From: a bacterium
Lineage (GTDB): Bacteria; Hydrothermota; UBA3073; JACQXS01
Reading direction: 5' to 3'
Assembly: GCA_030605695.1 (NCBI GenBank)
Contig: JAUWHX010000093.1
Coordinates: 6,681-70,680 of the forward strand
DNA: 64,000 bases
In this document: piece by piece, positions 1 to 64,000 of the stretch
Position numbering within the stretch: the stretch's first letter is position 1
How the letters are laid out: each line of letters opens with the position of its first letter
Program-made: the position numbers and the translations under genes
The notes under the pieces: generated by a model
What the model saw: the letters and a program-made list of their open reading frames with translations, nothing else
Database searches by the model: none
What the model was told of the DNA's origin: nothing

Positions 1-888
1 GTGATGCTTGTAAGTTTCGGGAAATGTTATGGCAAATCTGTATTATGGCCTATCTCTGGATGGCAATCTGACCCAAGGCGTGTTAGTAGGTATAGTTCAC
101 TGGTATCTCTTTTAGAGTCTAATGGTTATACTCTTGATACTACATATGCTATAAATTCCAAGAATCTATTAAATTACGATGTGATAGTTATTTGTTTGTG
201 GTCAGTGAGTGCCCTTACATCTGAGGAAGTAGATTCTCTTGAGAGTTATCAACAGAGTAAGGATGGTTGTGTTTTATTGACCGCGGATTACAATTTCTGT
301 GCTAACGACTGGAAAAAACCAGAAAATATGGATTTTATGCTCAATGTATTTAATTGCGTCTCCCAAAAGGGAGGGATAATTATAATGAGTGACTATCAAT
401 CTTATGCTCCTATACGTCCTGTTACTCAGAGATTTTATATGGATGTAGGGCTTTCTACCATTTCTCCTTCTGATTTATGGTTTGATAGTTTAGATTATTC
501 TTATTGCTTCTTTACCGGTATTGATTCATTATATTTCAGGCAAGCAGGTGAACTATCAGCTACATCACCTGCTAAGGTAATAGGTTGGGCTCCTGATGGT
601 AAACCTACATTAGCTTGTTTTAATTGCGACCATTGTACCGGTGTGAATGAAAAGACTAATTCCACACAAAAGTTGTTAAGAGCTATTCCTAATCCATTTT
701 ATCATTCTGTTAAGATTGAAGGAACTTCGGGTAATATTAGAGTATATGATTTATCTGGCAAACTGGCTACGGAAGCAAATAGTGTATGGAATGGCAAAGA
801 TTTAAATAGCAATGAAGTTTCACCTGGAGTTTATTTCCTGAAAGCTAAAAATTGCAGGGCATTAAAAGTCATAAAATTAGGTAATTAG
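1..888 (+). CDS. Secreted protein with T9SS C-terminal sorting domain, 5' partial at the window edge
   Basis: The ORF runs from the window start. Its C-terminus (IPNPFYHSVKIEG...RVYDLSGKL...WNGKDLNSNEVSPGVYFLKAKN...KVIKLGN) matches the Por/T9SS C-terminal domain consensus. Confidence 0.6.
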   Translation: MMLVSFGKCYGKSVLWPISGWQSDPRRVSRYSSLVSLLESNGYTLDTTYAINSKNLLNYDVIVICLWSVSALTSEEVDSLESYQQSKDGCVLLTADYNFCANDWKKPENMDFMLNVFNCVSQKGGIIIMSDYQSYAPIRPVTQRFYMDVGLSTISPSDLWFDSLDYSYCFFTGIDSLYFRQAGELSATSPAKVIGWAPDGKPTLACFNCDHCTGVNEKTNSTQKLLRAIPNPFYHSVKIEGTSGNIRVYDLSGKLATEANSVWNGKDLNSNEVSPGVYFLKAKNCRALKVIKLGN

Positions 889-960
889 AGAATCGCAGAG
901 GATAAATCTGTGCCGGTGCAATATTAGATTCATTCCTGAAGAGATAACCTCTTTTGATAT

Positions 961-1228
961 AATCCAAAAATTACTCCAGGTGATTTAACTATTCACTCAA
1001 ATGACCTCGATGAACCGACAGTGATAGTGCAGGTCTCTGGTGAAGGGACAATGCTTCGGGTGGAAGGTGATAAAGACAATTGTGGATGGAGCACAGAAAC
1101 CTGGATTTTACAATATTAAATGGGATGCAAAAGATAATTCCGGGAAAAAAGTCTCACCGGGAGTGTACTTTTACGAGCTTGATGCTGGAGATTTCAAAAG
1201 TACAAAGAAACTCATTCTTTTGCAAACG
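961..1228 (+). pseudogene. Degenerate remnant of a T9SS cargo gene 3' end
   Basis: Two different frames encode ...EPTVIVQVSGEG... and the second half of a T9SS C-terminal domain (NIKWDAKDNSGKKVSPGVYFYELDAGDFKSTKKLILLQ). Stops interrupt both frames and no intact first half is present. Confidence 0.35.
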
Positions 1229-1386
1229 AAACATCGTAGAGGGCTACTGCTTTCAGAGAGTCTCTCGCTCGCCCCGCATCTTGCTGGGAAACTTATTCTG
1301 GGTGATTCAGCCGCGAAATAATTTATGGGCATCCCGATTCATCGAGATGCCCATAAACGCAGAGATAATAATCTCTTATCCGAAGA

Positions 1387-1953
1387 TTACCACCTCATAT
1401 ACTCTTTTTCCAGAAGAAGCTTATCTAAATGCTGTTCAATTATTTCAGACTTGTGCTTTTTTCGTTCAATCATAACTTCCTTCAGCTTCTCGATTTCCTT
1501 CTCCAATTTCTTGAGCTCGAATTTCTTGTCTTTCTCCTTCAAATCAAAGAGCTTATTGAGAATACCCTTCAGTCCCTTTTCAATCTCTTTTTTCTTGTTC
1601 TTGGACTCCGTGATTCTGTAATCCTCTGCGAGAGTGTGACTCTTAACCTCTAATCTAAAAATCTTCTCTTTTAATTCGTATCGTTCCGGGTCAATCTCCT
1701 TGAGCATTTCAAATTCGTGCTTCTGGTGAAGAGCAGTTCGCAAAATATGCTTATATTCCATTGGTTTCTCGGCTTTCAATTTTTCCAGTCTCTCAGTTTC
1801 CATATACTGACTCAAAAACTCAATAGCTTCTTCCATCTTTTCTTCTCTCCACTTTCCCTGCCCCCGTCCTTTCTGTGGTGGATGATGAGGTTGTGCCTCT
1901 GCTATCCCATATAGAAAGATAAGACACATCCCTAAAAGTATTTGCTTTTTCAT
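1387..1953 (-). CDS. Hypothetical secreted Lys/Glu-rich coiled-coil protein
   Basis: N-terminal signal peptide (MKKQILLGMCLIFLYGIAEA), followed by a highly charged low-complexity body. No recognisable catalytic motif. Confidence 0.45.
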   Translation of the reverse strand: MKKQILLGMCLIFLYGIAEAQPHHPPQKGRGQGKWREEKMEEAIEFLSQYMETERLEKLKAEKPMEYKHILRTALHQKHEFEMLKEIDPERYELKEKIFRLEVKSHTLAEDYRITESKNKKKEIEKGLKGILNKLFDLKEKDKKFELKKLEKEIEKLKEVMIERKKHKSEIIEQHLDKLLLEKEYMRW

Positions 1954-2023
1954 TTTACACCTCCTTTCATTTATATAACCGATTGACTCATCAATTTATT
2001 GTATAAAATCTTTGTATATTGAA

Positions 2024-4045
2024 TTATTTTAAAAGCAGGAACTTTTTAGTGAGTAAAAGTTCATCTTCTGCCTTTCCAAAGGATTTTGCGAACAGTCTGC
2101 AAAAATATACTCCATCAGAAAAGTTCTTCGTATTCCATATAATCTCGTATTCCCCAACTTTTTTGATTCCTTTATCCAGTGTAGCTACTTCTTGCCCACA
2201 AATGTTATATATAGACAGTTCAACCTTTGCCGATTGTGGAATTGTGTAGTGAATATCAATTACTGAACGAGATAAACTTGGATGAATAGAAAGTGAAGAT
2301 TCCAGATATGGGACATCCTCATTCACTCCCGGCTTGTATGTCAAATAAACTGTATTATCAAATGAAAGACTGTCATTTTCACCAAAGACAGAAGAAAAAT
2401 AATATAGCCGAATTATATAAGTTCCAACATCCAAACCATAGGTTATAAACTTACAGAGTTCCCCATCATCTACGAGTGTTGGAATCCTATCTGTCAATGG
2501 AAAAAACTGTGTGGTATCTTCCACAGGAGCATATTCTATTCTATATCCTTCAAATTCAAAAGGCGAGTCAGGAGTTCTAACAATTGTCGCACTTCCCCAA
2601 ATAGAAAGAGTATCATCAATATATGCAGGAGACGGAGGATATAAACCTGTTACCATTACTGCGGCTGAATCATAAACCAAAATAGGATTGGCGAGGATGG
2701 TATTATATATCACTGATAGTGCTCTATCTCGTGCTATTAAATGTCCGAAAATGAAGTTAGTTAAAAGAAGTATCGATACAGAATGTCCCTCCATAAGTGC
2801 ATCAGTATAAAGAGAAGTGAAGAATGTGATTAAGAAAGATGAGCCTGTTGCTCCAATATGCCCACCAAAACCATCACAGGTGGTTTGCATAAGTGTAGTC
2901 TTGTTAGAATCAGCTGAGAGACACTCCCCAAAAATTGAACTCTTAAGAGTAAGGTTAGTTTCTCCATAAAAATACAAATTCCAAGCACGGATAGATGTAT
3001 TTACGAGTCGCAAGTTTCTTCCTGTAAATGGTGCTATCCAATCATCATAGTGAGAATCATCTACAAGTCCCGATATAGTGTCGGGAATAACAGTTCCCAA
3101 GCTGTCATATCTTGCTACTTCAAAGATATTGCCTGCACTTTGCAAATCAGCATCATATATAGTTATATCGGTACTATCCATTGCCATCGTTGCAAGTATA
3201 AGTCCATAAAGGGAATCTACTTTGATTGAATAGTTGATTCCTGTGCAGGTACTGTCAGGATAGGTAAATCGCTCAACCCATTCGTCCATACTTGGAGAGC
3301 CGTGTAGTTCGCCTGATGACCCTCTTGGGAAACCAAGCCAGATGAGTACAGTATCGGAGTGTGCAATATTGAGTTGTGCTGAATCACTCAGTATAACAAA
3401 CTCGCCTGCTTTATCAGAATGGCGAATATCAATTGAGCTGTTATTACCCAACATAACGAAAGTAACAAAAGCACCATCCATATCCACGCTATCCATCATA
3501 AAAGAACTACTGCCTATAACACCAGCGGAAGTCGGAAAATTAGCAGAATTAAAAGTAGAATTGGTTATCTCCATTGCGGCAGAATCCCAAAGCATAAATC
3601 CAAATTGATAGATGAAATCTTGCAGTATAATAAAATCAGTGTTCTCCACAGATACAAACGAATTATGATATGCGTATATATTACCTTTTAAGAAGAAAGA
3701 GCAATTCCGAATAATAAGCTGTGCATCATTTATTAAGACGATATTATCACAAATAGTAGTATCGTGTTCAATTATCACAGTTGAATCAATAACTATATCA
3801 TCTTTTGTAGATTTCAGTGTAGGGGCGGTTCGCGAACCGCCCCTATAAATAAACCCTATCTGCTCAATGATATTTGAAAGCTCATATGTAGGCATTCTAT
3901 CTGGTGAAAGCTTTTTCTCTGTTTTCGGTGGCTTTAGTCCGTAGGTACGTGGAATAAATCGGTTTATTTCTTGGCGAAGCAAATCCATCTGTCCTGCATT
4001 AGCAATCAACGGCAATAAAATTAAAAGTAACATTATTTTTTTCAT
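2024..4045 (-). CDS. T9SS cargo protein, parallel beta-helix-like, with intact C-terminal sorting domain
   Basis: Signal peptide, repetitive N/S/I-rich beta-helix-like segments, and a C-terminal ...VELSIYNICGQEVATL...GVYFCRLFAKSFGK...KKFLLLK sorting domain. An AGGTAAG-type RBS lies upstream. Confidence 0.65.
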   Translation of the reverse strand: MKKIMLLLILLPLIANAGQMDLLRQEINRFIPRTYGLKPPKTEKKLSPDRMPTYELSNIIEQIGFIYRGGSRTAPTLKSTKDDIVIDSTVIIEHDTTICDNIVLINDAQLIIRNCSFFLKGNIYAYHNSFVSVENTDFIILQDFIYQFGFMLWDSAAMEITNSTFNSANFPTSAGVIGSSSFMMDSVDMDGAFVTFVMLGNNSSIDIRHSDKAGEFVILSDSAQLNIAHSDTVLIWLGFPRGSSGELHGSPSMDEWVERFTYPDSTCTGINYSIKVDSLYGLILATMAMDSTDITIYDADLQSAGNIFEVARYDSLGTVIPDTISGLVDDSHYDDWIAPFTGRNLRLVNTSIRAWNLYFYGETNLTLKSSIFGECLSADSNKTTLMQTTCDGFGGHIGATGSSFLITFFTSLYTDALMEGHSVSILLLTNFIFGHLIARDRALSVIYNTILANPILVYDSAAVMVTGLYPPSPAYIDDTLSIWGSATIVRTPDSPFEFEGYRIEYAPVEDTTQFFPLTDRIPTLVDDGELCKFITYGLDVGTYIIRLYYFSSVFGENDSLSFDNTVYLTYKPGVNEDVPYLESSLSIHPSLSRSVIDIHYTIPQSAKVELSIYNICGQEVATLDKGIKKVGEYEIIWNTKNFSDGVYFCRLFAKSFGKAEDELLLTKKFLLLK

Positions 4046-4180
4046 CTTACCTCCCTTATTACTTCAAAAGTAGCAATTTCTTAGTTTGTGAAAATTTATC
4101 ACCCACTTTTAATTTCACAAAATACATTCCTGACCCTACATTTTCACCCAAATTATTCTTCCCATCCCAAGTAATACAGT

Positions 4181-4211
4181 TAATTAGTTGATTAGTTAAT
4201 TGGTTAATTGG
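4181..4211. repeat. Heptamer-unit tandem tract (TAATTAG/TAATTGG variants)
   Basis: Direct reading gives ttaattagttgattagttaattggttaattgg. On the minus strand this encodes INQLTNQLIN inside the out-of-frame C-terminal-domain continuation of the upstream gene. Confidence 0.7.
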
Positions 4212-4239
4212 AAAAGATTTGACCAATCGACCTCCTAAA

Positions 4240-5772
4240 TCATAAATCTGGAGTTGTAAGTCTTTTAACTCTGAACTCTGAACTCTTAATTTTAAACTCT
4301 ATTACTGTCTTATGGGTGAAAGGATTAGGATAGACAACTAATTTGATTCTCTCAGATAGGTTCTTGGTTTCATTAATTGCCTGTTTCTCATATTCATATA
4401 TTAAAATGGGGTCCCACCCAAGAGTTATAGAGAACCCAATTCCTCCAGATAAAGTATCAGCCCATAAAATATTACTGTAACGGTCTGTAATCATATTTTC
4501 TGCACAAATAGAATCAAAGGAAATATCAAAAGAAAGCAAGATAAAATCTGTTTCAGCCCAAGCAATGTAAAAGGTATCGCCTTCAATATCTTGATATGCA
4601 AAACAAAATCGCATATTATCTCCTCGAGTCTCTGTAATTTCCCCTAAATGCACGGATGGAGAATCTATAAGTGTGGCAAGATTTTTATAAACCCAGTAAG
4701 CAACTCTCGGTTTATTTAATTCAGAGTCCGGTTCAGAGCAACATGCACCATCTCCGATAAGTCCACAACAATTGAAAAAAGAAGTGGAGTCATCACTGAA
4801 GTTTCGCCACTCCACCAAATTATTCCAAAAAAGTTTATCCAATCCATTAGCGAGATTCCAACAATATCTACGCACAAGAGAACTCGCTTGTTCTTCTTGA
4901 GTTTGATATGGACAATCAGCAGGTTGATAACAGTAAGTTGCATGTTCACAAGACCATATCTGAGTATTTACATAATCTAAGTCATCTAAATGCTCACGAT
5001 ACATAGGAATAGCATCCATATGCCAATTAAAAGCTTTACCCCAGTGGTGAACATCAATAGCACCAATAGGAACACCCATAACAGATAGTGTATCTAATGC
5101 ATCCATAATAAATGAGTCAGGGGAGAAGCCTCGAGTGGGAGCGATAAGTACGATTTTAGCTTCTGGGTCGGCAGACCTGGCTGCTGAATCCACAGTTGCT
5201 ACCAATAGGCAATATTCAGAAACAGTCCGTCCACTCTCATTCCAGAGAAAAACTTCATTGCCACATTGCCACCATTTCACATTAACAAAGGTATCAGCGT
5301 CAAGATACCCATCACCATCGTACCGTTCAACTGATGCAGAGACAAATTCTGCATATTCAGGCAAATAATCTACCGGATTTCGTGCACTATCTCCACCCTC
5401 GTGGAAAACCCCTAACCAATTTACAGGTTCCATACATCCAAATGGAGCAGAAATCACAGAATCTCCACCTTGGGAAGCAGACCAATCGTATCCACCACCG
5501 ATTACCGGTTCAATTAAATCCCAGATAAGTTGTGTATTGGACCGCGTCCAGTGAGCACCTAAATAAGTATAATGAGTATCTGCCCACTGAGTGTATTCAT
5601 AATAATTATTAAAGCCCATAACATCACAGAATCCCCCTTTTGGTACGAAGCCAGCGAAAATCCCAAAACGGCTTCCCTCATTGGGCAAGTGAGCAGCGGT
5701 TAATCCTTTACTAATTACCGTTATCAATACAATGATAAACGCTAATGACCCAAATATATGTTTTTTAAACAT
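4240..5772 (-). CDS. Glycoside hydrolase-like T9SS cargo (TIM-barrel type; GNE motif), currently ending before its C-terminal sorting domain
   Basis: Start moved to the Met preceded by a GAAGGGA RBS (MFKKHIFGSLAFIIVL signal peptide). The body has a WWQCGNEVF.. glycosidase-like motif. The ORF stops right after PNPFTHKTVIEFKIKSSEF, which is the first strand of a T9SS C-terminal domain. Confidence 0.55.
   Translation of the reverse strand: MFKKHIFGSLAFIIVLITVISKGLTAAHLPNEGSRFGIFAGFVPKGGFCDVMGFNNYYEYTQWADTHYTYLGAHWTRSNTQLIWDLIEPVIGGGYDWSASQGGDSVISAPFGCMEPVNWLGVFHEGGDSARNPVDYLPEYAEFVSASVERYDGDGYLDADTFVNVKWWQCGNEVFLWNESGRTVSEYCLLVATVDSAARSADPEAKIVLIAPTRGFSPDSFIMDALDTLSVMGVPIGAIDVHHWGKAFNWHMDAIPMYREHLDDLDYVNTQIWSCEHATYCYQPADCPYQTQEEQASSLVRRYCWNLANGLDKLFWNNLVEWRNFSDDSTSFFNCCGLIGDGACCSEPDSELNKPRVAYWVYKNLATLIDSPSVHLGEITETRGDNMRFCFAYQDIEGDTFYIAWAETDFILLSFDISFDSICAENMITDRYSNILWADTLSGGIGFSITLGWDPILIYEYEKQAINETKNLSERIKLVVYPNPFTHKTVIEFKIKSSEFRVKRLTTPDL
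4266..4300. repeat. (AACTCTG)3-like heptanucleotide tract at the frame break of the T9SS glycosidase
   Basis: The tract aactctg aactctg aactctt aatttta aactcta is seen directly. Both reading frames of the minus strand pass through it; see the findings. Confidence 0.8.
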
Positions 5773-5813
5773 CTTTCTTCCCTTCACTACATTAGAGGTG
5801 ATAGTTTGAAGCA

Positions 5814-6371
5814 CTACCAGGTTTGTAACTTTTTTTCTAAATTCTTAATCTTTTCTCTGAGTTCACCTATTCCATTTTCCAGATTAAGAAAAACTTTATC
5901 CGCACCTCCCAAAATTCCTGCCTCTTTATGCAAATTGTAAATGTCATCTTCAATAACTTCTATCTTGCTCTCCATTCCATTATCCCATTCTAAATATGGC
6001 TTAGGCCTTTGAGAGAAGAAATACCCTGCTATTACAAGAATTATCACTACTCCCACACCAACAAATGTTGGAGCGAAGCGGAAACCCCTGCCATAGCGGG
6101 GCAGGACGAAACTTTTGAAAATCTCAACAGATAAAGCTTTCAGTTGGAATTTCTTTCTCTTTGCTCTTTCTAATACTTCCTTTAAAATAGCAGGAGACGG
6201 TTCTTCTTCCGGTAGTTCCTTGTATAAATTCACAGTATCTTCTAATTCTTTAAATTTATGACGACAGACCTCACATCCCTTCAGATGTTTCTCAAACTCC
6301 TGAGTTTCTTGAGTCCCAAGTTCCTTATAAAAATATAACAACCCAAATTTTTCAAACTTATTACAACTCAC
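5814..6371 (-). CDS. Anti-sigma factor, zinc-finger (ZAS-like), single transmembrane helix
   Basis: HLKGCEVC(RH) motif near the N-terminus and a central hydrophobic helix. The gene overlaps the stop of the upstream ECF sigma gene (ATGA-type coupling). Confidence 0.7.
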   Translation of the reverse strand: MSCNKFEKFGLLYFYKELGTQETQEFEKHLKGCEVCRHKFKELEDTVNLYKELPEEEPSPAILKEVLERAKRKKFQLKALSVEIFKSFVLPRYGRGFRFAPTFVGVGVVIILVIAGYFFSQRPKPYLEWDNGMESKIEVIEDDIYNLHKEAGILGGADKVFLNLENGIGELREKIKNLEKKLQTW

Positions 6372-6898
6372 TTTCCCTCCTTTAAAACCCTGCGTAAACT
6401 AATAATAGCATTACGCATTCTCGCAAGCACTGTATTAAGCGGACAGTCAAGCATCTTGGAAATCTCCCTGAAATTAAGTCCTGTATGTTCTCTTAGTAGG
6501 AATATCTCTTTCTGTTTGGCAGGTAACTCCATCACTGCACTATTCAACAAAGAAAGAAGCTCTCTTTTCTCAATATCTTTTTCAACATTTCTGTAGGAAC
6601 GAGATTCAAGCGTGCCCTTAACCTGTAAATTCCGTTTATTTCTTCTCAAATAATCAATGCTTTTAGAATTAGCCAATTTGAATAATAAGCCCGAGAATTT
6701 ATTTTGCTCCTTATACTTTGGCAACAACTTGATAACTCGTATCCACACATCCTGAAAAATATCTTCAGCAACATCTTTACTCCTGACCATTCTTAAAATA
6801 TAATTAAAAAGAGGTAGTTTATATCGGGATAGAAGAACCTCAAATGCCCCCTCATTACCAGCTTTATAATTCTTGATAAGTTCTGCATCGCTCAACAT
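6368..6898 (-). CDS. ECF-family RNA polymerase sigma factor
   Basis: Sigma-70 region 2 (FEVLLSRYKLPLFNYILRMV..DVAEDIFQDVWIRV) and region 4 (LPAKQKEIFLLREHTGLNFREISKML) motifs. Paired with the downstream anti-sigma gene. Confidence 0.85.
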   Translation of the reverse strand: MLSDAELIKNYKAGNEGAFEVLLSRYKLPLFNYILRMVRSKDVAEDIFQDVWIRVIKLLPKYKEQNKFSGLLFKLANSKSIDYLRRNKRNLQVKGTLESRSYRNVEKDIEKRELLSLLNSAVMELPAKQKEIFLLREHTGLNFREISKMLDCPLNTVLARMRNAIISLRRVLKEGK

Positions 6899-6985
6899 CC
6901 TTTTATTTATAAACGTTTCTACTCCTGATTTATTGTATATCTTTTATATTAAACTGCAAACATTTTTCTTGACTTTCAAGGATAA

Positions 6986-8173
6986 TTGCTTATATTTTAT
7001 AATGTGATAGATAGAATTCAAATAGAACGAGAGGCAAGAGCTTATGTGGCTCGAGGAGAATGGGAAAAAGCAATCTCTCTTTATCGTGAACTCCTTGATA
7101 CAAAAGGTAAAGACCCAAATATCTACAATCTTATTGGAGATGTCTATGCAAGAATGGACGATTTAGCTGATGCTCTGCCCGAATATCTCACTGCAATTGA
7201 CCTTTATGAAAAAGAGGGACTATTTGAAAACGGAATAGCAGTTTGCAAAAAAGTAATAAGACTTAACCCTGAAACTGGAGAAGTTTACTTCAACTTAGCA
7301 CTCTTTTATGCTGAGATTGGCTTATTAAATGAGGCAAAAGATTCTTTAATGACATATCTCCGACTTTCTCCCGGCAAACGCAGGATAGAAAAGGACCCTC
7401 AAAGATACAAAAAACTAATGATGTTATTGGCATCCGATGAACGACTAAAACCAATTATTAAAGAGCTTTATACTAAAATAGGCAAAAAAGAAAATGAATT
7501 AGATGGAATATTTGGATTCCTGCCGCCAGAACCTGAAGAAAAACCTCCTGAAGCTGAAATTTCCCATCCAGAAATTAAACTTCAACCTACTGAAAAACCT
7601 TCCATCGAAAAACAAAAGTTACACGAAGAACCAAAATCTTTTACTGAATCACAAAAGCCAATTCCTAAATTAGAACCTGTAGTAGCAGAGACTAAACCTA
7701 CATCTCAATCTAAACCTGAACCATTTCCTCAACCTGTAGCGGTAGATGAAAAAGAAATGGAGATACTTCTACATGCAATAGATGAAATTAGTGCCCATAA
7801 TAGTTCAGAAGTCAAAAAAGAACATTATGAGCTTGGTATTAAATATAAAAATCTTGGATTTTATGATGCGGCTATCAGGGAATTTCAGCTATCTACAACT
7901 TCTAATTCACACAGGCTAAAAGCTCTCAAAGAACTTGGCTATTGTTTTTTAGAGAAAGCTGAACCAAAACTTGCTGCAAACGCTTTTGGAAGAGCAGTTG
8001 AAGAAGGAGGCAAAACATCGGAAGATTATATAGCACTTAAATATGGAACTGGAAAAGCCTATGAATTGATGAGAGACAAAGAAAATGCAATTATCTCATT
8101 TGAAGAAGTCTGCCTTCAAGATATTAACTATCAAGACGCCAAAAAACGCTTAAATCAATTGAAGAAAGAATAA
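6986..8173 (+). CDS. TPR-repeat protein with Pro/Glu/Lys-rich linker
   Basis: N-terminal and C-terminal TPR-like helices (YNLIGDVYARMDDLADALPEYLTAIDLYEK...; HYELGIKYKNLGFYDAAIREFQ) are separated by a PE/PK-rich low-complexity segment. The annotated start is TTG and an in-frame GTG at 7004 is possible. The stop directly abuts the next gene. Confidence 0.6.
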   Translation: MLIFYNVIDRIQIEREARAYVARGEWEKAISLYRELLDTKGKDPNIYNLIGDVYARMDDLADALPEYLTAIDLYEKEGLFENGIAVCKKVIRLNPETGEVYFNLALFYAEIGLLNEAKDSLMTYLRLSPGKRRIEKDPQRYKKLMMLLASDERLKPIIKELYTKIGKKENELDGIFGFLPPEPEEKPPEAEISHPEIKLQPTEKPSIEKQKLHEEPKSFTESQKPIPKLEPVVAETKPTSQSKPEPFPQPVAVDEKEMEILLHAIDEISAHNSSEVKKEHYELGIKYKNLGFYDAAIREFQLSTTSNSHRLKALKELGYCFLEKAEPKLAANAFGRAVEEGGKTSEDYIALKYGTGKAYELMRDKENAIISFEEVCLQDINYQDAKKRLNQLKKE

Positions 8174-9385
8174 ATGGATAATTCTTTTGTAGATACACTT
8201 CTTGAACTCGGAATCCTAACCAAACAACAACTTGAAACCGCTATAACCTATCAATGGGAAAATGGTGGCAAATTAGAAGAAAGTTTAATAAAACTTGACT
8301 ATTTCAATGAAGATACTCTTCTTTTTCTTTTAGAACGTAAATTTGGCTATTACCCTCTTAAGTTAAGTGAAGTAAGAATGGCCCCAGAAGCAACAAAACT
8401 TATTCCCTCTTGGCTTGTAAGACGTTTTCTTATCGTCCCCTTAAGACAATCAAACACAAGTCTTGCTTGTGTAATGATGAACCCTTTGGATAAAGAGGCA
8501 ATGTCCCAACTCAAAAAAGCAGTTTATTATGACATATTATCTTTCATTGCAAAAAAAAGTGATATTGAACAATTTATCTCTGAAAACTATGGGCAAAAGA
8601 TACCAGAAGAAGCAATGGCAGTTCAATCTGAAAGACCAAAATCTGAAATACCAGCTCTTCTTGAAAAATATACTTTTCAGAACTTTGTTACAGGAAAATG
8701 CAATGACCTTGCTTACTCAGTTGCTTTTTCCACTGCCAGAGGTTATTCTGAAGAAACAAATCCGCTGGTGATATATTCTGATGTCGGAATGGGCAAAACT
8801 CATCTTTTGGTTGCTATATGGAATTACATACTTGAACATAGACAACAAAGACAGATTTTTTTCACATCTTCTGAAAAATTTGTAAATGCTCTAAAAGAAG
8901 CATTAGAAACACACAAGTTGACCGAGTTTAAAGAACAATATGATAAAATAGATGTCTTGCTCATAGATGATATTGGACTTATAGCAGGAGATGAAGTAGC
9001 ACAACAACATTTCTTTCATATATTTAATGACCTTCACCAAAATTCTAAACAAATAATAGTTACTTCTGACCGTCCTCCGAAAGAATTTCCAACTCTTTCT
9101 GACCGCCTTAAATCAAGATTTGAAGGAGGACTTATAGCAAAAATAGACCCTCCTGACCTTGAAACACGAACTGCTATCCTGAAGTCTAAAGCAAAAGACC
9201 TAAATATACTTGATGAGCTTATCTCTTTAATTGCTCGTGAGGTAAGTGGCAATGTAAGAGAACTTGAAGGAGTTTTAAAAGAAGTTATCGCATATAAAAA
9301 ATATAAAAAAGAAAAGTTGACAAAAGAAACAGTAGAAGATATACTAATTAGAAGGTCAGTTATTAAGCCATACACTAATGGATAA
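8174..9385 (+). CDS. Fusion protein: GspE/PilB N-terminal (N1E / MshEN-like) domain plus DnaA-family AAA+ ATPase domain, with no DnaA DNA-binding domain
   Basis: Residues about 1-140 match the type II secretion ATPase N-terminal fold: (L/V)xxLGILTKQQLETAITYQ and LVRRFLIVPL....LACVMMNPLDKEAMSQLKKA. Residues about 165-400 carry DnaA domain-III signatures: NPLVIYSDVGMGKTHLL, DVLLIDDIGLIAGDEVAQQHFFHIFNDL, QIIVTSDRPPKE, LSDRLKSRFEGGLIAKIDPPDLETRTAILKSKA. The protein ends without a domain-IV HTH. Confidence 0.8.
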   Translation: MDNSFVDTLLELGILTKQQLETAITYQWENGGKLEESLIKLDYFNEDTLLFLLERKFGYYPLKLSEVRMAPEATKLIPSWLVRRFLIVPLRQSNTSLACVMMNPLDKEAMSQLKKAVYYDILSFIAKKSDIEQFISENYGQKIPEEAMAVQSERPKSEIPALLEKYTFQNFVTGKCNDLAYSVAFSTARGYSEETNPLVIYSDVGMGKTHLLVAIWNYILEHRQQRQIFFTSSEKFVNALKEALETHKLTEFKEQYDKIDVLLIDDIGLIAGDEVAQQHFFHIFNDLHQNSKQIIVTSDRPPKEFPTLSDRLKSRFEGGLIAKIDPPDLETRTAILKSKAKDLNILDELISLIAREVSGNVRELEGVLKEVIAYKKYKKEKLTKETVEDILIRRSVIKPYTNG

Positions 9386-11021
9386 GTCAAAATTAATTGA
9401 GTATTTTAGAAAAATGAATAAGTCAAAGTTAATTGAGTATTTGAAAAAGCCTTTAACTGGTGAACAGAAAGCATTAGGATTAGATATAGGAACTCGTCAT
9501 ATAAAGCTTGCCCAGATAAAGAAAATCCCAGGAGGTTATTTGCTTGAAAAATATGGAATAATAGAATTACCCCCAGAAGCAATCGTTGACAGAGAAATCA
9601 TGGACAGAGAAGTTCTCATTGAAAGTCTGAGAAAAATAATAGAAGATAACGGAGTTGAGGAAAAAAAGGTATCTACTGTTATATCTGGGAAAAATGTTAT
9701 TATTAAAAAACTTCTTGCTAAATCCCCCAAAAAACGAGAAGAGAAAAAAGTGTTTGAATCTCTTGCAAAAGAAAATATCCCATTTGACCTTAAAGAAGTT
9801 GTAATAGACTTCAAAAAGTTAAGAGAAAAAGACGAGGACATCGAGCTTGTTCTTGTTGGAGCAAAAAATGAAGTCCTTTATCCTTTAATAGATGTTTTGA
9901 AAGAAGCATCTCTTTTGCCTTGTAATATTGACATACCACCTTTTATTCTTAAATCCGCTTACCAAAAATATATACCTGAGGAAGGCACTTGCCTTTTAGT
10001 AAACATTGGGTTTGAACATGTATTAATAATGGCTGTCCGAGATGGAAATTATCTATTTGATGACGAAATTCCTATGGGAGTCCGCACTTTTATTGAAGAA
10101 ATTCAAAGAATATGCGGAATCGGAGCTAAGGAAGCAACCGCAGTGCTTCAGGGAGAAGAAGTTCAGGATGTAAAAGAAAAAGATATTGAGCGAGCAAAAA
10201 ACACTACAATTAAAAGGTTGTTATCCAGAATAGAGAGATTGTTACCAGAAATCTCCGAATGGAAACTTATCATTTTAGGTGGTGGTGGAGCAGGTATTCC
10301 AGGAATTCAAGAAACTTTCGCAGAAAAATTTAATACAAGTTGCGAAATCGGAAACCCTTTAAAAGAAATAGAATGTGGAGAAACTCCCCCAGATTACCCA
10401 CATCAACTTGATATTGCAATCGGATTAGCCATATCAAAACTTGAGAATACAGGAGTCAATCTCTTGCCACTTGAAGAGAGAGTAGAAGAAAAAAACAAAA
10501 TTCTCCAGGCACTTGACCAAGGGCTCCCTTTTTATAGTTTTATTGGAAGTGTTTTTATCCTCTCACTTATAGTATTTGGGATAACGAAAAAACAGCATAG
10601 AATTGAGAAAGAAATTGAGGATATGAAAACTCAACAAGAAGCACTTATACCTAAAGTAAATGAAGCTCGTGAACTAATGGGAAAAGAAAAGGAAGTAAGA
10701 ACCAAAGTGAAAGTTATACAAGATTTATCTATGCATAAGTATACGAGGGTTAAATTATTGGATGAAATAAATCACCTACTTCCTGAATATACCTGGCTTG
10801 TAACTTTAAATGAGGAGTTAGCAGATTCAATTGGAGGTATTGGTATCTTACTTCGTGGAATTACAACTTCAAACTTTGCAGTATCTGAGTTCATGCGTCG
10901 CCTTGAAGATTCAAACTATTTTACTGAGGTTGAACTAAGCTATACAAAAAGAGGCGAGATTTCTGAAACTGAAACAACAGAATTTGAAATAAAATCAAGA
11001 TTCGAAGAATTCAAAAAGTAA
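9378..11021 (+). CDS. pilMN: PilM-PilN fusion (type IV pilus assembly inner-membrane platform)
   Basis: N-terminal actin-like PilM motifs (LGLDIGTRHIKLAQI...; ...ILGGGGAGIPGIQE). After residue about 375 there is one transmembrane helix followed by a PilN-like periplasmic region. The start overlaps the upstream stop by 8 nt. The 5' end carries a 33-bp tandem duplication (MDKSKLIEYFRK / MNKSKLIEYLKK). Confidence 0.75.
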   Translation: MDKSKLIEYFRKMNKSKLIEYLKKPLTGEQKALGLDIGTRHIKLAQIKKIPGGYLLEKYGIIELPPEAIVDREIMDREVLIESLRKIIEDNGVEEKKVSTVISGKNVIIKKLLAKSPKKREEKKVFESLAKENIPFDLKEVVIDFKKLREKDEDIELVLVGAKNEVLYPLIDVLKEASLLPCNIDIPPFILKSAYQKYIPEEGTCLLVNIGFEHVLIMAVRDGNYLFDDEIPMGVRTFIEEIQRICGIGAKEATAVLQGEEVQDVKEKDIERAKNTTIKRLLSRIERLLPEISEWKLIILGGGGAGIPGIQETFAEKFNTSCEIGNPLKEIECGETPPDYPHQLDIAIGLAISKLENTGVNLLPLEERVEEKNKILQALDQGLPFYSFIGSVFILSLIVFGITKKQHRIEKEIEDMKTQQEALIPKVNEARELMGKEKEVRTKVKVIQDLSMHKYTRVKLLDEINHLLPEYTWLVTLNEELADSIGGIGILLRGITTSNFAVSEFMRRLEDSNYFTEVELSYTKRGEISETETTEFEIKSRFEEFKK

Positions 11022-11054
11022 GATGGTATTTGTAGCATTTTAAAAGGAGGAGAA

Positions 11055-11582
11055 ATGAAGTATGCCAAATTTTCTGTTTCCTGCATTCTGTTTTCTATAT
11101 TCTTTATGGGGTGTAATGAGAAACAACCATTAGATGACCCGGACAATGCAATAGTATCAGGGTATGTATACAAACGCGCAACACCAACTGACTCTGTAAT
11201 TGATACAATCATAAGAGACACCGCGGGTATCCCAATAGAAACATTGTGGACATATATAGACTGGACATTTTCTGACCCTGCCGAAAGTGTCCAAGTTTGG
11301 ATAGAATCGGATATTACATCTCCACTTCCTTATGCTGGTCCGGATATAGATGGCTATAGCGATTCAACCGGATTTTACAGCATTCCAATATATCTGGGGC
11401 ATACAGCAGTGAAAGCTTGCGGAGGAGATATAGTCGGATATGAATATACTTACTTTGCGGATGCCAGAGTCTTTGTGTTATATAAGGGTTTCATCTATGA
11501 CTTCGGTGGTGGCATAACTCTTGGCAGAGGAAGAGAATTTAGATTATTTCCTATATCTATTAGCTGGGTAAGACCACAATAA
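11055..11582 (+). CDS. Lipoprotein of unknown function inside the pilus-assembly operon
   Basis: Signal peptide with lipobox (FFMGC). AGGAGG RBS upstream. Confidence 0.5.
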   Translation: MKYAKFSVSCILFSIFFMGCNEKQPLDDPDNAIVSGYVYKRATPTDSVIDTIIRDTAGIPIETLWTYIDWTFSDPAESVQVWIESDITSPLPYAGPDIDGYSDSTGFYSIPIYLGHTAVKACGGDIVGYEYTYFADARVFVLYKGFIYDFGGGITLGRGREFRLFPISISWVRPQ

Positions 11583-11610
11583 ATGGAGTAACACAATAAA
11601 AGGAAATTAA

Positions 11611-12141
11611 ATGACAAGACCTCGCAGAATTTTAGTCTCGTGTTTGATTGTTATTCTTGTTTTCTTGGGCTTTTATAACTTCTTAATTAGACCGAAAATT
11701 AATCAAATACGTCTCCTCAACAAAAAACATGAGGATACAGCAAAAGTACTCAACAGTTCCTTTGAATATATAAAGAAGTATACGGATGTAAAGATGGCGT
11801 TTGAACATATCTCACATCAATGGAAAATACTTGAAAAATGTCTTCCAGATGAAGAAGAAATGCCCAACCTTCTTCGCTCTATGTCTGATGCAGGAAAGAG
11901 AAGTAATGTTAAGTCTATTCTTTTCAGACCACTTGCTAAAATTCCAAAGGATTTTTATCAAGAAAACCCTATCCAGGTAAAGACAACTTCTGGATACCAC
12001 GAAATTGGAACATTCTTGTCAATGATATCTGAACTGCCAAGACTTGTAAATGTAAGCAACCTTATGCTTGTATCATCAGAAAGTACGGAAAGAACATTAA
12101 AAGCAGAATTTATCGCTACGGCATATACAACAAAAAAATGA
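11611..12141 (+). CDS. pilO: PilO-like pilus assembly protein
   Basis: N-terminal transmembrane helix, coiled-coil, and a PilO-like C-terminal domain (...TSGYHEIGTFLSMISELPRLVNVSNLMLVS..). The stop codon TGA overlaps an ATG at 12138. Confidence 0.6.
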   Translation: MTRPRRILVSCLIVILVFLGFYNFLIRPKINQIRLLNKKHEDTAKVLNSSFEYIKKYTDVKMAFEHISHQWKILEKCLPDEEEMPNLLRSMSDAGKRSNVKSILFRPLAKIPKDFYQENPIQVKTTSGYHEIGTFLSMISELPRLVNVSNLMLVSSESTERTLKAEFIATAYTTKK

Positions 12142-12160
12142 ATACAGCAAAACTTAATTT

Positions 12161-12195
12161 CTCTTGTCTCTTGTCTCTTGTCTCTTGTCTCCTGT
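12161..12195. repeat. (CTCTTGT)4 + CTCCTGT heptanucleotide tract in the leader of the PilP-like gene
   Basis: Direct reading gives ctcttgt ctcttgt ctcttgt ctcttgt ctcctgt. It lies between the ATGA-coupled ATG at 12138 and the body of the downstream ORF. Confidence 0.85.
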
Positions 12196-12952
12196 CTATG
12201 GAGCAGAAGTAACCAGAATAAAGATTAAAAAAGTAGGTGAGTGTGTAAAAGTAATTGTATCTACTGACGCATCGCAATATAAAGATACAGTGCTTCACAA
12301 TCCTCAGAGAATAGTAATAGACTTTAAAAAATCATTTTCTCGTTTGCCAAAAGAGATAACTTCTTCATACCTTCCACTCTTAAAAATCAGAACCTCTCAA
12401 TATACAATAAATCCACCTACCACAAGAGTAGTGCTTGACCTTAAGAACAAAATCACTCATTCAATCTCTCTAATTAAAGGAGGATTAGAAATTAATCTTG
12501 GCAAAAAGATTCAGCCATCCCAAAAAGAATTGCCCATAAAACCCAAAGTAGAATCAAAAAAGGAACCAAAAGTAAAACCAACCAAAAAACCAAAAGTCAA
12601 ATTAACAGAGGAAATCAAAAAAACATCTGAACTACCTTCAGGACCAGAAGCTTTCTTCTATAATCCAAGAGGAAAGCGTGACCCATTTAGACCCTATCTG
12701 GGTGCCGATGTAAAGGATACTCTCCTTGATATAGGAACTGCAGCAATTGTTGGAATAATGTGGAGCCCCAAGGAAAAATATGCATTGGCACAGGACTCTC
12801 GAAATAGAGCATATATACTTCAGGAAGGAGACCATGTAAGCGGTGGAAAGGTCCTTCATATAAAAAAGAAAGAAGTGATTTTTCTTATGCGTGTTTTTGG
12901 AGGAAGAAAAAAAGTGATTTTGAAAGTAACACCAAAAAAGGAGGAAAAGTGA
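12164..12952 (+). CDS. AMIN-domain + PilP-like protein (secretin-associated); annotated from a TTG start
   Basis: AMIN-like segment (VTRIKIKKVGECVKVIVSTDAS...PQRIVIDFKKSF..), a Lys/Pro-rich linker, and a C-terminal PilP-like beta domain (..YALAQDSRNRAYILQEGDHVSGGKVLHIKKKEVIFL..). The upstream ATG at 12138 is out of frame by the heptamer tract. Confidence 0.55.
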   Translation: MSLVSCLLSPVYGAEVTRIKIKKVGECVKVIVSTDASQYKDTVLHNPQRIVIDFKKSFSRLPKEITSSYLPLLKIRTSQYTINPPTTRVVLDLKNKITHSISLIKGGLEINLGKKIQPSQKELPIKPKVESKKEPKVKPTKKPKVKLTEEIKKTSELPSGPEAFFYNPRGKRDPFRPYLGADVKDTLLDIGTAAIVGIMWSPKEKYALAQDSRNRAYILQEGDHVSGGKVLHIKKKEVIFLMRVFGGRKKVILKVTPKKEEK

Positions 12953-14151
12953 GAAAGTTCTTTATATTTTTAATTGTTTTTACACTAATTGTTCCTTCCA
13001 TTATGGGAGTTCAGAGAAACCGATTAATTTCTCTATCTTTCGAAAATGCAGATATACACACAGTCCTGCGTACATTTGCAAAACTTGGAGGTGTAAATGT
13101 TGTTGCATCTGAAGAAGTAACAGGAAAGGTTACATTACAACTTAAGTCAGTTCCCTGGGAACAAGCTTTCCAGACACTCCTACGAGTTCATGGCCTTACT
13201 TCAGTTGAAGAAAAAGGAATAATTGGAGTTATGACGATGGAGGAAAGCGAGAAACAAAAGCGAATTATCCCTCTTGAAACACGAATCTTTAGAATAAAAT
13301 ATGCAAAAGCAAAAAAACTTGAAACTACTATCTCCAGTATGCTTACAGAACGAGGCAAAATAAAAACCAATGAACGTACATCTTCACTAATTATTACAGA
13401 CATCCCAGACCTCCTTGATGAAATAGAAACTCTTATAGACATAATTGATACTCCAACTGCTCAGGTTATGATTGAGGCAAAAATAGTTGAAATAGATTAC
13501 AAAGCCGGGCGTGAACTTGGGATTGATTGGTGGGCTGGAGATGAAGAAAACCCCGCAAAAGATACATATTATGGAGGTGGAGTAAAAACCCCTATAGCTG
13601 AAAAAGGAAAATTTGTTTTTGGAACACTTCTTGATGGAATTAAAATAGAAGCTAAGCTTTCAATGCTTGAATCCCAAGATAAAGCTAATATACTCTCCCA
13701 ACCAAAAATTGCAGTTATGGATAATGAAGAAGCAATGGTCCTATCAGGAAAAAAGATTCCAATTATTACTCTTGACCGTGCAGGAAATAAAATTATAAAA
13801 TTTTATGATGTAGCTTTAAAACTCACTGTTACACCACATATAAACCCAGAAAATCAAGTTATGCTGGAGATTAATCCAGTAATTTCTGACCTTTCCTCTG
13901 AAGCTACTGTGGATGGTGGAATTATTATCCTCACAAGCGAAGTGCAAACTATCTTAATGGTAAATGATGGCCAAACTGCTGTAATTGCCGGTGTGATAAA
14001 AGAAAAAGAAAGCAAGGTCATCCGCGGAGTTCCGATATTATCAAAAATTCCTCTCATAGGAAGACTTTTTAAGTCAGTCTCTAAATCAAAAGATAAAACA
14101 GAACTTATGGTCTTCGTTACCCCGCATATCATCCCTATGGAAAAGAAATAA
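12949..14151 (+). CDS. pilQ: PilQ-type secretin, compact, with no AMIN domains of its own
   Basis: Signal peptide; secretin N-domain (LSFENADIHTVLRTFAKLGGVNVVASEEVTGKVTLQLKSVPWEQAF); C-terminal secretin domain (GVPILSKIPLIGRLFK...ELMVFVTPHII). Overlaps the upstream stop by 4 nt. Confidence 0.75.
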   Translation: MRKFFIFLIVFTLIVPSIMGVQRNRLISLSFENADIHTVLRTFAKLGGVNVVASEEVTGKVTLQLKSVPWEQAFQTLLRVHGLTSVEEKGIIGVMTMEESEKQKRIIPLETRIFRIKYAKAKKLETTISSMLTERGKIKTNERTSSLIITDIPDLLDEIETLIDIIDTPTAQVMIEAKIVEIDYKAGRELGIDWWAGDEENPAKDTYYGGGVKTPIAEKGKFVFGTLLDGIKIEAKLSMLESQDKANILSQPKIAVMDNEEAMVLSGKKIPIITLDRAGNKIIKFYDVALKLTVTPHINPENQVMLEINPVISDLSSEATVDGGIIILTSEVQTILMVNDGQTAVIAGVIKEKESKVIRGVPILSKIPLIGRLFKSVSKSKDKTELMVFVTPHIIPMEKK

Positions 14152-14268
14152 TTGGGGACCCAAATAAGAAACCACAAGATTTTATCTCTCTTGACAAAAC
14201 TAATTTAATCGTATATATTATTTGAACCTATGAACCTTTAAACTTTTAAACCCTTGAACCTTAAATCT

Positions 14269-15111
14269 ATGCCTCAACCAATTATCACCTTACTTACAGA
14301 TTTTGGTCTGTCTGATTCTTATGTTGGAGTAATGAAAGGAGTAATGCTCCAGATTAATCCAAACCTAAAATTTGTAGATATTACTCATGAAATTCCACAA
14401 GGTGATATAAAACGCACTGCTTTCAGACTCTTTACTGCTTACAAATACTTTCCCAAACAAACAATTCATCTTGTAGTAGTAGACCCTGGAGTTGGCACTA
14501 AAAGACATCCCATTATTGTTGAGACTCCTGATTATTATTTTGTGGGTCCTGATAACGGTATTTTCAGCTGGATATACTCTGAAGAGAATTTCAAAGTTTA
14601 TAAAATCAATGTAAATCAGCTAATGGCGGTCAACGGACAACAGACTATCTCAAACACATTTCATGGTAGGGACATTTTTGCTCCTACATCTGCCCGCTTA
14701 AGTTTAGGAACAGGACCAGAGGCGATGGGCAAGCAATTATCCAAATGGGTAGCATTCAAACTTCCGACTCCTGTGAGGAAGATAGGGACACGTCATGGCA
14801 TGTTCCTACAGGGCAAAGTTATTGACATTGACCGATTCGGCAATCTTATAACTAATATTTCACGAACACAGTGTAGGAACACGATTTATCGTGTCCCTTG
14901 TGGGAGCGAGGTCACCTCGCCTCTACATAAATTTGAGATTAAAATAGGAAATTATGTGATACGGAAACTCAAAACTTCTTATGAAGGAACTTCACCTATT
15001 GCCATATTTGGGAGTTCAGGATTTTTGGAAATTTCCCTATCAAATGGTAATTGTGCTAACTTCCTCCACGCAAAACCAGAAACAAAAATCACTATCCGAA
15101 TTTCAAAATGA
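14269..15111 (+). CDS. SAM hydroxide adenosyltransferase family protein (DUF62)
   Basis: N-terminus MPQPIITLLTDFGLSDSYVGVMKGV... is typical of the family. Start moved from the TTG at 14254 to the ATG at 14269. A 6-bp-stem hairpin (acacga-ttta-tcgtgt) followed by a gcgagg/cctcgc palindrome sits in-frame inside the CDS at about 14878-14920. Confidence 0.6.
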   Translation: MPQPIITLLTDFGLSDSYVGVMKGVMLQINPNLKFVDITHEIPQGDIKRTAFRLFTAYKYFPKQTIHLVVVDPGVGTKRHPIIVETPDYYFVGPDNGIFSWIYSEENFKVYKINVNQLMAVNGQQTISNTFHGRDIFAPTSARLSLGTGPEAMGKQLSKWVAFKLPTPVRKIGTRHGMFLQGKVIDIDRFGNLITNISRTQCRNTIYRVPCGSEVTSPLHKFEIKIGNYVIRKLKTSYEGTSPIAIFGSSGFLEISLSNGNCANFLHAKPETKITIRISK

Positions 15112-15232
15112 CGCAATTTAAGTTGTGGCAAAGAGTATGAAAATGTACTTATGCGGGAATTATGAGAGAGAAGGTATTTAAGACTTGACGAAATCAGAAA
15201 TTAGATTATTAAAATAGACGAAACTGGTAAAA

Positions 15233-16141
15233 ATGAAAAAGGGAATTAAAATAGTTATTTGTGCACTTATACTAATAATTATTTTTTTCTTTATGGGAAA
15301 ATGTTTTTACAGTAATTGGCAGCAAGTGTCTTTTAAAAATTTAAGATTTAATTGGTTGTTCATTATTATCTCATATTTTTTCTATGCTTGTATTCTTTTG
15401 TTGACTAGTTTTGCTTGGAAACTCGCTTTAGCTTGCGTAGGAGAGAAGATAAAATTTATGCAATCACTTTCTATCACTGCATTTTCTTTTCTGCTAAGAT
15501 ATGTTCCAGGGAAAATATGGGGAATGCTTGGCCAAGTATGGCTCACCAAGAAAGAAGGCGGAATTTCAGAAAAAAAGGGAGGAGTTTGCGTAATATTAAC
15601 AACAGTAATAAGCATATTGAGTGGATTGTTTTTAATCCTTATTATGTTTCCTTTTGTTTCTAAAAATAGATTCTCGTCAAATCTTTACTTTCTGTTTGCG
15701 ATTGTGCCTTTATTCTTTGTAATATTATATCCTCCCATATTTACAAAAGTGATAAATTTTGGATTGAAAATGTTTAAAAAAAAGGGTATAGAATTTGCGA
15801 TAGGATACAATCAAATATTAAAACTCTTATCTTTATACATTCTTTTATGGATTACTCAATGTATTGGAATATATTTTTTAATAGGGTCATTTTATTCAAT
15901 TAAACCATCATTTTTTATTTCTTTATGTGGTATATATCCTGCAGCATGGGTAATTGGATTCTTAAGTTTTATTACACCGGCAGGGCTGGGCGTACGAGAG
16001 GGAATACTGTCTTATCTTTTTAGTTTTTACCTCCCTACAAGTATTGGGATAATGACATCAGTTATTATAAGAATTTGGGGATTAATAGGAGAACTTATCT
16101 TTTTTGCAATTTTCGCAAGAAATATAAAAAGATATATATGA
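15233..16141 (+). CDS. Polytopic membrane protein, lysyl-phosphatidylglycerol-synthase transmembrane-region-like (flippase-like, UPF0104)
   Basis: Eight predicted hydrophobic helices; conserved ...ITPAGLGVREGILSYLF.. motif near the C-terminus. Confidence 0.45.
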   Translation: MKKGIKIVICALILIIIFFFMGKCFYSNWQQVSFKNLRFNWLFIIISYFFYACILLLTSFAWKLALACVGEKIKFMQSLSITAFSFLLRYVPGKIWGMLGQVWLTKKEGGISEKKGGVCVILTTVISILSGLFLILIMFPFVSKNRFSSNLYFLFAIVPLFFVILYPPIFTKVINFGLKMFKKKGIEFAIGYNQILKLLSLYILLWITQCIGIYFLIGSFYSIKPSFFISLCGIYPAAWVIGFLSFITPAGLGVREGILSYLFSFYLPTSIGIMTSVIIRIWGLIGELIFFAIFARNIKRYI

Positions 16142-16290
16142 AGAATTACATGGATGCGAATAGATAACTTGAGAATACTAAAGAAGGGGCTTCTGAAATC
16201 CAGAAAAAAATTAAGAAGGTAAAAATATTTTTGTGAAATATTTAAAACTTGACAAAGTCAGAGTTTTAGAGTATTTTAACAATAAGAGTT

Positions 16291-17559
16291 TTGATTTCGT
16301 GTTTCAAGGTTTTAATGAGGAAGCATGCCATGTTAAATTATAATAAACTACATAAGGTTTTGTTTTGTAAAGCGAAGGCATGGTTTATCATTATAGGAAT
16401 AATAGCTATACCTGAGGTTTTGAGAGCTGATTTAGATGTATTTATGGGTTGCAAATGTTGGTTAAATACAGGCACTCCAGGAGTATGGGAGAGGAAAATG
16501 GCATGGGATATTGGTCCTTACCCGGATAGTGTCTATGTCCACTCAAGTTTCTGCGACTTGGATAATGATGGAGATTATGATGCTTATGTTACTAGAGATG
16601 TCTCCCTTATAACCGCATTTGAGAATGTAGGATCTGATACAGCCCCGAATTGGCAAAGGAAACCTTCATGGGATTTCAACCCCTCTGATATGGGTTTAGT
16701 ATTTTGGGCTGATTTTATAGATATAGATGATGATGGTAAATGTGACCTAAGTGTTGCCGAGCATGATACTATTAAGTTTTATAAAAACACAGGGACAAGT
16801 CTTTTTGTATGGACAAGAGAATCTGCATGGGATATATATGTTGACGGGTGCAATCTCGGACATTCTTATGCTGATTTAGATAATGATGGAGATTATGATT
16901 TCATGGCAAGACTTTGGTTTGCACGTAAAATTAAGGCTTTTGAAAATATTGGCTCTATCACTAATCCAGTCTGGCAGGAGAAGCCGGTATGGGCTCCCAA
17001 TCCTGAGCCAGACCTCCTATCATTAGGTGACTTAGATGGAGATACGGATGTAGATATAATAGGGGGAGGAATATCATGGGCAACTTCTTTTGAAAATACA
17101 GGAACTATAACTAACCCTGTATGGACAGAAAGGTCTGGATGGTGCACTCCTGATGCACATAGACCCTTCTACCCAGAATTAATAGATATAGACTCAGATG
17201 GACCATCAGGGGTAGAAGAAAAGCATTTTGCGCCACATCAGAGATTTATTACTATTTATCCGAATCCTTTCACTCAAAAAACCGTTATTCGTGTTCGGTT
17301 TTCGTGTTTAGACCATCACGAACCACCAACACGAATCACGATTTATGATTTAGCAGGCAGATTGGTTAAATCTTTTCCCCATACGGGTCTTGAGACAATT
17401 CACAATTCATCCATAGGATCCGATGGACGATTTGCGATTCACAAAGTAACCTGGGACGGAACCGATAATAATGGAAAGAAAGTAAAGAGTGGCATTTACT
17501 TCTGCAAATTCCAAGCAAACAATTATACAGTAACAAAAAAACTATCTTTAATAAAGTAG
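16291..17559 (+). CDS. FG-GAP/VCBS-repeat T9SS cargo protein
   Basis: Repeated DLDNDGDYD / DIDDDGKCD / DLDGDTDVD calcium-binding-type repeats. C-terminal domain: IYPNPFTQKTVIRVRF..ITIYDLAGRLVKSF...WDGTDNNGKKVKSGIYFCKF..KKLSLIK. Confidence 0.65.
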   Translation: MISCFKVLMRKHAMLNYNKLHKVLFCKAKAWFIIIGIIAIPEVLRADLDVFMGCKCWLNTGTPGVWERKMAWDIGPYPDSVYVHSSFCDLDNDGDYDAYVTRDVSLITAFENVGSDTAPNWQRKPSWDFNPSDMGLVFWADFIDIDDDGKCDLSVAEHDTIKFYKNTGTSLFVWTRESAWDIYVDGCNLGHSYADLDNDGDYDFMARLWFARKIKAFENIGSITNPVWQEKPVWAPNPEPDLLSLGDLDGDTDVDIIGGGISWATSFENTGTITNPVWTERSGWCTPDAHRPFYPELIDIDSDGPSGVEEKHFAPHQRFITIYPNPFTQKTVIRVRFSCLDHHEPPTRITIYDLAGRLVKSFPHTGLETIHNSSIGSDGRFAIHKVTWDGTDNNGKKVKSGIYFCKFQANNYTVTKKLSLIK

Positions 17560-17564
17560 TACAA

Positions 17565-18338
17565 ATGCAGAATTACATTATTGTTGACGAGATTGAAATT
17601 CCTGTTCCCAAATCTTCTGATTTTGGAGAATTTTTTTTCCTCGGTGGTATAAAATCTTACAAATATTTTTCAAACTATGTTGAAGGGAAAAATGTATTGG
17701 ATATTGGATGCGGTTACGGCTACGGCTCTTATTTTATGAGTTGGAAAGCTAAGAGAGTAACGGGGATTGACATCCAAAAAAAGCCAGTAGAGAGAGCTCG
17801 AAATGCTTATCAAAAAGATAATTTAGAATTCTTATTAATGGATGTGTTTAACTTGGAGCAAGAATTTTCAGGTAATTCTTTCGATGTAGTTATTGCCCGG
17901 GAGTTTATAGAACATATTAAAGAACCTTTAGAATTTCTACAAATAGCACATTATTTACTATCAGAAGAAGGAATCCTGATTTTATCAACTCCAAACCGTT
18001 TAGCAAGGTCAGTAGAAGGTAAGCCATGGAATCCTGAACATGTGAGAGAGTTCGATGAAATATCTTTAAGAGAAGTCCTTTTACAAAAATTTAATCGTGT
18101 GAAGATTATCGGGATGTCGGGGTCTGAAAAAGTAATCAAATACAATAAGATTCGTACAGGAGGAGACGTTTCTACTTCATTTAAAAAATTATGGAGATAC
18201 ACACCAGAGTTGTTAAAGAAACTGGTCAGAAAAATGATTAGCGGAAAACTTCCCAAAAATATCACGATTGATGATTTTTACTTCGAAGATAAAGTAATGC
18301 CTCAAAGCTTTTTGTTAGCAGCTTTTTGCAGAAAATGA
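17565..18338 (+). CDS. Class I SAM-dependent methyltransferase
   Basis: Motif I VLDIGCGYGYGSYFM, plus post-I acidic and motif II elements. The stop TGA overlaps the ATG at 18335 (ATGA). Confidence 0.7.
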   Translation: MQNYIIVDEIEIPVPKSSDFGEFFFLGGIKSYKYFSNYVEGKNVLDIGCGYGYGSYFMSWKAKRVTGIDIQKKPVERARNAYQKDNLEFLLMDVFNLEQEFSGNSFDVVIAREFIEHIKEPLEFLQIAHYLLSEEGILILSTPNRLARSVEGKPWNPEHVREFDEISLREVLLQKFNRVKIIGMSGSEKVIKYNKIRTGGDVSTSFKKLWRYTPELLKKLVRKMISGKLPKNITIDDFYFEDKVMPQSFLLAAFCRK

Positions 18339-18364
18339 GAGGGTCAAATAAGAATACAAAAGGT

Positions 18365-18373
18365 AAAAAAAAA
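18365..18373. repeat. Poly(A)9 homopolymer tract between the coupled ATG and the YfhO body
   Basis: Nine consecutive A counted directly (ggtAAAAAAAAAgctg). Confidence 0.9.
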
Positions 18374-18497
18374 GCTGAAAAGCTATTCAAGTCTGTCTCT
18401 AATCTCATTCCCGAAAAATACCATAAATAAAATATTTATAGCTATTCTGTTTATACTTCCCGTAATTTATTTCGCATCCCTGCTTTCCGGCTCTAAA

Positions 18498-20876
18498 ATG
18501 ATGTATGGGTCTGATTGGCTAATTGCCGGATATTCTATAAGAAAATGGATAGGAGATTGCATCAGACAATATGGTAGCGGTCCTATGTGGGACCCATCTG
18601 CATTTGGAGGAATACCATTTGGCAATCCTTATACATTTTACTTTTTGTCTTTTCTGATTTTGCCTGTTCATGTGATTTGGACCTATATGTTTGTATTCGC
18701 TACATTTTTTGCCGGCCTGGGAATATACTTATATTTGAAAGAACTAAATATCTCTTTGTATTCTTCGTTTCTTGGAGCAATTGTTTATATGGGATGCGGT
18801 TCTGTTCTCTCAATGACTTACCCGGGGCACGATGGAAAAACATTAGCAACTGCCTTCTTTCCGTTTATTCTTCTCTTCTTACATAAGGCACTTACAAAAC
18901 ACAAACTTATTTACTTCTTATTTGCCGGAGCTGTAGGAGGACTTGCCGCTGTTAATGCTCATTTCCAACTTATTTACTACGCCGGTGTAATGTGCGTGTT
19001 TTATTTGCTCTATCACCTTATATGGCAACGTAAAGAGAATGGAATAAGAAAAACCATCATACTTATAGGATATTCACTTTGTGCCCTGATCCTTGCCGGT
19101 GGTTTGCTATCAATACACTACTTCCCTATATTCGGAACTATGGGATGGGGAGCAAGAGGTGCAGGTAGGGGATATGAGTTCGCCACCTCCTGGTCCTTGC
19201 CACCCAATGAGCTTTTGGATTTACTAACACCTTACTTCTCGGGATTACAAAATAACTATTGGGGAGAAAACTATTTTAAACTTGATACTCAATACTTAGG
19301 AATATTACCTTTGTTACTTGCTTTGCTTGCAATTGCTTTCAAGAGAAGAGAAAAATATGTCCGATTCTTTATAGGACTTTGTGTAGTTACTGTGATATTT
19401 GCGATTGGTGGACATACTCCACTTTATCGTATTCCATATTGGGTACTTCCAGGCTTAAAAAAACTCAGATGTCCTACAATGATTTTTTATCTCACAAGCT
19501 TTGGCATCGCAGTTCTTTCGGCATTTGGAGTCCAAACACTGACAAACAGAAGCCAGAAGCCAGAAGCCAGAAGCCAGAATATAAGAAATATTAGTATCTT
19601 ATTGGGAATAATATTTGGTATAGTTGTAATATTTGCTGTTATTTGTTCGGTTGGGAAGGAATCTATACTCTCCTCGTTGAAAACACGCTGGAGCCCAATT
19701 TTACTTGGTAAGTACGGTCCTCAACTCACTCAACAAAAATTACAGAACCTTTCTGAAAATTATCCTAATTTTCTTGGCGGATTGGGCAAAGCTATACTTT
19801 TAATAGCCATAAATTCTTTCTTGATTTTACTTTTAGCTATGAAACGACTAAAATTGAGAGTTTGGATTTTAATAGCTATACCAATACTTATATTTGACCA
19901 GTGGAGTATTGAGAAGAAATTTCTAAAAACCGTCTCACATCCCAAGCAATATTATGCTCCTGATGAAATCGTAAGTTTTTTGGGAAACCCGTCCCGAACC
20001 GTGACGGGTCGGGATGACCGAGAACTCTACCGCGTATTCCCACTTAATTATGAGCATTCTCAGGATGGATACCTTTCACTTTATAATATTCAAAGTTTAG
20101 GTGGATATGTTTCAAATCCTGGTGATAGATACCAGAAACTTATTGGCGCCGGTGAAAGTGTTATGTTCACTCCTTTAAATTTAATACGGTATAGGAATAT
20201 GCTTAACATCTTGAATGCCAAATATGTCATCTCTATGTGGGTTCCGGATGACCTATCAAAATATCCACCTAATACTCAACAGGTAATAAAAAGTTTCAAA
20301 GATGGTTTTTTAAGAAAATGGGGAACAAGCTGGGAAGAAGCACATAAAGGCTTTAAACTTGTTTATAGAAGCAATCGTGGGTATGGAATATATGAAAATG
20401 AAACTACTTTACCAAGAGTATGGTTGGTCCATAACTTCAAAGTCTTGTCTCGTGAGGAAGTTCTTGAGGAATTAAAAAACCCTACTTTTCACCCTGATAC
20501 TATAGTGCTTCTTGAGGAAGACCCCGAATTCCAAACCCCGAACCCTGAACCCCGAACCCCGAACCCCGAGAAAGTTGTAATCAATGAGTATTCGCCCAAC
20601 AAAATAATATGCACTGCCACTCTTGAATCGCCAGGTTTTCTAATATTCTCAGATAACTGGCATCCAGATTGGAAAGTTTGGGTTGACAAGAAAAAAGAAA
20701 AAGTTTACATTGCTGATTACACTTTGAGAGCAGTTCAGTTGGATAAAGGAGAGCACAGCGTGGAATTTAAGTATGATTCCTTGCATTTTAAGTTAGGAGC
20801 AATCGTGTTTTTCCTTTCATTCTTATTCTTTCTCGGTACAATTGGGTTCTGGTTTAAATTTTATAGAAGAAGATGA
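18498..20876 (+). CDS. yfhO: YfhO-family polytopic membrane glycosyltransferase; the true 5' end is probably at 18335, see findings
   Basis: Many transmembrane helices and a large C-terminal extracytoplasmic domain, as in YfhO-type glycopolymer glycosyltransferases. The frame is open back to the upstream stop and encodes a further TM helix (KIFIAILFILPVIYFASLL) with no ATG/GTG/TTG in that stretch. Confidence 0.65.
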   Translation: MMYGSDWLIAGYSIRKWIGDCIRQYGSGPMWDPSAFGGIPFGNPYTFYFLSFLILPVHVIWTYMFVFATFFAGLGIYLYLKELNISLYSSFLGAIVYMGCGSVLSMTYPGHDGKTLATAFFPFILLFLHKALTKHKLIYFLFAGAVGGLAAVNAHFQLIYYAGVMCVFYLLYHLIWQRKENGIRKTIILIGYSLCALILAGGLLSIHYFPIFGTMGWGARGAGRGYEFATSWSLPPNELLDLLTPYFSGLQNNYWGENYFKLDTQYLGILPLLLALLAIAFKRREKYVRFFIGLCVVTVIFAIGGHTPLYRIPYWVLPGLKKLRCPTMIFYLTSFGIAVLSAFGVQTLTNRSQKPEARSQNIRNISILLGIIFGIVVIFAVICSVGKESILSSLKTRWSPILLGKYGPQLTQQKLQNLSENYPNFLGGLGKAILLIAINSFLILLLAMKRLKLRVWILIAIPILIFDQWSIEKKFLKTVSHPKQYYAPDEIVSFLGNPSRTVTGRDDRELYRVFPLNYEHSQDGYLSLYNIQSLGGYVSNPGDRYQKLIGAGESVMFTPLNLIRYRNMLNILNAKYVISMWVPDDLSKYPPNTQQVIKSFKDGFLRKWGTSWEEAHKGFKLVYRSNRGYGIYENETTLPRVWLVHNFKVLSREEVLEELKNPTFHPDTIVLLEEDPEFQTPNPEPRTPNPEKVVINEYSPNKIICTATLESPGFLIFSDNWHPDWKVWVDKKKEKVYIADYTLRAVQLDKGEHSVEFKYDSLHFKLGAIVFFLSFLFFLGTIGFWFKFYRRR
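19547..19579. repeat. (CAGAAGC)4 heptanucleotide tract, in-frame in yfhO
   Basis: Direct reading gives cagaagc x4 + cagaa. It encodes RSQKPEARSQKPEARSQN in a predicted loop. Confidence 0.85.
20522..20570. repeat. (CCCCGAA)-type heptanucleotide tract of 7 units, in-frame in yfhO
   Basis: Units ccccgaa ttccaaa ccccgaa ccctgaa ccccgaa ccccgaa ccccgag, encoding DPEFQTPNPEPRTPNPEK. Confidence 0.85.
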
Positions 20877-21589
20877 AAGCTCTTGTTATCATTCCTACTT
20901 ACAATGAGATAGAGAATATAGAGAGGATAATTGAGGCTATATTCTCCAATGCGTCAAGCGTGGATATACTTGTAATAGATGATAACTCACTTGATGGAAC
21001 TGGTAAATATGTAGAAGAATTATCAAAGAAGAACCCGAAAGTGCATATTATTCACCGTGAGAGAAAACTCGGATTAGGAAGTGCATATAGAGTCGGATTT
21101 AAATATGCACTCAAAGAGAAATATGATTATGCTTTTGAAATGGATGCCGACTTTTCACATAACCCTGAGGATATACCAAGATTTCTTGAAAAAGTAAAAA
21201 CTTGCGACCTCGTAATAGGCTCAAGATATTTAAATCAAATATCTATTGTAAACTGGCCCCTTTCAAGACTCCTGCTTTCCTATTTTGCAAATTTTTATGC
21301 CAGAATAATAACCGGAACTCCTATCCGTGATTTGACATCAGGATTTAAGTGCTACAGCAGAAAAGTCCTTGAAGGAATTCCTCTTGACAGAATTTGCTCG
21401 GATGGATATAGTTTCCAAATTGAGACTGTTTTCTGGGCATATCACAAAAAATTTGATGTTCAGGAAATGTCCATCGTATTCACAGACCGAATAAAAGGAA
21501 CCTCAAAAATGTCAAAAGCTATTGTCTGTGAAGCATTCTGGCTTGTTTGGAAACTCAGAGCCGTTAAACTACTTCATAAATATGGCTGA
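20873..21589 (+). CDS. Family 2 glycosyltransferase, polyprenyl-phosphate sugar synthase type (DPM1/CsbB/GtrB-like)
   Basis: N-terminus VIIPTYNEIENIERII, DxD (VIDDNSLDG), and acceptor-loop motifs. Overlaps the yfhO stop by 4 nt. Confidence 0.75.
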   Translation: MKALVIIPTYNEIENIERIIEAIFSNASSVDILVIDDNSLDGTGKYVEELSKKNPKVHIIHRERKLGLGSAYRVGFKYALKEKYDYAFEMDADFSHNPEDIPRFLEKVKTCDLVIGSRYLNQISIVNWPLSRLLLSYFANFYARIITGTPIRDLTSGFKCYSRKVLEGIPLDRICSDGYSFQIETVFWAYHKKFDVQEMSIVFTDRIKGTSKMSKAIVCEAFWLVWKLRAVKLLHKYG

Positions 21590-22265
21590 TGTAATAATAG
21601 TAGCTGCAGGTGAAGGCAAGAGAATGCAAGACAAGATTCCTAAGCCATATATTAAGTTGAAAGGAAAACCAATTATAGCTCTGACTTTAAAAGTATTTAG
21701 TGAAATTCAAGAGATAGAAAATATAATAATTGTTACTCTTCCCGATTGGATTAAATATTGTGAGTCCGAAGTTATAGAGAAATTTGGATTTAAAAAGGTT
21801 AAGGCAATTATAAAAGGTGGTGCTAAAAGGCAAGATTCAGTGAAAATTGGACTTGAGGCTTTATCCTCTACCCTAAACCCTATACCCGATACCCTTTTAA
21901 TTCATGATGCTGTAAGGCCATTTATTACAGAAGATTTTATAACTCATTTAATCAAGATGTGTGATAAATACGGAGCTGTGGTTCCTGGCATCCCCGCAAC
22001 TGATACGATTAAAGAAATAGATAACGGTTTTGTGCATCGCACTCTCCAAAGAAATAATGTCTATGAGATTCAAACTCCTCAGGTTTTCAAGCATGAGATT
22101 ATTAAGGAAGCATATGAAAAGGCTTATTCTTGTGGTTTTTATGGCACAGACGATGCTTCACTTGTTGAAAGATTGGGAACCCAAGTAAAGGTCGTGCCGG
22201 GACTCCAAAGAAACATAAAAATTACTACCAGGGAAGACCTCTTATATGCAGAAAATTTACTTTAA
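21582..22265 (+). CDS. ispD: 2-C-methyl-D-erythritol 4-phosphate cytidylyltransferase
   Basis: MADVIIVAAGEGKRM... N-terminus and conserved IspD motifs. Start moved to the ATG at 21582, which overlaps the upstream stop. Confidence 0.8.
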   Translation: MADVIIVAAGEGKRMQDKIPKPYIKLKGKPIIALTLKVFSEIQEIENIIIVTLPDWIKYCESEVIEKFGFKKVKAIIKGGAKRQDSVKIGLEALSSTLNPIPDTLLIHDAVRPFITEDFITHLIKMCDKYGAVVPGIPATDTIKEIDNGFVHRTLQRNNVYEIQTPQVFKHEIIKEAYEKAYSCGFYGTDDASLVERLGTQVKVVPGLQRNIKITTREDLLYAENLL

Positions 22266-22724
22266 ATGAAAGTAGGTATCGGATACGATTTTCATCGCCT
22301 TGTAAAAGGCAGGAAGTTAGTTCTCGGGGGCATTGAAATCCTTCATTCTAAAGGTCTTTTAGCACATTCTGATGGCGATGTCTTGTTACATGCTATTGGC
22401 GATGCTATTCTCGGTGCTTCAGGGAAAAGAGATATTGGTTATTACTTCCCAGACACAAACCCTAAATACGAAGGAATCTCCAGCATTGAACTAATTAAAG
22501 AAATAATACGCATTACTAAAGCTAATATCATAAATATAGACTCTGTAATAATATGTGAAGAACCAAAGCTTTCACCTTACATCCAAAATATGCGGGAAAA
22601 AGTCGCCTTTATTCTTAATATTGACTCAAATTCAATCTCTATAAAAGCTAAAACTCAGGAAGGCACAGGTCTTATTGGTAGAGGAGAAGGGATAGCAGTT
22701 TATGTAGTTGTGCTCATTACTTAA
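22266..22724 (+). CDS. ispF: 2-C-methyl-D-erythritol 2,4-cyclodiphosphate synthase
   Basis: IGYDFHRL...GHSDGDVLLHAIGDAILGA... family motifs. The ATG immediately follows the ispD stop. Confidence 0.85.
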   Translation: MKVGIGYDFHRLVKGRKLVLGGIEILHSKGLLAHSDGDVLLHAIGDAILGASGKRDIGYYFPDTNPKYEGISSIELIKEIIRITKANIINIDSVIICEEPKLSPYIQNMREKVAFILNIDSNSISIKAKTQEGTGLIGRGEGIAVYVVVLIT

Positions 22725-24012
22725 TTTTTCCCGCCCACGCTGTTAATTTATTCATCTTTACCTCTCGTTGCTTTCCTGTACGCATATTTTTGATAGTTGC
22801 TTTTTGAACTCGCACTTCATCAGGACCTACTACAATAACATAAGGTATTTTTTTCTTATCTGCATATTTGAACTGTTTTGACAGCTTAACAAAGTCAGAA
22901 TAAATCTCGGTTGCAATGCCTGAATCTCGGAGTTCCTTTGCAATTACTATAGCTGGAGAAGAGTGAGACTCATCAAATTGTGCTACAAGTATGCGAGTAG
23001 ATGGCTTATCCTTTGGCATCAAATTAAGCTCCTTAAGTGCAATCATCATCCGCTCAAATCCAATTGTAATTCCCACTGCAGGTATAGATTTCTCAAGAAA
23101 TGTCCCGATAAGGTCATCAAATCTCCCTCCTCCTGCAAGACTTCCAATCTTTGGACGAGACACTACAACCTCAAATATTGGACCAGTATAATAATTAAGT
23201 CCCCTTGCAAGCCAGGGGTCAAATGAGAAGAACTTCCGATTGATGTTAAAATCCTTTAAATAATCAAAAAGATTTTTGAGTTCTTGTATTCCTTCTTTCT
23301 CCGGTATTACCCGCTCTAATTCTTTCAAGGTTTTGCAATTTTCTAATAGGTCAATCAACTTTTCGCGAGCATCCTGAGGGACTCCATTAAATTCAAGTTT
23401 CTCGGCTACTCCATCCACTCCAATTCGCTCTTGTTTATCCATAGCTCTATAGACGGCGAACTCAAGTTCTGGAGAAATCCCGCTATATTCGCACAAGCTT
23501 TGCAAAATTTTGCGGTTGTTAATCTTTATATTAAATTCCTTGAATCCAAGAGTCCTAAAAACCTCGTATGTAATGCTCAAAATCTCAGCCTCTGCAAGCA
23601 TACTCTGGGCTCCAACTATATCTACATCGCATTGATAAAATTCTCTAAACCTTCCGTATTGTGGTGCATCTCCTCGCCATACAGGTTGAATCTGGTATCT
23701 TTTGAATGGCATAGGAATCTCAGGATGCATTGCAATCACTCTTGATAGAGGAACAGTAAAGTCAAATCTAAGCCCTGCATCTCTTCCTTTACGGTCCTTA
23801 AAGCGATAGATAAGTTTCTCTTCATCTCCATATCTATTCTTGCCAGATAACACATCCCAGTATTCAATAGCAGGAGTTTCTATTGGCAGGAAGCCGTACC
23901 GCTCGAAAATCTCTTTTATAATACTAATAATTTTTTCTCGCCTTTTCATCTCTTCTGGCATCCTATCGTGCATCCCTTTTACAGTTTGTGGTTCTATCTT
24001 CTCTTTGTCCAT
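22717..24012 (-). CDS. hisS: Histidine--tRNA ligase
   Basis: Class II aaRS motifs (..VKGMHDRMPEEM.., ...RLDPWLARGLNYYTGPIFEV..GGGRFDDL) and a C-terminal anticodon-binding domain. Confidence 0.85.
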   Translation of the reverse strand: MDKEKIEPQTVKGMHDRMPEEMKRREKIISIIKEIFERYGFLPIETPAIEYWDVLSGKNRYGDEEKLIYRFKDRKGRDAGLRFDFTVPLSRVIAMHPEIPMPFKRYQIQPVWRGDAPQYGRFREFYQCDVDIVGAQSMLAEAEILSITYEVFRTLGFKEFNIKINNRKILQSLCEYSGISPELEFAVYRAMDKQERIGVDGVAEKLEFNGVPQDAREKLIDLLENCKTLKELERVIPEKEGIQELKNLFDYLKDFNINRKFFSFDPWLARGLNYYTGPIFEVVVSRPKIGSLAGGGRFDDLIGTFLEKSIPAVGITIGFERMMIALKELNLMPKDKPSTRILVAQFDESHSSPAIVIAKELRDSGIATEIYSDFVKLSKQFKYADKKKIPYVIVVGPDEVRVQKATIKNMRTGKQREVKMNKLTAWAGKIK

Positions 24013-24103
24013 AAGCTTAATATCTCCTAAATATCGTAGGGATTTGATTCATCAAATCTTTTCATAGAATCTGCGATTTGACACGATAAATCGTGTCCCT
24101 ACT

Positions 24104-24442
24104 TCAACAAGTAAGGTGTAAAGCAGCTATCACCTTATACATTTGATTTAACTCATTATATTGACGAGAAACCTCAGTTGTAGAGCCCACTATGACTTTA
24201 ATCCCATTAGATTCGAGTTTTTTGATTAGCTCTTCCTGAACTTTCATCAATCCATAAGCCCCAGTTCCTATCACTAAGCATTCAGGGATTTCATTTAAAA
24301 CCTCCAGCAAATCACTTTCTTGCAGGAGATGTCCTTGGGATCTCCACCAATTTGAATCAACTTTATTAGGGTATATAATGACATCTTGCGTATATGTAAC
24401 TCCATCAATCACAATTTTCCCAAATCTATAATCCGAAATCAT
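24104..24442 (-). CDS. Mth938-like (DUF498) domain protein
   Basis: Start moved to MISDYRFGKIVIDGVTYTQDVIIYP..., which resembles the Mth938 family. The longer annotated ORF would overlap mreD. Confidence 0.5.
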   Translation of the reverse strand: MISDYRFGKIVIDGVTYTQDVIIYPNKVDSNWWRSQGHLLQESDLLEVLNEIPECLVIGTGAYGLMKVQEELIKKLESNGIKVIVGSTTEVSRQYNELNQMYKVIAALHLTC

Positions 24443-24447
24443 TTTTA

Positions 24448-24903
24448 CTAAGTTCTGCAAACATTTAACTTTCTCAAGGCAGGAAACATAATTAAACCAA
24501 TAGCTGTAGTATATAAAGCTCCGAAGAATATATATCTCCCAAAAAAGCGATGAGAGAGCTCCTGTACGCTTGCAAAAATCACAACATCGTGTGCTAACGA
24601 GCTGACAAAAAGTAAGATGAGCCATAAAAGAGGAGTTTCTTTGTACACCCTACCACTCAATCTACCAACTCCATATCCAATCACAGTTCCCACAAGTGCA
24701 TTATACCCAAGAGACGAACTGTATAAATCTATAAATATCCCTGTTGCAAATCCAAGCCACATACCCGCTTTTTCATGAAATAAAGCAGTATAGACTACAA
24801 CCACCAGAACAATATCTGGTGTAATTTGTGCAATAGCTACACCTCGAAGCACACTTATTTGAATCACACAAAAAATTCCTGCCAGAATCCATAATTTCAC
24901 CAT
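24448..24903 (-). CDS. mreD: Rod shape-determining protein MreD
   Basis: Small polytopic membrane protein immediately downstream of mreC. Confidence 0.6.
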   Translation of the reverse strand: MVKLWILAGIFCVIQISVLRGVAIAQITPDIVLVVVVYTALFHEKAGMWLGFATGIFIDLYSSSLGYNALVGTVIGYGVGRLSGRVYKETPLLWLILLFVSSLAHDVVIFASVQELSHRFFGRYIFFGALYTTAIGLIMFPALRKLNVCRT

Positions 24904-24965
24904 TAACTACTTTATCTGCTCTATCCGTTCAATCCGCTTACTCAATTTACTTCCGGAATTTCCAT

Positions 24966-25931
24966 TTATTGAGGCTGAAGTCGAATAGTAGGTTCCTTTA
25001 CTTTAAATTCAATAGGAAATTCCCCTCTCTCTTCCTCTTTCTCTTTTAATACTGACGGCAATCTCTTCTTTGGTTTTTCCAAAGGAGACTGAACAATTTC
25101 TTCTTCCTCTATTTTCTGATAAATTTCCCATCCCTGAGTTTTATAAACTGTACTTTTCTCTAATCTTTCAGGTTTTTTCTTCACAATAAATACATATTCC
25201 GTCTCTCCTAACTTGCAGGTAGGTTCTAAAGCTACCTCATAGAAAAGTTTTGTCTTGTCCACATTTATTTCACGGACCTTACCAACAGCTACTCCCTTAG
25301 GAAATATACTCCCTAACCCACTCGTCACTATAGAATCTCCTATTTGTATATCAGAATTAACTCGCACTTGGCCTAAAACACATCCCTTGCCACCTTCCCA
25401 TCGTACAATACCTTGAATTCCATTTCGGAGGTTCATACATGCTACCCTGAAATTAAAATCAGATATAGTCTGCACCATGGCATTCTCCTTTGTAACCTCA
25501 GTCACCTTTCCATACACCCCATCACAAGTTATGACCGGAAAATCTTTCCTCACTTCATCTGCTAACCCTTTATCAATTAAACAAGTACCGGAAATCGGAT
25601 TAGGGTCTCTACTCACTATTCGTGATGCAATTAGTTCATACTCTGTCCGAGCTTTAAATTCAAGCAGGTCAAAAAGTTTTTCATTCTCGTATTGTGAACT
25701 TCTAATAATCTGATTATTTAATGCAAGCTCCGAAACTTTTGCTCTAAGAACTTTATTTTCGTGCCTTATCTTAAATTCATTAAAAATAAAGGAAACCCAA
25801 CCATTAAATGGAGAGAATATACTTCCCAATCGGATTTGTGTCTTTTTACCAAATTCGGTACTTCCAATACCAATTAAGATTATACATAAGACAATAAGCC
25901 CAAAAAACCATCGGTCTGTCACTTTCCACAT
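24966..25931 (-). CDS. mreC: Rod shape-determining protein MreC
   Basis: N-terminal transmembrane helix, coiled-coil, beta-rich periplasmic domain. The ATG abuts the mreB stop. Confidence 0.75.
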   Translation of the reverse strand: MWKVTDRWFFGLIVLCIILIGIGSTEFGKKTQIRLGSIFSPFNGWVSFIFNEFKIRHENKVLRAKVSELALNNQIIRSSQYENEKLFDLLEFKARTEYELIASRIVSRDPNPISGTCLIDKGLADEVRKDFPVITCDGVYGKVTEVTKENAMVQTISDFNFRVACMNLRNGIQGIVRWEGGKGCVLGQVRVNSDIQIGDSIVTSGLGSIFPKGVAVGKVREINVDKTKLFYEVALEPTCKLGETEYVFIVKKKPERLEKSTVYKTQGWEIYQKIEEEEIVQSPLEKPKKRLPSVLKEKEEERGEFPIEFKVKEPTIRLQPQ

Positions 25932-26966
25932 TTATACTCCACGCTCAAGAACACTCTGATATTTCTCAAACTTCTCAAGGACCCTTGCGGCGCCACGAAT
26001 TACACATTCTCTTGGACTTTCTGCAGTTTCTACTTTGAGCCCTGTTTCCTTAGATATCAGTGAATCTAACCCCTGAAGAAGAGCTCCCCCACCTGCCAAT
26101 GTTATCCCTTTATCTATAATATCCGATGACAGCTCAGGTGGAGTTTTCTCAAGAGCACTTTTCACTGCTGTAATTATACTGTTCACAGTACCTTTTAATG
26201 CATCTCTTATCTCTTTAGAATTTATTTTAATAGACTTTGGGAGTCCACCTACAGAATCCCGACCTTTTACTTCCATTGATTTCTCACTTTTTAAAACTCC
26301 TGCACTCCCTATTTGTATCTTTATTTCCTCACCTGTAGTTTCTCCTATGAGTAATTTATAGCTCTTTTTTAAATACTCAACAATAGCAAGGTTCATTTCA
26401 TCTCCTGCTATCCGCACACTCGTATTACATACAATATCAGAAAGAGCTATTACAGCAATCTCTGTCGTTCCCCCTCCTATATCTATCACCATATTCCCTG
26501 ATGGTGATTCAATTGGTAACCCAACTCCTATCGCAGCCGCCATTGGCTCCGCAATAAGCCATACATCACTTGCTCCAGAATGAGAGACAGAATCTCTTAC
26601 TGCACGACGCTCTACATCTGTAATCCCACTTGGAACTGCTACAACTACCCTTGGCCTTGCAAATAACCCTCTCGCCTGAACCTTTTTAATAAAATACTTC
26701 AAAAGCTCCTCAGTTACCTCAAAATCCCCAATAACTCCATCTTTTATGGGTCTTATAGCTTTTATCGCCTCAGGAGTCCTTCCTAACATCTTTTTTGCTT
26801 CTTCTCCTACTGCTATAGTTTCTTTTGTCTTCGTATTAACAGAAACCACAGTGGGCTCATTTAAAACTATTCCTTTCCCCTCCACATATATTAGCGTAGT
26901 AGCAGTGCCAAGGTCAATTCCTATATTATGTCCAACAAACCTGCTGAAGATATTCTTAAATGTCAT
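25932..26966 (-). CDS. mreB: Rod shape-determining protein MreB
   Basis: Actin-fold motifs (IGIDLGTATTLIYV.., ..MVIDIGGGTTEIAVI.., LAGGGALLQGLD). Confidence 0.9.
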   Translation of the reverse strand: MTFKNIFSRFVGHNIGIDLGTATTLIYVEGKGIVLNEPTVVSVNTKTKETIAVGEEAKKMLGRTPEAIKAIRPIKDGVIGDFEVTEELLKYFIKKVQARGLFARPRVVVAVPSGITDVERRAVRDSVSHSGASDVWLIAEPMAAAIGVGLPIESPSGNMVIDIGGGTTEIAVIALSDIVCNTSVRIAGDEMNLAIVEYLKKSYKLLIGETTGEEIKIQIGSAGVLKSEKSMEVKGRDSVGGLPKSIKINSKEIRDALKGTVNSIITAVKSALEKTPPELSSDIIDKGITLAGGGALLQGLDSLISKETGLKVETAESPRECVIRGAARVLEKFEKYQSVLERGV

Positions 26967-27135
26967 CTCTCAAACCCCTGAAATTAGGATATCATAAAAA
27001 ATAAATATGTCAATAAATTTCTAACACAAAATTTATAAAACCTACCCGATAGTTTTACATAGCAACTATCCTTATCTGCTTTATCCCTCACATTTGTAAC
27101 TTGACACTCCTAAAAAAGTCAATATAATCTGTAAA

Positions 27136-28110
27136 ATGTTTAAAGAATCCTCTGAACAAGTAAAAATACTTGGTCTCTACGATATAGACCCTGCGGAATG
27201 GAACTCTCTTCTTAATTCAAAGAATGCATTCGTCTTTAATACTCTGGAATGGACTAATGTCTGGAACCTGTCATACGAAGATGCTCATCCACTTTTCCTT
27301 GTGACAAAAATTAATGGATTCCAATCTGCAATCCCATTTATAGAAATCAAAAAATTTGGATTTAAAAGCTATTACTCTATGCCTTACAGCGATTACGGTG
27401 CAATATTATTAAACTCTCAGCTCTCCTCATCCTGCAATCTGCAATCTGCATTTGCCAAACTCGCACACGGAAATTGGGGTATGCTCTCATTCTCTGATTT
27501 CCACGAGGAAGCTAAAGGGTTAGAATCACTTGGGTTCAAAAAACTTGATTCTGTAACCCATATATTGTCCCTTGCAAAAGATTCTCAAGCTCTATGGAAC
27601 CAATCTATAAGTTCAACAAGAAGGCAGTTTGTCCGTCAGTCGCAACAAAAAGATGTAAAAATCTCCCTTGTTGAAAGTGAATCCCAGGTCCGAGAATGCT
27701 ATAAAATGCTTGAGGACACTGCCAAAAGACATAATAAAAAAGCTTCGAGATTCCCACTAAAGTTCTATCTCAATATCTTCAACATAATGGGAAAATTCCT
27801 AAGATGGACTATTGCAATCCAAGATAACCAGCCCATTGCTAATATAATAAATTTTATATACAAAGATACTATCACTTATTGGGACGGTGGCTCTTATACC
27901 CACGCATTACAATACCGCCCAAACGATGCACTTATATGGGACGCAATAAAATGGGGTTGCAATAATAACTATAAATATTATGACCTTCGTGGCTCCCCTA
28001 CTCCAGGGCTTGCTAAATTTAAACAAGAATGGGGTGCCAAAGAAAAACATTATCCGTTCTATTACAAAAAGTCCCCATTATTTAAAACCCTTAAAACACT
28101 TACCCGATGA
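27136..28110 (+). CDS. FemAB-like / GNAT-fold acyl (aminoacyl)-transferase
   Basis: C-terminal region ...YWDGGSYTHALQYRPNDALIWDAIKWGCNNNYKYYDLRGSP...AKFKQEWGAKE... resembles the FemAB/BioF2-like family. Confidence 0.45.
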   Translation: MFKESSEQVKILGLYDIDPAEWNSLLNSKNAFVFNTLEWTNVWNLSYEDAHPLFLVTKINGFQSAIPFIEIKKFGFKSYYSMPYSDYGAILLNSQLSSSCNLQSAFAKLAHGNWGMLSFSDFHEEAKGLESLGFKKLDSVTHILSLAKDSQALWNQSISSTRRQFVRQSQQKDVKISLVESESQVRECYKMLEDTAKRHNKKASRFPLKFYLNIFNIMGKFLRWTIAIQDNQPIANIINFIYKDTITYWDGGSYTHALQYRPNDALIWDAIKWGCNNNYKYYDLRGSPTPGLAKFKQEWGAKEKHYPFYYKKSPLFKTLKTLTR

Positions 28111-29243
28111 AAGTCAAAGTCAAAGTTCTTCATTTCACTTATTGCTTCTTTGAGTCCATAGGAACTTTTTTGTATAATACTCTACGGAATCACCAAAAGT
28201 TTAAACCAGTCATAACAGCCCTCACCTTAAAACACCTCCTCCATTCTCCCAAGAGCAATATCTACAAGCTCGGAATATCTCTCCCAAGACCGGGAATGAG
28301 TTTCTTCTTACCCTACAGACTCGCAATGCTCTTATCATTAAGAAAGATTATTCTTCAAACGAAACCATCTGTCATTCACGCACATTATGGACCCTGGGGT
28401 TGCTTCATACTCCCTTTAAGGAAAATAACTTCCATTCCTCTCGTGGTAACATTCTACGGATATGACATCTCTTTGCCGAGTCGCAGAAAAGTATGGATAA
28501 AAAGGTATCGAAAGTTATTTAAACTCGCAGACCTCATCCTTGCAGAAGGACCATTTATGAAAGAATCTCTTATTCGCCTTGGTTGTCCACCACAAAAAAT
28601 TGCTATCCAAAAAATAGGCATAGACCTCTCACAACTCACAACTCAAGACTCACAACTCACAACCCCTAACATCACATTTGCTGGACACTTTGCTCCAAAA
28701 AAGGGAATTATGGATGCACTAAAATCCATAAATCTCTTAAGAAAGGAATTTACTGACTTCACTTTCACTCTTATAGGAGATGGACCCCTCTTGCCACAGG
28801 TAAAAGAGTTTATCTCCCATAATAAAATGAACTCATATACAAAACTTTTGGGGTCTCTGCCTTACGATGAATATATTGAGGAACTGAGAAAAGCCACTAT
28901 ATTCTTGCATCCATCACATACAGCACAGGATGGAGAAACAGAAGGAGGCGCTCCCACTACTATACTTGAAGCTCAGGCACTAAATATACCTGTCGTCTCA
29001 ACCACTCATGCAGATATACCAAACATAACTCTTCCACAAAAGAGTGCTCTCCTCTCCAATGAACACGATATAGAGGGACTTTATAATAGCTTAAAATTCT
29101 TGATAAGGAATCCCGAAAAAGCTCAGGAAATGGGAAAGCTTGGCAGAGATTATGTCTTTAAGAATCACCGCATAGAACTCACTATGCACGAACTTGAAGA
29201 AAAATACATCCGTTTATATTTGCATTGTCATGCTGAACCCTGA
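28107..29243 (+). CDS. Family 4 (GT-B) glycosyltransferase
   Basis: The EGGAPTTILEAQALNIPVVST motif is the canonical GT4 E-x7-E region. Overlaps the upstream stop by 4 nt. Confidence 0.75.
   Translation: MKVKVKVLHFTYCFFESIGTFLYNTLRNHQKFKPVITALTLKHLLHSPKSNIYKLGISLPRPGMSFFLPYRLAMLLSLRKIILQTKPSVIHAHYGPWGCFILPLRKITSIPLVVTFYGYDISLPSRRKVWIKRYRKLFKLADLILAEGPFMKESLIRLGCPPQKIAIQKIGIDLSQLTTQDSQLTTPNITFAGHFAPKKGIMDALKSINLLRKEFTDFTFTLIGDGPLLPQVKEFISHNKMNSYTKLLGSLPYDEYIEELRKATIFLHPSHTAQDGETEGGAPTTILEAQALNIPVVSTTHADIPNITLPQKSALLSNEHDIEGLYNSLKFLIRNPEKAQEMGKLGRDYVFKNHRIELTMHELEEKYIRLYLHCHAEP
28628..28669. repeat. (CTCACAA)-type heptanucleotide tract, in-frame in the GT4 gene
   Basis: Units ctcacaa ctcacaa ctcaaga ctcacaa ctcacaa cccctaa, encoding LSQLTTQDSQLTTPN between the two Rossmann halves. 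Confidence 0.85.
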
Positions 29244-29325
29244 AAGTGTCATTCTGAACTTGGTTCAGAATCCCTTCAGGACAGGCACGTTTCAGCATCT
29301 CTTTCATAATTATGTCCTGTTTCCT

Positions 29326-29430
29326 CTCGTGAAATACCTGTTTGTTCCCGACAAATACTTATTTACTCCCGATGAATACTTATTCATTCCCGACAAATAC
29401 CTCTCCGTTCCCGACAGAGAACTCTCTGAT
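29326..29430. repeat. Five phased 21-bp direct repeats (core CCCGACAAATAC) in a convergent intergenic region
   Basis: Units start at 29326, 29347, 29368, 29389 and 29410, exactly 21 bp apart: ctcgtgaaatac.., cccgacaaatac.., cccgatgaatac.., cccgacaaatac.., cccgacagagaac... Confidence 0.85.
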
Positions 29431-29446
29431 TCGTTCATAGAACTTC

Positions 29447-30463
29447 CTATCTCATTAAAATTATTTTCTTTGTTGCCTTGAAATTACTTGCTTCCACTCT
29501 CACAAAGTAGATACCTTTACTAAGCTTCTCAAGATTTATCTCAACATCCTGCTTCGTTGTTAAAACATGCTTTACTAACTTGCCTGATAGGTCATAAATC
29601 TTGATACTTGCTCCCTTGCTCGCTTGTTGAGGCAAAGCCGAAATCCCGATTTGTCGGGGATAGCTCGATAGCTTGATAACTGCCTTCCCAAACGATGGGT
29701 TCGGATATATCTCTAAACTAATGCCTATTGCCTTATGCCTATTGCCTGTCTCTTCCTCTACTCCTGTCTCAGAAACCCTTATAAGATAGACATCTTTCTT
29801 GCCAGCACCAAAAGAATATGTCCCTCCTGCAATTATAAAGCCACCACTTGCATACTCCTGAACAGAATAGCCACAATCCCAGGCAGTTCCTCCATAAGTT
29901 CTTGTCCACAGAGTATCACCATTTGCATTTGTCCTTATAAGATAGACATCATCAGAGCCAGCACCAAAAGACTTTGTATATCCTGCGATTATAAAGCCCC
30001 CGCCTGCACACTCCTGAACAGAAGAGCCACCATCAGAGTTAGTTCCGCCATAAGTTTTAGTCCACAGAGTATCTCCATCTGCGTTCGTTCTTATAAGATA
30101 GACATCATCAGAGCCAGCACCAAAAGACTCTGTATATCCTGCGATTATAAAACCCCTATCCGTACACTCTTGAACAGAATTGCCATCATCCCAGTAAGTT
30201 CCGCCATAAGTTTTAGTCCATAGAGTATCACCATTTGGCTCTATCCTTATAAGATAGACATCACTTCTGCTAGCACCAAAAGAAAATGTACATCCTGCAA
30301 TTATAAAGCCACTACCTGCACACTTCTGAACAGAACAGCCATGATCGTACTCGGTTCCGCCATAAGTTCTTGTCCACAGGGTATCAGGACCATCGGCAAT
30401 TGCAGGTGCGGACACAATAAATTGTGTCCCTACAAAAGCCCATACTCTCAAAAACTTACGCAT
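29447..30463 (-). CDS. T9SS cargo with about-45-aa tandem repeats ([11 protein letters not shown]...FIIAGYT.SFGAG.DDVYLIRT, x5)
   Basis: Signal peptide, five near-identical repeats, and an intact C-terminal sorting domain. Compared with its paralog at 63517, the sorting domain carries an extra YPRQIGISALPQQ encoded by the palindrome tcccgatttgtcggga (29649-29664). Confidence 0.7.
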   Translation of the reverse strand: MRKFLRVWAFVGTQFIVSAPAIADGPDTLWTRTYGGTEYDHGCSVQKCAGSGFIIAGCTFSFGASRSDVYLIRIEPNGDTLWTKTYGGTYWDDGNSVQECTDRGFIIAGYTESFGAGSDDVYLIRTNADGDTLWTKTYGGTNSDGGSSVQECAGGGFIIAGYTKSFGAGSDDVYLIRTNANGDTLWTRTYGGTAWDCGYSVQEYASGGFIIAGGTYSFGAGKKDVYLIRVSETGVEEETGNRHKAIGISLEIYPNPSFGKAVIKLSSYPRQIGISALPQQASKGASIKIYDLSGKLVKHVLTTKQDVEINLEKLSKGIYFVRVEASNFKATKKIILMR

Positions 30464-30636
30464 CTCTCTTCCTTTTTCACAAAAATACAGTCTCTCTCAA
30501 AGAAAACTCCCAAGTAGCGAGAGGGTTTATCCCCCGCCTTTCGTTGCCGAGGATGAACCTCGGGACGCTACCTTGCAATTCGTGCATTATTTCTTTGTTA
30601 AATCTTTATATACGCCAAACGGATAATATGGAATCA

Positions 30637-32112
30637 TTATCTCATTAAAACTATTTTCTTTGTCGCCTTGAAATCACCTACATCCACTCTCACAAAGTAA
30701 ATACCTTTAGTAAGTTCCTCAAGATTTATTTCAACATCGTGATTCATTGTTAAAATAGTCTTTACTAACTTGCCTGATATATCGTAAATCGTTAATCGCA
30801 AATCGTTAATCGTGTAATCGTCCCGATTTTCGTTTAACGAATAACGAATAACGATTTTTTTGCTACATGGATTCGGAAAAACTCTTAACTCTAAACTCTT
30901 AACTTTTAACTCTTCACTCTCCTCCACATTTGTATTCTCACATTTATGACGCTTGTAATATATCTCCGAGTTGCTAGCCCCATGCCGCCAATCCGTCCAA
31001 GCTATATGAACATCATAATCATAATCGCAATTCCAACATGCTACAGAAACGCGTTCAGACTTGCCGACAGAATTGGTTAACATCTCATCGGTTCCCCAAG
31101 TCTCACCATCATTGACTGACCGATTGTAATATATCTCATAGTCGCTATCCCGCTCATCTACCCAAACTACATGAACTGCTGAATCACAAACTGCTATAGA
31201 AGGATCCCCTGAGTAAGCAGAGTTAGTAGTTAATCTCCTATTATCTATCCCCCAAGTCTCTCCATTATCAACTGACCGATTGTAATATATTTCATAGTTG
31301 CTATCACGCCAATCATACCAAACTATATGGACTATTGAATCACAAACTGCTATAGAAGAACACCCTGAGTAAGCAGAGTTATCGGTTAGTCTCTTATTAT
31401 CTATCCCCCAAGTCTCTCCATTATCAACTGACCGATTGTAATATATCTCATAGTTGCCAGCACGCTCATCTATCCAAACTATATGGACTATTGAATCACA
31501 AACTGCTACCGAAGGATACCCTGCGGGAGCAGGGTCATTAGTTAGGCTCTTATCTATCCCCCAAGTTTCTCCATTATCAACTGACCGATTGTAATATATA
31601 TCAGCGTCGCCATCACGAAAATCATACCAAACTATATGAACTATTGAATCACAAACTGCTACCGAAGGACAAGATGAGTCAGCAGGGTCATCAGTTATCC
31701 TCTCATCTATCCCCCAAGTCCCACCATTATCAACTGACCGATTGTAATATATCTCCGTGTTGCCATCACGGTTATCATACCAAACTATATGAACCATCGA
31801 ATCACAAACTGCTACCGAAGGAAAATGAGAATCCCCTGTAGTTAGCCGTGTATCCGGGTCAAAGCTACTCCCAGAATTGATAGACCTTATATAATAAAGC
31901 TCGCCTGGATTATCACCCAATCTGTGCTCCCAAAAAATATGCACCATAGTATCCCGTACTGCTATTGCCCAAGCATTATTGTAGCCATCATAGTCAACAT
32001 GGCTTGGATAAACAGTTAATCTTTTATCTGGATTCTCCCACTGCCCATACAAATCCACAGGATTCTGCGAACTGCAAGCTCCCAACACCATCAAAAATCC
32101 CCATTTCTTCAT
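30637..32112 (-). CDS. BNR/Asp-box repeat T9SS cargo protein
   Basis: Repeated SVDNGETWG / SVNDGETWG Asp-box motifs (x6); C-terminal domain ..LRVFPNPCSKKIVIRYSL...[14 protein letters not shown]...GIYFVRVDVGDFKATKKIVLMR. Confidence 0.75.
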   Translation of the reverse strand: MKKWGFLMVLGACSSQNPVDLYGQWENPDKRLTVYPSHVDYDGYNNAWAIAVRDTMVHIFWEHRLGDNPGELYYIRSINSGSSFDPDTRLTTGDSHFPSVAVCDSMVHIVWYDNRDGNTEIYYNRSVDNGGTWGIDERITDDPADSSCPSVAVCDSIVHIVWYDFRDGDADIYYNRSVDNGETWGIDKSLTNDPAPAGYPSVAVCDSIVHIVWIDERAGNYEIYYNRSVDNGETWGIDNKRLTDNSAYSGCSSIAVCDSIVHIVWYDWRDSNYEIYYNRSVDNGETWGIDNRRLTTNSAYSGDPSIAVCDSAVHVVWVDERDSDYEIYYNRSVNDGETWGTDEMLTNSVGKSERVSVACWNCDYDYDVHIAWTDWRHGASNSEIYYKRHKCENTNVEESEELKVKSLELRVFPNPCSKKIVIRYSLNENRDDYTINDLRLTIYDISGKLVKTILTMNHDVEINLEELTKGIYFVRVDVGDFKATKKIVLMR

Positions 32113-32249
32113 CTTACACCTCCCTTTTCACAAATATACATACAGCTGTTCCCAAGAAAGTCAAGAAAAGACTTCTATCTTTGTGAACTTTGTGCCCTTT
32201 GTGGTCAAAATATCCCTATCTGTGAAAATCTGCGGTTCCAGTTTAATCT

Positions 32250-33269
32250 TTACCTTCGCAATCTCCTTAACCCTATCCCATAGACCACGCCTATTATCTG
32301 GAAATCGTCCTCAGAGGTAACTACTATTGGAGAATATTTGGAATTCTTGGACTTTAGAATTACATTATCCTTTCGTCTTGTAAATTCCTTTGTCATCGCT
32401 TCATTATTTAACCTACATACTACTATATCTCCTTTTTCTGCCTTTGTCTGCGCCTCAACTATCGCATAATCACCTGACAACAGTTCAGGACTCATAGAAT
32501 CCCCCTCAACTTGCACCCCAAATACTTCCTTGTCTTTTTTTATTAAAGCACCCTCAGGAACCCATACCCAGTCAATTACCTCATCCCCTCTTATCTCTAT
32601 TGGATGTCCGGCTGGAATACTTGCAATCACAGGAACTTTTGGCTTGAGTCTAATGAGGTCTAAAACCACTACCTCTTCTTTATCAGGAACTCTCCTTATC
32701 TTAAATTCACTCTCAATGAACTTCTCCAAAGCTTCAAGTTTCCGCTCAAGTTTCTTTATTCTCTCTTCCTCTGGAACTGCATCCTCTGGAATCCCACGCT
32801 TCCCAAAGACAAGAAAGTCAAAACTCACTCCAGCAATCTCAGCAAATTTAGATAAAATCTCCTGCTGAGGCTGAAGATCTCCTCTCTCATATCCTAAAAC
32901 CTGTGCTTCCTGAACTCCAAGTTTCTTGGCAAGCTCTCCACGCGATAACTTTAAGCCACTCTCTCTCAAATATTCAATCCTCTCCCCTATTGCCTTCAAA
33001 TCCATATGCTCAAATACTTTTCTTGAATAATTGCCGGGTGCTCTGCCTTTTCCATCCAATACCCAATCAATTGAACACTCGCCAAGCTCAGCTATCCTCA
33101 CTAATAACTTTCCCTTCGGAACTCTCCCTCTATCCCACATTGATACAGTATCTTGCGATACTCCAAGTAACCCACCAAACTTCTCACCAGTCAATCCCAA
33201 TATCCTTTTCCTTATGTAAGTTAACCTTCCTGAACACTTTGACAAATCTATTTCGTCATACTTTCCCAT
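32250..33269 (-). CDS. LexA-like repressor: two XRE-type HTH domains + coiled-coil linker + S24 (LexA/UmuD) self-cleaving peptidase domain
   Basis: HTH1 (LTGEKFGGLLGVSQDTVSMWDRG), HTH2 (LSRGELAKKLGVQEAQVLGYERG), and a C-terminal GDSMSPELLSGDYAIVE...K catalytic Ser/Lys dyad. Confidence 0.7.
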   Translation of the reverse strand: MGKYDEIDLSKCSGRLTYIRKRILGLTGEKFGGLLGVSQDTVSMWDRGRVPKGKLLVRIAELGECSIDWVLDGKGRAPGNYSRKVFEHMDLKAIGERIEYLRESGLKLSRGELAKKLGVQEAQVLGYERGDLQPQQEILSKFAEIAGVSFDFLVFGKRGIPEDAVPEEERIKKLERKLEALEKFIESEFKIRRVPDKEEVVVLDLIRLKPKVPVIASIPAGHPIEIRGDEVIDWVWVPEGALIKKDKEVFGVQVEGDSMSPELLSGDYAIVEAQTKAEKGDIVVCRLNNEAMTKEFTRRKDNVILKSKNSKYSPIVVTSEDDFQIIGVVYGIGLRRLRR

Positions 33270-33298
33270 CTTCCCTCCTTTTGAATTTTACGATTTTT

Positions 33299-33347
33299 AT
33301 AGTTTTTTTTACTTGATAAACTATATATTATACGAGGAAGTTGTCAA
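33299..33347 (-). promoter_or_regulatory. Sigma-70-like promoter for the LexA-like gene, with an overlapping palindromic candidate operator ATAGTTT-N12-AAACTAT
   Basis: On the minus strand: TTGACA-16-TATAGT. The perfect inverted repeat at 33299-33324 spans the -10/+1 region, and AGGAGGG lies before the ATG. Confidence 0.4.
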
Positions 33348-33513
33348 GGAAAAACTGATTTTTTAACACGAACCTCAAGATCCGTATGGACAAGATACGA
33401 ACTCGTTTATATACTTTTGAAAAGAATTTTGTTCGCGTGATGTTCGCAAAAGTTCGTGTCGCAGACTCTGTGAGATAAGTTCGTATTTATAAATTATAAG
33501 AGGCATTTGGTAT

Positions 33514-34968
33514 TTACAATTCTATTCTTTCTTTCTCAATCCGTGCTATCTCTTCTGGATTTATTCGTGTCGGATAATCTCCATTAAAACAGGCAGTGCA
33601 ATATGATGACGACTGCCGACCACTAATTCCCGACTGCGGGCTTGAAGGTTTAATTGCCCTCAACATCCCTTCAATTGATTGATACACAAGTTCATCTGCT
33701 CCTATTTCATTTTGTATTTCATTAACACGCTTGTTTCTTGCCATAAATTCTTGCCTCGTTTGCATATCAATTCCATAAAAACAGGGATGCTTTAAAGGTG
33801 CACTTGAACTCGCAAAATATATTGCTCTCGCCCCTGCTTTCCTTACAAGTGATATTATTGCACGAGAAGTAGAACCCCTTACAATTGAATCGTCCACAAG
33901 CAATACGCGCTTACCCTCTATCTCACACCTCACAGGATTAAGTTTATGTTGCACTATTTTTCTGCTATCACGCGGCATTATAAATGTCCGACCTATATAT
34001 CTATTTTTTATTAAACCTTCCCGATACGGAACTCCCAATGCCTGTGCCAGAGACAATGCTGTAGTCCTCGCTGTATCTGGAACGGGCATTACAACATCGG
34101 GCTTTATCCCACGAGCTTTTACTCTTCTTGCAAGTTCCTCTCCAAGTCTAAATCTCGCTTCATACACCCAAACTCCGTCTATTATTGAATCAGGGCGAGC
34201 AAAATAAATATACTCAAATATACAATGCCTCGGAGCTAATTTCTTAATCACTTTTGAGCTCACTTCTCTATTAAGATCTATAAATACTGCTTCTCCCGGC
34301 TCTACATCTCTCATCTCCCGATACCCAAGAGTATCTAATGCTACTGATTCACTCGCAAAACAAAAGTTCTTTCCTTTCCAACCAAACTTTAATGGCTTTA
34401 TACCATGAGGGTCCCTGAATGCCAAAAGCCCCTGCCCAGCTATAAAACACACACACGAATAACTCCCATTCACCATTTCCATTACTCTTTTAACTGCCTC
34501 AAATATCGTATTAACCCCATTTTGAAGCAACGAGGACTGTCTTGCTCTCCCAAGTTCAGACGCAAGTAAATTTAGAATTACCTCTACATCATTACTCGTA
34601 TTTATATGTCTCCGACGCTCACGAACCAACAATTCTTTTAGCTCCTGATAGTTTATTACATTTCCGTTATGTGCTATTGCTATTCCAAATGGCGAATTTG
34701 TATAAAAGGGCTGCGCATCTTCAGGGTCACCTCCACCAATCGTAGGATACCTCACATGACCAATTCCTATCTTGCCTTTTAATATATTCCAATCTTTGGA
34801 TGTGAAAAAACTTTGGACTGTTCCCTTACCCTTTCTTAAATGAAATCTCCTATCTTTGTAAGTTATTATTCCGGCTGTATCTTGCCCCCGATGCTGTAAG
34901 CTAATCAAACCAAGCCATAGCTCCGTAGCTACCTCTTTATTCCCATATATTCCAATTACTCCACACAT
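33514..34968 (-). CDS. purF: Amidophosphoribosyltransferase
   Basis: MCGVIGIYG N-terminal nucleophile, a PRPP-binding motif (VLLVDDSIVRGST), and C-terminal Cys ligands for an Fe-S cluster. Confidence 0.85.
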   Translation of the reverse strand: MCGVIGIYGNKEVATELWLGLISLQHRGQDTAGIITYKDRRFHLRKGKGTVQSFFTSKDWNILKGKIGIGHVRYPTIGGGDPEDAQPFYTNSPFGIAIAHNGNVINYQELKELLVRERRRHINTSNDVEVILNLLASELGRARQSSLLQNGVNTIFEAVKRVMEMVNGSYSCVCFIAGQGLLAFRDPHGIKPLKFGWKGKNFCFASESVALDTLGYREMRDVEPGEAVFIDLNREVSSKVIKKLAPRHCIFEYIYFARPDSIIDGVWVYEARFRLGEELARRVKARGIKPDVVMPVPDTARTTALSLAQALGVPYREGLIKNRYIGRTFIMPRDSRKIVQHKLNPVRCEIEGKRVLLVDDSIVRGSTSRAIISLVRKAGARAIYFASSSAPLKHPCFYGIDMQTRQEFMARNKRVNEIQNEIGADELVYQSIEGMLRAIKPSSPQSGISGRQSSSYCTACFNGDYPTRINPEEIARIEKERIEL

Positions 34969-35344
34969 TTATATTATTATATTTAGCTCTATTGTAATTG
35001 TCAAATTATTTCTTGTAGAACATTGAGACTTGTTGAACTCAGAAAAGTCTTCTATTTGAGCGATGTAGATGATTACATTTCTGTGTCTTTGTTTTTGAAA
35101 AATGTGAAAGGATAGACTTTTTACTTAAAAAAAACTTGACTTCTGGATATTTCAACATATTTTTAATCAAGTTTGATTAAAGAGTTGAAGTCAAGCAATT
35201 TTTTGGAGTATAAAAGGGTTTTTATATACTTTTTTACAACGATAATGCATGCCGAACTATTATCAAAAAGAGATGTCTAACAGTAAAGAAGGAAGATTTG
35301 AAGAGGAAAATAGGTTCCTCTCGCCTTATAGAAAAGGAGGTAAA

Positions 35345-35647
35345 ATGATGGGGGAAGAAGGAAAAAAGCTTGCTGGTCAGTCAGTAGTTTCCCTTACTTT
35401 AGGGATATTAGGAATTTGTTCATGGGTTGTTCCTTTTGCAGGATTTATTTTAGGTATCATAGCTATTGCCCTTGGGATTTCAGGAGAAAGTTTAATAAGG
35501 AAAAGTGGAGGAACACTTAAAGGAGAAGGGTTTGTTTGGACGGGCTTAATATTAGGTATTGTTAGTGTAGTCCTGGCTGTATTGGTGCTATGGGTAAGTG
35601 GCTCTATGCTCGGGTTTTTGCCACAGTGGAGACTCTTGCCGCACTAA
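35345..35647 (+). CDS. Small membrane protein (DUF4190-like, two TM hairpins)
   Basis: Start moved to the ATG with an ideal AAGGAGG-N5 spacing. Gly-rich transmembrane helices. Confidence 0.45.
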   Translation: MMGEEGKKLAGQSVVSLTLGILGICSWVVPFAGFILGIIAIALGISGESLIRKSGGTLKGEGFVWTGLILGIVSVVLAVLVLWVSGSMLGFLPQWRLLPH

Positions 35648-35773
35648 TTAATCCTGCGGGATAATATTATATGGTTGTGAAATTTGAGTTTTAATCTCCT
35701 CAAAACGATATACAACAGAGCTCTCGTTTAACATTTATTTTGTTGTGTTAAAGGGTAACAGAATATAAAGTTA

Positions 35774-37279
35774 TTAAACCTTATTTATTAGCAATTTAAG
35801 GGGTATAGCTATACTGAATAAAAAGAATATTCCAACACATAGCCAGGCGAACCAATCACCCCATCTCGCATAAAAGGTTAAATTTTTCCTCAGAGGTATA
35901 TCTCCTACAATTACTCTACGGGTAAAAATGCTTGTAGCAGATTTTACTTCTCCGCTTGGCTCAACAAAATACGAGATTCCTGTATTGCCACATCTTACAA
36001 GTGGGACACGATACTCTATTGCTCGCAATATTGCCTGTCGTGCATGTTGATAAGGACCCGCAGTGCGTCCAAACCAGCAATCATCTGTTATATTTACGAG
36101 AAACTGTGCCCCGTTACGCACGAACTTTCTTGAAGCTCTTGAGAAAATAGACTCAAAACAAATTAAAGGAGAAAATTTCGTGAGTCGTGAGTCGTGAGTC
36201 GTGAGTTGCGAGTTTTCAGAACTTACATTCAATTCAAAAACCTTGTACTCCTCACCTTGAGAGAAGTTGCCTTGACCGAATTGAAGCTTTTGTATAGTAG
36301 GAAATATTTTATCAAAAGGAAGACGTTCCGAAAAAGGGACTAAATAAATTTTATCATAAATTCTTTTAACTCCCTCACAAGGGACAATAAAAAAGCAAGA
36401 ATTATAGATTCTTGCGGGCTTTTTATCAAAATCAAGTCTTGCACCCCCCATCAATACAGGAATATTCAATGAATCCACGACTCCCACTACTCGTGATTCT
36501 AAATTGCCGAGATTAAAATACCCAGGTATCGCTGATTCTGGCCAAACAATCAAGTCGCAACTGCCTGCATTTTTACTTAGTTCGTAAAGTAGAGAAAGTC
36601 TATATTCAAGGTTGCTTCCTCTTTTTATTTCAGGAGCTACATTTGGTTGTATAACTCCGACTCTCACTTTTAACTTTTCACTTTTAACTTTTAACTTTTT
36701 CAATGCTATGGTTCCTTGAAGCCAGACACCCAAAACTATAATAATTGCTGTATAAATATATCGCAAGTTTCTCTTTCTCAACGTATAAAAGAGAAGTGTA
36801 TTTATGAGCATTATAAAAAATGTTATTCCCGAGACTCCCACAAATTCAGCAAGTTGAACAAATTTGAGATAAGGAATAACCGTATGTCCTATGCTTCCCC
36901 AGGAAAAGCCCATTTCAGGAGCCAAGCCACGAAGGAACTCAATAGATGTCCAGATAATTGGGATAAGAGGAAAGCATCTAATACGAGATGTAGCCCACAT
37001 AGATAGCCCAAACATCACTCCAAAATATATAAATAAAAGTAACGCCCCTAACCATAGCCATCCACGCACAGGGGCATCTACTGCAAGCACCCAATATATT
37101 AAGCCGGCACCGAAAGCAAATCCTGATATAAATCCATATTTAAGTGCGTGGTTAGATTTATAGCATGCAAAAAACAAGGGGATGAAACTAAAAAAAGCAA
37201 GCCAGGGAATCCAGTAAAAAGAAACAAGGAGTAAGCCAGCACTTGCCAAACTGAGTAATAATCCATTTCTATAATTCAT
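35774..37279 (-). CDS. lnt: Apolipoprotein N-acyltransferase
   Basis: N-terminal polytopic domain plus a C-terminal CN-hydrolase domain with catalytic E...K...C (..VWPESA.., ..LICFES..). Contains an in-frame heptamer-derived insert, FSENSQLTTHDSRLTKFSP. Confidence 0.8.
   Translation of the reverse strand: MNYRNGLLLSLASAGLLLVSFYWIPWLAFFSFIPLFFACYKSNHALKYGFISGFAFGAGLIYWVLAVDAPVRGWLWLGALLLFIYFGVMFGLSMWATSRIRCFPLIPIIWTSIEFLRGLAPEMGFSWGSIGHTVIPYLKFVQLAEFVGVSGITFFIMLINTLLFYTLRKRNLRYIYTAIIIVLGVWLQGTIALKKLKVKSEKLKVRVGVIQPNVAPEIKRGSNLEYRLSLLYELSKNAGSCDLIVWPESAIPGYFNLGNLESRVVGVVDSLNIPVLMGGARLDFDKKPARIYNSCFFIVPCEGVKRIYDKIYLVPFSERLPFDKIFPTIQKLQFGQGNFSQGEEYKVFELNVSSENSQLTTHDSRLTKFSPLICFESIFSRASRKFVRNGAQFLVNITDDCWFGRTAGPYQHARQAILRAIEYRVPLVRCGNTGISYFVEPSGEVKSATSIFTRRVIVGDIPLRKNLTFYARWGDWFAWLCVGIFFLFSIAIPLKLLINKV
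36181..36215. repeat. (TGAGTCG)3 + 2 variant units heptanucleotide tract inside lnt
   Basis: Direct reading gives tgagtcg x3, tgagttg, cgagttt. Confidence 0.85.
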
Positions 37280-37290
37280 CCTTTTTGAAT

Positions 37291-38214
37291 TTATTCTTCT
37301 AATTTTTTCTTTATTTCAGGTAAAGCATTGGTAATTGCTTTCTCGCCTGCTGAGATAGCCTCCTTTGCACGAAAGAATTCGAGAGGTTTGATGAATTCAA
37401 GAGAGGGAGTAATTAAGAAATCCGGTGTGTATCTTGCCAATTGCAGAGTAACAATTTGATACTCGGTAATAGCTATTGTCTGAAGTATTACACTGAATAT
37501 ACTTGGTGTTGAAGTTCTCTTTCTCAATAAGTCGTTAAGATGGGTAACAGGTTTCAAGGAAGATAAAAATTTGTTCAAGTGAATATTTACTATTTTAGAG
37601 TTAATTTTCTCTGTCGGGGGCTTTCTTGTTTCTTTTTTCATTTTAATATCTTGCACTTTCTTTTGAGGAGAAGGAAGAACATTCACGGCAATCACAACAT
37701 CCGCATCCATATCAACAATAGCACTTACAGGAACAGGATTTACAAGTCCTCCATCTACCAGAAATTTCCCATTATACTTGGCAGGTGTAAATATACCGGG
37801 AATAGAAATACTTGCTCGGAGTGCGTGAAGTAGTGAGCCTTCCGTTATTATAGTTTCTTCACCTGTCATAACATCGGTTGCAATGGCGGCAAACGGAATA
37901 TTGAGGTCACCTATGTTCTGTCTACCAATTATAGATTCAATAAATTTCATTATTTTATTGCCATCTACGAGACCGGAATAAGAAATTGTTGGTGCAAAGA
38001 GTGTAATTGTTTTCGTTTTATCTACATTCAGGGTTATCTCTTCCATTTCCTTGGCACTCACTCCCGATGCATAGATTGCCCCTATAAGTGCTCCTATACT
38101 TGTCCCTGCAATAAAATCTACATGGATTTTTTCTTCATCAAGGACTTTAAGTACTCCTATATGTGCAAGTCCTCTCGCAGCTCCAGCGCCAAGGACAAGT
38201 CCTATTCTTTTCAC
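37291..38214 (-). CDS. Patatin-like phospholipase (RssA-type)
   Basis: GxGxxG (GAGAARG), GTSIG nucleophile elbow, and a DGG catalytic Asp motif. Confidence 0.8.
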   Translation of the reverse strand: MKRIGLVLGAGAARGLAHIGVLKVLDEEKIHVDFIAGTSIGALIGAIYASGVSAKEMEEITLNVDKTKTITLFAPTISYSGLVDGNKIMKFIESIIGRQNIGDLNIPFAAIATDVMTGEETIITEGSLLHALRASISIPGIFTPAKYNGKFLVDGGLVNPVPVSAIVDMDADVVIAVNVLPSPQKKVQDIKMKKETRKPPTEKINSKIVNIHLNKFLSSLKPVTHLNDLLRKRTSTPSIFSVILQTIAITEYQIVTLQLARYTPDFLITPSLEFIKPLEFFRAKEAISAGEKAITNALPEIKKKLEE

Positions 38215-38289
38215 TATACAAACTCCAAATTTGTTAAGTATTTATATATGCACTAATTATCTATCCTTTTTAAATCTCATAAATAGTAT

Positions 38290-38344
38290 AAAAGCCACAG
38301 AATCATATAGAAATCTCATTCCTTTGCAAGATTCTGTGGCTTTT
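38290..38344 (-). terminator. Rho-independent terminator-like hairpin
   Basis: Perfect 15-bp inverted repeat aaaagccacagaatc / gattctgtggctttt with a 25-nt loop, T-rich on both sides. Lies between the mdh remnant and the patatin promoter region. Confidence 0.5.
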
Positions 38345-38439
38345 CTTTAATCTTCCTCAAATAAGTTTACGGTTATATAGTAGGTTAAAGAAAGTGCTTC
38401 AAACCTGCTCTCTTAAATTTGCTGATAAACTATACCGAC

Positions 38440-38783
38440 TTATTTAGTCAACTGGTCAAGTTCAGTTACTATTTCCCGTATTGCTAATACGCTTTTATCA
38501 AGTGCAGCCTTTTCATCATTTGTGAGTGCGATTTCCACTGGTTTGACTCCTTTTGCACTAATCTCAGTAGGTACACCTGCAAAGACATCTTTATGATCGT
38601 ATTCACCCTGCAATCTTGTGCAGCAAGCCATAATTTCCTTTGTATCATACAGAAATGCCTTAGCATCTTCATAGCACAAAGACCTCCTGTTGGAAAACTA
38701 GAGGAATGTCCCTTCTGAGTAATGATATACTTACCCCTGCCTTTCACATTTTGCGTAATGGTTTCAACTTTTTCCTGAGCCAC
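38440..38783 (-). pseudogene. mdh: Malate/lactate dehydrogenase 3' fragment, truncated and frameshifted
   Basis: Two overlapping frames together encode only the C-terminal third of an LDH/MDH-family protein (AQEKVETITQNVKGRG... / ...LCYEDAKAFLYDTKEIMACCTRLQGEYDHKDVFAGVPTEISAKGVKPVEIALTNDEKAALDKS..). No NAD-binding N-terminal domain lies upstream. Confidence 0.55.
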
Positions 38784-38843
38784 AAAGAATTAATTTTCCC
38801 TCTGTGCTCTCTGTGGTTTCTTCCGTATTCTTTCATCTATGGT

Positions 38844-40721
38844 TTAATGAATTACCTCAAATTTATACGGTTGTATGTAATCACCGTATCTCTCTCTTGC
38901 CTTGAGCAATCTATCTTTTTGCTTGTTCAATACTTCAAATAGCACTTGCGGTGTATTCAAAACTTTAGTCTTATAAATCTCTATTATCCTATCAATTTTA
39001 GCTAAATGAGCTGGAACTCTTGTGGTGAATTGCTTAACATAATCATCTCCGGAATACTCTTTGTTTGTTGCTTCTTTGAATAGTCTCACGAGGTCTGCAT
39101 ATATTGGGATAAAACCAGTTGGAGTTCTTATTGCTTTAACTTCATTATGCACACGCAGTTCCATCCATTTAAGCCAAACCGCTTTATCAGTCTTTTCATT
39201 CATAAAATTTCCATCCTCATCCTTGAGAAAGTAGTTCACAGAAAAAACAAGAGGAGGGTTCTCAAGTTCAGCACCAAAATTTAGATTGCTTTCTATATAT
39301 TTACCCAAGGGAATAGATAAGAAATCAAGATTGGACATAAGATTGAATTTCCTCACTCCTTCTTTTCCAAGAGTAGCAGCTGTAGTCTCTGACTCAATTG
39401 ATGCACCTTTAGTTATTATACCATGCACCCAATCAAAAGATTCTTCTACCGGTACCCAGGTGTCTGAATCCCTGCCTCCATAAATTATTCCTCCAACTTC
39501 AACACCATTAGGGTCATTCAAGCAGGGGCTAACATTTTCCAAAAGCTTTAAATCAAGGGTAAAACGGGCATTTCTATGTGAAGGTGTGATTTCATTTCCT
39601 TGAGCATCTTTATTCCCAATACTCCATTCGCCTGAATGATTGATGCCCTTGGGAGGAACTTTATCATCTTTTCCAATCCAATAGGCATCCTTATCTTCAG
39701 TAACCAGAATATTTGAAAATATAATCTCATTGGGAGAGTGAAGCACTTTCCATATTATAGGGTCATCTTTTGAGTTAACGCCCATTATTATCCCAAACAT
39801 TCCACTCTCTACATTGACTGCATACGCTTTCCCACCTCTTTTTCTGAAATAAGCTATATCGTCTCCGACTATACTTTCGCCTTTTATCATTGAGGTAGAA
39901 GTCTTACCACACAACGAAGGAAACGCTCCTGTAAAATAAGTTACTCTGCCATTTGGACCAGATACTCCCATTACAAACATATGTTCCGTCAACCAATTTT
40001 CTTTTGACGCTCTGCTTATCCCAAGTCGCATTGCGGGCTTCTTTAGCCCAATAGTATTACCACCATATTGTGTATTTGCAGAATACACAATCTCATCATC
40101 AGTATCAATGTATATCCTGCGTTTATCAATATTCTTGCTCGTCATTCTTGCATCAAGCTCTCCTGCACTATGCACAAACTTGAAAAACTTCGCATTCCGT
40201 CCCTGCCTTTTGAATTCCTCATACCCCCATCTATACAACAAGTCCTCACTATGTGCCACATAGCCAGAATCTGTAAGTTGAACACAGGGAATAGAGAACT
40301 CGGAATTTGTCGGTCCCAGACAGAAGAATCGGACATACAGTTCGTGACCTTGCATAATGTTTCTCATAATACCGTCAAGCTCAGCAAGTCCTTGTTCCTT
40401 ATCTATTGCATTTAAATTGGGACCTAAATCAACACCTCTGGGGACTAAAAACTTGGTGCGTTCTTTATCCCTTGCCTGGTCATAATAGCCATCAAAATGG
40501 ACAGTATGACCTTCTATGGCAAGTTTTTCTTCCTCTTTATTTCTTATTACCGATTCTCTAATGTATCTAATGTCATTTGCTGAATCAGTGCACACAAATA
40601 CACTGTCAGGATTACAAAGTTCTATATATTTAGCAACAAACTGATGTAATTTGGGGTTATCTATCTCTAAAAGCTTTTGATAATTATCTTTTCCCAGTTT
40701 AGCCTGTAGCAGCTCTTCCAT
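38844..40721 (-). CDS. pckG: Phosphoenolpyruvate carboxykinase (GTP)
   Basis: 625 aa; GTP-PEPCK motifs (..FPSLCGKTS.. kinase-1a, ..YGGRDSD..). Confidence 0.85.
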   Translation of the reverse strand: MEELLQAKLGKDNYQKLLEIDNPKLHQFVAKYIELCNPDSVFVCTDSANDIRYIRESVIRNKEEEKLAIEGHTVHFDGYYDQARDKERTKFLVPRGVDLGPNLNAIDKEQGLAELDGIMRNIMQGHELYVRFFCLGPTNSEFSIPCVQLTDSGYVAHSEDLLYRWGYEEFKRQGRNAKFFKFVHSAGELDARMTSKNIDKRRIYIDTDDEIVYSANTQYGGNTIGLKKPAMRLGISRASKENWLTEHMFVMGVSGPNGRVTYFTGAFPSLCGKTSTSMIKGESIVGDDIAYFRKRGGKAYAVNVESGMFGIIMGVNSKDDPIIWKVLHSPNEIIFSNILVTEDKDAYWIGKDDKVPPKGINHSGEWSIGNKDAQGNEITPSHRNARFTLDLKLLENVSPCLNDPNGVEVGGIIYGGRDSDTWVPVEESFDWVHGIITKGASIESETTAATLGKEGVRKFNLMSNLDFLSIPLGKYIESNLNFGAELENPPLVFSVNYFLKDEDGNFMNEKTDKAVWLKWMELRVHNEVKAIRTPTGFIPIYADLVRLFKEATNKEYSGDDYVKQFTTRVPAHLAKIDRIIEIYKTKVLNTPQVLFEVLNKQKDRLLKARERYGDYIQPYKFEVIH

Positions 40722-40926
40722 TTTTCTTATCTTAAGCTCGGTTCAAGTCTTGTCAATAAACTTTTATAAGAAAAATAAATCGTAGATACATACTAAGAAT
40801 TGAAAGATTTAAAGATTTGAAAATTGCAGATTAAACATCTTAAACCTTTAATCTTCTAATCTTTGAATCTTCTAATCCGTGTCTATCTGCGGTTAAAATA
40901 CTTTTTCAGGAAATCTTGCTGTCAAT

Positions 40927-41481
40927 TCAAATTTTGAACTTTTTTACTCCTTGCTCAAATAAGTCTCCACCCCAGCAGTCGTTTGCTACTGTGCAAGGAA
41001 AATCCTCAACCAAAAGCTCCCTTATCGCTTCTGCTCCTAAATCCTCGTATGCAATTATCTTGGCTGACTTAACAGATTTTGCTATTAAAGCCGCTACCCC
41101 ACCGGTTGCTGCAAGATAAATCCCTTTATATTCTTTTAGTGCCTCACGAACTTCCTTGCTACGATTGCCTTTGCCAATCGTAGCTTTAAGCCCATTCTTA
41201 TGCATAAATGGAGTAAAGGGGTCCATACGATACGAAGTCGTTGGTCCTGCACTTCCGATTACATAACCTGGTTTTGCAGGTGCTGGTCCTACATAATAAA
41301 TCACTGCCCCTTTAAGATTTATAGGAAGTGGCTTGCCAGTTTTTAATAACTCATATAATCTCTTATGAGCCGCATCCCTGCCAGTGTAAATTATGCCAGA
41401 TAATAAAACCTTATCCCCAATCTTAAGTTTTTCAATATCCTCATCACTCAAAGGCGTCTTGAGCTTTATCTCATTTCCCAT
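40927..41481 (-). CDS. fumB: Fumarate hydratase class I, beta subunit (C-terminal domain)
   Basis: Start moved to MGNEIKLKTPLSDEDIEKLKIGDKVLLSGIIYTGRDAAHKRL.... The extended annotated ORF is an N-terminal read-through into the intergenic hairpin. Confidence 0.75.
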   Translation of the reverse strand: MGNEIKLKTPLSDEDIEKLKIGDKVLLSGIIYTGRDAAHKRLYELLKTGKPLPINLKGAVIYYVGPAPAKPGYVIGSAGPTTSYRMDPFTPFMHKNGLKATIGKGNRSKEVREALKEYKGIYLAATGGVAALIAKSVKSAKIIAYEDLGAEAIRELLVEDFPCTVANDCWGGDLFEQGVKKFKI

Positions 41482-41501
41482 AATCCCTCCCTTACAAAAA
41501 A

Positions 41502-41578
41502 TCACCGCAGAGTCGCAGAGTTCGCAAAGAAAAATTGTAATTATAAAAACCTCTGCGTTCTTTGCGTCTTTGCGGTGA
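41502..41578. repeat. MITE/REP-like palindromic element, copy 1 (TIR t[ct]accgc ... gcggt[ga]a)
   Basis: Long imperfect hairpin: arms rich in cgcagag/cgcaaag heptads, A/T loop. Highly similar to the copy at 44153-44224. Confidence 0.7.
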
Positions 41579-41623
41579 AAATCTTTTAACTCATGTAATC
41601 TATAATTCCCATTTATTTCTTGC

Positions 41624-42220
41624 TTAAAAATGAAAACATAACCAGGTGCTAAGAGACCCTTGCAGAGGAAGATAAAAATATACACTATCATAGATATTAG
41701 AATAATCTTCCTCATCAGAATATTTCTTTTCCAAGTAGGTCCGTGAAACACTGACTAACGAAGTTTTAAACCTTAAACTCAGTTGCTTACCCATAAGACT
41801 AACGAAATATTCAATCCCAGGGTCAATACTTACACTGTAAGTTTGAGACAAACTTTCTTGCCAATGGGTTCCATCGTGGTAGTCATAATCCACACCAAAA
41901 TAAGGTTCTAAAGCAATAAAAGGCGAAAACGAACTACTTGCACGAAAGTATTTATAAAGCCCAATACCTGCGGACCATTGCCAGTCCTTACTATCATTAT
42001 TACTTCTTTCCTCCTTACTAAAATAGCCACTACCATCTATCCCTATCGCAACTGTTTTCCACGGCCTCCATGAGACAGAATATTGGGTGAAACTGAACAA
42101 TCCGAATAAAGGCCAATCTTTAGGCATTCCCAATCCCACTGTCCATTTGCCCTGTAAGTTCACTAAACTCGTGGACTCACCAGGCACTCCAATCATCAAA
42201 ACACTCAACAAAATCCACAT
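41624..42220 (-). CDS. Small outer-membrane beta-barrel-like protein, inserted between the two fumarate hydratase subunit genes
   Basis: Signal-like N-terminus, alternating hydrophobic beta-strand pattern, aromatic-rich, terminal F. Confidence 0.4.
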   Translation of the reverse strand: MWILLSVLMIGVPGESTSLVNLQGKWTVGLGMPKDWPLFGLFSFTQYSVSWRPWKTVAIGIDGSGYFSKEERSNNDSKDWQWSAGIGLYKYFRASSSFSPFIALEPYFGVDYDYHDGTHWQESLSQTYSVSIDPGIEYFVSLMGKQLSLRFKTSLVSVSRTYLEKKYSDEEDYSNIYDSVYFYLPLQGSLSTWLCFHF

Positions 42221-42305
42221 CTTTCCCTCCTTTTCAAAATAAATACCTAAACGCCTAAATACCTAAAATTCTTTATTTAGGCATTTTGGACTTTTAGGCA
42301 TTTGT

Positions 42306-43175
42306 TTATATTACTGCATTCTTGTGCCTTGAAACATGGCAATTCAAGTTGACTGCCACAGGCATCGTCGCTATATGACAGGGATAAGTCTCTATATGCA
42401 CTGCCAGAGCCGTTGTCCTTCCACCAAGCCCCATAGGTCCTATTCCCAGATTATTTATCTCCTCCAATAATTCTTGCTCAACTTTAGCAAATTTGGGGTC
42501 TGGATTTGGCGCTCCAAGTGGCTCACGAAGCAAAGATTGTTTTGCAAGCATAGCACATCGCTCAAATGTCCCGCCTATTCCTACTCCCACAACTACTGGA
42601 GGACAGGGATTGCCACCTGATTTCCTTACTCGCTCAATTACAAACTTCTTGACTCCTTCTATCCCATGAGCCGCTGTAAGCATCGCAACTTCCGCCATAT
42701 TTTCTGCACCGCCTCCTTTGGGACAAAAGATAATCTTGAGCTTATCCCCGGGAACAATATCTGTATAAATAATAGCAGGAGTATTATCCTTTGTGTTCAC
42801 TCGCGAAAGCACAGGGTCATCCACAATAGATTTCCTCAAATATCCGTCTTGATAGCCTTTTCTTACTCCTTCATTTATTGCATCTTGAAAATTGCCTCCA
42901 GTAATATGAACTTCCTGCCCGAGTTCAACAAAAAAGATGGCAAATCCAGTATCCTGACATATCGCAAGCTTTTCCTCACGAGCAATCCGATTATTTTCTG
43001 TAATCTCATCCAAAATAGCTTGACCAGTTGGCGAATCTTCCTTCTCTTTTGCCTTTTTTATAGTGTCAAGGACATCCTCTGGCAAATTATAATTTGCATC
43101 CATACATAGACGAGCAACGGCAGGAATAATCTCTTTAGTATTCACTTCTCTCATCTTTCCTCCTATTTCTTCCAT
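42306..43175 (-). CDS. fumA: Fumarate hydratase class I, alpha subunit (N-terminal domain)
   Basis: Fe-S ligand region (..CQDTGFAIFFVELGQEV.., ..CPKGGGAENM..). A possible alternative start MREVNTKEI lies 7 codons in. Confidence 0.75.
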   Translation of the reverse strand: MEEIGGKMREVNTKEIIPAVARLCMDANYNLPEDVLDTIKKAKEKEDSPTGQAILDEITENNRIAREEKLAICQDTGFAIFFVELGQEVHITGGNFQDAINEGVRKGYQDGYLRKSIVDDPVLSRVNTKDNTPAIIYTDIVPGDKLKIIFCPKGGGAENMAEVAMLTAAHGIEGVKKFVIERVRKSGGNPCPPVVVGVGIGGTFERCAMLAKQSLLREPLGAPNPDPKFAKVEQELLEEINNLGIGPMGLGGRTTALAVHIETYPCHIATMPVAVNLNCHVSRHKNAVI

Positions 43176-44107
43176 AATTCAATAACTTTTGATTCTCCAG
43201 CAGCACGCACAATAGCCTCATGCTTTCTTCTATTCTTAAAGTTAATCTTAAACTCCAACTCAACAGTAATCCAATCCTTAATTGCATTTCCTGCTATTTT
43301 TGCAGGGGTAAAGACCCAGGTTTTAGCTATCGGCTCAAAAGCTTTCTCGTTTAGCTCAAGAATTTCTGATTCTATAAGTTTTACTTCAAGTGCCTCTCCT
43401 TTTTTACTCAATAAGATTCGAAACCAAGCTTTTCCTTCTATATTCTTATCAAGCAGTTCTTCGGGATAATCGGGAAGCGATATGCTTTTAGGTTCAGGCA
43501 ATTTATATATTACACTCTCGGGTGTCCCTTTACAAAGGAGTCGTAGTTCATCATAACTCTTTCGCTCTATCCGTATGCTGTTAATCACATCACCCTTTTT
43601 AATCCCTTTCACCACATCCATTCCTTTAATCACCTGCCCGAAAACCGTGTATTGATTATCAAGATGAGGTTGTGGGGCAAGGCAAATATAAAACTGCGAG
43701 CCCGCTGAATTCGGGTCTCCACTTCTTGCCATAGCAAGCGTTCCTAAAAGATGCCTCTGCTTGTTAAATTCTGCATTTACACTGTATCCGGGTCCTCCAG
43801 TTCCATCTCCAACCGGGTCTCCTCCTTGAGCCATAAACTTGGAAATAACTCTCCAAAATGTGAGTCCATCATAGAATCCAAGATTTGCAAGCATTATAAA
43901 GTTCTTCACAGTATTTGGAGCATCTTCTGGGGAAAACTTCATATAAATTTCATTTCCATTTTTCATAGTAATAACTGCTATCTCCGACCCATCCACTTTA
44001 AGCGTATCAAGAATAGCTTTCCTGACTTTTGGTGTAACCTTTGTCATTTTACCAAACCCCGTTGTTGCAAAAACGAACATTGTTAAAAAAAGAATCCACT
44101 TTTTCAT
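43163..44107 (-). CDS. Cyclophilin-type peptidyl-prolyl isomerase fused to a C-terminal TonB_C-like domain
   Basis: Signal peptide; cyclophilin core (FWRVISKFMAQGGDPVGDGTGGPGYS); a C-terminal about-90-aa domain resembling the TonB C-terminal fold. Confidence 0.6.
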   Translation of the reverse strand: MKKWILFLTMFVFATTGFGKMTKVTPKVRKAILDTLKVDGSEIAVITMKNGNEIYMKFSPEDAPNTVKNFIMLANLGFYDGLTFWRVISKFMAQGGDPVGDGTGGPGYSVNAEFNKQRHLLGTLAMARSGDPNSAGSQFYICLAPQPHLDNQYTVFGQVIKGMDVVKGIKKGDVINSIRIERKSYDELRLLCKGTPESVIYKLPEPKSISLPDYPEELLDKNIEGKAWFRILLSKKGEALEVKLIESEILELNEKAFEPIAKTWVFTPAKIAGNAIKDWITVELEFKINFKNRRKHEAIVRAAGESKVIELWKK

Positions 44108-44152
44108 CTCTCCCTCCTATATCTATTTTATCCATAAACTTCAAAAAATAAT

Positions 44153-44224
44153 TACCGCGAATTTCTTGACGCAAAGGTCGCAAAGGAAAAATTAAAACTC
44201 TGCGTTCTCTGCGACTCTGCGGTA
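44153..44224. repeat. MITE/REP-like palindromic element, copy 2
   Basis: ttaccgcgaatttcttgacgcaaaggtcgcaaagg-aaaaattaaaa-ctctgcgttctctgcgactctgcggtaa. The right arm is 24/28 identical to copy 1. Confidence 0.7.
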
Positions 44225-44250
44225 AAAAACACTAATCAGTGGCTTTCACT

Positions 44251-45315
44251 CTATAGGGTGAAATCAATCTTCTTATCCAGTCGCAAAACAAAACCCGCCA
44301 TAAGCTTTGCTACATTCTCAAGGTCATCTAATGAGATAAGCTCAACAGGCGTGTGCATATATCTATTTGGAATTGAGATAAGTCCTGTAGCTACACCTGA
44401 CCTTGTTAACTGGATTACATTTGCATCTGTGCCTGTAGCTCTTGGTGCTGCCTCAACTTGATAGGGTATTTTTTCTTTCTTTGCAACATCCACGAGTAAA
44501 TCAAATACTTTTGGATTTATGTTTGGGCCCCTTGATATTACAGCACCCTTACCTATTCGGATATCCCCACTCTTTGTAGCTCCTGATTCTTCTGCTGGAT
44601 AATCTGTGGCAAATGTTACATCTGTAGCAATTCCTACATCCGGTGCTATACCAAATGCACTTGTATGGGCTCCACGGAGTCCAATCTCTTCTTGAACTGT
44701 GGCTACGGCATATACACCGGCTTTCAGCTTCTTTTTTGAAAGAATCCTCAGGACTTCAGATACCACCCAGGCACCTGCTTTATTATCAAATCCTCTTCCA
44801 ACTACTCTATCTTTATTTAAAACCTCAAATCCAACTGCAGGAATAGCTGGGTCGCCGATACTGATAAGTTTCTCGGCTTCTTTTTTATCTTTAGCTCCTA
44901 TGTCTATAAAAAGTTGCTCAAGTTTCACTACTTTTTTCCGTTCTTCCGCTTCCAAAAGATGAATTGCTTGTCTTCCTATTACTCCGAGAATCTTCCCTTT
45001 TTTTGTCTTAACCCATACCCTTTTTCCTGGAACAAGATGTAAATCAATTCCTCCAATTGGCGAGAAATACAAAAACCCAGATTTATTTATATATTTCACC
45101 ATATAGCCAACTTCATCCATATGCCCTGCAAGCATCACTCTGGGTTTGCCATTCTTGTTCAATACTCCTATTGCATTTCCATGCACATCAGAAGATACTT
45201 CATCAGCAAATTTCCGAGTTCTCTTTTTCCACGATTCTCTTGCTTCTTCTTCAAAACCAGATGGACTCATAGAGTCAACAAACTTCCTGAAAAAATCTAA
45301 GCTCTCCCTTTCCAT
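44251..45315 (-). CDS. M42-family aminopeptidase / endoglucanase-like (FrvX/TET)
   Basis: Metal-ligand motifs (..GHMDEVG.., ..DNKAG.., ..EEIGLRGA..). Confidence 0.75.
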   Translation of the reverse strand: MERESLDFFRKFVDSMSPSGFEEEARESWKKRTRKFADEVSSDVHGNAIGVLNKNGKPRVMLAGHMDEVGYMVKYINKSGFLYFSPIGGIDLHLVPGKRVWVKTKKGKILGVIGRQAIHLLEAEERKKVVKLEQLFIDIGAKDKKEAEKLISIGDPAIPAVGFEVLNKDRVVGRGFDNKAGAWVVSEVLRILSKKKLKAGVYAVATVQEEIGLRGAHTSAFGIAPDVGIATDVTFATDYPAEESGATKSGDIRIGKGAVISRGPNINPKVFDLLVDVAKKEKIPYQVEAAPRATGTDANVIQLTRSGVATGLISIPNRYMHTPVELISLDDLENVAKLMAGFVLRLDKKIDFTL

Positions 45316-45325
45316 TTTTCCCTCC

Positions 45326-45679
45326 TTACATTTGGTCTATAACCTTTTCTTTTGCTTTTTTATACTCTTCATCGGATAACATTCCCTGTTCATGCAATTT
45401 TTTAAGCTCTTCAAGTCTTTCCGTCGTGTCTTTTTTTCCTGTAAGTTCATCAATCCAGGGACGCTTTGGTGGAAACCCAATTGCCGGAACTACTAAATAA
45501 TAAACAAGTGCAAATATTCCAAGGAAAAAACCAACAACAACTGCGAGTGGAATGCTCCTTCCTTTTTGCCTTGCAATAAGTATGCACGCTATCCAGCATC
45601 CAGTCCACATAATGCTCCCAAAACCTACTATTTCTCCCTCCTTTTGCCAATATATAATTTGAAATTTTGCAAGTGTCAA
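45326..45679 (-). CDS. Small membrane protein with C-terminal SHOCT-like motif
   Basis: Two TM helices plus LEELKKLHEQGMLSDEEYKKAKEKV. The annotated ATG overlaps a TTGACA-17-TATATA promoter-like sequence, so the real start may be the internal ATG at 45610. Confidence 0.45.
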   Translation of the reverse strand: MTLAKFQIIYWQKEGEIVGFGSIMWTGCWIACILIARQKGRSIPLAVVVGFFLGIFALVYYLVVPAIGFPPKRPWIDELTGKKDTTERLEELKKLHEQGMLSDEEYKKAKEKVIDQM

Positions 45680-45784
45680 GAAAATTATACCACGAATGAA
45701 TACAGATGAAAAAACTCTACCCTGAAAATATCACGGAAAATTTGGGTTGACAGAGGTGAGTTCTCTGCGATATATTTTAAAGAG

Positions 45785-46768
45785 ATGTTTATTGACCGAA
45801 TAAAAATACAGGTTAAAAGTGGTAAAGGAGGAGATGGATGCATAAGCTTCAGAAGAGAGAAATATGTTCCTCGTGGAGGTCCAGATGGTGGAGATGGTGG
45901 TCAAGGTGGGGATGTTCTTCTAAAAGCAAGTTCTAAATATCCAAGTCTTTCCCATCTTCATCATATTTCACATTTTAAAGCTGGTAATGGGCAAAATGGG
46001 AAAGGCAAAAATCAACATGGGAAAAATGGAAAGAACATTATAATTTCGGTTCCTCAGGGAACTGTTGCATATACCGTAGAATCAACTCAAAAATTATCCT
46101 TGCTTGGAGAACTTATTCGGCAGGGAGAATCCCTCGTAGTGGCAAAGGGAGGAATGGGCGGAATAGGAAATACGAGTTTTAAAACCTCAAAGAACAAAGC
46201 TCCCCGCATTCGGAAAGTTGGAGGACCTGGAGAAAGTTTAAGTTTGTTGCTTGAGCTAAAGCTGATTGCAGATGTAGGGCTTGTTGGATATCCGAATGCA
46301 GGGAAAACTACTTTGCTCAGTCAGATTTCAAATGCAAAGCCCAAGATTGCTTCTTATCCATTTACAACCCTCACGCCAAATTTAGGAGTTGCATATATAG
46401 ATGACAAGAAGCTCACAATTGCTGATATTCCCGGTATAATAGATGGTGCACACAAAGGAAAGGGATTAGGGCTTGAGTTCCTTCGGCATATAGAACGTAC
46501 TCATCTCTTGATTTTTGTGCTTGATGTTACACGAGACGACCCTTCGAGCGATTACAATGCTTTAAGAAATGAAATAAGAGAATATAACCCGAGAATATTA
46601 GAAAAGCCATCTATCGTAGTATTAAATAAAATAGACCTTGTAAGAAATTGCAAATTATTAGAAGAATCCTGTCGCAGACTCCTTCGGAGCGGAAAAGGAG
46701 CAATTTCAATATCTGCATTAAAAGGAGATGGCATAGATAAACTTCGTGCGGAGCTGATGAGAGTTTAG
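45785..46768 (+). CDS. obg: GTPase Obg
   Basis: Obg fold with Gly-rich N-domain and G1-G4 motifs (GYPNAGKTT, DIPG, NKID). Confidence 0.85.
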   Translation: MFIDRIKIQVKSGKGGDGCISFRREKYVPRGGPDGGDGGQGGDVLLKASSKYPSLSHLHHISHFKAGNGQNGKGKNQHGKNGKNIIISVPQGTVAYTVESTQKLSLLGELIRQGESLVVAKGGMGGIGNTSFKTSKNKAPRIRKVGGPGESLSLLLELKLIADVGLVGYPNAGKTTLLSQISNAKPKIASYPFTTLTPNLGVAYIDDKKLTIADIPGIIDGAHKGKGLGLEFLRHIERTHLLIFVLDVTRDDPSSDYNALRNEIREYNPRILEKPSIVVLNKIDLVRNCKLLEESCRRLLRSGKGAISISALKGDGIDKLRAELMRV

Positions 46769-46823
46769 AGTAGAAGAATTTATCTTATTACTTGACTTTT
46801 TAAGATAATGGAGTAAAGATTAA

Positions 46824-47963
46824 ATGATGAGTATATTTTTACTTTTGTTTGGAGTTTTGTGGAATGAGAAAAAGCAAGTAGATACTTTATTGCCGGAACT
46901 TGCCTGGCCCTATTATATATTTGAATCCACTGAGATTGAGGGATATAAAGTAATGATGTTTGAGCCCTCTATGCCCTGTTCTGTGCGTCAATTTATGTGT
47001 GGAGTAGGTTCTATGGCAGATGATGCAAGCAAGGAATGTGAATTATTTGTGTGGAGTGATGCTGGCGGGGAACCTGGATTGTTATTGTTTAATGAAAGTA
47101 TTACTATTAGTGCAACTGATTCTGGCAAGGTTTACTTTTACTGGCATAAATTGAGTTCGCCGGTATCGGTAGTGGGACCGTTTTGGATTGGAGTTAAGGA
47201 ACAAGGGTGTTTATTTCCCACTATAGTTTTTGATGAACTTCAAAAAACATCGGGCAAGTCTATTCATAGTAAAGATGGGACAGATTGGCAAACTTTTGAT
47301 GGGGATTATTTTTATGGTGTAGTGATTGATTATGGAGGAGAAGCTGAGATTTATGTAGAGCCGGATTCACTTGAGTTACTTATGAAAGAAGGTCAAGTTG
47401 ATTCTGAAGTAATATGGGTTTATAATAAGTCGCCTTCCTGTGATTTATCAGTAGATAGTGTTTGCTGGAGCAAGAATTGGATTTTATCTGTGAATCCCGA
47501 AGCTTTTTTATTAGCACCCGGCAGTTCAAAGCGTGTGGATGTAGTTGTTGAAGGTTCAGGAGTTGGGGAATACAATGATACTCTCTGGATTTTTTCAAAT
47601 GACCCCGATAAGAGTATATATCCTGTGCCAGTGCTGCTTTCGGTTGTCGGAGTAGAGGAGGGTTTAGGGTTCAGGGTTCAGGGTTTAGAGTTGAGAGTTT
47701 TTCCGAATCCAGCTTTGGGAGTAGCAAGTATCAGATTTCAGATGCCAGATGCCAGATGCCAGAACTCCGGCAGGAGACATCTAACATCTAACATCTCATT
47801 AAAAATTTATGATGTTGCAGGGAAATTAGTGAATGTACTTTTTGAAGGAGAAAAGGAGTGGGGGGTTCATACTTTATCGGTTAAGCTCACAGGTGGTGTT
47901 TATTTTGTGAAACTCAAAGCAAATGGTCAGGAAATAATCAAAAAACTTATAATAATAAGATGA
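46824..47963 (+). CDS. T9SS cargo protein of unknown function
   Basis: Intact C-terminal domain (..LRVFPNPALGVASIRFQ...ISLKIYDVAGKLVNVLF...GGVYFVKLKANGQEIIKKLIIIR). The linker before it is encoded by GGTTYAG and CAGATGC heptamer tracts (47661-47766). Confidence 0.65.
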   Translation: MMSIFLLLFGVLWNEKKQVDTLLPELAWPYYIFESTEIEGYKVMMFEPSMPCSVRQFMCGVGSMADDASKECELFVWSDAGGEPGLLLFNESITISATDSGKVYFYWHKLSSPVSVVGPFWIGVKEQGCLFPTIVFDELQKTSGKSIHSKDGTDWQTFDGDYFYGVVIDYGGEAEIYVEPDSLELLMKEGQVDSEVIWVYNKSPSCDLSVDSVCWSKNWILSVNPEAFLLAPGSSKRVDVVVEGSGVGEYNDTLWIFSNDPDKSIYPVPVLLSVVGVEEGLGFRVQGLELRVFPNPALGVASIRFQMPDARCQNSGRRHLTSNISLKIYDVAGKLVNVLFEGEKEWGVHTLSVKLTGGVYFVKLKANGQEIIKKLIIIR

Positions 47964-48928
47964 TTTTTTTCTTTGTAATGCTTCTTGAGCCTATTATTGC
48001 TCCCGGAACTACCGAGAGTTGGGATGATATGTGGGTGTTGGATGGTCATGTAATAGCAGTGAATGATACTCTTAAAATGTGGTATCTGGGGAAGAGAGAA
48101 GCCATTGATGTTTATAATCGCATGGGTATTGGGTATGCGTATTCTGTTGATACAGGTAAGACCTGGCAAAAATATTCTGGTAATCCAGTATTTGTCACAG
48201 ATAGTTCTTCACAATGGGAACATTCAAGCACAGGGCATGATGGATTATGGGAAGCAACGGTGATTTATGAGAACGGAGAGTATAAGATGTGGTATCAAAG
48301 TCGAGGTTATTGCAACTGCTTTAATACTTTATATGCAAGGAGTAATGATGGGATTAATTGGGAACGTAGGAATCAGGGAAAGCCGGTAGTATATGCAGGT
48401 TATCATGAAGGAGGTGACCCACGATGGGATTCATGGTATGCTGGAGCAAGGGCGATAATAAAGAAAAACTCTTTGTATTATCTTTTTTATGAGGGAGGAA
48501 GTTTTGGTAGTGGTAATCTTTCTCTGGGACTTGCGATTGGGACAAGTGAGACTACTTTTATGAAAATGGATACAAGCAAGCCGGTATTCACGACTGTTGG
48601 GACACCTGATACAATATGGGCAGGGGAATCAATAATTCCAAATGTTATTCTTGATGATGGGACTTTCATCTTGATTTACTCACCTAATATTACGCTTGCA
48701 CCACCTGCTACTGTAGGACTTGCTTTGAGCAAAGATGGGATAAATTGGGAGCGGTATGATAGAAATCCTTTTTGTGATTTCGGTAGAATGGGAATTCCCG
48801 GTGGGCAAGTTACATCAGTATATTGGGATATTACACCAGGATTAACGAAAGAATTGATTGCAATATTGAGAAGGATTCCTGCGGGTATATTTTCCTGTAA
48901 AATGCCTGTTCTATTGATTAGACCGTAA
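47960..48928 (+). CDS. Beta-propeller glycosidase-like protein (GH43/GH130-like fold)
   Basis: Repeated W/Y-rich blades (..MWYLG.., ..YKMWYQS.., ..LYYLFYEGG..). The ATG overlaps the upstream TGA. Confidence 0.4.
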   Translation: MIFFFVMLLEPIIAPGTTESWDDMWVLDGHVIAVNDTLKMWYLGKREAIDVYNRMGIGYAYSVDTGKTWQKYSGNPVFVTDSSSQWEHSSTGHDGLWEATVIYENGEYKMWYQSRGYCNCFNTLYARSNDGINWERRNQGKPVVYAGYHEGGDPRWDSWYAGARAIIKKNSLYYLFYEGGSFGSGNLSLGLAIGTSETTFMKMDTSKPVFTTVGTPDTIWAGESIIPNVILDDGTFILIYSPNITLAPPATVGLALSKDGINWERYDRNPFCDFGRMGIPGGQVTSVYWDITPGLTKELIAILRRIPAGIFSCKMPVLLIRP

Positions 48929-48957
48929 GAAAATTACACGGACTGTTATTACAATTT

Positions 48958-51075
<2,118 letters not shown>

Positions 51076-51076
51076 T

Positions 51077-52297
51077 ATGAAAGAATTTATTCGAAGAATC
51101 CTGTGGATAGGAGTAATTTTATTTATATATTCGTCCTGCCTGTCAGCTGACCCTTGTGGATTAGACTTGAAGGTTCTTCAAGATTCATTGAACTTGCGAG
51201 GTAGTCCCTGGGTTGCAGGAACAACATCTGTTTCTGAACTTTCTTGTGAAGCCAAACGCAAGTTATGTTGTGAGATATTTCCTGACCCTATTGAAGTCTA
51301 TAGGGATAAAAGTGTAGAAGGTCTTTGCTTCCCTCCTTCTTGGGATTGGCGAAACCATAAAGGACATAATTGGATGACACCTGTCAAGAGTCAACTGGGT
51401 TGTTGTTGTTGTGGGTGTTTTGCTACTGTTGCTGGATTTGAATCTCGGCTAAAGATTGTGAACAACCTTCCTGATACAAACATTGACCTTTCTGAGGAAT
51501 TTTTCATCTCCTGTGATTTCCGCGATTTTGGATGTCATGGAGGAAGTTTAGATTGGTATGCGCAATTTGTGGCAGAGACAGGAGTTCCGGATGAAGATTG
51601 TTTTCCATATATAGCAGAGGTTTTGCCCTGTTGTATGTCCTGCCCTGATTGGGAAAATAGAGTCAAGAAAGCTAAAACTTGGAAAACTACATCCTATGTT
51701 ACAGAATATAAATTACGGATAATGGAAGGACCTTTAGCATGTTTGTTAACTCCTTATTTAGACTTTTTTTATTATAAGGGTGGGGTTTATGAACCTATTA
51801 TTGGAGAGAAATATGTTCACGCGGTTTGTTTATGTGGATGGGATGATGTAAAAGGAGCATGGCTTGTAAAAAATTCAGGAGGTGAGGGCTGGGGTGAAAA
51901 AGGATACGCTTGGATACGTTATGGTGAGGAGGAATTAGTGGGCCCCGGACATCCAGTCTGGTTAGAGGTAGAAGCATCTAAAGATTTTAGAGACAGTTTA
52001 GAGTTTAAAGTTGAGAGTTTAGAGTTGAGGGTTTGTCCAAATCCATTCAGAGAGAAAACCGTTATTCGTTATTCGTTAAGTGCAAATCAGATAATTGATG
52101 ATTTGCGATTCACGATTCACGATATCGCTGGGAGATTTGTTCGGGAAATTCCGACTCACGACTCACGAATCACGAATCACGAAATAGTGTGGGCTGGCAA
52201 TGATGAATTAGGAAATAAAGTAACACCTGGTATTTATTTCTTGCGAGCCGAATTAGATAATAAAAAGTATATCAAGAAAGTAGTTTTATTGAAGTAG
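51077..52297 (+). CDS. Papain-like (C1A) cysteine peptidase T9SS cargo
   Basis: Q...C region, YVHAVCLCGWDD (catalytic His), VKNSGGEGWGEKGYAWIRYG (Asn/Trp region), plus an intact C-terminal sorting domain. Confidence 0.65.
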   Translation: MKEFIRRILWIGVILFIYSSCLSADPCGLDLKVLQDSLNLRGSPWVAGTTSVSELSCEAKRKLCCEIFPDPIEVYRDKSVEGLCFPPSWDWRNHKGHNWMTPVKSQLGCCCCGCFATVAGFESRLKIVNNLPDTNIDLSEEFFISCDFRDFGCHGGSLDWYAQFVAETGVPDEDCFPYIAEVLPCCMSCPDWENRVKKAKTWKTTSYVTEYKLRIMEGPLACLLTPYLDFFYYKGGVYEPIIGEKYVHAVCLCGWDDVKGAWLVKNSGGEGWGEKGYAWIRYGEEELVGPGHPVWLEVEASKDFRDSLEFKVESLELRVCPNPFREKTVIRYSLSANQIIDDLRFTIHDIAGRFVREIPTHDSRITNHEIVWAGNDELGNKVTPGIYFLRAELDNKKYIKKVVLLK

Positions 52298-52394
52298 AGG
52301 CATCTCAAGATTGCAAGAGAGAGATAGGTAGGAATGTCTGTTTTACTAAAATCTTGCGTAGCAATGAGACTTTCACTTTAAAAAAGGAGAAAAT

Positions 52395-54644
52395 ATGTGG
52401 ATTTTCTTATGGTTTTGTTTAATTTCCAATCCGTCAGCTCACAACGAGTCTGCCCATACGGGTCTTGAGACGACCGATGGTTCGAAGAATCCTGTCGCAG
52501 ACTCCTTTGGAGCGGAAGAAAAGGCAGGTTTTGATTCTTTAAATATGAATTTTGTGGGTAATTGGCCCTTTGGGTCGGGGTCTTGGGCTGTTGCAGCTGA
52601 TTCTTCAAGGGGAATTGTTTTTTTGGGAGCAAGTGGAGGAGTGTATTCAATAGATGTAAATACTCCCTCAAACCCGATAAAGATTTCCGAAGGAATTCAT
52701 ACCAGAGGACTTGTTCGTGATTTATTTTATAGAGATAGCACTCTCTACATAGCAGACGGAAAAGGAGGATTTGAGATATGGAATGTCAAAAACTCAGGTA
52801 ATCCAGAAAAACTTGGGTATTATCTTACGAGTGGTAAAGCATGGGGTGTTGGAGTTAGTGGGGATTACGGATATATTGCAGATTATAGTTCTGGACTTTG
52901 TATTATAGATATTAAGAATCCCAACAATCCACAAGAGCTTGGTTCCTGTGAAGGAATCGGATATGCATACAATGTAGCAGTATCAGGAGATTACGCATAT
53001 ATTGCAGATTGCAATAACGGACTTCGGGTTATAGATATTTCTGATTCTTCTAATCCGCAAGAGGTTGGTTTATACACTGCACCGAGTTATACAGAGGCCG
53101 TAGCACTGAGTGGAAATTACGCATATGTCGCTTGCTATGACTCTGGGCTTCGCATAGTGGATATTAGTGATTCTTCTAATCCTCATGAGGTGGGCGCATA
53201 TGATACTCCTGGCTATGCATTAAATGTAGCGATAAGAGGTACTTATGCTTATGTAGCAGATTGTAATCACGGGCTTCGTATAGTGGATATTAGTATAGCT
53301 TCTAACCCTCATGAAGTGGGTGCGTGTGACATATCAGGGTTTTTATTTGATGTGGTGGTATTTGGGAACTATGCATATGTGGCAGATGAACTTGCTGGAC
53401 TTCGGGTTATAGATATTAGTGACTCCTCTAATCCTCAAGAAGTAGGAATTTATAAAATTCCTCATCATGCATACGGTGTCGCAATAGATGGAAATTATGC
53501 CTATGTTGCAGACTGCAAGGCTGGACTTCGAGTGCTGGATATCGCAGACCCATCGAATCCTAAAGAAATTGGATGCAAGGAAACTCCAGGGCGACTTCGA
53601 GATTTAGCGATAAAAGGAAACTATGCGTATGTAGCGAATGGTATATGCGGGCTTGGTGTTTATGATATAATGACTCCATCGAATCCAATATATATAAGAG
53701 AATGCCCACTAACGGGTTATTCCTGGGATATAGCGATAAATGATAGTTATGCGTATGTTGCAGCTCAAAATTCTGGATTACGGGTTATAGATATAAAAGA
53801 CCCCCGAGAACCTCATAGTATAGGATTTTGCCCTGTGTGGCAGACAAGAGCTGTTACGGTATCAGGAAATTATGCTTATGTTGGAGATGGACCCTTTGGG
53901 GTTCATATTATAGATATCAGTAACCCTTATCATCCAGAGAAAAAAGGTAGTTATGTTACACCTGGAAATGTATTAGCCGTGGCAGTATCAGGAGATTACG
54001 CATATATTGCAGATTGCAATAACGGACTTCGGGTAATTGATATTAGGAATCCTGATTCACTTAAAGAAATAGGATTTTGCGATACACCCGGCAATGCAGA
54101 GGATGTGGTAGTACTTGGAGACTATGCGTATGTAGCAGATTGTGGAAGTGGAGTTCGTGTTATAGATATTTCTGACCCTTTTAATCCGAAGGAAGTTGCC
54201 TTTTATGATACTCCGGGATATGCTCTGGGAATTGCTGTTGATGGAGAATATATATATATAGCAGACAAGAATGCGGGAATTCAGATTTATAAAATTTCAT
54301 TTACAGGAGTGGCAGAAAAGAGTGATCGCGACCTCTATGTTGCGAGTTCTTGGATTAGGACAAGAATGGGAAAAGGAGGCGTTCTTGTAGAATATAGCTT
54401 ACCTCTCTTAACTCTCAACTCCCAACTCCCAACTATTTTCTTATATGATGTTCTTGGAAGAGAGATTGACAAGTTTGAGCTTGATACAAAAACTCGTCCC
54501 TCCCAACCCCTAACCCCTAATCCCCAAACCCTAGCTCACGAGTTCTGGATTGATATGAATAACTATGCAAATGGAGTTTATTTTATTAAACTAACCCTGC
54601 CAGACAGAACTACAAAGAAGTGCAAGTTCATCTGGGTTCAATAG
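52395..54644 (+). CDS. LVIVD-repeat beta-propeller T9SS cargo (second paralog)
   Basis: More than 14 LVIVD-type repeats and a divergent C-terminal sorting domain. The 5' region carries the dispersed repeats R1+R2 in-frame. Confidence 0.7.
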   Translation: MWIFLWFCLISNPSAHNESAHTGLETTDGSKNPVADSFGAEEKAGFDSLNMNFVGNWPFGSGSWAVAADSSRGIVFLGASGGVYSIDVNTPSNPIKISEGIHTRGLVRDLFYRDSTLYIADGKGGFEIWNVKNSGNPEKLGYYLTSGKAWGVGVSGDYGYIADYSSGLCIIDIKNPNNPQELGSCEGIGYAYNVAVSGDYAYIADCNNGLRVIDISDSSNPQEVGLYTAPSYTEAVALSGNYAYVACYDSGLRIVDISDSSNPHEVGAYDTPGYALNVAIRGTYAYVADCNHGLRIVDISIASNPHEVGACDISGFLFDVVVFGNYAYVADELAGLRVIDISDSSNPQEVGIYKIPHHAYGVAIDGNYAYVADCKAGLRVLDIADPSNPKEIGCKETPGRLRDLAIKGNYAYVANGICGLGVYDIMTPSNPIYIRECPLTGYSWDIAINDSYAYVAAQNSGLRVIDIKDPREPHSIGFCPVWQTRAVTVSGNYAYVGDGPFGVHIIDISNPYHPEKKGSYVTPGNVLAVAVSGDYAYIADCNNGLRVIDIRNPDSLKEIGFCDTPGNAEDVVVLGDYAYVADCGSGVRVIDISDPFNPKEVAFYDTPGYALGIAVDGEYIYIADKNAGIQIYKISFTGVAEKSDRDLYVASSWIRTRMGKGGVLVEYSLPLLTLNSQLPTIFLYDVLGREIDKFELDTKTRPSQPLTPNPQTLAHEFWIDMNNYANGVYFIKLTLPDRTTKKCKFIWVQ

Positions 54645-54647
54645 ACT

Positions 54648-55709
54648 TTAATTTAAGACATACGAGAGTTCTATGTTCCAGTAGCTACAATCATAAATAT
54701 AAGGTGACATCCTGACCCACAATTTTAATGGGGTTGCTTTCATAGATAATCCTAAGCATATAGGATAATCAGAAAAGAATGTAAAAGTATTGATTCTATC
54801 ATGTTCAATATGGTTTATGCTATGGCCTATACACTGGGAAAAATTACCTAATATTGAAAAATTACCTAAAAGTTGTTCAACACCAACTCCTAAACTAAAG
54901 ATTATTTTCGTATCTCGCTTTAATCCTGCTATCAAAGGGTGTGGAGGTCTATAATAGTATAAATATTCTAATTGCCCGATTGTATAAATTTTTGAGGTAG
55001 GAGTATTCACTAATGGTGCACCTACTCTATCAAAGACAGTAATAAAATAATGAGAAGAAGTATCAATTAAAGAAATATAAGTGATAGAGAAATAATTATT
55101 AATTCTTCCCTTAATTCCTATACCAGCATTTATGACGGTTTCATTAATTTTTGGGGATTCAGACGGCCAATGCCAATAGCCTTTGTACCGAAATTTAGAA
55201 AAAGTAATTACTCCATTTACAAGCTCGTTCAAAATCATACCCAAACTGAAAGAATGTACCCTCTCATCTACTGGAATGCCGGAATAATGAGAATAATCTC
55301 GGTCATCATAACTATATAAATATCCTATGCCTAAACTTTGTTTTCCCATTTTTCGAGCATAAACTATACCTATTTTCTTGTCGTTTAAATCAGTTAACTT
55401 TTTTATAGAGAAAGGCAAGATAGTTCTTATGTAAACACTGAAGCCAAAATTAGTTAGTATAGCACTTCTTATATGGTAATCATCATAATAACGGTAAGGA
55501 TAATTCCGCTCGTGGCCATTAAAATATAGTCTGTTTTTTGTTATATTAGCAGCCGATGCAGGATTAAGGAATATATCTGTTAAAGTATCTGGTATAATTC
55601 CAGGGGATAGAGGACCTAGTAATTCAGTTCGCACAGATAATTCAGGTATCCACAGATACTCTGGCCTTTGCGACCATAACAATAATAAGAAAAGTAATTT
55701 AATCCCCAT
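54648..55709 (-). CDS. Outer-membrane beta-barrel, tentatively PorP/SprF-like T9SS component
   Basis: Beta-strand periodicity throughout. N-terminal ...DIFLNPASAANI resembles the NPAYAG motif of PorP/SprF proteins. Adjacent to T9SS cargo genes. Confidence 0.35.
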   Translation of the reverse strand: MGIKLLFLLLLWSQRPEYLWIPELSVRTELLGPLSPGIIPDTLTDIFLNPASAANITKNRLYFNGHERNYPYRYYDDYHIRSAILTNFGFSVYIRTILPFSIKKLTDLNDKKIGIVYARKMGKQSLGIGYLYSYDDRDYSHYSGIPVDERVHSFSLGMILNELVNGVITFSKFRYKGYWHWPSESPKINETVINAGIGIKGRINNYFSITYISLIDTSSHYFITVFDRVGAPLVNTPTSKIYTIGQLEYLYYYRPPHPLIAGLKRDTKIIFSLGVGVEQLLGNFSILGNFSQCIGHSINHIEHDRINTFTFFSDYPICLGLSMKATPLKLWVRMSPYIYDCSYWNIELSYVLN

Positions 55710-56613
55710 AAGAAAGACTGACTTCCCAATAATTTGTATTAAATGGTTCGAAGAATCCTGTGGAGTGGTTGCCCATACTCACTGTCGCGGTAAATGGTGA
55801 ACATTTATAAGTAAATCCCATTGAAATGAACTTGTCTGCCTCTACTTCTTTCTCAAAATACTTAATTTGTATTGTATACCCACCATATAAACTTAATTGT
55901 TTAAATGCATTAAAATCTAATACGAGTGGGATAGAGTATTTAATGTGCTCATTCTCCCACTCAATTTTTATCGCTTTTACAAATGAACCTCTTTGCAAAT
56001 GATTTATATGGTACGCACCCACAAAATTAAGCTTATTATCAGGTAAAGTACTTAATAAAAAAGCAACTCCATAATTAGGAGATGCGTGAGAAAAATAAGT
56101 TAATGATTCGAATGCTTCTGCAGTGTCTTCCTTTGAAGTTATTATAGAGAGAGAAGTATTGGTGGGAAAAATGAAGCCAAGCTTAGCCCCTAATATATAA
56201 TTCCATCCCTCACTCCAGGGATATCTATACCACCAATCTTTACGGTCAACAAAAATTGAAGTTCCATACTTTATATTACCATCGTAGCCAAAAAATATTT
56301 CGCCTCTATTATGTTCGTGTAATTCATTACGACGAGGAGCTTCTTCTGAAAGTGATACCATTCCACCGAGACAAGTTTTGTTGGTGTTTATTATAGGAAA
56401 TATAGTTCTGTAAGCCACGAAATCACGATAGTGTTCCTTTAACCTCAAAAGGTCTAACCAATATTTGTTAACATCAAGCACGGATGCCGGATTCCAAATT
56501 GCATTTATACTACTATCTGGGTAAATACCAAAAAGTGTATAACTCGTAGCTTGCTGTTTTACCGATGGGAAGGTAAAAATATGCTCAAGAGAGAGAAATA
56601 AAAGAAATAACAT
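55699..56613 (-). CDS. Outer-membrane beta-barrel, tentatively PorP/SprF-like (paralog)
   Basis: N-terminal ..INAIWNPASVLDV motif, beta-barrel-like periodicity. Overlaps the downstream paralog by 11 nt. Confidence 0.35.
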   Translation of the reverse strand: MLFLLFLSLEHIFTFPSVKQQATSYTLFGIYPDSSINAIWNPASVLDVNKYWLDLLRLKEHYRDFVAYRTIFPIINTNKTCLGGMVSLSEEAPRRNELHEHNRGEIFFGYDGNIKYGTSIFVDRKDWWYRYPWSEGWNYILGAKLGFIFPTNTSLSIITSKEDTAEAFESLTYFSHASPNYGVAFLLSTLPDNKLNFVGAYHINHLQRGSFVKAIKIEWENEHIKYSIPLVLDFNAFKQLSLYGGYTIQIKYFEKEVEADKFISMGFTYKCSPFTATVSMGNHSTGFFEPFNTNYWEVSLSYGD

Positions 56614-56733
56614 ATAATTTAATTATCTTCAGAGTACCAAAGAAGTCAAGTCTTTATCAGAGGTGGGTAGGCAAGCTTTTATGCCTTGCAATAAATATGG
56701 GTAGGTTGAAACCCTCGCTTCAACCATCTTGAA

Positions 56734-58179
56734 TTATCTCATAAGGCATATTTTCAGTGTTTTTGTATGAGTTTTACCCTGTGATTTTGCAGATAATTTG
56801 CTAAAATATACACCTGTTGCAAGTTTCTCTCCAGAATTATCAGTCGCATCCCATCTTGTAGTATAACAACCTGCGTTTCTCGGTTCATCTATAAGAGTTG
56901 CTACTTTTTCTCCAAGTAAATTATAAATACTAATATTCACATTAGAATCTTCTGGTAATCCAAATTTAATTTCCGTGGAATTAGAGAAAGGATTAGATGA
57001 ATTCTGAGAGAGCAAGAATTCATTGGGTAAACTTAATTTCCCTTCTTCTGTTCCTGCATCAGGTTCTAACTTTATAAGCCATAACTCTCTCACAGGGGGA
57101 ACAATGGGCGAAGTTTCTCCACTAATGATATATCCTCCATCTGTGGTCTGCTGAACACACCAACCTATATGGTATCCGTCAGGATTACCCAGAATCTTTG
57201 TCCACAGAGTATCACCTGATGTATCTGTCTTTAAAATCCAAAGAATACCGCCAGCATTTTCTCCCGCAATGACATATCCGCCATCCTGTGTCTGCTGGAC
57301 AGAATAGCCTATATCGGTACCCATGCCACCACAGCCAAAAGTCTTATCCCACTCTTTATCACCCAGCGAATCTGTCTTTATTAACCAGACATCTCCTGTT
57401 GGTTCACCATAGGACCTTGTTTCTCCAGTTATGACATATCCATCATCCGAGGTTTGCTGAACACACTTTCCTGCATCACCATTGGTTCCGCCAAAAGTCT
57501 TATCCCACTCCTTATTACCCAGTGAATCTGTTTTTATAAGCCAGACATCCGGCCCACTTGCATCAAAGTCTATCCATCCAGTAATGATATATCCACCATC
57601 CTGAATCTGTTGAACACACTTTCCTCCCTCATAACCACCGGTACCGAAAGTTTTATCCCATTCTTTTTCACCCAGTGAATCTGTCTTTATTAGCCAAACA
57701 TCGTACTCACCTGCACCATAGGACTTCGTATATCCTGTTATTATATATCCACCATCCTGAGTCTGCTGGACACTTTTGCCTTCTTCACTCTCGGTTCCAC
57801 CAAAAGTTTTATCCCACTCTTTGTTGCCCAGGGGATCTGTTTTTATAAGTCCAACATCTCCAGTTACAGCTCCTGTCATAACATATCCGTCATCTTGTGT
57901 CTGCTGGACAGAATAGCCACAAGATTTACCGCCAAAAGTTTTATACCACTCCTTATTACCCAGCGAATCTACCTTTAAAAGAGGCATACCCTGAGGACTC
58001 TCAGATGTATTTATACTTCCTGTTATGATATATCCGCCATCTTGTGTCTGCTGGACAGAATAGCCGATTTTCATTTCCTTGAATTTTCGTGTCCATGCAG
58101 TATCAGGTGCTTCTGCACATAAACTCGTGTCTCCAAACAATAAAACACCAACAAAAATAGGCAAAAAATACTTCTTCAT
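56734..58179 (-). CDS. T9SS cargo with about-45-aa tandem repeats (DSLGNKEWDKTFGG...GYIITG.T.SYG.G..DVWLIKT, x7)
   Basis: Signal peptide, repeat body paralogous to 29447 and 63517, C-terminal sorting domain. Confidence 0.7.
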   Translation of the reverse strand: MKKYFLPIFVGVLLFGDTSLCAEAPDTAWTRKFKEMKIGYSVQQTQDGGYIITGSINTSESPQGMPLLKVDSLGNKEWYKTFGGKSCGYSVQQTQDDGYVMTGAVTGDVGLIKTDPLGNKEWDKTFGGTESEEGKSVQQTQDGGYIITGYTKSYGAGEYDVWLIKTDSLGEKEWDKTFGTGGYEGGKCVQQIQDGGYIITGWIDFDASGPDVWLIKTDSLGNKEWDKTFGGTNGDAGKCVQQTSDDGYVITGETRSYGEPTGDVWLIKTDSLGDKEWDKTFGCGGMGTDIGYSVQQTQDGGYVIAGENAGGILWILKTDTSGDTLWTKILGNPDGYHIGWCVQQTTDGGYIISGETSPIVPPVRELWLIKLEPDAGTEEGKLSLPNEFLLSQNSSNPFSNSTEIKFGLPEDSNVNISIYNLLGEKVATLIDEPRNAGCYTTRWDATDNSGEKLATGVYFSKLSAKSQGKTHTKTLKICLMR

Positions 58180-58334
58180 AATTACACCTCCTAATATTAT
58201 TTTACTTCCTTTTCACAAAAAGTCAAGTGAGATTATATAATTTCTTGGATTGACACATAACCCGAAATAATTGGTGCTTGACTTATTAGAAATTAGGAGT
58301 TAGGGTTTAGGGATTAAATTAAGAAGGAGATAAC

Positions 58335-59630
58335 TTGAAAGAACTGGGTGTAAAGAAAGGAACAATATTAACATTTGGAGGAAGGAGCTTATATTTTGTC
58401 TTTGCCTTTATATCCGGGATTATTATTGCACGAACAACTGGCCCACAAGGCAAAGGAATTTACTCTCTTGTAATTCTCACTGCAAGTCTTGTGGCAATAT
58501 TGACAGGGATTGGAGTTGGCACTGCAAATGCCTGTTTTGTTGGACGCAAGCCAGATAGAATTCCGTCTATTATCACAAACTCAATATTTTTAATGATTCT
58601 ATGTTCCATTTTGCTTGGAGGTCTTTTTTTAATTTTCCAGAACTTTCAGATATTTGAACCAACTAAACTTATGTTCGTCGGGATTGCATTTGCAATTGTT
58701 CCATTCATACTGCTTATGAGCTTATTTAATGAGATTTTACATGGGATGAATAAAATCCTGGAGTTTAGTTTGATTAGAATAGTAGCTCCATTTATACAGG
58801 TGGTTATTTTATGTATCTTACTCAAGGTGTTAAACTTGAAATTAGCACTTATGGGATGGGCAATATCGCAAATAGTAATGACAGTTTTAACTGTTTTAAT
58901 TCTTTTCAAGAATACAGGTAGGATTAATTCCGTAGATTTAGACTTAAGTTTATTTCGTGAGTCGCTTGTTTTTGGTCTTCAGGTATGGATTGCACAGCTT
59001 GTTGGAATGCTGAATCTCAGGATTGATATGTATCTTGTGGCTTATTATTTAACTCCTCGTGATGTAGGATATTATTCAACAGCAGTCGGGATAGCTGAAT
59101 TTCTCTGGTATATACCGAGTTCTATAGCTATAGTTATGCTTCCTGTGTTCACGCGAATGGATGCAAAGAATGCCAGAGAATTAGCTTGCAAAGGAATAAG
59201 ACTCTCGTTGTTTTCGGGCGTGGTTTTATTAGTTCTTTTATTAAGTGTGGGAAGATTTATTGTGCCTGCAATATATGGAAAAGCATTCCTTGGGGCAGTA
59301 CTTCCGCTTAGCATACTTTTGCCCGGAGTTGCTGTGTATGGAATGGCTCATATTACGAGCACATATTTTAATGGACATATTAGCAGACCAATCATAAATA
59401 CTGGCTTAGCGGCTATGTCCTTGATTATAAACGTTGTGTTGAATATAATATTAATACCAAAAATGGGAATAGCTGGAGCGGCACTCAGTAGCACGATTGC
59501 ATATATATTAGCAATAGGAGTGTGTATATATATATTTACAAGGTTATCGGGTTCATCTGTAAAAGATATGCTGTTTGTGAGGAAAGACGACTTCAAAAGC
59601 TATTTGCAGATTTTTCGTAGAGAGAGTTAA
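58335..59630 (+). CDS. Polysaccharide flippase (Wzx/MOP-superfamily)
   Basis: About 12 TM helices with the typical oligosaccharide flippase topology. Confidence 0.65.
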   Translation: MKELGVKKGTILTFGGRSLYFVFAFISGIIIARTTGPQGKGIYSLVILTASLVAILTGIGVGTANACFVGRKPDRIPSIITNSIFLMILCSILLGGLFLIFQNFQIFEPTKLMFVGIAFAIVPFILLMSLFNEILHGMNKILEFSLIRIVAPFIQVVILCILLKVLNLKLALMGWAISQIVMTVLTVLILFKNTGRINSVDLDLSLFRESLVFGLQVWIAQLVGMLNLRIDMYLVAYYLTPRDVGYYSTAVGIAEFLWYIPSSIAIVMLPVFTRMDAKNARELACKGIRLSLFSGVVLLVLLLSVGRFIVPAIYGKAFLGAVLPLSILLPGVAVYGMAHITSTYFNGHISRPIINTGLAAMSLIINVVLNIILIPKMGIAGAALSSTIAYILAIGVCIYIFTRLSGSSVKDMLFVRKDDFKSYLQIFRRES

Positions 59631-59631
59631 G

Positions 59632-60465
59632 GTGAAACTTTCAATCAGTATAGTAAGTTACAATACAAAGGAGCATTTAAGAGCCTGCCTTGATTCTATT
59701 CAAAAGAATTTAAAGGATATAGAATATGAGATTGTTATAGTTGATAATGATAGCAAGGATGGAAGCGTCAGGATGATAAAGGAAGAATTCCCTGAGATCC
59801 GTTTAATAGAAAATAAAGAAAATCTTTTTTTTGCCTGTGCTAATAATCAAGCAATAAGAGCAAGTAAGGGTAAATATATATTACTTTTAAATTCCGATAC
59901 TTTGATTTTTGATAATTCAATAAAGGATATGATTCTCTTTATGGAGCAAAATCCTGATGTAGGAGCTCTTGGTGGTAAGATGTTATACAGCGATGGAGGA
60001 GATCAAGGCAATGGCTGGAAGTTTCGCATTCCTCTAAAGTGTATTTTTTCTCAGGACCCTGTTTGGAGACTTTTCGGAAAAAGATTCAGAATAAAGAGAA
60101 AAGAGTCTATTGTGCCGAAAGAAGTGGATGTAGTGTCAGATGCTTTTATGTTGGTGAGCCGTCAAGCGATTTTTGAAGCAGGACTGTATGACGAGAGGTT
60201 TAAATTATATTATACGGAAGATGACATTTGTCACAAGTTAAAGCGAAAAGGGTGGAAATGTTATTATTTCCCCTCTGCTTGCGTTGTCCATAAGCTGTTT
60301 GGTTCAAGCAAAGGAGCGAGCAAATTGGCTTGGATAAAGTTAACCGACAAACTAAAATATTACCAGAAGTATCATGGATTATGGATAACAATGGGAATAG
60401 GGTTCTTCTCGTTGATTGATTTTGTTATGCATTTATTAGGAGGATTGAAGAAATGCCAGGAATAG
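59632..60465 (+). CDS. Family 2 glycosyltransferase
   Basis: LSISIVSYNTKEHL... and DNDSKDGS (DxD) motifs. Confidence 0.75.
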   Translation: MKLSISIVSYNTKEHLRACLDSIQKNLKDIEYEIVIVDNDSKDGSVRMIKEEFPEIRLIENKENLFFACANNQAIRASKGKYILLLNSDTLIFDNSIKDMILFMEQNPDVGALGGKMLYSDGGDQGNGWKFRIPLKCIFSQDPVWRLFGKRFRIKRKESIVPKEVDVVSDAFMLVSRQAIFEAGLYDERFKLYYTEDDICHKLKRKGWKCYYFPSACVVHKLFGSSKGASKLAWIKLTDKLKYYQKYHGLWITMGIGFFSLIDFVMHLLGGLKKCQE

Positions 60466-62216
60466 CAGGAATAATTAGTGAATCGTTAATCGTGAACCCT
60501 GCATCGTTAATCGTTAAGGAGATGACTAATTCAATGAAACACGAGGATTTTTATTCACTCGAGACTTATGCAAATGAGAATGTAGCTCTGGGAATTACAT
60601 CTTTTTCCAATAAACTCATTTTTAATGAAAAAAAGACTCTGCTCGGACTGATTTCTGGAGAGTTTTTTGGTGAAGGAGTAAATTCACTTTTAGATTTATA
60701 TGAGCAAGAGGGGATGAAGTTTTTATCTAAAATAAAGGGAGAGTTTGTTTTAGTAATATATGATATAAAGAAAGGCAAGCTTTTTATTGCCTCAGATAGA
60801 TATGGATTTAAGCCATTGTATTATATAGAGTTGTTTGACAAGTTTATTTTCGCCTCTGAGATTAAGGCAATTATTAAATATCCGAAAGTGAAGCGAGAAA
60901 TTGATTCAACTGGGTTGGCAGAATATGCTCTTTTTAATTATCCCCTTGGGGAACGGACATTGGTCAAAAATATACAGAGGTTTCCGGCTGGTGAGATATG
61001 GGAATTTAATGTAGGGACGGGTCAGCGACTCACCCCTACGAAAAGAAAGTATTGGGAATTTAATACATTGCTTGAAGGAGAAAGAATATCTGCTCGCGAT
61101 GGGCTTGAGCAAGGTGGAGAGATTTTTCGCAAAGCTGTAAGGGATTTGCTGAAAAGGGAAGATAAAATTGGGCTTACTCTTAGTGCAGGATACGATAGTC
61201 GGGCAATATTATCTGCCTGTAAGAGTGAGATAACCTCGCCTTTGCAGGTTAAAGCTCTTACTTTTGGGAAAAAGACAGACAAGGAAGTTCTAATAGCAAG
61301 CAAATTAGCACAAATAGTGGGATGTGAGCACTTGATGCAGGAATTTGAAAAGGATTTTACTGATAGAATAATGGACTTTTTATATCGAACTGTTTGGATT
61401 ACAGATGGGTTGTGCAATATAACACATTCTGGACTATTATATATATTTAAGAAGCAGAGAGAGTTTATGAATCCTTGTTTTGCTGGGTTTGGAGGAAGTG
61501 AGATAATTCGTGGGCTACAAGATACAGGACTTACCTTCTCCAGAAACTCAAAGTATCTTCTTTTTTCTGAAACTCCACAAGGAACTTTCCAAGATATTGG
61601 ATTCTTTTCTCCTGAACTTTTGAAGGATGTCGGGGATTTTACGATTTGCGATGCAGGGTTCACGATAAACGAACGTGCCTTATTTTTCTTGCTCAATGAG
61701 GTTATCAGAAAATATTATGGGGCAAATGTTGCACTTATGAGTTCACAGGTCCCTGTAAGGCTTCCCTATATAGACCATGATTTTTTGAAATTCATTTTAC
61801 GGACTCCCTTTTCAATTTTGCATACTACTTCGTTTTCTCAAAATCCGCTTGAGAGGTTAAAAGGTCAGAGGTTTTCAGCAAGCGTTATTAAATATAATGA
61901 TGCAAGACTTCTTGGAGTCCCGACAGACAGGGGATATTTGCCAAAATGGAATCTCAGTAGTTTTGGATTGCCTGTGATATTTTGGCACCAAATTCGCAGA
62001 AGATTAGCAGGAGCATATTGTGATACACCCCTGTATAGATTTATGAGATTAAGTGTCAAGCATATTTTAGAAGAGTCTCAAACTTTAAAGCGAGATTATT
62101 ACAATGTAGCTAAAATAAAAGAGGCAGTAAAACGATACCCAAATTGGAATTTGCCGGAGTGGCGGGAGCTATCAAAAGTAGTAACATTTGAACTCTGGTT
62201 AAGGCAGTTTATATAG
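60453..62216 (+). CDS. Asparagine synthase (AsnB)-like amidotransferase homolog
   Basis: PP-loop LSAGYDSRAIL (SGGxDS-type) in the synthetase domain. The N-terminus reads MPGIAGI, with Pro where the class-II glutamine amidotransferase nucleophilic Cys2 is expected. A heptamer-derived insert, ISESLIVNPASLIVKEM, follows directly. Confidence 0.6.
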   Translation: MPGIAGIISESLIVNPASLIVKEMTNSMKHEDFYSLETYANENVALGITSFSNKLIFNEKKTLLGLISGEFFGEGVNSLLDLYEQEGMKFLSKIKGEFVLVIYDIKKGKLFIASDRYGFKPLYYIELFDKFIFASEIKAIIKYPKVKREIDSTGLAEYALFNYPLGERTLVKNIQRFPAGEIWEFNVGTGQRLTPTKRKYWEFNTLLEGERISARDGLEQGGEIFRKAVRDLLKREDKIGLTLSAGYDSRAILSACKSEITSPLQVKALTFGKKTDKEVLIASKLAQIVGCEHLMQEFEKDFTDRIMDFLYRTVWITDGLCNITHSGLLYIFKKQREFMNPCFAGFGGSEIIRGLQDTGLTFSRNSKYLLFSETPQGTFQDIGFFSPELLKDVGDFTICDAGFTINERALFFLLNEVIRKYYGANVALMSSQVPVRLPYIDHDFLKFILRTPFSILHTTSFSQNPLERLKGQRFSASVIKYNDARLLGVPTDRGYLPKWNLSSFGLPVIFWHQIRRRLAGAYCDTPLYRFMRLSVKHILEESQTLKRDYYNVAKIKEAVKRYPNWNLPEWRELSKVVTFELWLRQFI

Positions 62217-63321
62217 TTATTGATTTGTCCACGGGATTCTTCGAACTGTGAAAGAAGGAGGAAATTCTCTGTTTGAGGAGATTAAGGTTCTTTCCTTTTA
62301 GCGCAGAAACAAACACTGCGTCTGGATATTTCCCTTTGAGGACAGGCATAAGGTCATAATTCAGGTCGGTTTTATTAAATACATAGATTATCGGATGCTC
62401 AAGAATGCCAAGGTCTTCAAGTATCTGGTTTCCTGCAAGTAGTTGAAGCTCGCAATGTGGATGAGATATATCTATTACATGAAGTCTGAGGTCTGCCTCA
62501 ATTGCCTCCTGGAGAGTGGATTTGAAACTTGCTATTAGTCCATGTGGCAATTTCCTTAAGAATCCCACCGTGTCAGTGAGGAGAATTTTGTGAGCTGGCT
62601 TCTGGATATTATCTGCTAAATAAAGAACACGAGTTGTGGAATCAAGGGTTGAGAACAATTTATCCTCTACCAGAAGGTCAGAATGTGTAAGTCGGTTCAT
62701 CAAGGTTGATTTTCCAGCATTTGTATAGCCAACCAGTGCTACTCTAAAAAGATTCTTCCTCCGAGACGACTGGATTTTCTTGCTGAGTTCAATAGATTTG
62801 AGTGTCCTTTCAAATGATTTTATATGGTCCCTTATCCTTCTGCGATCTATTTCAAGTTTCTTTTCTCCCGGTCCACTTGTTCCAATACCGCCGCCGAGTC
62901 TTGATAATGCAACTCCTTTACCCGTGAGTCTTGAGAGTCTATACTTTAGTTGAGTAAGTTCAACTTCAACTTTGGCGGCTTTTGAATGAGCGTGCTTGGC
63001 AAATATATCAAGTATAAGCTCGGTTCGGTCTATTACTTTCCTATCGGTGATTTCTTCAAGATTTCTTAATTGAGTGCCCGTTAGCTCTTCGTCAAACACG
63101 AATGTATCAATATCAAGCTCCTGGGCTATTTGGGCAAGTTCCTGAGCTTTCCCCTTGCCAATAAAGAATCTGGGCTCAAGTCTATCACGACGCTGGAGTA
63201 TGCGTTCTATGACTTCGCCTTCTGCTGTCTTGACAAGTGCGGCAAGTTCATTAAGCGAGTCAAGTTTCTCCCACCGCTCATCGTATTTAGTTAAGACACC
63301 TACAAGGAATGTTTTTTCCAT
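62209..63321 (-). CDS. hflX: GTPase HflX
   Basis: HflX N-domain plus G-domain motifs (GYTNAGKSTL, DTVGF, NKTD). Confidence 0.85.
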   Translation of the reverse strand: MEKTFLVGVLTKYDERWEKLDSLNELAALVKTAEGEVIERILQRRDRLEPRFFIGKGKAQELAQIAQELDIDTFVFDEELTGTQLRNLEEITDRKVIDRTELILDIFAKHAHSKAAKVEVELTQLKYRLSRLTGKGVALSRLGGGIGTSGPGEKKLEIDRRRIRDHIKSFERTLKSIELSKKIQSSRRKNLFRVALVGYTNAGKSTLMNRLTHSDLLVEDKLFSTLDSTTRVLYLADNIQKPAHKILLTDTVGFLRKLPHGLIASFKSTLQEAIEADLRLHVIDISHPHCELQLLAGNQILEDLGILEHPIIYVFNKTDLNYDLMPVLKGKYPDAVFVSALKGKNLNLLKQRISSFFHSSKNPVDKSITI

Positions 63322-63516
63322 ACAAAAAACCTTTATCTAACTGGATTAATCTCAAGATCCGTATGAACTGGATTTTAGTCCTATAATCTTTATCTCATAG
63401 AGTCTGCGACCTGTCAATCCTGTCTAAATTCTTCATTCCTCTCCCCAAATCATTCATTTCTCTCTGTGGGAAAGGTCTCCTGACCTTGAGAATCGAGACC
63501 AGAGGTCTCTCCCACA

Positions 63517-64000
63517 CTAACGAATTATCGTCAGCTTCCTCGTTGCATTGAAATCATTTGCCTCTACTCTCACAAAGTAGATGCCGTTGGTGAGTTCCTC
63601 AAGATTTATCTCAACATCCTGCTTCGTTGTTAAAACCTGCTTTACTAACTTGCCTGATATGTCATGAATCTTGATGCTTGCTCCCTTGCTCGCTTGATAG
63701 CTTGATAGCTTGATGACTGCCTTCCCAAGCGATGGATTCGGATATATCTGTAATCTCCAATCTCCAATCTCTAATCTCTTGTCTCTTTCCTCAACTCCCA
63801 CTTCCGGTCCTACCCTTATAAGATAGACCCCACAAAAAGAACATGTCATTCCTGCGATTATAAAGCCACCATTCGCACACTCCTGAATAGAATAGCCATA
63901 ATCATAAGAAGTTCCGCCATAAGTTTTTGTCCACAGTGTATCACCATCTGCATTAGTTCTTACAAGATAGACATCGCTCCTGCCAGCACCAAAAGACCAT
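63517..64000 (-). CDS. T9SS cargo with about-45-aa repeats, paralog of 29447..30463, 5' partial at the window edge
   Basis: The frame stays open to the window end (..[31 protein letters not shown]..). Intact sorting domain (..[16 protein letters not shown]...[15 protein letters not shown]...[22 protein letters not shown]). Confidence 0.65.

Follow-up and report, generated by a model that had tools for sequence, protein, structure and literature searches.

A heptanucleotide repeat slip splits the T9SS sorting domain of a predicted PslG-like glycosidase gene in a heptamer-rich WOR-3 lineage

In an uncultured WOR-3 bacterium, a gene predicted to encode a secreted glycosidase ends within its C-terminal T9SS sorting domain, and the remainder of the domain lies in the +1 frame on the far side of a heptanucleotide repeat. 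The original prediction regarded this arrangement as a slipped-strand switch that toggles the localisation of the enzyme. Is the repeat an evolved phase-variable element, or has a lineage prone to such repeats merely produced one allele that slipped? We addressed this question in a stretch of 64 kb of the genome, referred to here as the window, and in related sequences. The following features of the window are used below.

4240..5814, minus strand: open reading frame of the glycosidase gene (ORF list)
4240..5772, minus strand: truncated product of 510 aa from a probable ATG at 5772 (ORF list and translation), made up of a signal-peptide-like segment, a PslG-like (beta/alpha)8 glycosidase with a beta-sandwich, strand 1 of the sorting domain and an out-of-frame tail of 13 residues (F RVKRLTTPDL), followed by TGA at 4240-4242
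4276..4377, minus strand: N-terminal part of the sorting domain (linker and VVYPNPFTHKTVIEFKIKSSE) in the gene's own frame, HMM positions 2-36
4267-4286, minus strand: heptamer tract (AGAGTTC)2 AGAGTT, 2.86 units, 20 nt, the site of the frame change
4062..4298, minus strand: open segment in the +1 frame, encoding the remainder of the domain (…SSELKDLQLQIYDLGGRLVKSFPINQLTNQLINCITWDGKNNLGENVGSGMYFVKLKVGDKFSQTKKLLLLK), HMM positions 29-106
4178..4211, minus strand: second tandem tract, period 8 x4 (CCAATTAA-type), from TRF and a script
2024..4045, minus strand: next gene, with RBS GGGAGG at 4050-4055 and ATG at 4043-4045 (sequence, ORF list and Pfam)

A sorting-domain HMM, which was built from the window and run with hmmsearch against the six-frame translation, found the domain in two pieces that lie in different frames. 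The piece in the +1 frame scored 84.6 bits, is still fully open over 79 codons and ends at a TAA (4059-4061) ahead of the RBS of the next gene, just as had been predicted; the orthologues P0121 and P0122 carry this sequence in frame. The two frames do meet in the heptamer tract, which reads AACTCTG x2.86 on the plus strand and was reported by TRF as period 7 with 2.9 copies and a 100% match, although it is not three full units starting at 4266, as first described, but 20 nt (2.86 units) starting at 4267. With an imperfect flanking unit, the tract reads AAGAGTT CAGAGTT CAGAGTT. Other details required correction. The gene's own frame was thought to end after ...SSEF, but it continues for 10 further codons (RVKRLTTPDL) before the TGA, and the tract, said to mark the junction between cargo and secretion signal, was found by alignment to lie inside the sorting domain, in the beta1-beta2 loop that follows the first strand.

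Deletion of 7 nt in silico yielded ...IEFKIKSSELKDLQLQIYDLGGRLVK...KKLLLLK followed by the stop codon. The repaired protein of 568 aa matched Por_Secre_tail (PF18962) at its extreme C-terminus with 33.4 bits (curated cutoff, 27) over residues 480-564, across the junction, in agreement with the prediction that removal of one unit leads back to a canonical sorting domain. The frame is intact with 2 or 5 units and broken with 1, 3 or 4, so that two added units also restore it, while one added or two deleted units do not. As encoded, the 510-aa ORF had no sorting-domain match in NCBIfam. The reconstructed domain resembles other T9SS type A sorting domains (TIGR04183/PF18962) in its position at the extreme C-terminus, here of a protein whose N-terminal segment may be a signal peptide; it differs from them in being split over two frames, so that the encoded protein lacks it, and in its host, which belongs to WOR-3 and not to Bacteroidota. 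No family match to components of the T9SS machinery (SprA/Sov, PorV, PorU, PorK-N) was obtained among the proteins scanned in the 64-kb window. The locus should be annotated as a frameshifted T9SS cargo gene and not as a CTD-less enzyme with an orphan ORF beside it.

The original prediction had proposed looking for an in-frame version in related genomes, and the orthologous locus of GCA_030628695.1 provides one. At 95.2% nucleotide identity, this locus (L002) has exactly one 7-nt unit fewer at the tract (1.86 perfect units) and reads ...IEFKVKSSELKDLQLQIYD... in frame, and its product, P0122, matches TIGR04183 with 41.1 bits at the extreme C-terminus (curated cutoff, 23). Thus, two natural alleles exist, one with two units in frame and the other with three units out of frame. 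This one-unit difference from an in-frame orthologue shows that slipped-strand mispairing caused the frameshift. A locus from ENA (L003) is 100% identical to L002 and is therefore not independent evidence.

The sister lineage's copy of the gene is broken elsewhere, by an independent 1-nt deletion outside any repeat and an ATG-to-ATA change. The dN/dS of the glycosidase gene is 0.25, as compared to 0.20-0.25 for its neighbors, which shows that both lesions, the 7-nt insertion and the 1-nt deletion of the sister copy, are recent. The same agreement with the neighboring genes rules out a long-standing pseudogene.

We consider it probable that the window carries a recent slippage allele, a by-product of the heptamer tendency of its lineage and not an evolved contingency switch. 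According to this explanation, one 7-nt unit of a two-unit proto-repeat would have been duplicated by slippage (AGAGTTC AGAGTT to AGAGTTC AGAGTTC AGAGTT), shifting the frame within the beta1-beta2 loop of the type A sorting domain. The product would retain the catalytic domain and the putative signal peptide but should lack a sorting domain that can fold, and the enzyme would then presumably reach the periplasm and be neither exported nor attached to the surface, making this a loss-of-secretion allele. Since it is the CTD that directs T9SS cargo to the translocon (PMC5445135), loss of outer-membrane export, and not of expression, is to be expected; in this respect the original prediction appears sound, although a dedicated switch, its other part, is not well supported. 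The allele may be segregating as a polymorphism, or it may mark the beginning of gene loss. Its reversal by deletion of one unit would be possible in principle, at the low rate expected for a tract of three units.

What the truncated gene encodes had to be approached through structure prediction, as sequence searches of its catalytic part were negative: there was no match in Pfam, NCBIfam or, by phmmer, the sequences of the PDB. Profile matches were weak, the best being to GH53 (E=1.3e-4), and did not establish membership in any described GH family. The AF2 model of the 510-aa product has a pLDDT of 82.6; its closest fold in the PDB by Foldseek is PslG (E=9e-20, TM 0.72), and every top match is a GH-A enzyme. 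An alignment of 26 homologues showed that N172-E173 (motif G-N-E173) and E276 are invariant. On the basis of this predicted fold and the two putative catalytic glutamates, the product is a PslG-like glycosidase of clan GH-A. The name glycosidase, as originally applied, thus finds no backing in Pfam, NCBIfam or PDB sequences but agrees with the modelled fold. In common with PslG (PDB 5bx9, 4zn2), the model has a (beta/alpha)8 barrel, a C-terminal beta-sandwich, an N-E acid/base motif and a second invariant Glu. It differs in that sequence identity is only 16% and in that the glycosidase gene carries a T9SS tail, which PslG lacks. The N-terminus of the 510-aa protein consists of MFKKH, a hydrophobic stretch of ~16 residues and LTAA, and residues 4-22 form a helix in the AF2 model, with low pLDDT.

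The window contains 25 heptamer tracts, that at 4267-4286 among them. Seventeen perfect period-7 tracts reach at least 2.8 units, while Markov-1 simulations gave an expectation of 0, and no comparable excess was seen for the other periods from 4 to 12 (1 vs 0.2 for period 6; 1 vs 0 for period 8). The core observation that the sorting domain is split between frames at a heptamer tract was confirmed and goes beyond a chance expectation. The window and a relative (L004) have 2.7-3.6 tracts per 10 kb, as compared to 0.03 per 10 kb in controls (638 kb from 43 other genomes), a difference of ~90x. The units are diverse (AGAGTTN, CGTTATT, CACGAAT, CAGATGC and others), and most tracts lie within coding regions and keep the frame. 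The longer tracts of sorting domains lie at 30880-30920, 47659-47699, 50766-50797, 51993-52026 and 52152-52183. In-frame tracts were also found in Lnt (36178-36206), IspD, YfhO (19547-19579) and an asparagine synthase, which argues for a mutational property of the genome that is not specific to switchable genes. Heptamer tracts were absent from a relative that is further removed (L005; Obg 59% identical), so the property is limited to a narrow lineage.

Genomes of this kind have been described before. As summarised in PMC4679880, Mrazek et al. 2007 described genomes with abundant long simple sequence repeats (LSSR), among which heptanucleotides dominate. TAACTGA heptamer repeats occur in Beggiatoaceae, Cyanobacteria and Bacteroidetes, mainly in intergenic regions just upstream of start codons (PMC4679880), and polymerase slippage has been proposed in this literature as the cause. 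The WOR-3 lineage, with its excess of period-7 tracts of diverse units, resembles LSSR and TAACTGA genomes in that the excess is specific to the lineage and no other period is comparable. It differs from the TAACTGA genomes, where a single, mainly intergenic heptamer is repeated, in that the units vary, lie mostly in coding sequence and in frame, and are concentrated in the loops of T9SS sorting domains. This clustering is strong: 16 of the 25 tracts fall in sorting domains, which make up 6% of the sequence examined (P~5e-14), and tracts occur in 7 of 12 sorting domains of the window, at three recurrent loop sites. It is not obviously predicted by a purely neutral mutational account. The clustering of heptamers in sorting-domain loops is a more unusual result than the glycosidase frameshift itself.

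One alternative is an evolved, phase-variable (contingency) switch, by which the enzyme would alternate between export or surface attachment, with 2 or 5 units, and retention in the periplasm, with 3 or 4 units, the toggling rate being selectively useful and the gene possibly one of many T9SS cargo genes of the lineage with a sorting-domain toggle. We regard this as unlikely. The unit has a length that is not divisible by 3, lies inside an ORF and sets the frame, and the natural alleles differ by one unit and in frame state; the strong enrichment of tracts at recurrent loop sites also favors a switch, as does the combination of purifying selection on the gene with an intact downstream frame. 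A dN/dS without sign of long-term relaxed selection and 79 open codons are also compatible with a reversible switch. Moreover, heptanucleotide phase variation exists elsewhere, the example being neuO of E. coli K1, in which the number of 5'-AAGACTC-3' units ranges from 3 to 53 (mode, 20), the OFF state is found in 65.6% of genomes and a single culture contains minority alleles at 2-5% (PMC13001214). The locus studied here shares with neuO a 7-nt unit in coding sequence, a frame that is open only at certain unit numbers and alleles that differ by whole units. In contrast to neuO, the tract is short, with 2.86 units in the window and 1.86 perfect units in L002, and OFF alleles are few: of the 18 sorting domains that were examined, a tract splits just one. 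The neuO tract lies at the 5'-end and switches expression, whereas the present tract lies in a C-terminal sorting domain and would switch localisation.

The behavior of the other tracts also speaks against a switch. Of the nine tracts that the window has in common with L004, eight are unchanged in unit number despite 5-10% DNA divergence, although in this small set of consensus genomes the constancy could instead reflect purifying selection against frameshifts, which may mask slippage, and not a low slippage rate. Long tracts are impure and degenerate, and the same type of tract is found in housekeeping genes. Among the 13 sorting domains of the window, 11 are intact, one is split at the tract and one has decayed to a remnant for reasons unconnected with a tract; in relatives, all six are intact. 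In addition, the sister allele was inactivated by an indel outside any repeat. Taken with the ~90x enrichment of tracts in the genome, these observations do not bear out the description of the locus as the classic architecture of phase variation, and the interpretation originally given to it is only partly supported.

A broader form of this idea, to which we assign a slightly lower probability still, holds that tracts at the three fixed loop sites make up a genome-wide contingency system, in which every secreted enzyme would have one or more slippage-prone tracts and subpopulations would stochastically take single cargo proteins out of export while the genes are kept; the glycosidase (4240-5772) would then be a member caught OFF. 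Literature searches returned no account of a T9SS sorting domain that is switched by a repeat. In a weaker version, the tracts may be hot spots for in-frame turnover of loops or linkers, or for exchange of sorting domains among cargo genes. A metagenome scan for AGAGTTN x4 returned at least 120 loci, of which 3 had any sorting domain and none had a tract near one; such a scan is useless for a census of tracts.

It is very improbable that the third unit is an assembly or sequencing artefact and that the true genome has two units in a tract that was miscounted. The source is a metagenome-assembled genome (MAG), and its closest relative has two units. However, a Logan assembly that was produced independently has a contig, SRR14876850_33035, with 100% identity over 3595 nt; this contig contains the three units and gives the same 510-aa product, although the reads are possibly the same as those behind the MAG. 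The 20-nt tract is also shorter than the k-mers usually used in assembly, and a clean 7-nt insertion would be atypical of short-read error. A flank-anchored, variable-gap scan of JGI metagenome contigs for variants of 1, 2, 3 and 4 units gave 0 matches, and exact-protein look-ups with the neighboring ECF sigma factor and a 524-aa NCBI product returned the same Logan contig or nothing.

Finally, we rejected programmed +1 ribosomal frameshifting (or transcriptional slippage), a next to negligible alternative by which a shift within the 63-nt overlap of the frames (~4306 to 4243) would still give a full-length protein and which could draw on an AGGAGG near the frame-0 stop, as slippery sites of known, suitable types are absent, the AGGAGG is downstream of the stop and not upstream as in prfB (in the orthologue it encodes Gly-Gly of ...DLGGR...), a shift at the stop would drop the conserved LQLQIYD strand, the ancestral state given by the in-frame orthologue needs no recoding, and none of the 17 other sorting domains needs it.

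By itself, the locus is one more case of a simple-repeat slip that inactivates part of a gene, and is mostly a matter of annotation. Its context, an uncultured WOR-3 lineage in which heptamer tracts abound (~90x), stay in frame and fall to two thirds in sorting-domain loops, is more interesting. If the tracts prove heterogeneous in length, they would represent a new form of secretome diversification, in which localisation is switched gene by gene. If they prove stable, they would be a clear natural example of a lineage-specific mutational bias filtered by protein structure, with tracts persisting only where insertions are tolerated, such as the loops of a domain that is cleaved after export.

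Scans for promoters and terminators around the glycosidase locus gave results at chance level. The RBS and ATG of the next gene, the product of which also carries a T9SS tail according to Pfam, directly adjoin the stop of the sorting-domain frame. The period-8 tract encodes PINQLTNQLIN in the beta2-beta3 loop of the sorting domain, and the corresponding tract of the orthologue L002 is equally long.

The ORF of the glycosidase gene ends in ...VVYPNPFTHKTVIEFKIKSSEFRVKRLTTPDL, followed by a TGA at 4240-4242, ten codons beyond the stop that the original prediction had placed directly after SSEF. The same 510-aa product was called on the contig of the Logan assembly. The locus has the following features.

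4240..5814, minus strand: glycosidase ORF, 510 aa, with the ATG at 5772 as the most likely start
4267-4286, coding strand AGAGTTC AGAGTTC AGAGTT: heptamer tract, 2.86 units, 100% pure
4298 to the TAA at 4059-4061, minus strand: open +1 frame, encoding ...SSELKDLQLQIYDLGGRLVKSFPINQLTNQLINCITWDGKNNLGENVGSGMYFVKLKVGDKFSQTKKLLLLK

Beyond the TAA of the +1 frame come a GGGAGG and the start codon (ATG) of the following gene. Removal of one unit gave a 568-aa protein that matched Pfam Por_Secre_tail at residues 480-564 (33.4 bits, cutoff 27), and an HMM built from the window's own sorting domains was matched at positions 2-36 in the gene's frame and at 29-106 in the +1 frame. These two results confirmed, with small corrections, that the T9SS C-terminal sorting domain (CTD) is split between frames at the tract and is repaired by the loss of one unit. 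Two added units would likewise bring the sequence back into frame; one added or two removed would not. The tract, previously placed at the junction of cargo and signal, sits in the first loop of the sorting domain. In the second loop, a period-8 tract (x4) at 4178-4211 encodes PINQLTNQLIN and is identical in length in the orthologue; other period-8 tracts start at 14221, 40849 and 42240 or span 63670-63714.

The catalytic part of the protein had no match in Pfam, NCBIfam or PDB sequences, and a profile of 26 homologues weakly matched enzymes of clan GH-A in the region of an invariant G-N-E motif. An AlphaFold model (pLDDT 82.6) matched PslG (E=9e-20, TM 0.72), and the structure matches below PslG in the list were GH-A glycosidases only. 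Thus, the earlier designation as a glycosidase is supported by the predicted fold, not by sequence families, and the fold assigns neither family nor substrate. Among homologues of about 40% identity, many have a T9SS tail at the C-terminus. The N-terminus is signal-peptide-like by inspection and forms a helix in the model.

The source organism is a candidate division WOR-3 bacterium. An in-frame version of the gene was found, as had been proposed for related genomes, at the orthologous locus of GCA_030628695.1 (L002). This orthologue shares 95.2% DNA identity with the window gene, reads in frame (...IEFKVKSSELKDLQLQIYD...) and matches TIGR04183 (41.1 bits, cutoff 23). The tract of the window gene is longer than that of the orthologue by 7 nt, exactly one unit, which shows slippage to be the origin of the frameshift. 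The in-frame state recurs in an ENA contig (L003), which is 100% identical to L002 and hence not independent. The L002 copy is itself disrupted, since a 1-nt deletion (ACACTC-GTGGGC; L002 ~4870, window ~5588) outside any repeat and an ATG-to-ATA change at the start (window 5771) cause its signal-peptide part to be called as a separate 84-aa ORF; the gene is thus disrupted independently in the sister lineage. The dN/dS of the window gene versus this orthologue was 0.25, within the 0.20-0.25 of five neighbouring genes, which shows that constraint on the gene was normal during most of the divergence and that both lesions are recent.

We consider it likely that the three-unit state is a slippage allele of recent date and essentially ordinary kind. 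Replication slippage in the window's lineage would have added one unit to a two-unit proto-repeat in the loop that joins beta1 and beta2. The frameshifted product, with its signal-peptide-like N-terminus, would therefore still be exported by Sec; of its sorting domain it would keep only the first strand, followed by 13 unrelated residues. Because it is the CTD that directs T9SS cargo to the translocon of the outer membrane (PMC5445135), we infer that the truncated enzyme either stays in the periplasm or is degraded. The allele may be a polymorphism, or gene loss may be beginning, a reading that fits the independent lesion in the sister lineage; reversion would occur only at the low rate that three units allow. 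Frameshifts caused by slippage in simple repeats are already known as a type of event, and the present case adds an example in a T9SS sorting domain; no report of a T9SS tail switched through repeats was found in the literature.

The window holds 17 perfect period-7 tracts with 2.8 or more units, versus 0 expected, and periods 4 to 12 other than 7 showed no comparable excess there; with imperfect units allowed, the count was 25. Tracts per 10 kb reached 2.7 for the window and 3.6 for L004, a WOR-3 relative, versus 0.03 in 638 kb from 43 other bacterial genomes, about a 90-fold difference from these controls; the more distant relative L005 had zero. Examples are listed here.

12158-12197: period-7 tract
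19547-19579 and 20531-20569: period-7 tracts, in frame in YfhO
21870-21894: in frame in IspD
27432-27450: in frame in a FemAB/GNAT-like gene
30778-30920: period-7 tract
36178-36206 and 36662-36699: period-7 tracts, in frame in Lnt
47659-47796, 50766-50960, 51993-52183, 54405-54520 and 63752-63779: period-7 tracts
60481-60517: in frame at the N-terminus of asparagine synthase

The units are diverse, with an AGAGTTN family recurring in either orientation. Sorting domains make up 6% of the window yet hold 16 of the 25 tracts (P~5e-14), at three recurrent sites: the linker immediately preceding the PNPF motif, the first strand plus the loop after it, and the second loop. The tract at 4267-4286 is the shortest among them. 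The tracts outside sorting domains lie in frame in genes such as the five named in the list, which are not candidates for switching; these are housekeeping and envelope-biogenesis genes, so tracts also occur where a switch is not plausible. A heptanucleotide-dominated repeat excess in other genomes has been attributed to polymerase slippage (Mrazek et al. 2007, as summarised in PMC4679880). A groundwater Nitrospirae MAG among the controls carries AAGAAGC x4.9 twice and TCTAACT x3.9 (1302-1342 and 9703-9785 of its locus L012), which shows that heptamer tracts occur sporadically in other lineages. AGAGTTN x4 is also common in JGI metagenome contigs (>120 loci, many from termite-gut sample Ga0099364), where no association with T9SS sorting domains was seen.

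Between the window and L004 (7.7 + 3.3 + 3.4 kb aligned, 88-95% identity), unit number was the same in eight of nine sorting-domain tracts, with point substitutions as their only differences. In the ninth, the pre-PNPF linker at 47659-47699 (L004 ~7595-7640), the AGGGTTY unit was replaced by a different one, AGTCCAC, with a net +3 nt that keeps the frame. The main differences between the close paralogues at 29447 and 63517 are, similarly, an exchanged linker unit (GGCAATA-type at 29718-29747 versus AGAGATT at 63752-63779, frame kept) and a 33-nt loop insertion. We know of no mechanism that swaps one linker heptamer for an unrelated one. The main interest lies in the clustering of in-frame heptamer tracts within the loops of sorting domains in the WOR-3 lineage, in-frame unit replacement included; candidate explanations are a contingency system that spans the secretome and a mutational bias filtered by protein structure.

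An evolved phase switch, as originally proposed, seems improbable for the glycosidase, and ordinary recent slippage is preferred given the 2.86-unit tract and the eight unchanged tracts. Such conservation is a weak bound on slippage rate, since selection in functional genes removes +/-1-unit alleles from consensus sequences. The longer tracts were impure (70-86% matches). In neuO, the heptanucleotide switch of E. coli K1, the tract spans 3-53 units (mode 20), 65.6% of complete genomes are OFF and a single culture contains 2-5% minority alleles (PMC13001214); in contrast, the glycosidase tract falls short of three units, and of the window's 13 sorting domains only this one is interrupted at a tract. 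Eleven others are intact, as are 6/6 in L002 and L004, and one is a decayed remnant (888-1330; domain part 1028-1318) that involves no tract, one frame holding a fragment (...ITPGDLTIHSNDLDEPTVIVQVSGEG) and another a sorting domain reduced to its C-terminal half (HMM 51-106), with the stop lost. An assembly artefact at the tract is very unlikely; a Logan contig from SRR14876850, a second assembly possibly from the same reads, is 100% identical over 3595 nt, three units included. Programmed frameshifting is hardly credible and was rejected: the sequence offers no suitable slippery site, and in the orthologue the sorting domain is already in frame.

Genes for an ECF sigma factor and for a putative anti-sigma protein (5814-6898) immediately precede the glycosidase gene and share its strand. 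The adjoining same-strand arrangement, with overlapping stop and start codons, suggests that these genes, the glycosidase and the next T9SS cargo gene (2024..4045) form a co-regulated unit. An LVIVD-repeat protein with a T9SS tail (48958-51075) contains four heptamer tracts, and its gene is absent from the otherwise syntenic L004, a 2.1-kb presence/absence difference. Three T9SS cargo genes contain 156-nt (52 aa) tandem repeats of 72-86% identity (29777-30386, 31094-31822, 57334-57861), probably repeated structural modules. Two adjacent genes between T9SS cargo genes (54648-56613) encode proteins of 353 and 304 aa that had no Pfam or NCBIfam match and in sequence look like outer-membrane beta-barrel proteins. 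A 21-nt tandem repeat (x4, AAATACCTATTCATTCCCGAC) lies at 29332-29426, just downstream of the stop of cargo gene 29447..30463.

Follow-up and report, generated by a model that had tools for sequence, protein, structure and literature searches.

A DnaA domain III module fused to an MshEN domain is encoded within type IV pilus gene clusters of uncultured bacteria

Why should an ATPase module of the replication initiator DnaA be encoded inside an operon for type IV pilus (T4P) assembly? The question is raised by a gene in a 64,000-nucleotide stretch of DNA (the window) from candidate division WOR-3. The gene (8174..9385, forward strand, as are all features below) begins with ATG and encodes a 403-residue protein that joins the N-terminal domain of pilus ATPases to DnaA domain III. 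To our knowledge, few bacterial machines have been studied as thoroughly as T4P, and the list of their cytoplasmic components (PilB/T/U, PilC, and PilM) is regarded as essentially complete. Since this undescribed fusion is found within T4P gene clusters of several uncultured phyla, we regard it as a probable new accessory of the pilus machine. We infer, with a probability of about 0.5, that it is an accessory, regulatory component of the T4P machine and not a replication protein.

An initial annotation, made from the sequence by eye, had proposed that the N-terminal ~140 residues resemble the N-domain of type II secretion and T4P ATPases and that the remainder is a DnaA domain III module with domains I, II, and IV missing. 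In profile searches, each half matched its expected family. The protein consists of an MshEN/PilB-type N-domain (residues 1-141), a linker (142-163), and DnaA domain III (164-397). Pfam MshEN (PF05157) matched residues 57-142 with 48.7 bits (E 8e-13; cutoff 23.1), the NCBIfam model of the PilB N terminus covered residues 7-150, and TIGR02538 aligned only over positions 4-147 of 564. There was no Pfam match to the RecA-type hexameric motor domain T2SSE (PF00437). Bac_DnaA matched residues 164-322 with 185 bits (E 1e-54), and the DnaA model TIGR00362 matched only over positions 79-335 of 437, with 294.4 bits against a cutoff of 343.9. Neither DnaA_N (PF11638) nor Bac_DnaA_C (PF08299) had a Pfam match in the protein, which stops at the lid. 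Foldseek searches with an AF2 model (pLDDT 75.8) matched B. subtilis DnaA domain III (8bv3; E 4e-19, 47% identity, TM 0.78) and the N-domain of V. cholerae MshE (5htl; E 2e-7, TM 0.78). These profile and structure searches confirm that both halves are real. The linker (8597..8662) is disordered (pLDDT <50) and poorly conserved, with a mean identity of 0.19 versus 0.49-0.66 in the two domains within the window's clade; in other clades, it reaches about 690 residues.

The AAA+ module with its lid spans 8663..9364, as delimited by Pfam, NCBIfam, Foldseek, and alignment. Using an alignment of 17 relatives, we placed Walker A at G205-T209 (8786-8800), Walker B at D265/D266 (8966-8971), sensor I at D299/R300 (9068-9073), the box VII arginines R311/R315 of RLKSRFEGGL at 9104-9118, and sensor II at R362 of GNVRELEG (9257-9259). 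The motif ETRTAIL, earlier taken for sensor 2, is instead the start of the lid subdomain. Across clades A-E and G, no variation occurs in Walker A and B, sensor I, the box VII equivalents of R281 and R285, or sensor II. Together with an initiator-type helical insertion, these features make the module a complete AAA+ unit like that of DnaA. Unlike DnaA, the fusion lacks domains I and II and the DNA-binding domain IV, the residues for single-stranded DNA (ssDNA) contact and AID-1 are replaced in the window's clade, and the gene lies in a pilus operon rather than at dnaA-dnaN.

The module is 41-49% identical to genuine DnaA (47-49% to Bacillaceae and 41-46% to WOR-3 DnaA) versus 37-46% to other fusion clades. 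A neighbor-joining tree (no bootstrap) groups most fusions together; their pairwise identities to canonical DnaA are as high as those between fusion clades, and the fusions may have one origin or several. WOR-3 genomes also encode an ordinary three-domain DnaA elsewhere, with domain IV present (loci L013 and L015). As these metagenome-assembled genomes (MAGs) carry a normal DnaA, we rejected the idea that the fusion is the true DnaA of a reduced genome.

Like Hda and HdaA, the fusion has a DnaA domain III in which the arginine finger is retained, but neither domain I nor domain IV. It differs from Hda in sequence (22% identity) and in profile scores (TIGR03420, 87.1 against a cutoff of 194.8; PRK08084, 53.5 against 268). 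Its N terminus is an MshEN domain without a β-clamp-binding motif of the QL[SP]LPL type, whereas E. coli Hda starts LNTPAQLSLPL, and its Walker A and B motifs are intact, whereas those of Hda are degenerate. With TIGR00362 and TIGR03420 both under their cutoffs and DnaA domains I and IV missing, the view that the protein is neither a replication initiator nor a canonical Hda was upheld. DnaC, DnaI, and IstB belong to the same AAA+ clade and likewise combine an adaptor N-domain with an ATP-dependent, spiral-forming module, but they score 24-30 bits in PDB searches versus 230 for DnaA and carry other partner-binding domains. The N-domain has the same two-subdomain fold as those of MshE, PilB, and Thermus PilF (TM 0.78 to 5htl, 80 bits to PilF), and the operon context is shared; here, however, it is joined to an AAA+ module and not to a T2SSE RecA-type motor ATPase. 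As functional analogies only, SgmX-MglA of Myxococcus, FimX-PilZ-PilB, and TadZ are nucleotide-switch and/or TPR proteins at the cytoplasmic face of the pilus, but no DnaA-type AAA+ module occurs in any of them, nor does the present pairing of domains. In the searchable literature, we found nothing relevant on the MshEN-DnaA domain pair or on links between pili and DnaA in these phyla, in agreement with the earlier impression that the combination is undescribed. Databases name such proteins "DnaA/Hda family" or, wrongly, DnaA.

The fusion gene sits tightly within its operon. The upstream gene for a TPR protein (7004..8173) ends with TAA at 8173, directly before the fusion ATG at 8174, and the ATG of pilMN at 9378 gives an 8-nt overlap with the end of the fusion gene, consistent with the abutting and overlapping genes initially described. 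This arrangement suggests that the fusion is co-expressed with its TPR partner and PilMN and is probably translationally coupled to them. The downstream gene (9378..11021) encodes a 547-residue PilM-PilN fusion of GspL-like architecture (Pfam PilM_2 and PilN; TIGR01175, 141.7 bits, cutoff 133). It is followed by a conserved 175-residue protein (11055..11582), between pilMN and pilO, that has a lipoprotein-like N terminus (…FFMGC) and no match in Pfam or NCBIfam; homologs occupy the same position in L003 (49% identity) and L087 (31%). Next come PilO (11611..12141; Pfam PilO, E 5e-28), an AMIN-domain, PilP-like protein (12164..12952; Pfam AMIN, weak PilP match), and the PilQ secretin (12949..14151; Pfam Secretin; TIGR02515, 297.4 bits, cutoff 284), which also resembles HofQ in NCBIfam. 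The pilB, pilT, and pilC genes of the source genome are not present within the 64-kb window. In a scan for promoters and terminators of the operon, counts did not exceed those in shuffled sequence. Upstream of the TPR start lies TTGACT-16-TATATT (6969-6996), a candidate site only.

The TPR protein was assigned by Pfam TPR families and has TPR blocks at its N and C termini with a Pro/Glu/Lys-rich middle; its sequence contains no signal peptide. Although the ORF caller started it at TTG 6986, alignment with L005 makes GTG 7004 the likelier start. Its N terminus matched SgmX weakly (68.8 bits, far under the cutoff). Colinear TPR homologs adjoin the fusion in L005 (54% identity) and L003 (39%), and more distant ones in L087 (24%, E 2e-28) and L001 (24%, E 1e-13). 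A cytoplasmic TPR protein, colinear across clades, is thus a recurrent neighbor of the fusion.

How widespread is the fusion? A first search for relatives yielded 23 proteins with the architecture, and the top 150 representatives, clustered at 50% identity, added another 35 fusion clusters. Altogether, we collected 182 such proteins from independent assemblies, all from uncultured organisms: WOR-3, which includes the window, Candidatus Hydrogenedentes (at least 120 clusters, long-linker forms), and unclassified lineages. Two of the Hydrogenedentes fusions, P0352 and P0293, lie on contigs of 7.9 and 5.1 Mb. The family also includes split, tandem, and giant forms. We also scanned a genome collection with an alignment across the domain junction; the pattern also matches ordinary dnaA, and the species count is a lower bound. 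Among the matches listed, only L005, L006, and L007 were true fusions. L049 proved to be a plain dnaA-dnaN locus, and L036 contained no ORF.

T4P core genes adjoin the fusion in 15 of 16 distinct loci, bearing out the expected synteny with pilus platform genes outside the window's genome. The window, L003/4, L005, L006, and L093-L097 share the order (PilD)-TPR-fusion-PilMN-x-PilO-PilP-PilQ, and L087/88 have TPR-PilT-fusion-REC-HK-PilMN...PilQ. Other loci place the fusion near motor genes: secretin-AAA_22-TPR-PilB-PilC-PilT-x-fusion-TPR in L001 and L007, fusion-PilB-PilT-PilS/R in L085/86, GGDEF-PilT-fusion-PilB-PilB-PilC-PilS-PilR-pilin in L092, and PilD-fusion paralogs-PilB in L091. In the sixteenth locus, L002, the fusion lies between genes for MglB-like (Roadblock), Ras-like GTPase, and PATAN-domain proteins, relatives of which set T4P polarity in other bacteria. 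Both this locus, with its MglA/MglB-like genes, and the weak resemblance of the TPR partner to the SgmX N terminus recall SgmX-MglA. This conserved co-location across lineages makes the fusion a probable component of the pilus machine. Since normal PilB, PilT, and PilC are encoded next to the fusion in the L003, L093, L001, L092, and L085 clusters, the suggestion that it is an alternative motor was not supported.

What might such a protein do? MshEN domains are carried by PilB, GspE, and MshE at the base of their machines, and their C-subdomain is homologous to GspE-N1, whose partner is GspL with its actin-like cytoplasmic domain as the binding site. By this homology, and given the GspL-like PilMN, the MshEN domain would tether the fusion either to PilB or to the platform formed by PilM; by this analogy, tethering to PilM is plausible. 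In Hydrogenedentes, the fusion gene lies beside pilB/pilT rather than pilM, so the partner there may differ from PilM. In the AAA+ module, the motifs for ATP binding and hydrolysis are intact, and both the two-helix insertion and an arginine finger that acts in trans are present. It would be expected to bind ATP and self-assemble head-to-tail like DnaA, with hydrolysis resetting the assembly. In this way, the fusion, in which a flexible linker joins the presumed docking domain to the AAA+ module, could act as an ATP switch or timer. More speculatively, the TPR protein and an ATP-state-dependent multimer of the fusion might jointly license, position, or gate the assembly of pili, possibly by controlling the access of PilB and PilT to the platform. 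The specific picture of an initiator-clade AAA+ protein built into the T4P, whose spirals on the PilM platform load or gate motors or else co-assemble with DnaA, is one we hold to be unlikely, though worth entertaining.

Could the signal instead be c-di-GMP? The N-domain comprises a four-helix MshEN_N subdomain (8183..8341, residues 4-56; register set by a phmmer alignment to 5htl with an offset of 5) and an α/β MshEN_C subdomain of the T2SSE_N/GspE-N1-like type (8342..8596, residues 57-141; Pfam MshEN, pLDDT 83-92), which Foldseek matched to 5htl and to the GSPII domains of PilF and which is the presumed docking module. The c-di-GMP motif of MshEN consists of two 24-residue stretches, RLGxx(L)(V/I)xxG...LxxxLxxQ, 5 residues apart, and the VcMshE mutants G11L and G40I bind c-di-GMP poorly, if at all (PMC5013675). 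A receptor-effector in which bound c-di-GMP switches the AAA+ module, as in MshE, would fit the conserved fold and the 24+5+24 register, the RLG-type motifs retained in four relatives (P0147, P0157, P0226, and P0230), and the gene order GGDEF-PilT-fusion in L092, which puts a GGDEF gene two genes ahead of the fusion. In the window protein, however, both motifs are degenerate and RLG is replaced by S4-F5-V6 and K33-L34-E35, so that G11 and G40 correspond to V6 and E35. Across its clade, these positions are V/I/L and E, and the family has a signature of its own, QWExGG-xLEE. Neither the strict nor the relaxed motif pattern matches the window protein, nor 158 of the 182 fusions, and with 34.4 the window protein falls short of the cutoff of 38 for the NCBIfam motif model NF053729. 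Because the G11/G40 equivalents are replaced and the mutants at these glycines bind poorly, the fusion of the window's clade is probably not a c-di-GMP sensor, contrary to one suggestion of the initial annotation, and we consider the receptor reading improbable. To judge from their near-canonical motifs, other clades may take c-di-GMP input. Still less probable is a DNA-uptake factor whose DnaA-type module binds incoming ssDNA at a competence-type pilus. DnaA domain III binds ssDNA (3r8f and 8btg are among the Foldseek matches), the window's PilQ resembles HofQ, and a hydrophobic residue at 211 and a basic one at 243 are still present in clades B, C, and G. As these clades keep the ssDNA-contact residues, a nucleic-acid role may exist there. 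Against this, canonical DnaAs have I/V at 211 in 90 of 90 sequences and K at 243 in 89 of 90, while in the window protein V211 and K243 of E. coli correspond to K241 and D273, in its clade (clade A) position 211 is K/R/E and position 243 is D/N, and no comEC, dprA, or comEA lies beside the fusion in any locus examined.

Hda is a precedent for a domain-III-only protein that regulates DnaA, and a tethered DnaA paralog could in a similar manner co-assemble with DnaA-ATP, stimulating hydrolysis or sequestering DnaA and so linking pilus or surface status to the initiation of chromosome replication. The similarity of the module to real DnaA domain III, that of WOR-3 included, the invariant R311/R315 and sensor II, and the presence of Hda structures among the matches are consistent with such coupling. 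We nevertheless think it quite unlikely: the clamp-binding motif is absent, the Hda model scores far below its cutoff, the window's clade has lost both AID-1 (R227) and the ssDNA-contact residues, and none of the 16 loci has dnaA, dnaN, or ori-type neighbors, T4P genes being the constant. Nothing specific favors the earlier idea of a DnaA regulator. Nearly on a par with coupling is a loader whose PilB-like N-domain co-assembles with PilB/PilT hexamers for ATP-dependent loading or exchange on the PilC/PilM platform. The loading or remodeling of partner complexes is what DnaC and IstB, AAA+ proteins of the initiator clade, do; the fusion belongs to the DnaA/DnaC/IstB clade, its N-domain is by sequence nearest to those of PilF and PilB, and its gene directly adjoins pilB/pilT in L085, L087, L092, and L091. 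But the argument is one of analogy, we know of no T4P system that needs a loader, and in the window's clade the fusion adjoins pilMN and not the motors. Weak IstB_IS21 matches (53 bits) brought to mind an IS21-type helper ATPase, which we ruled out given 185 bits for Bac_DnaA and no adjacent transposase; an assembly or annotation artefact or a decaying gene fusion is refuted by the same architecture in 182 proteins from independent assemblies with both domains conserved, and we give this whole group of explanations almost no weight.

If the fusion is an accessory pilus component, a conserved extra ATPase derived from the replication initiator, with a dedicated TPR protein, would be a new kind of T4P regulator and a rare reuse of DnaA domain III outside replication. 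Motor loading or gating, or co-assembly with DnaA, would be a mechanism without precedent in pilus biology. The natural variants, with and without c-di-GMP motifs or ssDNA-contact residues and in split, tandem, or giant form, make these hypotheses testable in vitro. On the practical side, JGI annotation labels many of the fusion proteins "chromosomal replication initiator protein DnaA," a mislabeling that can cause origins and dnaA to be miscalled in WOR-3 and Hydrogenedentes MAGs.

The gene at 8174-9385 (+ strand) was judged to be a real ORF, encoding a 403-aa protein. Profile searches assigned its N-terminal half to MshEN/PilB models and its C-terminal half to Bac_DnaA. In Pfam, MshEN covered residues 57-142 (E = 8e-13) and Bac_DnaA residues 164-322 (E = 1e-54), and the NCBIfam PilB N-terminus model covered residues 7-150. 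DnaA_N and Bac_DnaA_C were both unmatched in Pfam, confirming the initial annotation's view that DnaA domains I and IV are absent. The NCBIfam DnaA equivalog aligned only over model positions 79-335 of 437, and its 294 bits fell below the cutoff of 343.9. As also proposed, the protein is not a canonical Hda, since Hda models scored far under their cutoffs and identity to Hda is low.

An AF2 model made from an alignment of 17 relatives (mean pLDDT 75.8) contained a well-predicted N-terminal domain, a disordered linker (residues 142-163) and an AAA+ module with its lid. Using Foldseek against the PDB, we matched the C-terminal half to domain III of B. subtilis DnaA (8bv3; E = 4e-19, 47% identity, TM 0.78) and the N-terminal half to V. 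cholerae MshE-N with c-di-GMP (5htl; TM 0.78), and likewise to the GSPII domains of Thermus PilF. A sequence search of the PDB agreed on both halves and found no solved protein containing the two together. Thus, both domain assignments hold. The combination had been thought undescribed, and we found no description of it, or of pilus/DnaA links in WOR-3/Hydrogenedentes-type phyla, in a corpus of 8 million full-text papers. Databases know these proteins by automatic names only: "DnaA/Hda family protein", "ATP-binding protein" (as for a 90%-identity cluster mate from a candidate division WOR-3 bacterium) or the incorrect "chromosomal replication initiator protein DnaA".

The fusion is the second gene of a tightly packed seven-gene block. 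As first read, it abuts a TPR gene and overlaps pilMN: its ATG follows directly on the stop codon of a cytoplasmic TPR protein (7004-8173), and the ATG of a PilM-PilN fusion (9378-11021) overlaps its own stop by 8 nt, a layout that couples the three genes as an operon. PilMN is a single 547-aa protein of GspL-like architecture, and its match to the Amuc_1101 PilM-like family is weak (107 bits against a cutoff of 650); every WOR-3-type relative locus also has it, at 530-580 aa. Next come a 175-aa protein with a lipoprotein-like N terminus (…FFMGC; 11055-11582), PilO, an AMIN/PilP-like protein and PilQ, which ends at 14151. The 175-aa protein has no Pfam or NCBIfam match; homologs lie between pilMN and pilO in L003 (49% identity) and L087 (31%), two relatives' loci, and it could represent a pilus-cluster component not described before. 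A candidate sigma-70-like promoter (TTGACT-16-TATATT, 6969-6996) precedes the TPR start, with regional counts of such sites no higher than in shuffled sequence. A sigma/anti-sigma pair (ECF and zf-HC2; 5814-6898, - strand) is transcribed divergently upstream and could regulate the operon.

Synteny with the pilus platform extends well beyond this genome. Type IV pilus (T4P) core genes directly adjoined the fusion in 15 of 16 distinct loci examined, a consistency far beyond chance, and its TPR neighbor is a colinear homolog across clades. WOR-3-type loci (the window, L003/4, L005, L006 and L093-L097) are ordered (PilD)-TPR-fusion-PilMN-x-PilO-PilP-PilQ, where x in the window is the 175-aa protein, with PilB-PilT-PilC just upstream in L003 and L093. 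Orders elsewhere were TPR-PilT-fusion-REC-HK-PilMN...PilQ in a divergent clade (L087/88), secretin-AAA_22-TPR-PilB-PilC-PilT-x-fusion-TPR in an MSHA-like clade (L001, L007), fusion-PilB-PilT-PilS/R in Hydrogenedentes (L085/86) and GGDEF-PilT-fusion-PilB-PilB-PilC-PilS-PilR-pilin in L092. In L001 (8831-9973) and L007 (8702-9850), the gene immediately 5′ of the fusion encodes a conserved 380-aa protein (73% identical between the two loci) that has membrane helices at its N terminus and matches no Pfam family. Since canonical motors co-occur with the fusion, it is not a replacement motor; the initial annotation had considered an alternative or regulatory ATPase tethered to PilM. Judged from sequence, the locus would be a T4P cluster that carries an accessory ATPase derived from DnaA and not described before.

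The exception, L002 (7068-12366), encodes a 495-aa fusion with a C-terminal extension among AAA_22, Roadblock/MglB-like, Ras-like GTPase and two PATAN (PatA_N) proteins. Relatives of the MglB-like, Ras-like GTPase and PATAN proteins are T4P polarity regulators, and the neighborhood looks like a polarity or motility-switch type.

In a first homology search, this architecture recurred in 23 clusters whose members are about 400 aa long (34-84% identity). A profile of the N-terminal half and junction, run against 1.84 billion representatives and followed by rescoring with a local HMM per half, added 35 clusters at 50% identity. Among these are forms whose linkers span 30 to about 690 residues, and two giants (1876 and 1990 aa), each with two DnaA modules. 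When a 750-aa member served as the query, Candidatus Hydrogenedentes proved rich in long-linker forms (at least 120 clusters). The 182 proteins collected are confined to uncultured lineages. Within the window's clade, the domains are conserved (mean identity 0.49-0.66) but the linker is not (0.19). In L091, a metagenomic pilus cluster, four consecutive paralogs (2681-13179) between PilD and PilB are natural split and tandem forms: MshEN with two DnaA-III modules (921 aa), MshEN only (421 aa), DnaA-III only (246 aa) and a giant (1876 aa) in which about 1200 unassigned residues separate MshEN and DnaA-III from a second DnaA-III. Five metagenomic proteins of 640-678 aa (P0018, P0019, P0021, P0026, P0072) have two tandem DnaA domains III and no MshEN, a further non-canonical architecture.

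To relate the AAA+ half to DnaA, we aligned 270 domain-III sequences (E. coli DnaA numbering). Walker A K178/T179, Walker B D235/D236, sensor I D269, box VII R281/R285 and sensor II R334 were invariant in all main fusion clades. Sensor II of the window protein is R362, in GNVRELEG, not the ETRTAIL motif first named. Identity of its module is 41-49% with genuine DnaAs, 37-46% with other fusion clades and just 22% with Hda. Most fusions grouped together beside canonical DnaA in a neighbor-joining tree, with Hda a distant outgroup; as the tree lacks support values and pairwise identities are similar, the fusion may have arisen once or several times. A DnaA of the usual three-domain type is present in WOR-3 MAGs (L013, L015), and the fusion is therefore a paralog and not the initiator, in line with the initial annotation.

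How might such a protein act? Its MshEN_C subdomain would dock on a PilM-type platform, as GspE-N1 does on GspL; PilMN is likewise GspL-like in being fused. The DnaA-type module, with intact catalytic and arginine-finger residues behind a flexible linker, would bind ATP and assemble head to tail through that finger. More speculatively, an ATP-state-dependent multimer, with its TPR partner, might license, position or gate pilus assembly or motor exchange. Other roles fit the window protein less well, as the defining residues are lost or contextual support is missing for each. That it couples the pilus to regulation of DnaA is unlikely, and that it loads the motor is about equally so. A role in DNA uptake through ssDNA binding is very improbable: in the window's clade, ssDNA-contact V211 is K/R/E (K241 in the window protein) and K243 is D/N (D273). 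The clade has also lost AID-1 R227. These residues are retained in clades B, C and G.

An effector role for c-di-GMP, raised in the initial annotation, is improbable here. The N-terminal half is in register with V. cholerae MshE, offset by 5 (motif 1, S4-Q27; spacer, W28-G32; motif 2, K33-K56), but the RLG triplets are replaced by SFV and KLE, so the equivalents of MshE G11 and G40 are V6 and E35; MshE G11L and G40I bind c-di-GMP poorly, if at all (PMC5013675). Of 182 fusions, 158 match the motif in neither its strict nor its relaxed form. The giants and some Hydrogenedentes members retain RLG-type motifs. In L092 (5521-9365), the gene two places 5′ of a fusion that keeps the relaxed motif, with PilT between, encodes a GAF-GGDEF diguanylate cyclase, so some clades may indeed take c-di-GMP as an input. 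WOR-3 PilBs (L003, 3494-5074; L093, 877-2433) begin at MshEN_C, without the c-di-GMP-binding four-helix bundle. The window's clade conserves a signature of its own, QWExGG-xLEE; stand-alone MshEN proteins with QWExGG, flanked by two TPR genes, occur in L093 (143 aa; 7005-7436, two genes 5′ of the fusion) and L097 (about 145 aa).

The window contains no pilB/T/C, pilin or dnaA; elsewhere it encodes housekeeping functions and numerous proteins that bear sorting domains for type IX secretion. At least eight carry Por_Secre_tail (1-888, 2024-4045, 16291-17559, 29447-30463, 30637-32112, 46824-47963, 48958-51075 and 56734-58179), consistent with an FCB-group/WOR-3 host. Two large LVIVD-repeat beta-propeller proteins (48958-51075 and 52395-54644) are counted among the sorting-domain proteins. 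A LexA/CI-like protein (32250-33269, - strand) combines two HTH domains with an S24 peptidase, an unusual double-HTH repressor architecture.

Follow-up and report, generated by a model that had tools for sequence, protein, structure and literature searches.

The locus studied here raises the question of whether a heptanucleotide repeat at the 5' end of a type IV pilus gene acts as an ON/OFF switch, or whether it records a fixed mutation or an error of assembly. In the window (the whole 64 kb stretch of DNA that was analysed), the ATG coupled to the pilO stop codon leads into a frame that closes early, and the repeat separates this ATG from the long frame of an AMIN-PilP protein. The features are as follows.

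9378-11021, forward strand: first of the alignment-subcomplex genes, a pilM-pilN fusion (Pfam PilM_2 5.7e-35, PilN 9e-14)
11611-12141, forward strand: pilO (Pfam PilO 5.2e-28), with its stop TGA at 12139-12141 overlapping the next start
12138-12140, forward strand: coupled ATG of the AMIN-PilP gene, read as its ancestral start, in an ATGA overlap with the pilO stop
12138-12212, forward strand: out-of-frame remnant of the 5-unit allele by translation, 24 codons and then TAA 12210-12212
12161-12195, forward strand: heptanucleotide tract (CTCTTGT)x4 + CTCCTGT, coding for the hydrophobic core of the signal peptide, flanked by GCAAAACTTAATTT ... CTATGGAGCAGAAG
12164-12952, forward strand: AMIN-PilP frame as assembled, with a TTG start, without n-region and without Shine-Dalgarno sequence
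12939-12944, forward strand: AGGAGG Shine-Dalgarno sequence of pilQ within the 3' end of the AMIN-PilP gene, from upstream context
12949-14151, forward strand: pilQ secretin, short form (Pfam Secretin 5.1e-46, Secretin_N, N0/STN)

Identity of the gene and frame arithmetic of the tract

The gene between pilO and pilQ is an AMIN-PilP fusion, whose product connects PilMNO with the PilQ secretin in the periplasm as part of the type IV pilus machine. The AMIN domain was detected both by sequence (Pfam PF11741, 2.2e-09) and by fold, and profile comparison with the PDB gave the PilQ AMIN domain (3jc8_Q, 3.4e-12), AmiC (4bin, 3.6e-5), and PilP (5.5e-4). The Pfam PilP profile alone stayed under its cut-off (17 vs. 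25.6 bits). The C-terminal beta-sandwich PilP domain was recovered by the PDB profile and by a Foldseek search with the AF2 model, which matched PilP 2y4y (TM 0.74-0.75, rmsd 2.6-2.8 Å), the further PilP structures 3jc8_P (E 1.6e-5), 2lc4, and 2ivw, and also the AMIN-domain protein AmiC 4bin. Within a pilMNOPQ cluster, the gene follows pilO and precedes pilQ, which is the place of PilP, and the gene order around the pilM-pilN fusion is identical in contigs L174 and L003. The pilQ product (400 aa) has N0, N1, and secretin domains, no AMIN domain, and its own signal peptide (MRKFFIFLIVFTLIVPSIMG).

The first-pass annotation had noted that ATG 12138-12140 overlaps the pilO stop TGA 12139-12141 and that such coupling is usual in the window. 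Both observations hold: the GTG start of pilQ overlaps the pilP stop (GTGA at 12949), and other four-base start/stop overlaps were found at 20873, 28107, 47960, and 6368. In upstream context, a Shine-Dalgarno sequence is absent before both ATG 12138 and TTG 12164 and present for the neighbouring genes, which fits coupling at the ATG. Because pilQ has a Shine-Dalgarno sequence of its own, the OFF state may not silence the secretin, and a polar effect is uncertain.

The tract starts at a distance of 23 nt from ATG 12138, and its composition of four ctcttgt units and one ctcctgt unit at 12161-12195 was confirmed in the sequence and by TRF (12160-12197, period 7, 5.4 copies, 96% matches, score 69). 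The perfectly periodic run inside it covers 12160-12191 (32 nt, 4.6 units). A two-unit pattern with at most one mismatch gave 4 matches, with 0.04 expected, so the repeat is far above chance, and the CTCTTGT array occurs at a single site in the 64 kb. Like the repeats of opa/pilC-type loci, the tract is near-perfect, has a unit length that is not divisible by three, and lies within the 5' coding region. Four perfect units, or 32 periodic nt, are short for a classical contingency locus and at the low end among known loci.

In the 5-unit assembly, the frame of ATG 12138 translates as MNTAKLNFSCLLSLVSCLLSMEQK. The early stop described in the first-pass annotation was found, after 24 codons plus TAA 12210-12212. 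The AMIN-PilP frame is shut upstream by TAA 12155-12157, and its earliest opening is indeed TTG 12164, without a usable signal peptide; an additional in-frame TTG lies at 12185. Only 3, 6, 9, 12, and so on units fuse the ATG frame to the AMIN-PilP frame. In the computed translations, 3, 6, 9, or 12 units give 266-287 aa and all other counts give 17-41 aa, so that the unit number toggles between a full-length ORF and an early stop, as at opa/pilC-type loci. With one more unit, the six-unit form translates as MNTAKLNFSCLLSLVSCLLSPVYGAEV... and has 273 aa. The proposal that a single 7-nt insertion fuses the frames was therefore correct as regards the exported 273-aa protein, whereas the peptide printed with it belongs to the 9-unit form, which has 280 aa and three SCLLSLV-type blocks.

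Start codon and signal peptide in a sibling strain and orthologs

The ON form was found in a sibling strain (contig L003) with ~94% nucleotide identity to the window. Its tract consists of six units, two of them interrupted (TTTTGTC, TCTTGTC, TCTTGTC, TTTTGTC, TCTTGTC, and TCCTGTC). This allele is in frame and encodes an intact protein (P0018) of 273 aa, the exact length predicted for six units. Over 3.1 kb, the window and L003 differ by 174 substitutions, and the sole net indel is the 7-nt tract unit. Both copy-number states thus occur across close strains, with 5 units in the window (predicted OFF) and 6 in L003 (ON), the two alleles known.

The idea that the gene belongs with the coupled ATG is upheld by the ortholog comparison, in which orthologs start at the equivalent of this ATG and not of the TTG. 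The ATGA overlap and MNT.../MNN... N-termini are shared by L003, L125, and L174. Orthologs at 63-64% identity keep the overlap together with a signal peptide of 24-26 aa, and in all complete orthologs the signal peptide has 17-26 aa and ends in Y-G/A. Judged from these sequences, namely the six-unit in-frame sibling allele and the ATGA overlap and signal peptides of the orthologs, the coupled ATG 12138 is the true start of the AMIN-PilP gene. The corresponding signal-peptide region of divergent orthologs (63% and 38% identity) also contains heptamer arrays, decayed ones that are approximately six units long and built from different unit sequences, with a lag-7 identity of 0.57 and 0.66 (p<2e-4). 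The proteins P0004, P0008, and P0009 have very short N-termini and were considered as further frameshifted orthologs, but they were rejected as miscalled starts: for P0004 and P0008, an intact ATG lies upstream in the same frame, and P0009 was assigned to this group because it resembles P0008. The exact 23-nt upstream flank had 0 matches among JGI metagenome contigs.

The six units of the ON form (42 nt, 14 codons) belong to a 24-aa Sec signal peptide, MNTAKLNFSCLLSLVSCLLSPVYG, followed by AEV. The predicted mature N-terminus is GCA 12203 (A of AEV), after Y-G at 12197-12202. The TTG 12164 product has no charged n-region and a short hydrophobic stretch; some weak initiation at this codon, giving MSLVSCLLSPVYG before AEV, is conceivable. 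The protein had also been proposed to be a lipoprotein with an LVSC lipobox, and this reading was rejected. LVSC fits a PROSITE-like lipobox rule solely in the reconstructed 6- and 9-unit forms, and such a lipobox is missing in the sibling (LVFC) and in 10/10 other orthologs scored, so the lipobox cysteine of PilP is not a conserved feature here. What is conserved among the orthologs is a signal-peptidase-I-type end, with Y-G/A ahead of the AMIN domain.

Reversible switch, fixed mutation, or assembly error

We hypothesize that the tract is a slippage-prone microsatellite in the signal-peptide region of AMIN-PilP and that the 5-unit allele is OFF or leaky, which would probably make the locus a de facto switch. 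The functional allele would have six units and be translated from the ATG overlapping the pilO stop, and the assembled genotype would have lost one of them. Ribosomes from the coupled ATG would then terminate after 24 codons. Since entry would be left only at a TTG without ribosome-binding site or usable signal peptide, the exported protein would be OFF, at most leaky. Slipped-strand mispairing with the gain of one unit, or the loss of two, would restore exported AMIN-PilP, and since a one-unit gain is enough for this, the locus would, at the least, de facto switch the pilus alignment complex ON and OFF. Switching may be frequent and reversible within the population. PilP is required in Pseudomonas, Neisseria, and Myxococcus and, by analogy, loss of AMIN-PilP would therefore be expected to abolish piliation.

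A less likely explanation, yet one with some weight, is a fixed slippage mutation, in which one unit was lost once, leaving a young pseudogene or a dispensable pilus without appreciable reversible switching. The documented alleles number just two, one of 5 units and one of 6, each from a different strain, and the tract has just four perfect units. Moreover, heptamer arrays are general in the genome, housekeeping genes included, so special selection is unnecessary. On the other hand, the remaining genes of the pil operon are intact, the downstream AMIN-PilP frame is free of other lesions across 262 codons with ~94% protein identity to the intact gene of the sibling, and the gain of a single unit restores the gene.

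The assembly graph also bears on this explanation. Exact-protein look-ups of PilO, PilQ, and P0001 (the NCBI-annotated protein that starts at the TTG) matched three short contigs in ENA and a single run in Logan. As an independent assembly, we used the k=31 contigs that Logan provides for run SRR14876850 (PMC12424806). Contig L001 is 100% identical to the window along its length, and with the tract flanks thus matched, the MAG contig is not chimeric at the tract. The Logan contigs break on either side of the tract, stopping at window 12189 and restarting at 12162. These breakpoints are exactly the nodes predicted for a periodic stretch of at least six units in the reads, and they are not reproduced by 5 units alone, by 5+4 units, or by 5 units and the sibling allele. 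The graph of this run, in which the flanks are identical, calls for a periodic stretch that is longer and so argues against a fixed mutation, although the sample may also contain a long (CTCTTGT)n array from elsewhere, which would reproduce the breakpoints equally well. This confounder is real because (CTCTTGT)n arrays are common, being present in more than 119 GTDB species: a scan of GTDB genomes for (CTCTTGT)x4 gave at least 119 loci in unrelated taxa, including a WOR-3 MAG, and the present MAG was absent among the matches listed. In a second sample, contig L004 ends 2 nt into the tract (window 12162), just before 12163. Around the tract start, window-type and sibling-type sequences differ at two bases, flank 12158 and 12163, and L004 matches the window at 12158. 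Contig L005 ends ahead of the tract. Exact-sequence look-up of the YfhO-like and Lnt proteins, meant as contig-break controls, found no record.

The same contigs bear on an assembly or consensus artefact, in which the true number of units is six and the MAG contig shows five owing to a collapsed repeat or bubble. The Logan k-mers fit a six-unit-only population as well as a 5+6 mixture, the two being indistinguishable, and no independent assembly joins an uninterrupted 5-unit tract to both flanks. We nevertheless consider such an artefact improbable, because the tract of 35-42 nt is far below Illumina read length and the larger assembler k values, and the flanks agree fully with L001. Common metagenome assemblers are unlikely to drop precisely one unit from so short a tract when no reads support the shorter version. 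The 5-unit allele is thus likely a real genotype.

Normal expression despite the shift, by initiation at TTG 12164 or 12185 or by ribosomal or transcriptional recoding across the repeat, is very improbable: the annotated P0001 does start at the TTG, and TTG 12164 lies 23 nt past the pilO stop, reachable by a re-initiating ribosome, but its product has the deficient N-terminus described above, all orthologs have a full signal peptide that begins at the equivalent of the ATG, no Shine-Dalgarno sequence precedes the TTG, and recoding was rejected since inspection of the tract gave no X XXY YYZ slippery site and no homopolymer, Rfam gave no match at the locus, and the in-frame sibling allele makes recoding unnecessary.

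If mixed 5-/6-unit alleles are true, the tract would be a clear case of switching by a coding heptanucleotide repeat, in a gene at the core of type IV pilus assembly in a WOR-3/Stahlbacteria-like organism, and it would point to selection (pilus-dependent phages, attachment vs. dispersal) via a mechanism shared with Neisseria. The deposited annotation begins the AMIN-PilP gene at the TTG and thereby conceals the frameshift; MAG pipelines will systematically mis-start or split genes with such tracts.

Period-7 repeats and comparison with known systems

A lineage-wide bias to period-7 repeats was observed. The window contains 7 perfect period-7 arrays of at least 3 copies vs. 0 expected in third-order Markov simulations, and no perfect arrays of period 5, 6, or 8-12 were found in it. 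Besides the pilP tract, these lie at the following positions.

19547, 20547, 36178, 47739, 50766, 52163: other perfect heptamer arrays in the window

The perfect arrays lie in coding regions, consist of many different units, and are also found inside housekeeping or essential-type genes (Lnt, YfhO-like), so an array in a gene is not by itself evidence of selected switching. Because the period-7 enrichment is genome-wide and includes housekeeping genes, evolved ON/OFF switching at the pilP tract is plausible but unproven. The ORF overlaps 20873/21522, 24104/24448, and 40927/41624 were considered as repeat-induced frameshifts and rejected as separate genes. In an alignment of C1 peptidase paralogues, in-frame variation was seen in those parts of the sorting domain that the repeats encode, and no clean copy-number comparison was obtained. 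It is a speculative and rather doubtful extension that WOR-3-like bacteria preferentially keep heptanucleotide microsatellites in protein-sorting signals, switching the export of single surface or secreted proteins. The sorting signals meant would be Sec signal peptides (of AMIN-PilP here and in the relatives at 63% and 38% identity, of PilQ in L172, and of a HEAT-like protein in L023) and T9SS sorting domains at the C-termini of many cargo proteins. If true, contingency control would be distributed over the surface proteome of a free-living bacterium and would leave the catalytic parts untouched, e.g., as protection from phages that bind the pilus or the cell surface.

In host-adapted pathogens, phase variation driven by repeats is textbook material; hardly any cases have been described, to our knowledge, from uncultivated environmental phyla. 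Repeats with long units (5-11 nt) in free-living bacteria are usually regarded as intergenic oddities. The ON/OFF mechanism by repeat slippage is itself familiar from pathogens; here it appears as a candidate switch in an uncultivated environmental bacterium. In Neisseria, a poly-G tract in the signal-peptide-coding region of pilC reportedly switches piliation ON/OFF, as Jonsson et al. are said to have found in 1991. In both pilC and pilP, a gene for type IV pilus biogenesis carries its repeat where the signal peptide is encoded, but pilC has a homopolymer and encodes a tip adhesin and biogenesis factor, while the repeat here is a heptamer in a component of the PilP alignment complex. The opa tracts typically have 7-28 units, more than the 4-5 of the pilP tract, and a unit of 5 nt instead of 7. 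Moreover, opa genes form an adhesin family, whereas pilP is a single-copy machinery gene, and its host, unlike that of opa, is an uncultivated environmental WOR-3/Stahlbacteria-like bacterium. The likeness to the opa leader repeats drawn in the first-pass annotation is apt as a mechanism: the copy number of CTCTT repeats in the leader-peptide-coding region sets the frame, and thus ON or OFF, via slipped-strand mispairing (PMC3960869). Both are pyrimidine-rich coding repeats with a unit that is not a multiple of three, in the signal-peptide region of an envelope protein, and both encode a Leu/Ser-rich hydrophobic core.

Intragenic heptanucleotide SSRs are known from Haemophilus influenzae, with AACAACC in a TonB-dependent receptor homologue and AATTTTG in hmw1A; their strain-variable copy number truncates the ORF, and phase variation was proposed from genome comparison alone (PMC2651432). 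These tracts are longer (8-14 units) and belong to a host-adapted pathogen. In free-living bacteria, heptameric SSRs include the cyanobacterial STRR, GGGAATC of Xanthomonas, and TAACTGA of Beggiatoaceae; a polymerase-slippage bias for 7-nt units was proposed, and array lengths vary among close relatives (PMC4692102, PMC4679880). Genome-wide tandem-repeat enrichment specific to period 7 is common to those genomes and this one. However, most of those arrays lie between genes and draw on one or a few recurring units, whereas the pilP tract is coding and CTCTTGT forms an array once in 64 kb, so the tract falls outside the intergenic heptameric SSR family and shares with it the period-7 bias alone. 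As regards the protein, the pilM-N-O-P-Q order and the C-terminal PilP fold are the same as in canonical PilP systems (Pseudomonas, Neisseria, Myxococcus), and PilQ and AmiC have AMIN domains similar to the one found here. In canonical systems, it is PilQ that bears the AMIN domain and PilP is a lipoprotein, whereas here AMIN is fused to PilP, and the fusion protein has a signal-peptidase-I-type signal peptide that lacks a conserved lipobox.

Reading frames and start of the AMIN-PilP gene

In this work, the heptanucleotide tract was placed at the junction of pilO and the gene for an AMIN-PilP protein, with the following features (window positions):

11611-12141, plus strand: pilO ORF (Pfam PilO, 5.2e-28), stop TGA at 12139-12141
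12138-12140, plus strand: coupled ATG of the AMIN-PilP gene, overlapping the pilO stop TGA 12139-12141
12161-12195, plus strand: tract CTCTTGT x4 + CTCCTGT, between the ATG and TTG starts
12164-12952, plus strand: AMIN-PilP ORF as assembled (Pfam AMIN 2.2e-09 and a weak PilP match)

The coordinates and layout in the first-pass annotation (ATG/TGA overlap, dead ATG frame, entry at TTG 12164) were borne out by the sequence, and the four-base start/stop overlaps that it called usual are indeed common within the window. The frame of ATG 12138 reads MNTAKLNFSCLLSLVSCLLSMEQK and ends at TAA 12210-12212. The AMIN/PilP-like frame is closed by TAA 12155-12157 and opens at the earliest at TTG 12164, another in-frame TTG being located at 12185. 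TRF reported the tract at 12160-12197 (period 7, 5.4 copies, 96% matches). A two-unit pattern with at most one mismatch was expected 0.04 times in the window and found four times; the tract is not a chance feature. When the locus was reconstructed in silico with 1-12 units, the frames were joined at 3, 6, 9 and 12 units only. One added unit thus fuses them, as had been claimed, and the six-unit product is MNTAKLNFSCLLSLVSCLLSPVYGAEV..., 273 aa, although the peptide printed with that claim was the nine-unit version.

The coupled ATG had also been proposed as the real start, and the ortholog comparison that the first-pass annotation asked for agrees with it. We found 17 homologues. Wherever the N-terminus is complete, it carries a signal peptide 17-26 residues long, ending in Y/N/H/E-G/A/S directly ahead of the AMIN domain, e.g., MNNLLHKFFSLLLTAHCLLSTTYG|ADV in the 64% homologue and MNTIKTKLFFFLLSIFCLNPLYAG|RV in the 63% homologue; the DNA of both has the ATGA overlap with pilO. 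A few homologues had suspiciously short N-termini, and the two checked at the DNA level were miscalled starts with in-frame ATGs upstream. The second member of the 90% cluster of the window protein (P0018, 273 aa) is encoded on L003, an ENA metagenome contig of a sibling strain with ~94% nucleotide identity, and begins MNTAKLKFFCLLSLVFCLLSPVYG|AEV. Its tract, TTTTGTC TCTTGTC TCTTGTC TTTTGTC TCTTGTC TCCTGTC, comprises six units, of which two carry interrupting C-to-T changes, and is in frame from the coupled ATG. Over the 3.1 kb in common, the window and the sibling differ by 174 substitutions, and the sole net indel is the 7-nt unit; the sibling operon is otherwise intact, save one scaffold gap. 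A Shine-Dalgarno sequence is present before several neighbouring genes, and none was seen in the upstream contexts of ATG 12138 or TTG 12164, which favours coupled initiation at the ATG over entry at the TTG. A protein begun at the TTG would have no charged n-region and only a short hydrophobic stretch. On the comparison with the sibling and the homologues, the coupled ATG is the ancestral start and six units make the functional allele, from which the window differs by a frameshift of minus one unit.

The AMIN-PilP protein and its operon

A profile built from 18 homologues related the N-terminal half to the AMIN domains of Myxococcus PilQ (3jc8_Q, 3.4e-12) and the C-terminal half to Myxococcus PilP (3jc8_P, 5.5e-4). 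The AlphaFold model has pLDDT of 80-92 in the AMIN and PilP domains, with a disordered Lys/Pro-rich linker, and Foldseek matched it to Pseudomonas PilP (2y4y, TM 0.75, rmsd 2.6 A), and further to Neisseria PilP (2ivw), the AmiC AMIN domain (4bin) and the PilQ B2 domain (4aqz). The neighbour genes encode a PilM-PilN fusion, a small putative lipoprotein, PilO and a short PilQ secretin:

12949-14151, plus strand: pilQ secretin, 400 aa, with N0, N1 and secretin domains and no AMIN

From these domain, fold and neighbour matches, the product is therefore an AMIN-PilP fusion within a pilMNOPQ-type cluster. Model systems are arranged differently: here PilP is fused to the peptidoglycan-binding AMIN domain, which the short PilQ secretin lacks. 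The nearest relatives carrying a name are WOR-3/Candidatus Stahlbacteria MAGs.

PilP in its canonical form is a lipoprotein, and the lipobox-like LVSC had been read accordingly. The six- and nine-unit reconstructions do pass a PROSITE-like lipobox rule (NFSCLLSLVSC, Cys17). However, the equivalent sibling position is LVFC, this rule finds no lipobox in the other 10 orthologs to which it was applied, and the conserved feature of the family signal peptides is a signal-peptidase-I-type end. We therefore treat LVSC as a side effect of the repeat unit, in which TGT codes for Cys; this family does not seem to consist of lipoproteins.

Several other features of the operon were observed. NCBI annotates PilQ as 382 aa, missing the first 18 codons and with them the signal peptide. 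The 5' end of the pilM-pilN gene (9378-9449) has a 36-nt in-frame tandem duplication (MDKSKLIEYFRK / MNKSKLIEYLKK), single copy in the sibling. Directly upstream of pilMN (8174-9385), one protein combines a DnaA-type AAA+ ATPase domain with MshEN, the c-di-GMP-binding N-terminal domain of type IV pilus and T2SS ATPases. It keeps the same position in a relative (L174), and this architecture is unusual beside a pilus operon.

Tract length and period-7 repeats

Logan assemblies are de Bruijn graph contigs (k=31) with singleton k-mers dropped (PMC12424806). In run SRR14876850, one contig (L001) matches window 8891-12189 at 100% identity and breaks off within the tract at ...CTCTTGTC, and another (L002) begins at 12162 with TCTTGTC.... 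We simulated the k=31 graph for different tract alleles and mixtures. The five-unit allele by itself gave no contig break, and five plus four units, or five units plus the sibling allele, gave breaks elsewhere than observed. Both ends were matched exactly by five plus six units, by six alone, or by five plus an unrelated long (CTCTTGT)n array. These breaks are therefore suggestive of a periodic stretch in the run that exceeds the 32 nt of the window tract, either a longer allele of the tract or a foreign array. The unrelated array is a real confounder: at least 119 GTDB species have (CTCTTGT)x4 or longer, most of the matches listed being non-coding, and in a WOR-3 MAG (L023) it codes for the hydrophobic signal-peptide core of a different protein. 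In a second sample, one contig (L004) stops just short of 12163, a base differing between window-type and sibling-type tracts; flank base 12158 likewise differs, and there L004 has the window base. Its end hints at heterogeneity at the tract.

The listed arrays (L006-L124; 4 to ~16 units) come from unrelated species of Flavobacteriia, Vibrio, Saccharibacteria, Gammaproteobacteria, Acidobacteriota and others, often several per genome. A few sit in signal peptides coding ...LSLVSC... (L013, a Bacteroides ovatus lipoprotein; L023, WOR-3; L043, Aminicenantia; L047).

Perfect period-7 arrays of >=3 copies number seven in the window vs none in third-order Markov simulations, and none of period 5, 6 or 8-12 with >=3 copies was found there, so SSR enrichment in the 64-kb window is restricted to period 7. 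With imperfect arrays included, TRF listed ~28 period-7 arrays in the 64 kb. All seven perfect arrays fall within ORFs: the pilP signal peptide, a YfhO-like membrane protein (two), Lnt and T9SS cargo (three). Arrays and related repeats, in the window unless a contig is named, are:

19547-19579: CAGAAGC x4.7, YfhO-like
20547-20569: GAACCCC x3.3, YfhO-like
36178-36206: TCGTGAG x4.1, Lnt CN-hydrolase region
30781-30920 (minus), 47659-47796, 50766-50960, 51995-52183, 54410-54531, 63746-63779 (minus): T9SS sorting-domain heptamer clusters
11072-11103: period-14 repeat, signal peptide of the small putative lipoprotein (11055-11582)
11648-11667: period 8-9 repeat, PilO transmembrane segment
L125 606-650 and L128 about 1100-1140: decayed arrays in divergent AMIN-PilP relatives
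L172 830-852: GTTTTAT x3.3, PilQ signal peptide of another relative

The C-terminal sorting domains of T9SS cargo (Por_Secre_tail/FlgD_ig) contain clusters of 2-4 different heptamer arrays at fixed sites, just before (V/I)(Y/F)PNP and before and after IYD(I/V)xG(K/R)L. Related units (AACTCTN, AATCGTN, TCACGAN) recur across the paralogues, and a unit is mutated wherever a perfect repeat would give an in-frame stop. In the AMIN-PilP orthologs at 63% and 38% identity, the corresponding part of the signal peptide is coded by decayed arrays roughly six units long, made of other units (CTGCTCA, ACTTTTT), with lag-7 identity of 0.57 and 0.66 (p<2e-4). Repeat growth seems favoured in hydrophobic segments. 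A one-unit slip would delete the sorting signal in T9SS cargo and would be a null mutation in the YfhO-like and apolipoprotein N-acyltransferase (Lnt) genes, which are of housekeeping type for the envelope. Heptameric SSRs are over-represented in many bacteria, and a polymerase-slippage bias toward 7-nt units was proposed (PMC4692102, PMC4679880). In this period-7 context, slippage at the pilP tract, the only gene-breaking array in the window, is very plausible. Yet heptamers inside a gene do not by themselves count as evidence for an evolved switch, because essential-type genes have arrays too. That heptamers are kept in sorting signals (Sec signal peptides, T9SS C-terminal domains) as a distributed surface-proteome switchboard would be a rather improbable reading, drawn from a single window of 64 kb and a small number of relatives.

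Proposed switching and known systems

The analysis settled the frame logic, the true start, the ON allele (frames joined) in the sibling and the single-unit difference as the only indel. We infer that no exported AMIN-PilP is made from the five-unit genotype, and that slipped-strand mispairing gaining one unit would restore it. Among the ON forms, the hydrophobic core is very short with three units and very long with nine, and six units are probably the sole good ON state. PilP loss abolishes piliation in Pseudomonas, Neisseria and Myxococcus, and by analogy the OFF state would be non-piliated. The pilQ start overlaps the pilP stop (GTGA) yet carries its own AGGAGG (12939-12944), so the PilQ secretin may still be produced in the OFF state. 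The proposed switching of the whole pilus or secretion machine is uncertain.

The pilP locus has the structure of a contingency locus, and its tract differs between two strains. As far as sequence can tell, it would belong to this known kind and is a candidate for within-population switching. Neisserial pilC, with its poly-G tract, is also close in mechanism. Of the known systems, opa comes nearest, with CTCTT repeats lying within the leader-peptide region (PMC3960869); the repeat is in the leader or signal-peptide region there and here. The intragenic heptanucleotide tracts of Haemophilus influenzae, for which phase variation was proposed from genome comparison (PMC2651432), are likewise close to the pilP heptamer tract. 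What is unusual here is the host, and the target, a core alignment-complex gene with an AMIN domain.

Follow-up and report, generated by a model that had tools for sequence, protein, structure and literature searches.

The gene for a YfhO-type glycosyltransferase in this uncultivated WOR-3-group bacterium is almost certainly annotated from the wrong start: comparison with related genomes places its ancestral start codon at an ATG upstream of a conserved first transmembrane helix (TM1), and a run of nine adenines (A9) separates this codon from the body of the gene. The run has a different length in other assemblies, and we consider it somewhat better than an even bet that this hypermutable poly(A) tract is a real phase switch of yfhO and/or a leaky dimmer acting through slippage of RNA polymerase or the ribosome. 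All positions refer to the window, i.e. the whole stretch of 64,000 nucleotides that was analyzed; the features are collected in Table 1.

Table 1. Positions of yfhO, its neighbors and the repeat tracts in the window (L001, sister species; L031, Logan contig of the same strain)
Feature	Position	Strand	Remarks
Flippase-like membrane protein (LPG_synthase_TM / TIGR00374)	15233..16141	+	beside or near yfhO in L002 and L003
SAM-dependent methyltransferase gene	17565..18338	+	TGA 18336-38; same frame as yfhO body
Ancestral yfhO start codon (almost certain)	18335..18337	+	relatives have M, then a Lys-rich segment, at the matching place
Out-of-frame 31-codon ORF of the A9 allele, MRGSNKNTKGKKKAEKLFKSVSNLIPEKYHK	18335..18430	+	stop at 18428-30
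Poly(A) run, A9	18365..18373	+	A10 in L031 and L001
8-nt lineage-specific insertion GCTGAAAA versus L001	18374..18381	+	adds 9 nt with the extra A at 18414-18418
Second short run, A5	18414..18418	+	A4 in L001
TM1 of YfhO (predicted)	18414..18470	+	wholly upstream of annotated ATG; AF2 helix residues 17-35, pLDDT 77-96
Annotated yfhO body	18498..20876	+	GT-C glycosyltransferase (predicted)
Perfect heptanucleotide array CAGAAGC x4.7	19547..19579	+	variable loop of yfhO
Heptanucleotide array ACCCCGA x7, 80% matches	20521..20569	+	variable linker of yfhO
GT2 polyprenyl-phosphate sugar synthase (predicted; DPM1/Ppm1-like, no membrane anchor)	20873..21589	+	closest match 5mlz
A8 runs	8551, 15776, 35127		
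T8 runs	17631, 33303, 59825		

Start codon and first membrane helix of yfhO

The stop codon of the methyltransferase gene overlaps the ATG at 18335 in the tetranucleotide ATGA (18335-18338). A preliminary description of this locus had reported this overlap and had stated that the frame opened by the ATG soon stops, that the YfhO frame, though open from position 18339 on, lacks a start codon before 18498, and that the A9 run lies between start and body in such a way that A8 would fuse the two frames; all of this holds on re-inspection. The upstream frame reads MRGSNKNTKGKKKAEKLFKSVSNLIPEKYHK before its stop, the YfhO frame between 18339 and the ATG at 18498 encodes ..NKIFIAILFILPVIYFASLLSGSK and contains no ATG, GTG or TTG, and A8 joins both into MRGSNKNTKGKKKLKSYSSLSLISFPKNTINKIF..., as does A11. 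Methyltransferase and YfhO body share one common reading frame with a single TGA between them, but a fusion of the two by read-through of this codon was rejected, as the remnant methyltransferase and yfhO of the sister species lie in different frames. No terminator was found between the two genes.

The extra transmembrane helix that had been noticed upstream of the annotated ATG is genuine: it is present in the structural model and conserved in 25 relatives, and in the extended frame it is followed by the motif KMMYGSDW as in those 25. The loop that follows TM1 has to lie on the outer side of the membrane in GT-C enzymes. KMMYGSDW, the first outward loop with its acidic residue, an Asp with a putative catalytic role, is missing from the ORF read from 18498. 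All 23 other species-level relatives (WOR-3, Stahlbacteria and TA06 MAGs) have an in-frame Met, a Lys-rich N-terminus, TM1 and KMMYGSDW; initiation of the homologous genes at the internal ATG had been named as part of a possible refutation, and in these 23 the Met lies upstream of TM1 instead. The longest A run in their N-terminal region is 7. In the sister species the N-terminal segment MR(G/V)SNKNTKGKKK is kept. The annotated ATG is preceded by 26 codons (18420-18497) in which the window and this species differ by 8 synonymous and 1 conservative non-synonymous change (omega 0.03), a distribution with a neutral chance of ∼1e-4 (binomial on site counts). It is because the 23 relatives share the upstream N-terminus, and because the TM1 codons change with such a synonymous bias, that we consider the internal start almost certainly wrong.

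The public annotation of yfhO uses the second Met at 18501, which yields 791 aa, and a TM1-less protein starting there or at 18498 is one alternative. Another is a near-cognate ATA start before TM1, at 18423 or at 18432, which ribosomes might use by re-initiating once the short ORF has stopped at 18428-30: in the A9 allele, and at the corresponding place in the sister species, the short ORF ends within CCATAAATAAAATA, right before the ATA codons. However, there is no Shine-Dalgarno sequence before 18498, although about half of the genes in the window have one, and the purifying selection seen in the codons of TM1 excludes 18498 and 18501 as the functional start. An ATA start would lose the Lys-rich N-terminus found in every relative, and such starts are very inefficient. 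We therefore regard a start at any of these codons as very unlikely. A near-cognate CTG at 18375 behind an SD-like AAAGG was rejected as well, the codon being CTA in the sister species.

Length alleles of the poly(A) run

Three observations of the run length are available, two of them from one strain and all of them assembly consensus: A9 in the window, and A10 both in L031, a Logan contig from the same strain, and in L001, the sister species. L031 corresponds to positions 17468-19576 of the window and matches over 2110 nt with 0 mismatches and one gap, at the poly(A) run; a further 5.6 kb covered by contig L030 shows 2 mismatches and no gaps. One of these contigs ends and the other begins within the CAGAAGC array (19547-19579). 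In L001 most of the methyltransferase gene is deleted, leaving a 45-codon remnant, and the ATGA junction is retained.

Only A8 and A11 are in frame, in the window as well as in the L001 context and despite the +8 and +1 indels downstream of the run; since the 8-nt insertion and the extra A sum to 9 nt, the frame rule is kept between the two species. All three known alleles are therefore out of frame. The shift needed is -1/+2 for A9 and +1/-2 for A10, and the zero-frame short products differ by allele (31, 14 and 27 residues). No in-frame allele (A8 or A11) was found in the three assemblies or the protein collection, exact-protein look-ups with the 792-aa product and the 791-aa P0025 yielded no match, and a metagenome scan for AAGAATACAAAAGGTAAAAAAAA returned two matches only, both unrelated chance hits. 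Of the phase variation proposed in the preliminary description, variable run length (A9, A10, A10) is thus borne out, whereas on/off switching is not, as no in-frame allele came to light.

Homopolymers are a known weak spot of sequencing and assembly, and the two assemblies of one strain differ only at the run over 2.1 kb, so the difference between A9 and A10 could partly reflect assembler or sequencing behavior at a long homopolymer. At the extreme, the true run would be A8 or A11 and short-read stutter would have produced the A9 and A10 consensus. Yet this would require a miscall in each of the three assemblies, which come from at least two data sets and two species, with the true length never appearing; and at A9-A11 the majority length is normally what a consensus call returns. 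A8/T8 and A7/T7 runs show neither a discrepancy in the 7.7 kb compared nor a broken ORF across the window. The A9 run is the longest homopolymer in the window and the only one of at least 7 bases that interrupts an ORF, which argues against a generally indel-prone assembly; two overlapping ORF pairs (24104-24903 and 40927-42220) were considered as further frameshifts and rejected, being different genes. We think such an artefact quite improbable and infer that the length polymorphism is biological rather than technical.

Base composition does not make the run itself conspicuous. A9/T9 matches occur once in the window, against 8.2 ± 4.2 in dinucleotide-preserving shuffles, so that long A/T runs are depleted and an A9 is not improbable by composition: what is non-random about the run is its effect on the frame and its length behavior, not its existence.

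Slippage, recoding or decay

On our preferred reading, translation of yfhO would begin at ATG 18335, coupled to the methyltransferase stop, and would proceed through a Lys-rich cytoplasmic N-terminus and TM1 into the annotated body. Three consecutive Lys codons would have merged with a neighboring A to a run of at least nine that changes in length at the DNA level. In the case of phase variation, full-length YfhO would be made only in cells in which replication slippage has brought the tract to an in-frame length; alternatively, expression would be leaky, with full-length protein arising from a minority of slipping transcripts or ribosomes. An A10 allele could be rescued by the common +1 insertion of RNA polymerase or a -1 ribosomal shift, an A9 allele less readily, as it needs -1 or +2. 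The outcome would be low or heterogeneous surface glycosylation by the module of GT2, flippase-like protein and YfhO. We infer that slippage would yield functional YfhO and that switching would be adaptive; any identity assigned to the glycan acceptor is likewise putative.

Slippage of this kind has precedents. Efficient slippage of bacterial RNA polymerase is described for runs of 9 A or T (PMC5009743); at such runs, insertions of a single base predominate and become exponentially more frequent as the run lengthens (PMC5574713); and tssM1 of Citrobacter rodentium, which carries an A11 run, is rescued by transcriptional frameshifting (PMC4256274). Ribosome sliding is weak at A9 and A10 (PMC4363877) and deletions by RNA polymerase within runs are rare (PMC5574713), so the A9 allele may be nearly silent. 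Like tssM1, dnaX of Thermus thermophilus (a 9-residue A/T run) and the poly(A) frameshifts of Buchnera (PMC5009743, PMC5574713), yfhO is a conserved and selected gene with at least 9 A's at the frame junction, and polymerase insertions could restore its frame in the same way, most readily in the A10 alleles. However, those systems have a fixed geometry and use both products or a fixed ratio, whereas in yfhO shift and short products vary by allele.

This difference also bears on the idea that recoding is obligatory: the out-of-frame state would be normal, YfhO would arise only by realignment of RNA polymerase or ribosomal frameshifting at a low, tunable level, and A9 versus A10 would be tolerated noise. 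None of the three assemblies with the tract, which represent two species, has it in frame, yet purifying selection acts on yfhO including TM1, and at least 9 A's are a proven slippage site (PMC5009743, PMC4256274). But the required shift is not constant even among three alleles, the zero-frame products vary in sequence as well as in length, and a stimulatory structure is lacking: folds after the run gave z-scores of -0.2 to -1.4, like shuffles, and an Rfam search near the run returned nothing below E 0.1. We judge such programmed recoding unlikely.

The out-of-frame alleles A9, A10 and A10 fit rescue by slippage at the RNA or ribosome level and recent decay equally well. If the 5′-end had decayed, ordinary indels in A-rich DNA would have inactivated the gene, or at least its native N-terminus, in separate recent events in L001 and in the strain of the window; the low omega would record a long functional past, and the tract would not serve as a switch. 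Several length changes between start and TM1 in the window (the 8-nt insertion, A4 to A5, A9/A10), the largely deleted methyltransferase of L001 and the lack of an ON allele in the three assemblies and the protein collection agree with this. Furthermore, the break can be placed elsewhere: changing A5 to A4 at 18414-18418 with A9 kept restores the full ORF on its own (..NLIPENTINKIF...), and the PENTINK of this repaired frame matches (S/T)E(S/T)T(I/L)NK in the relatives. As far as ..NLIPE, the linker frame of the 31-codon ORF is that of L001 and of the relatives' consensus. This repair is as simple as A9 to A8, so the frameshift of the window is assignable equally to either run, and a break in A5, which has little slippage potential, would fit simple mutational decay.

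Against decay, the same run was hit in two species and occurs in two length states, which speaks for a site that mutates unusually often and not for chance hits, and the +8 and +1 changes keep the frame rule. There are no stop codons or further frameshifts in the 2.4 kb gene body, whose omega is 0.15-0.17 versus the sister species. With five outgroups, 34 amino-acid changes fall on the window branch and 27 on the sister branch, all conservative; this balance and conservatism indicate that yfhO was translated through TM1 in both lineages. A single outgroup had given 44 versus 19 and pointed to relaxed selection on the window branch, an asymmetry that disappeared with five. The downstream GT2 is intact as well (omega 0.10). 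Decay thus appears to us an improbable explanation, and we retain the length-variable tract as switch or dimmer.

The predicted glycosylation module and its meaning

The assignment to the YfhO family made in the preliminary description is supported by sequence and model: Pfam PF09586 (YfhO) is matched with 64.5 bits (E 9e-18), above the gathering threshold of 28.5, the AF2 model has a pLDDT of 79.6 and a pTM of 0.83, and the significant Foldseek matches in the PDB are all GT-C enzymes (PglB, STT3, AftA, EmbB and PMT). We thus predict a YfhO-family GT-C glycosyltransferase. The coupling of GT2 to the yfhO stop, also described before, is seen as an ATGA overlap at 20873-20876, and GT2 is kept downstream of yfhO in L003 and L026. 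The earlier call of GT2 as a polyprenyl-phosphate sugar synthase stands; its closest match is the archaeal Dol-P-Man synthase 5mlz (E 2.8e-30), and the membrane anchor of CsbB/GtrB is absent. The flippase-like gene is the probable third component.

The extracytoplasmic glycosylation of teichoic acids in Bacillus and Listeria uses three components (CsbB/GtrB, GtcA and YfhO; PMC5836110, PMC7389260, PMC8035078): in the cytoplasm a GT2 couples a sugar to polyprenyl phosphate, a small membrane protein then moves this product across the membrane, and on the outside a GT-C enzyme of the YfhO family carries out the transfer. The same logic is predicted here from the genes, which are clustered and translationally coupled in both cases. 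In contrast to CsbB/GtrB the GT2 of the window is unanchored, and the candidate flippase is of the LPG_synthase_TM type instead of GtcA. Lipoteichoic acid cannot be assumed as the acceptor, since the host lineage has T9SS sorting domains and is presumably diderm.

With the homopolymeric contingency loci in glycosylation genes of Campylobacter jejuni, Helicobacter pylori, Neisseria (pgl/lgt) and Haemophilus influenzae (PMC3025981, PMC2651432, PMC5953494), yfhO shares a mononucleotide run within the 5′ part of a glycosyltransferase coding sequence, a run length that sets the frame and length differences between very close genomes. The run of yfhO is poly(A) of only 9-10 bases, whereas those loci carry poly(G/C) or tetranucleotide repeats; their hosts are cultured, host-adapted pathogens and not bacteria represented by environmental metagenome bins; and for yfhO no ON allele came up among the three lengths found, the OFF lengths 9, 10 and 10. 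Classic contingency loci have poly(G/C) runs, which are more mutable than poly(A) of 9-10 bases, and most work on such loci has dealt with host-adapted pathogens. The poly(A)-tract yfhO is probably a new instance of a familiar kind of switch or dimmer.

Tandem arrays of 7-nt units also abound in the window within genes for secreted and surface proteins, and two of these arrays lie in yfhO. Heptamer repeats are over-represented in some bacteria (PMC4692102); the literature on them yielded general notes only and nothing on the WOR-3 lineage.

For annotation, the consequence is that yfhO and its copy in the sister species were deposited from an internal Met with the first membrane helix dropped, and the deposited YfhO protein is probably not the functional one. 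If the run proved truly uniform and in frame, the finding would shrink to an assembly error and this annotation fix. Otherwise, this uncultivated WOR-3-group bacterium offers a testable case of a slippage-prone tract that governs a gene for surface glycosylation, and read sets for it exist (e.g. SRR14876850). There is a slim chance that the out-of-frame state is maintained, YfhO being made only via slippage on A9 or A10 and glycosylation being set by the fidelity of transcription and translation, tuned by the length carried. If so, together with the heptanucleotide arrays it would point to slippage-prone repeats diversifying the cell surface genome-wide. Should these arrays also be length-variable, the lineage may vary many envelope proteins likewise, and this would matter for the pressure that phages and predators exert in communities of sediment and groundwater.

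Start region of yfhO and its first membrane helix

The preliminary description placed a poly(A) run between the start codon of yfhO and the body of the gene, and the sequence bears this out in each detail. The stop codon of the methyltransferase gene overlaps an ATG (ATGA), the frame opened by this ATG reads MRGSNKNTKGKKKAEKLFKSVSNLIPEKYHK and stops at 18428-30, and the YfhO frame is open from 18339 to the annotated ATG at 18498, encoding ..NTINKIFIAILFILPVIYFASLLSGSK but containing no ATG, GTG or TTG. The A9 run was likewise found as described, and A8 fused the frames as predicted: in run-length simulations one continuous ORF was obtained with A8 or A11 and none with A7, A9, A10 or A12, while loss of one A from an A5 run (18414-18418) repaired the ORF equally well. 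In the window context A10 yields MRGSNKNTKGKKKS and then a stop. The annotated YfhO ORF comprises 792 aa and shares one frame with the methyltransferase in the window, a single TGA lying between them. Read-through of this TGA, fusing both proteins, was considered and rejected since the frames differ in L001, a contig from the MAG of a sister species. The A9 run is the longest homopolymer within the window. Judged by composition A9 is not rare, and this genome has fewer long runs than expected (8.2 ± 4.2 A9/T9 runs in shuffles, one observed in the window). None of the eight other Lys-Lys-Lys stretches in window genes is written AAA AAA AAA.

Using the fused N-terminus as query, we found close homologues in WOR-3 and Stahlbacteria bins. 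These proteins start with Met and then have a Lys-rich segment, a hydrophobic helix and an invariant KMMYGSDW. When one genome per species was scanned, 25 loci were obtained, two of which are contigs of the sister-species MAG (L026 and L004, the latter identical to L001). The comparison with related genomes that had been suggested earlier gave a uniform picture: in 23 of 23 non-sister loci the protein starts upstream of the first membrane helix (TM1) and not at the internal ATG, with the ORF intact from the ATG (GTG in one locus, L017) through TM1. The longest A run in the N-terminal region of these relatives is seven. In an AlphaFold model of the translation from 18366, residues 17-35 (18414-18470) form a confidently predicted helix that ends before the annotated Met (residue 45), and in the PDB the model has matches to GT-C glycosyltransferases only. 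Nucleotide identity between window and L001 is about 92%. In the 26 codons directly before the annotated ATG they differ by eight synonymous changes and one conservative change (omega 0.03), compared to an omega of 0.15-0.17 for the yfhO body against the sister species. With five outgroups, 34 amino-acid changes were assigned to the window branch and 27 to the sister branch, conservative throughout. Taken together, the relatives, the model, the omega values and the branch counts argue that TM1 is translated in both lineages and that selection acts on it. We regard it as improbable that the 5′ end has recently undergone neutral decay.

The annotation places the start of the gene at an internal codon that is almost certainly not the functional one. 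Although the public record for yfhO (P0025, 791 aa, 18501-20876, NCBI contig of 71,924 nt) begins at the second Met of MMYGSDW, the apparent selection on the TM1 codons upstream of the annotated ATG argues against an internal start, and we consider an alternative start very unlikely. The sister-species protein P0002 begins at the first Met of this motif, and the conserved first membrane helix is absent from both records. ATG 18498 has neither a Shine-Dalgarno sequence nor a stop-start overlap, and ATG 18335 has the overlap without a Shine-Dalgarno sequence.

Length variation of the poly(A) run and the adjacent linker

Two contigs of a Logan assembly (run SRR14876850) evidently derive from the same strain as the window. 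L031 aligned to window 17468-19576 with no mismatches and one gap, located at the run, which is A10 in this contig; L030 aligned to 19550-25134 with two mismatches and no gaps. From both alignments, the poly(A) run is therefore the sole indel over 7.7 kb. In L001 the same ATGA junction and MRVSNKNTKGKKK were observed, again with A10. The earlier proposal of phase variation thus holds as far as run length is concerned (A9 versus A10 in one strain, A10 in the sister species), but no in-frame allele was found: the protein collection and exact-product look-ups contained none, and a DNA pattern scan of metagenome contigs gave chance matches only. A sequencing artefact would account for an interrupted ORF as well; we consider it quite improbable, as no other homopolymer of at least 7 bases in the window breaks an ORF. 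The window assembly is not generally indel-prone. ORF pairs in the window that resembled split genes were rejected as distinct genes.

Downstream of the run the window is longer than the sister species by 8 nt at 18374-18381 and by one A at 18414-18418 (A5 versus A4). Together this makes 9 nt, so that A8 and A11 are the in-frame lengths in the window and L001 contexts alike. The linker between the two indels is read in one frame in the window and in another in the sister species. Since ..NLIPENTINK of L001 fits the (S/T)E(S/T)T(I/L)NK of the relatives, the A5 of the window is the derived state. With A9, the window ATG frame is the ancestral linker frame up to A5, and the 8-nt and 1-nt insertions form a compensated frameshift in a Lys-rich linker that is under little constraint.

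Glycosylation genes and heptanucleotide arrays

The downstream GT2 (238 aa) is coupled to yfhO as reported, its start overlapping the yfhO stop. It is less CsbB/GtrB-like than had been proposed: it is most similar to the Dol-P-Man synthase of Pyrococcus (5mlz, E 2.8e-30), its similarity to ArnC and GtrB is more distant, and a membrane anchor is absent. GT2, a flippase-like protein and yfhO recur together in the loci L002 and L003 of relatives, which supports a predicted three-component, lipid-carrier-dependent extracytoplasmic glycosylation system. The GT2-YfhO pair of the formerly described complete two-step module is thereby retained, with the flippase-like protein as third component. CsbB-GtcA-YfhO of Firmicutes follows an analogous logic (PMC5836110, PMC7389260), whereas the window system has different partner families and no assigned acceptor. 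Which gene lies directly upstream of yfhO varies: the window has a methyltransferase there, L003 has a GT4, and in L002 the position is taken by the flippase-like gene. In L001 (636-767) the methyltransferase is almost wholly deleted compared with the window, and a 45-codon in-frame remnant keeps the ATGA junction. The flippase-like gene and the methyltransferase are separated by a gene (16291-17559) for an FG-GAP repeat protein that carries a T9SS C-terminal sorting domain; in L002 and L003, too, the module is flanked by FG-GAP proteins.

At a TRF score of at least 50, the 64 kb contain 13 short heptanucleotide arrays of 30-50 nt, each with about 4-7 copies of the unit. At least three perfect copies are present in seven arrays of period 7; for each other period from 4 to 12 the corresponding number of arrays is 0-1. 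On heptamer over-representation, a literature check found general remarks only (PMC4692102). Almost every array falls within a long ORF. Many border on, or lie in, the T9SS C-terminal sorting domain of a secreted protein (LVIVD or BNR propeller, papain-family protease), and slippage of such an array would separate the sorting signal from the protein. In yfhO of the sister species these two sites also carry arrays, but the units are AAAACTC and GAGTTCA (L026 235-266, 1208-1238), and yfhO of more distant relatives has none. In the window the two yfhO arrays start at 19547 and 20521. L031 ends and L030 starts inside the perfect CAGAAGC array (window 19550-19576). A 33-nt array should not alone break a graph with k=31, the Logan k-mer size, and copy-number heterogeneity in the reads is a possible cause of the break. 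As a one-unit change shifts the frame, the heptamer arrays may be further slippage-prone sites. Tandem repeats of 156 nt (3.4 to 4.7 copies) were also noted in three minus-strand ORFs (29777-30386, 31094-31822, 57334-57861), one of which, the 30637-32112 ORF, has a BNR-repeat propeller match and a T9SS sorting domain.

Window positions of the yfhO region, homopolymer runs and heptanucleotide arrays
Feature	Position	Remark
Flippase-like LPG_synthase_TM protein	15233-16141	
Methyltransferase ORF	17565-18338	final TGA overlaps ATG 18335
A9 run	18365-18373	candidate junction peptides GKKKLK / KLKSYSSLSLISFPK; alternative NLIPENTINK
Other A8 runs, same genome	8551, 15776, 35127	
Other T8 runs, same genome	17631, 33303, 59825	
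Heptamer array starts	12160, 19547, 20521, 28628, 30781, 30880, 36178, 36666, 47739, 50766, 50855, 51995, 52152	
yfhO heptamer arrays	19547-19579 (CAGAAGC), 20521-20569 (ACCCCGA)	loops variable in all homologues
Secreted proteins with arrays	46824-47963, 48958-51075, 51077-52297, 30637-32112 (-)	array at boundary of or inside T9SS sorting domain

Proposed slippage and switching at the poly(A) run

In the proposed mechanism, a hypermutable poly(A) run would have arisen from Lys codons 11-13 of yfhO, and its length would now set whether the start codon joins the yfhO body. The occurrence of A9 and A10 in one strain and of A10 in the sister species points to length changes at the DNA level; slippage during expression would also be expected. 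On runs of 9 A or T, slippage of the bacterial RNA polymerase is efficient (PMC5009743); at such runs one-base insertions dominate and grow exponentially with length and within-run deletions are rare (PMC5574713), and tssM1 of C. rodentium is rescued by RNA-polymerase slippage at an A11 run (PMC4256274). Ribosomes slide only weakly at A9/A10, and robust sliding begins at A11 (PMC4363877). An A10 allele would need a +1 shift (or a -1 ribosomal shift on A_AAA_AAA), an A9 allele -1 or +2. Because one-base insertions dominate and deletions are rare at such runs, A10 alleles should be leakier than the A9 allele of the window. No RNA structure was found downstream of the run, nor any known RNA motif near it, so that recoding, if it occurs, would lack a stimulator and be inefficient.

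We lean towards a real mutable tract that acts as switch and/or dimmer of a functional gene. The locus resembles two well-known classes in the way it works: contingency loci with a homopolymeric tract, and frameshifted genes that slippage rescues. Its fit to the phase-variable class is incomplete, as ON alleles and switching are not among its observed features. The fit to programmed recoding is incomplete as well, and obligatory recoding is unlikely: the shift required is not the same across alleles and a stimulator was not found. The analysis corrects the gene model of yfhO and provides a directly testable candidate contingency locus in an uncultivated WOR-3-group bacterium from environmental metagenome bins.
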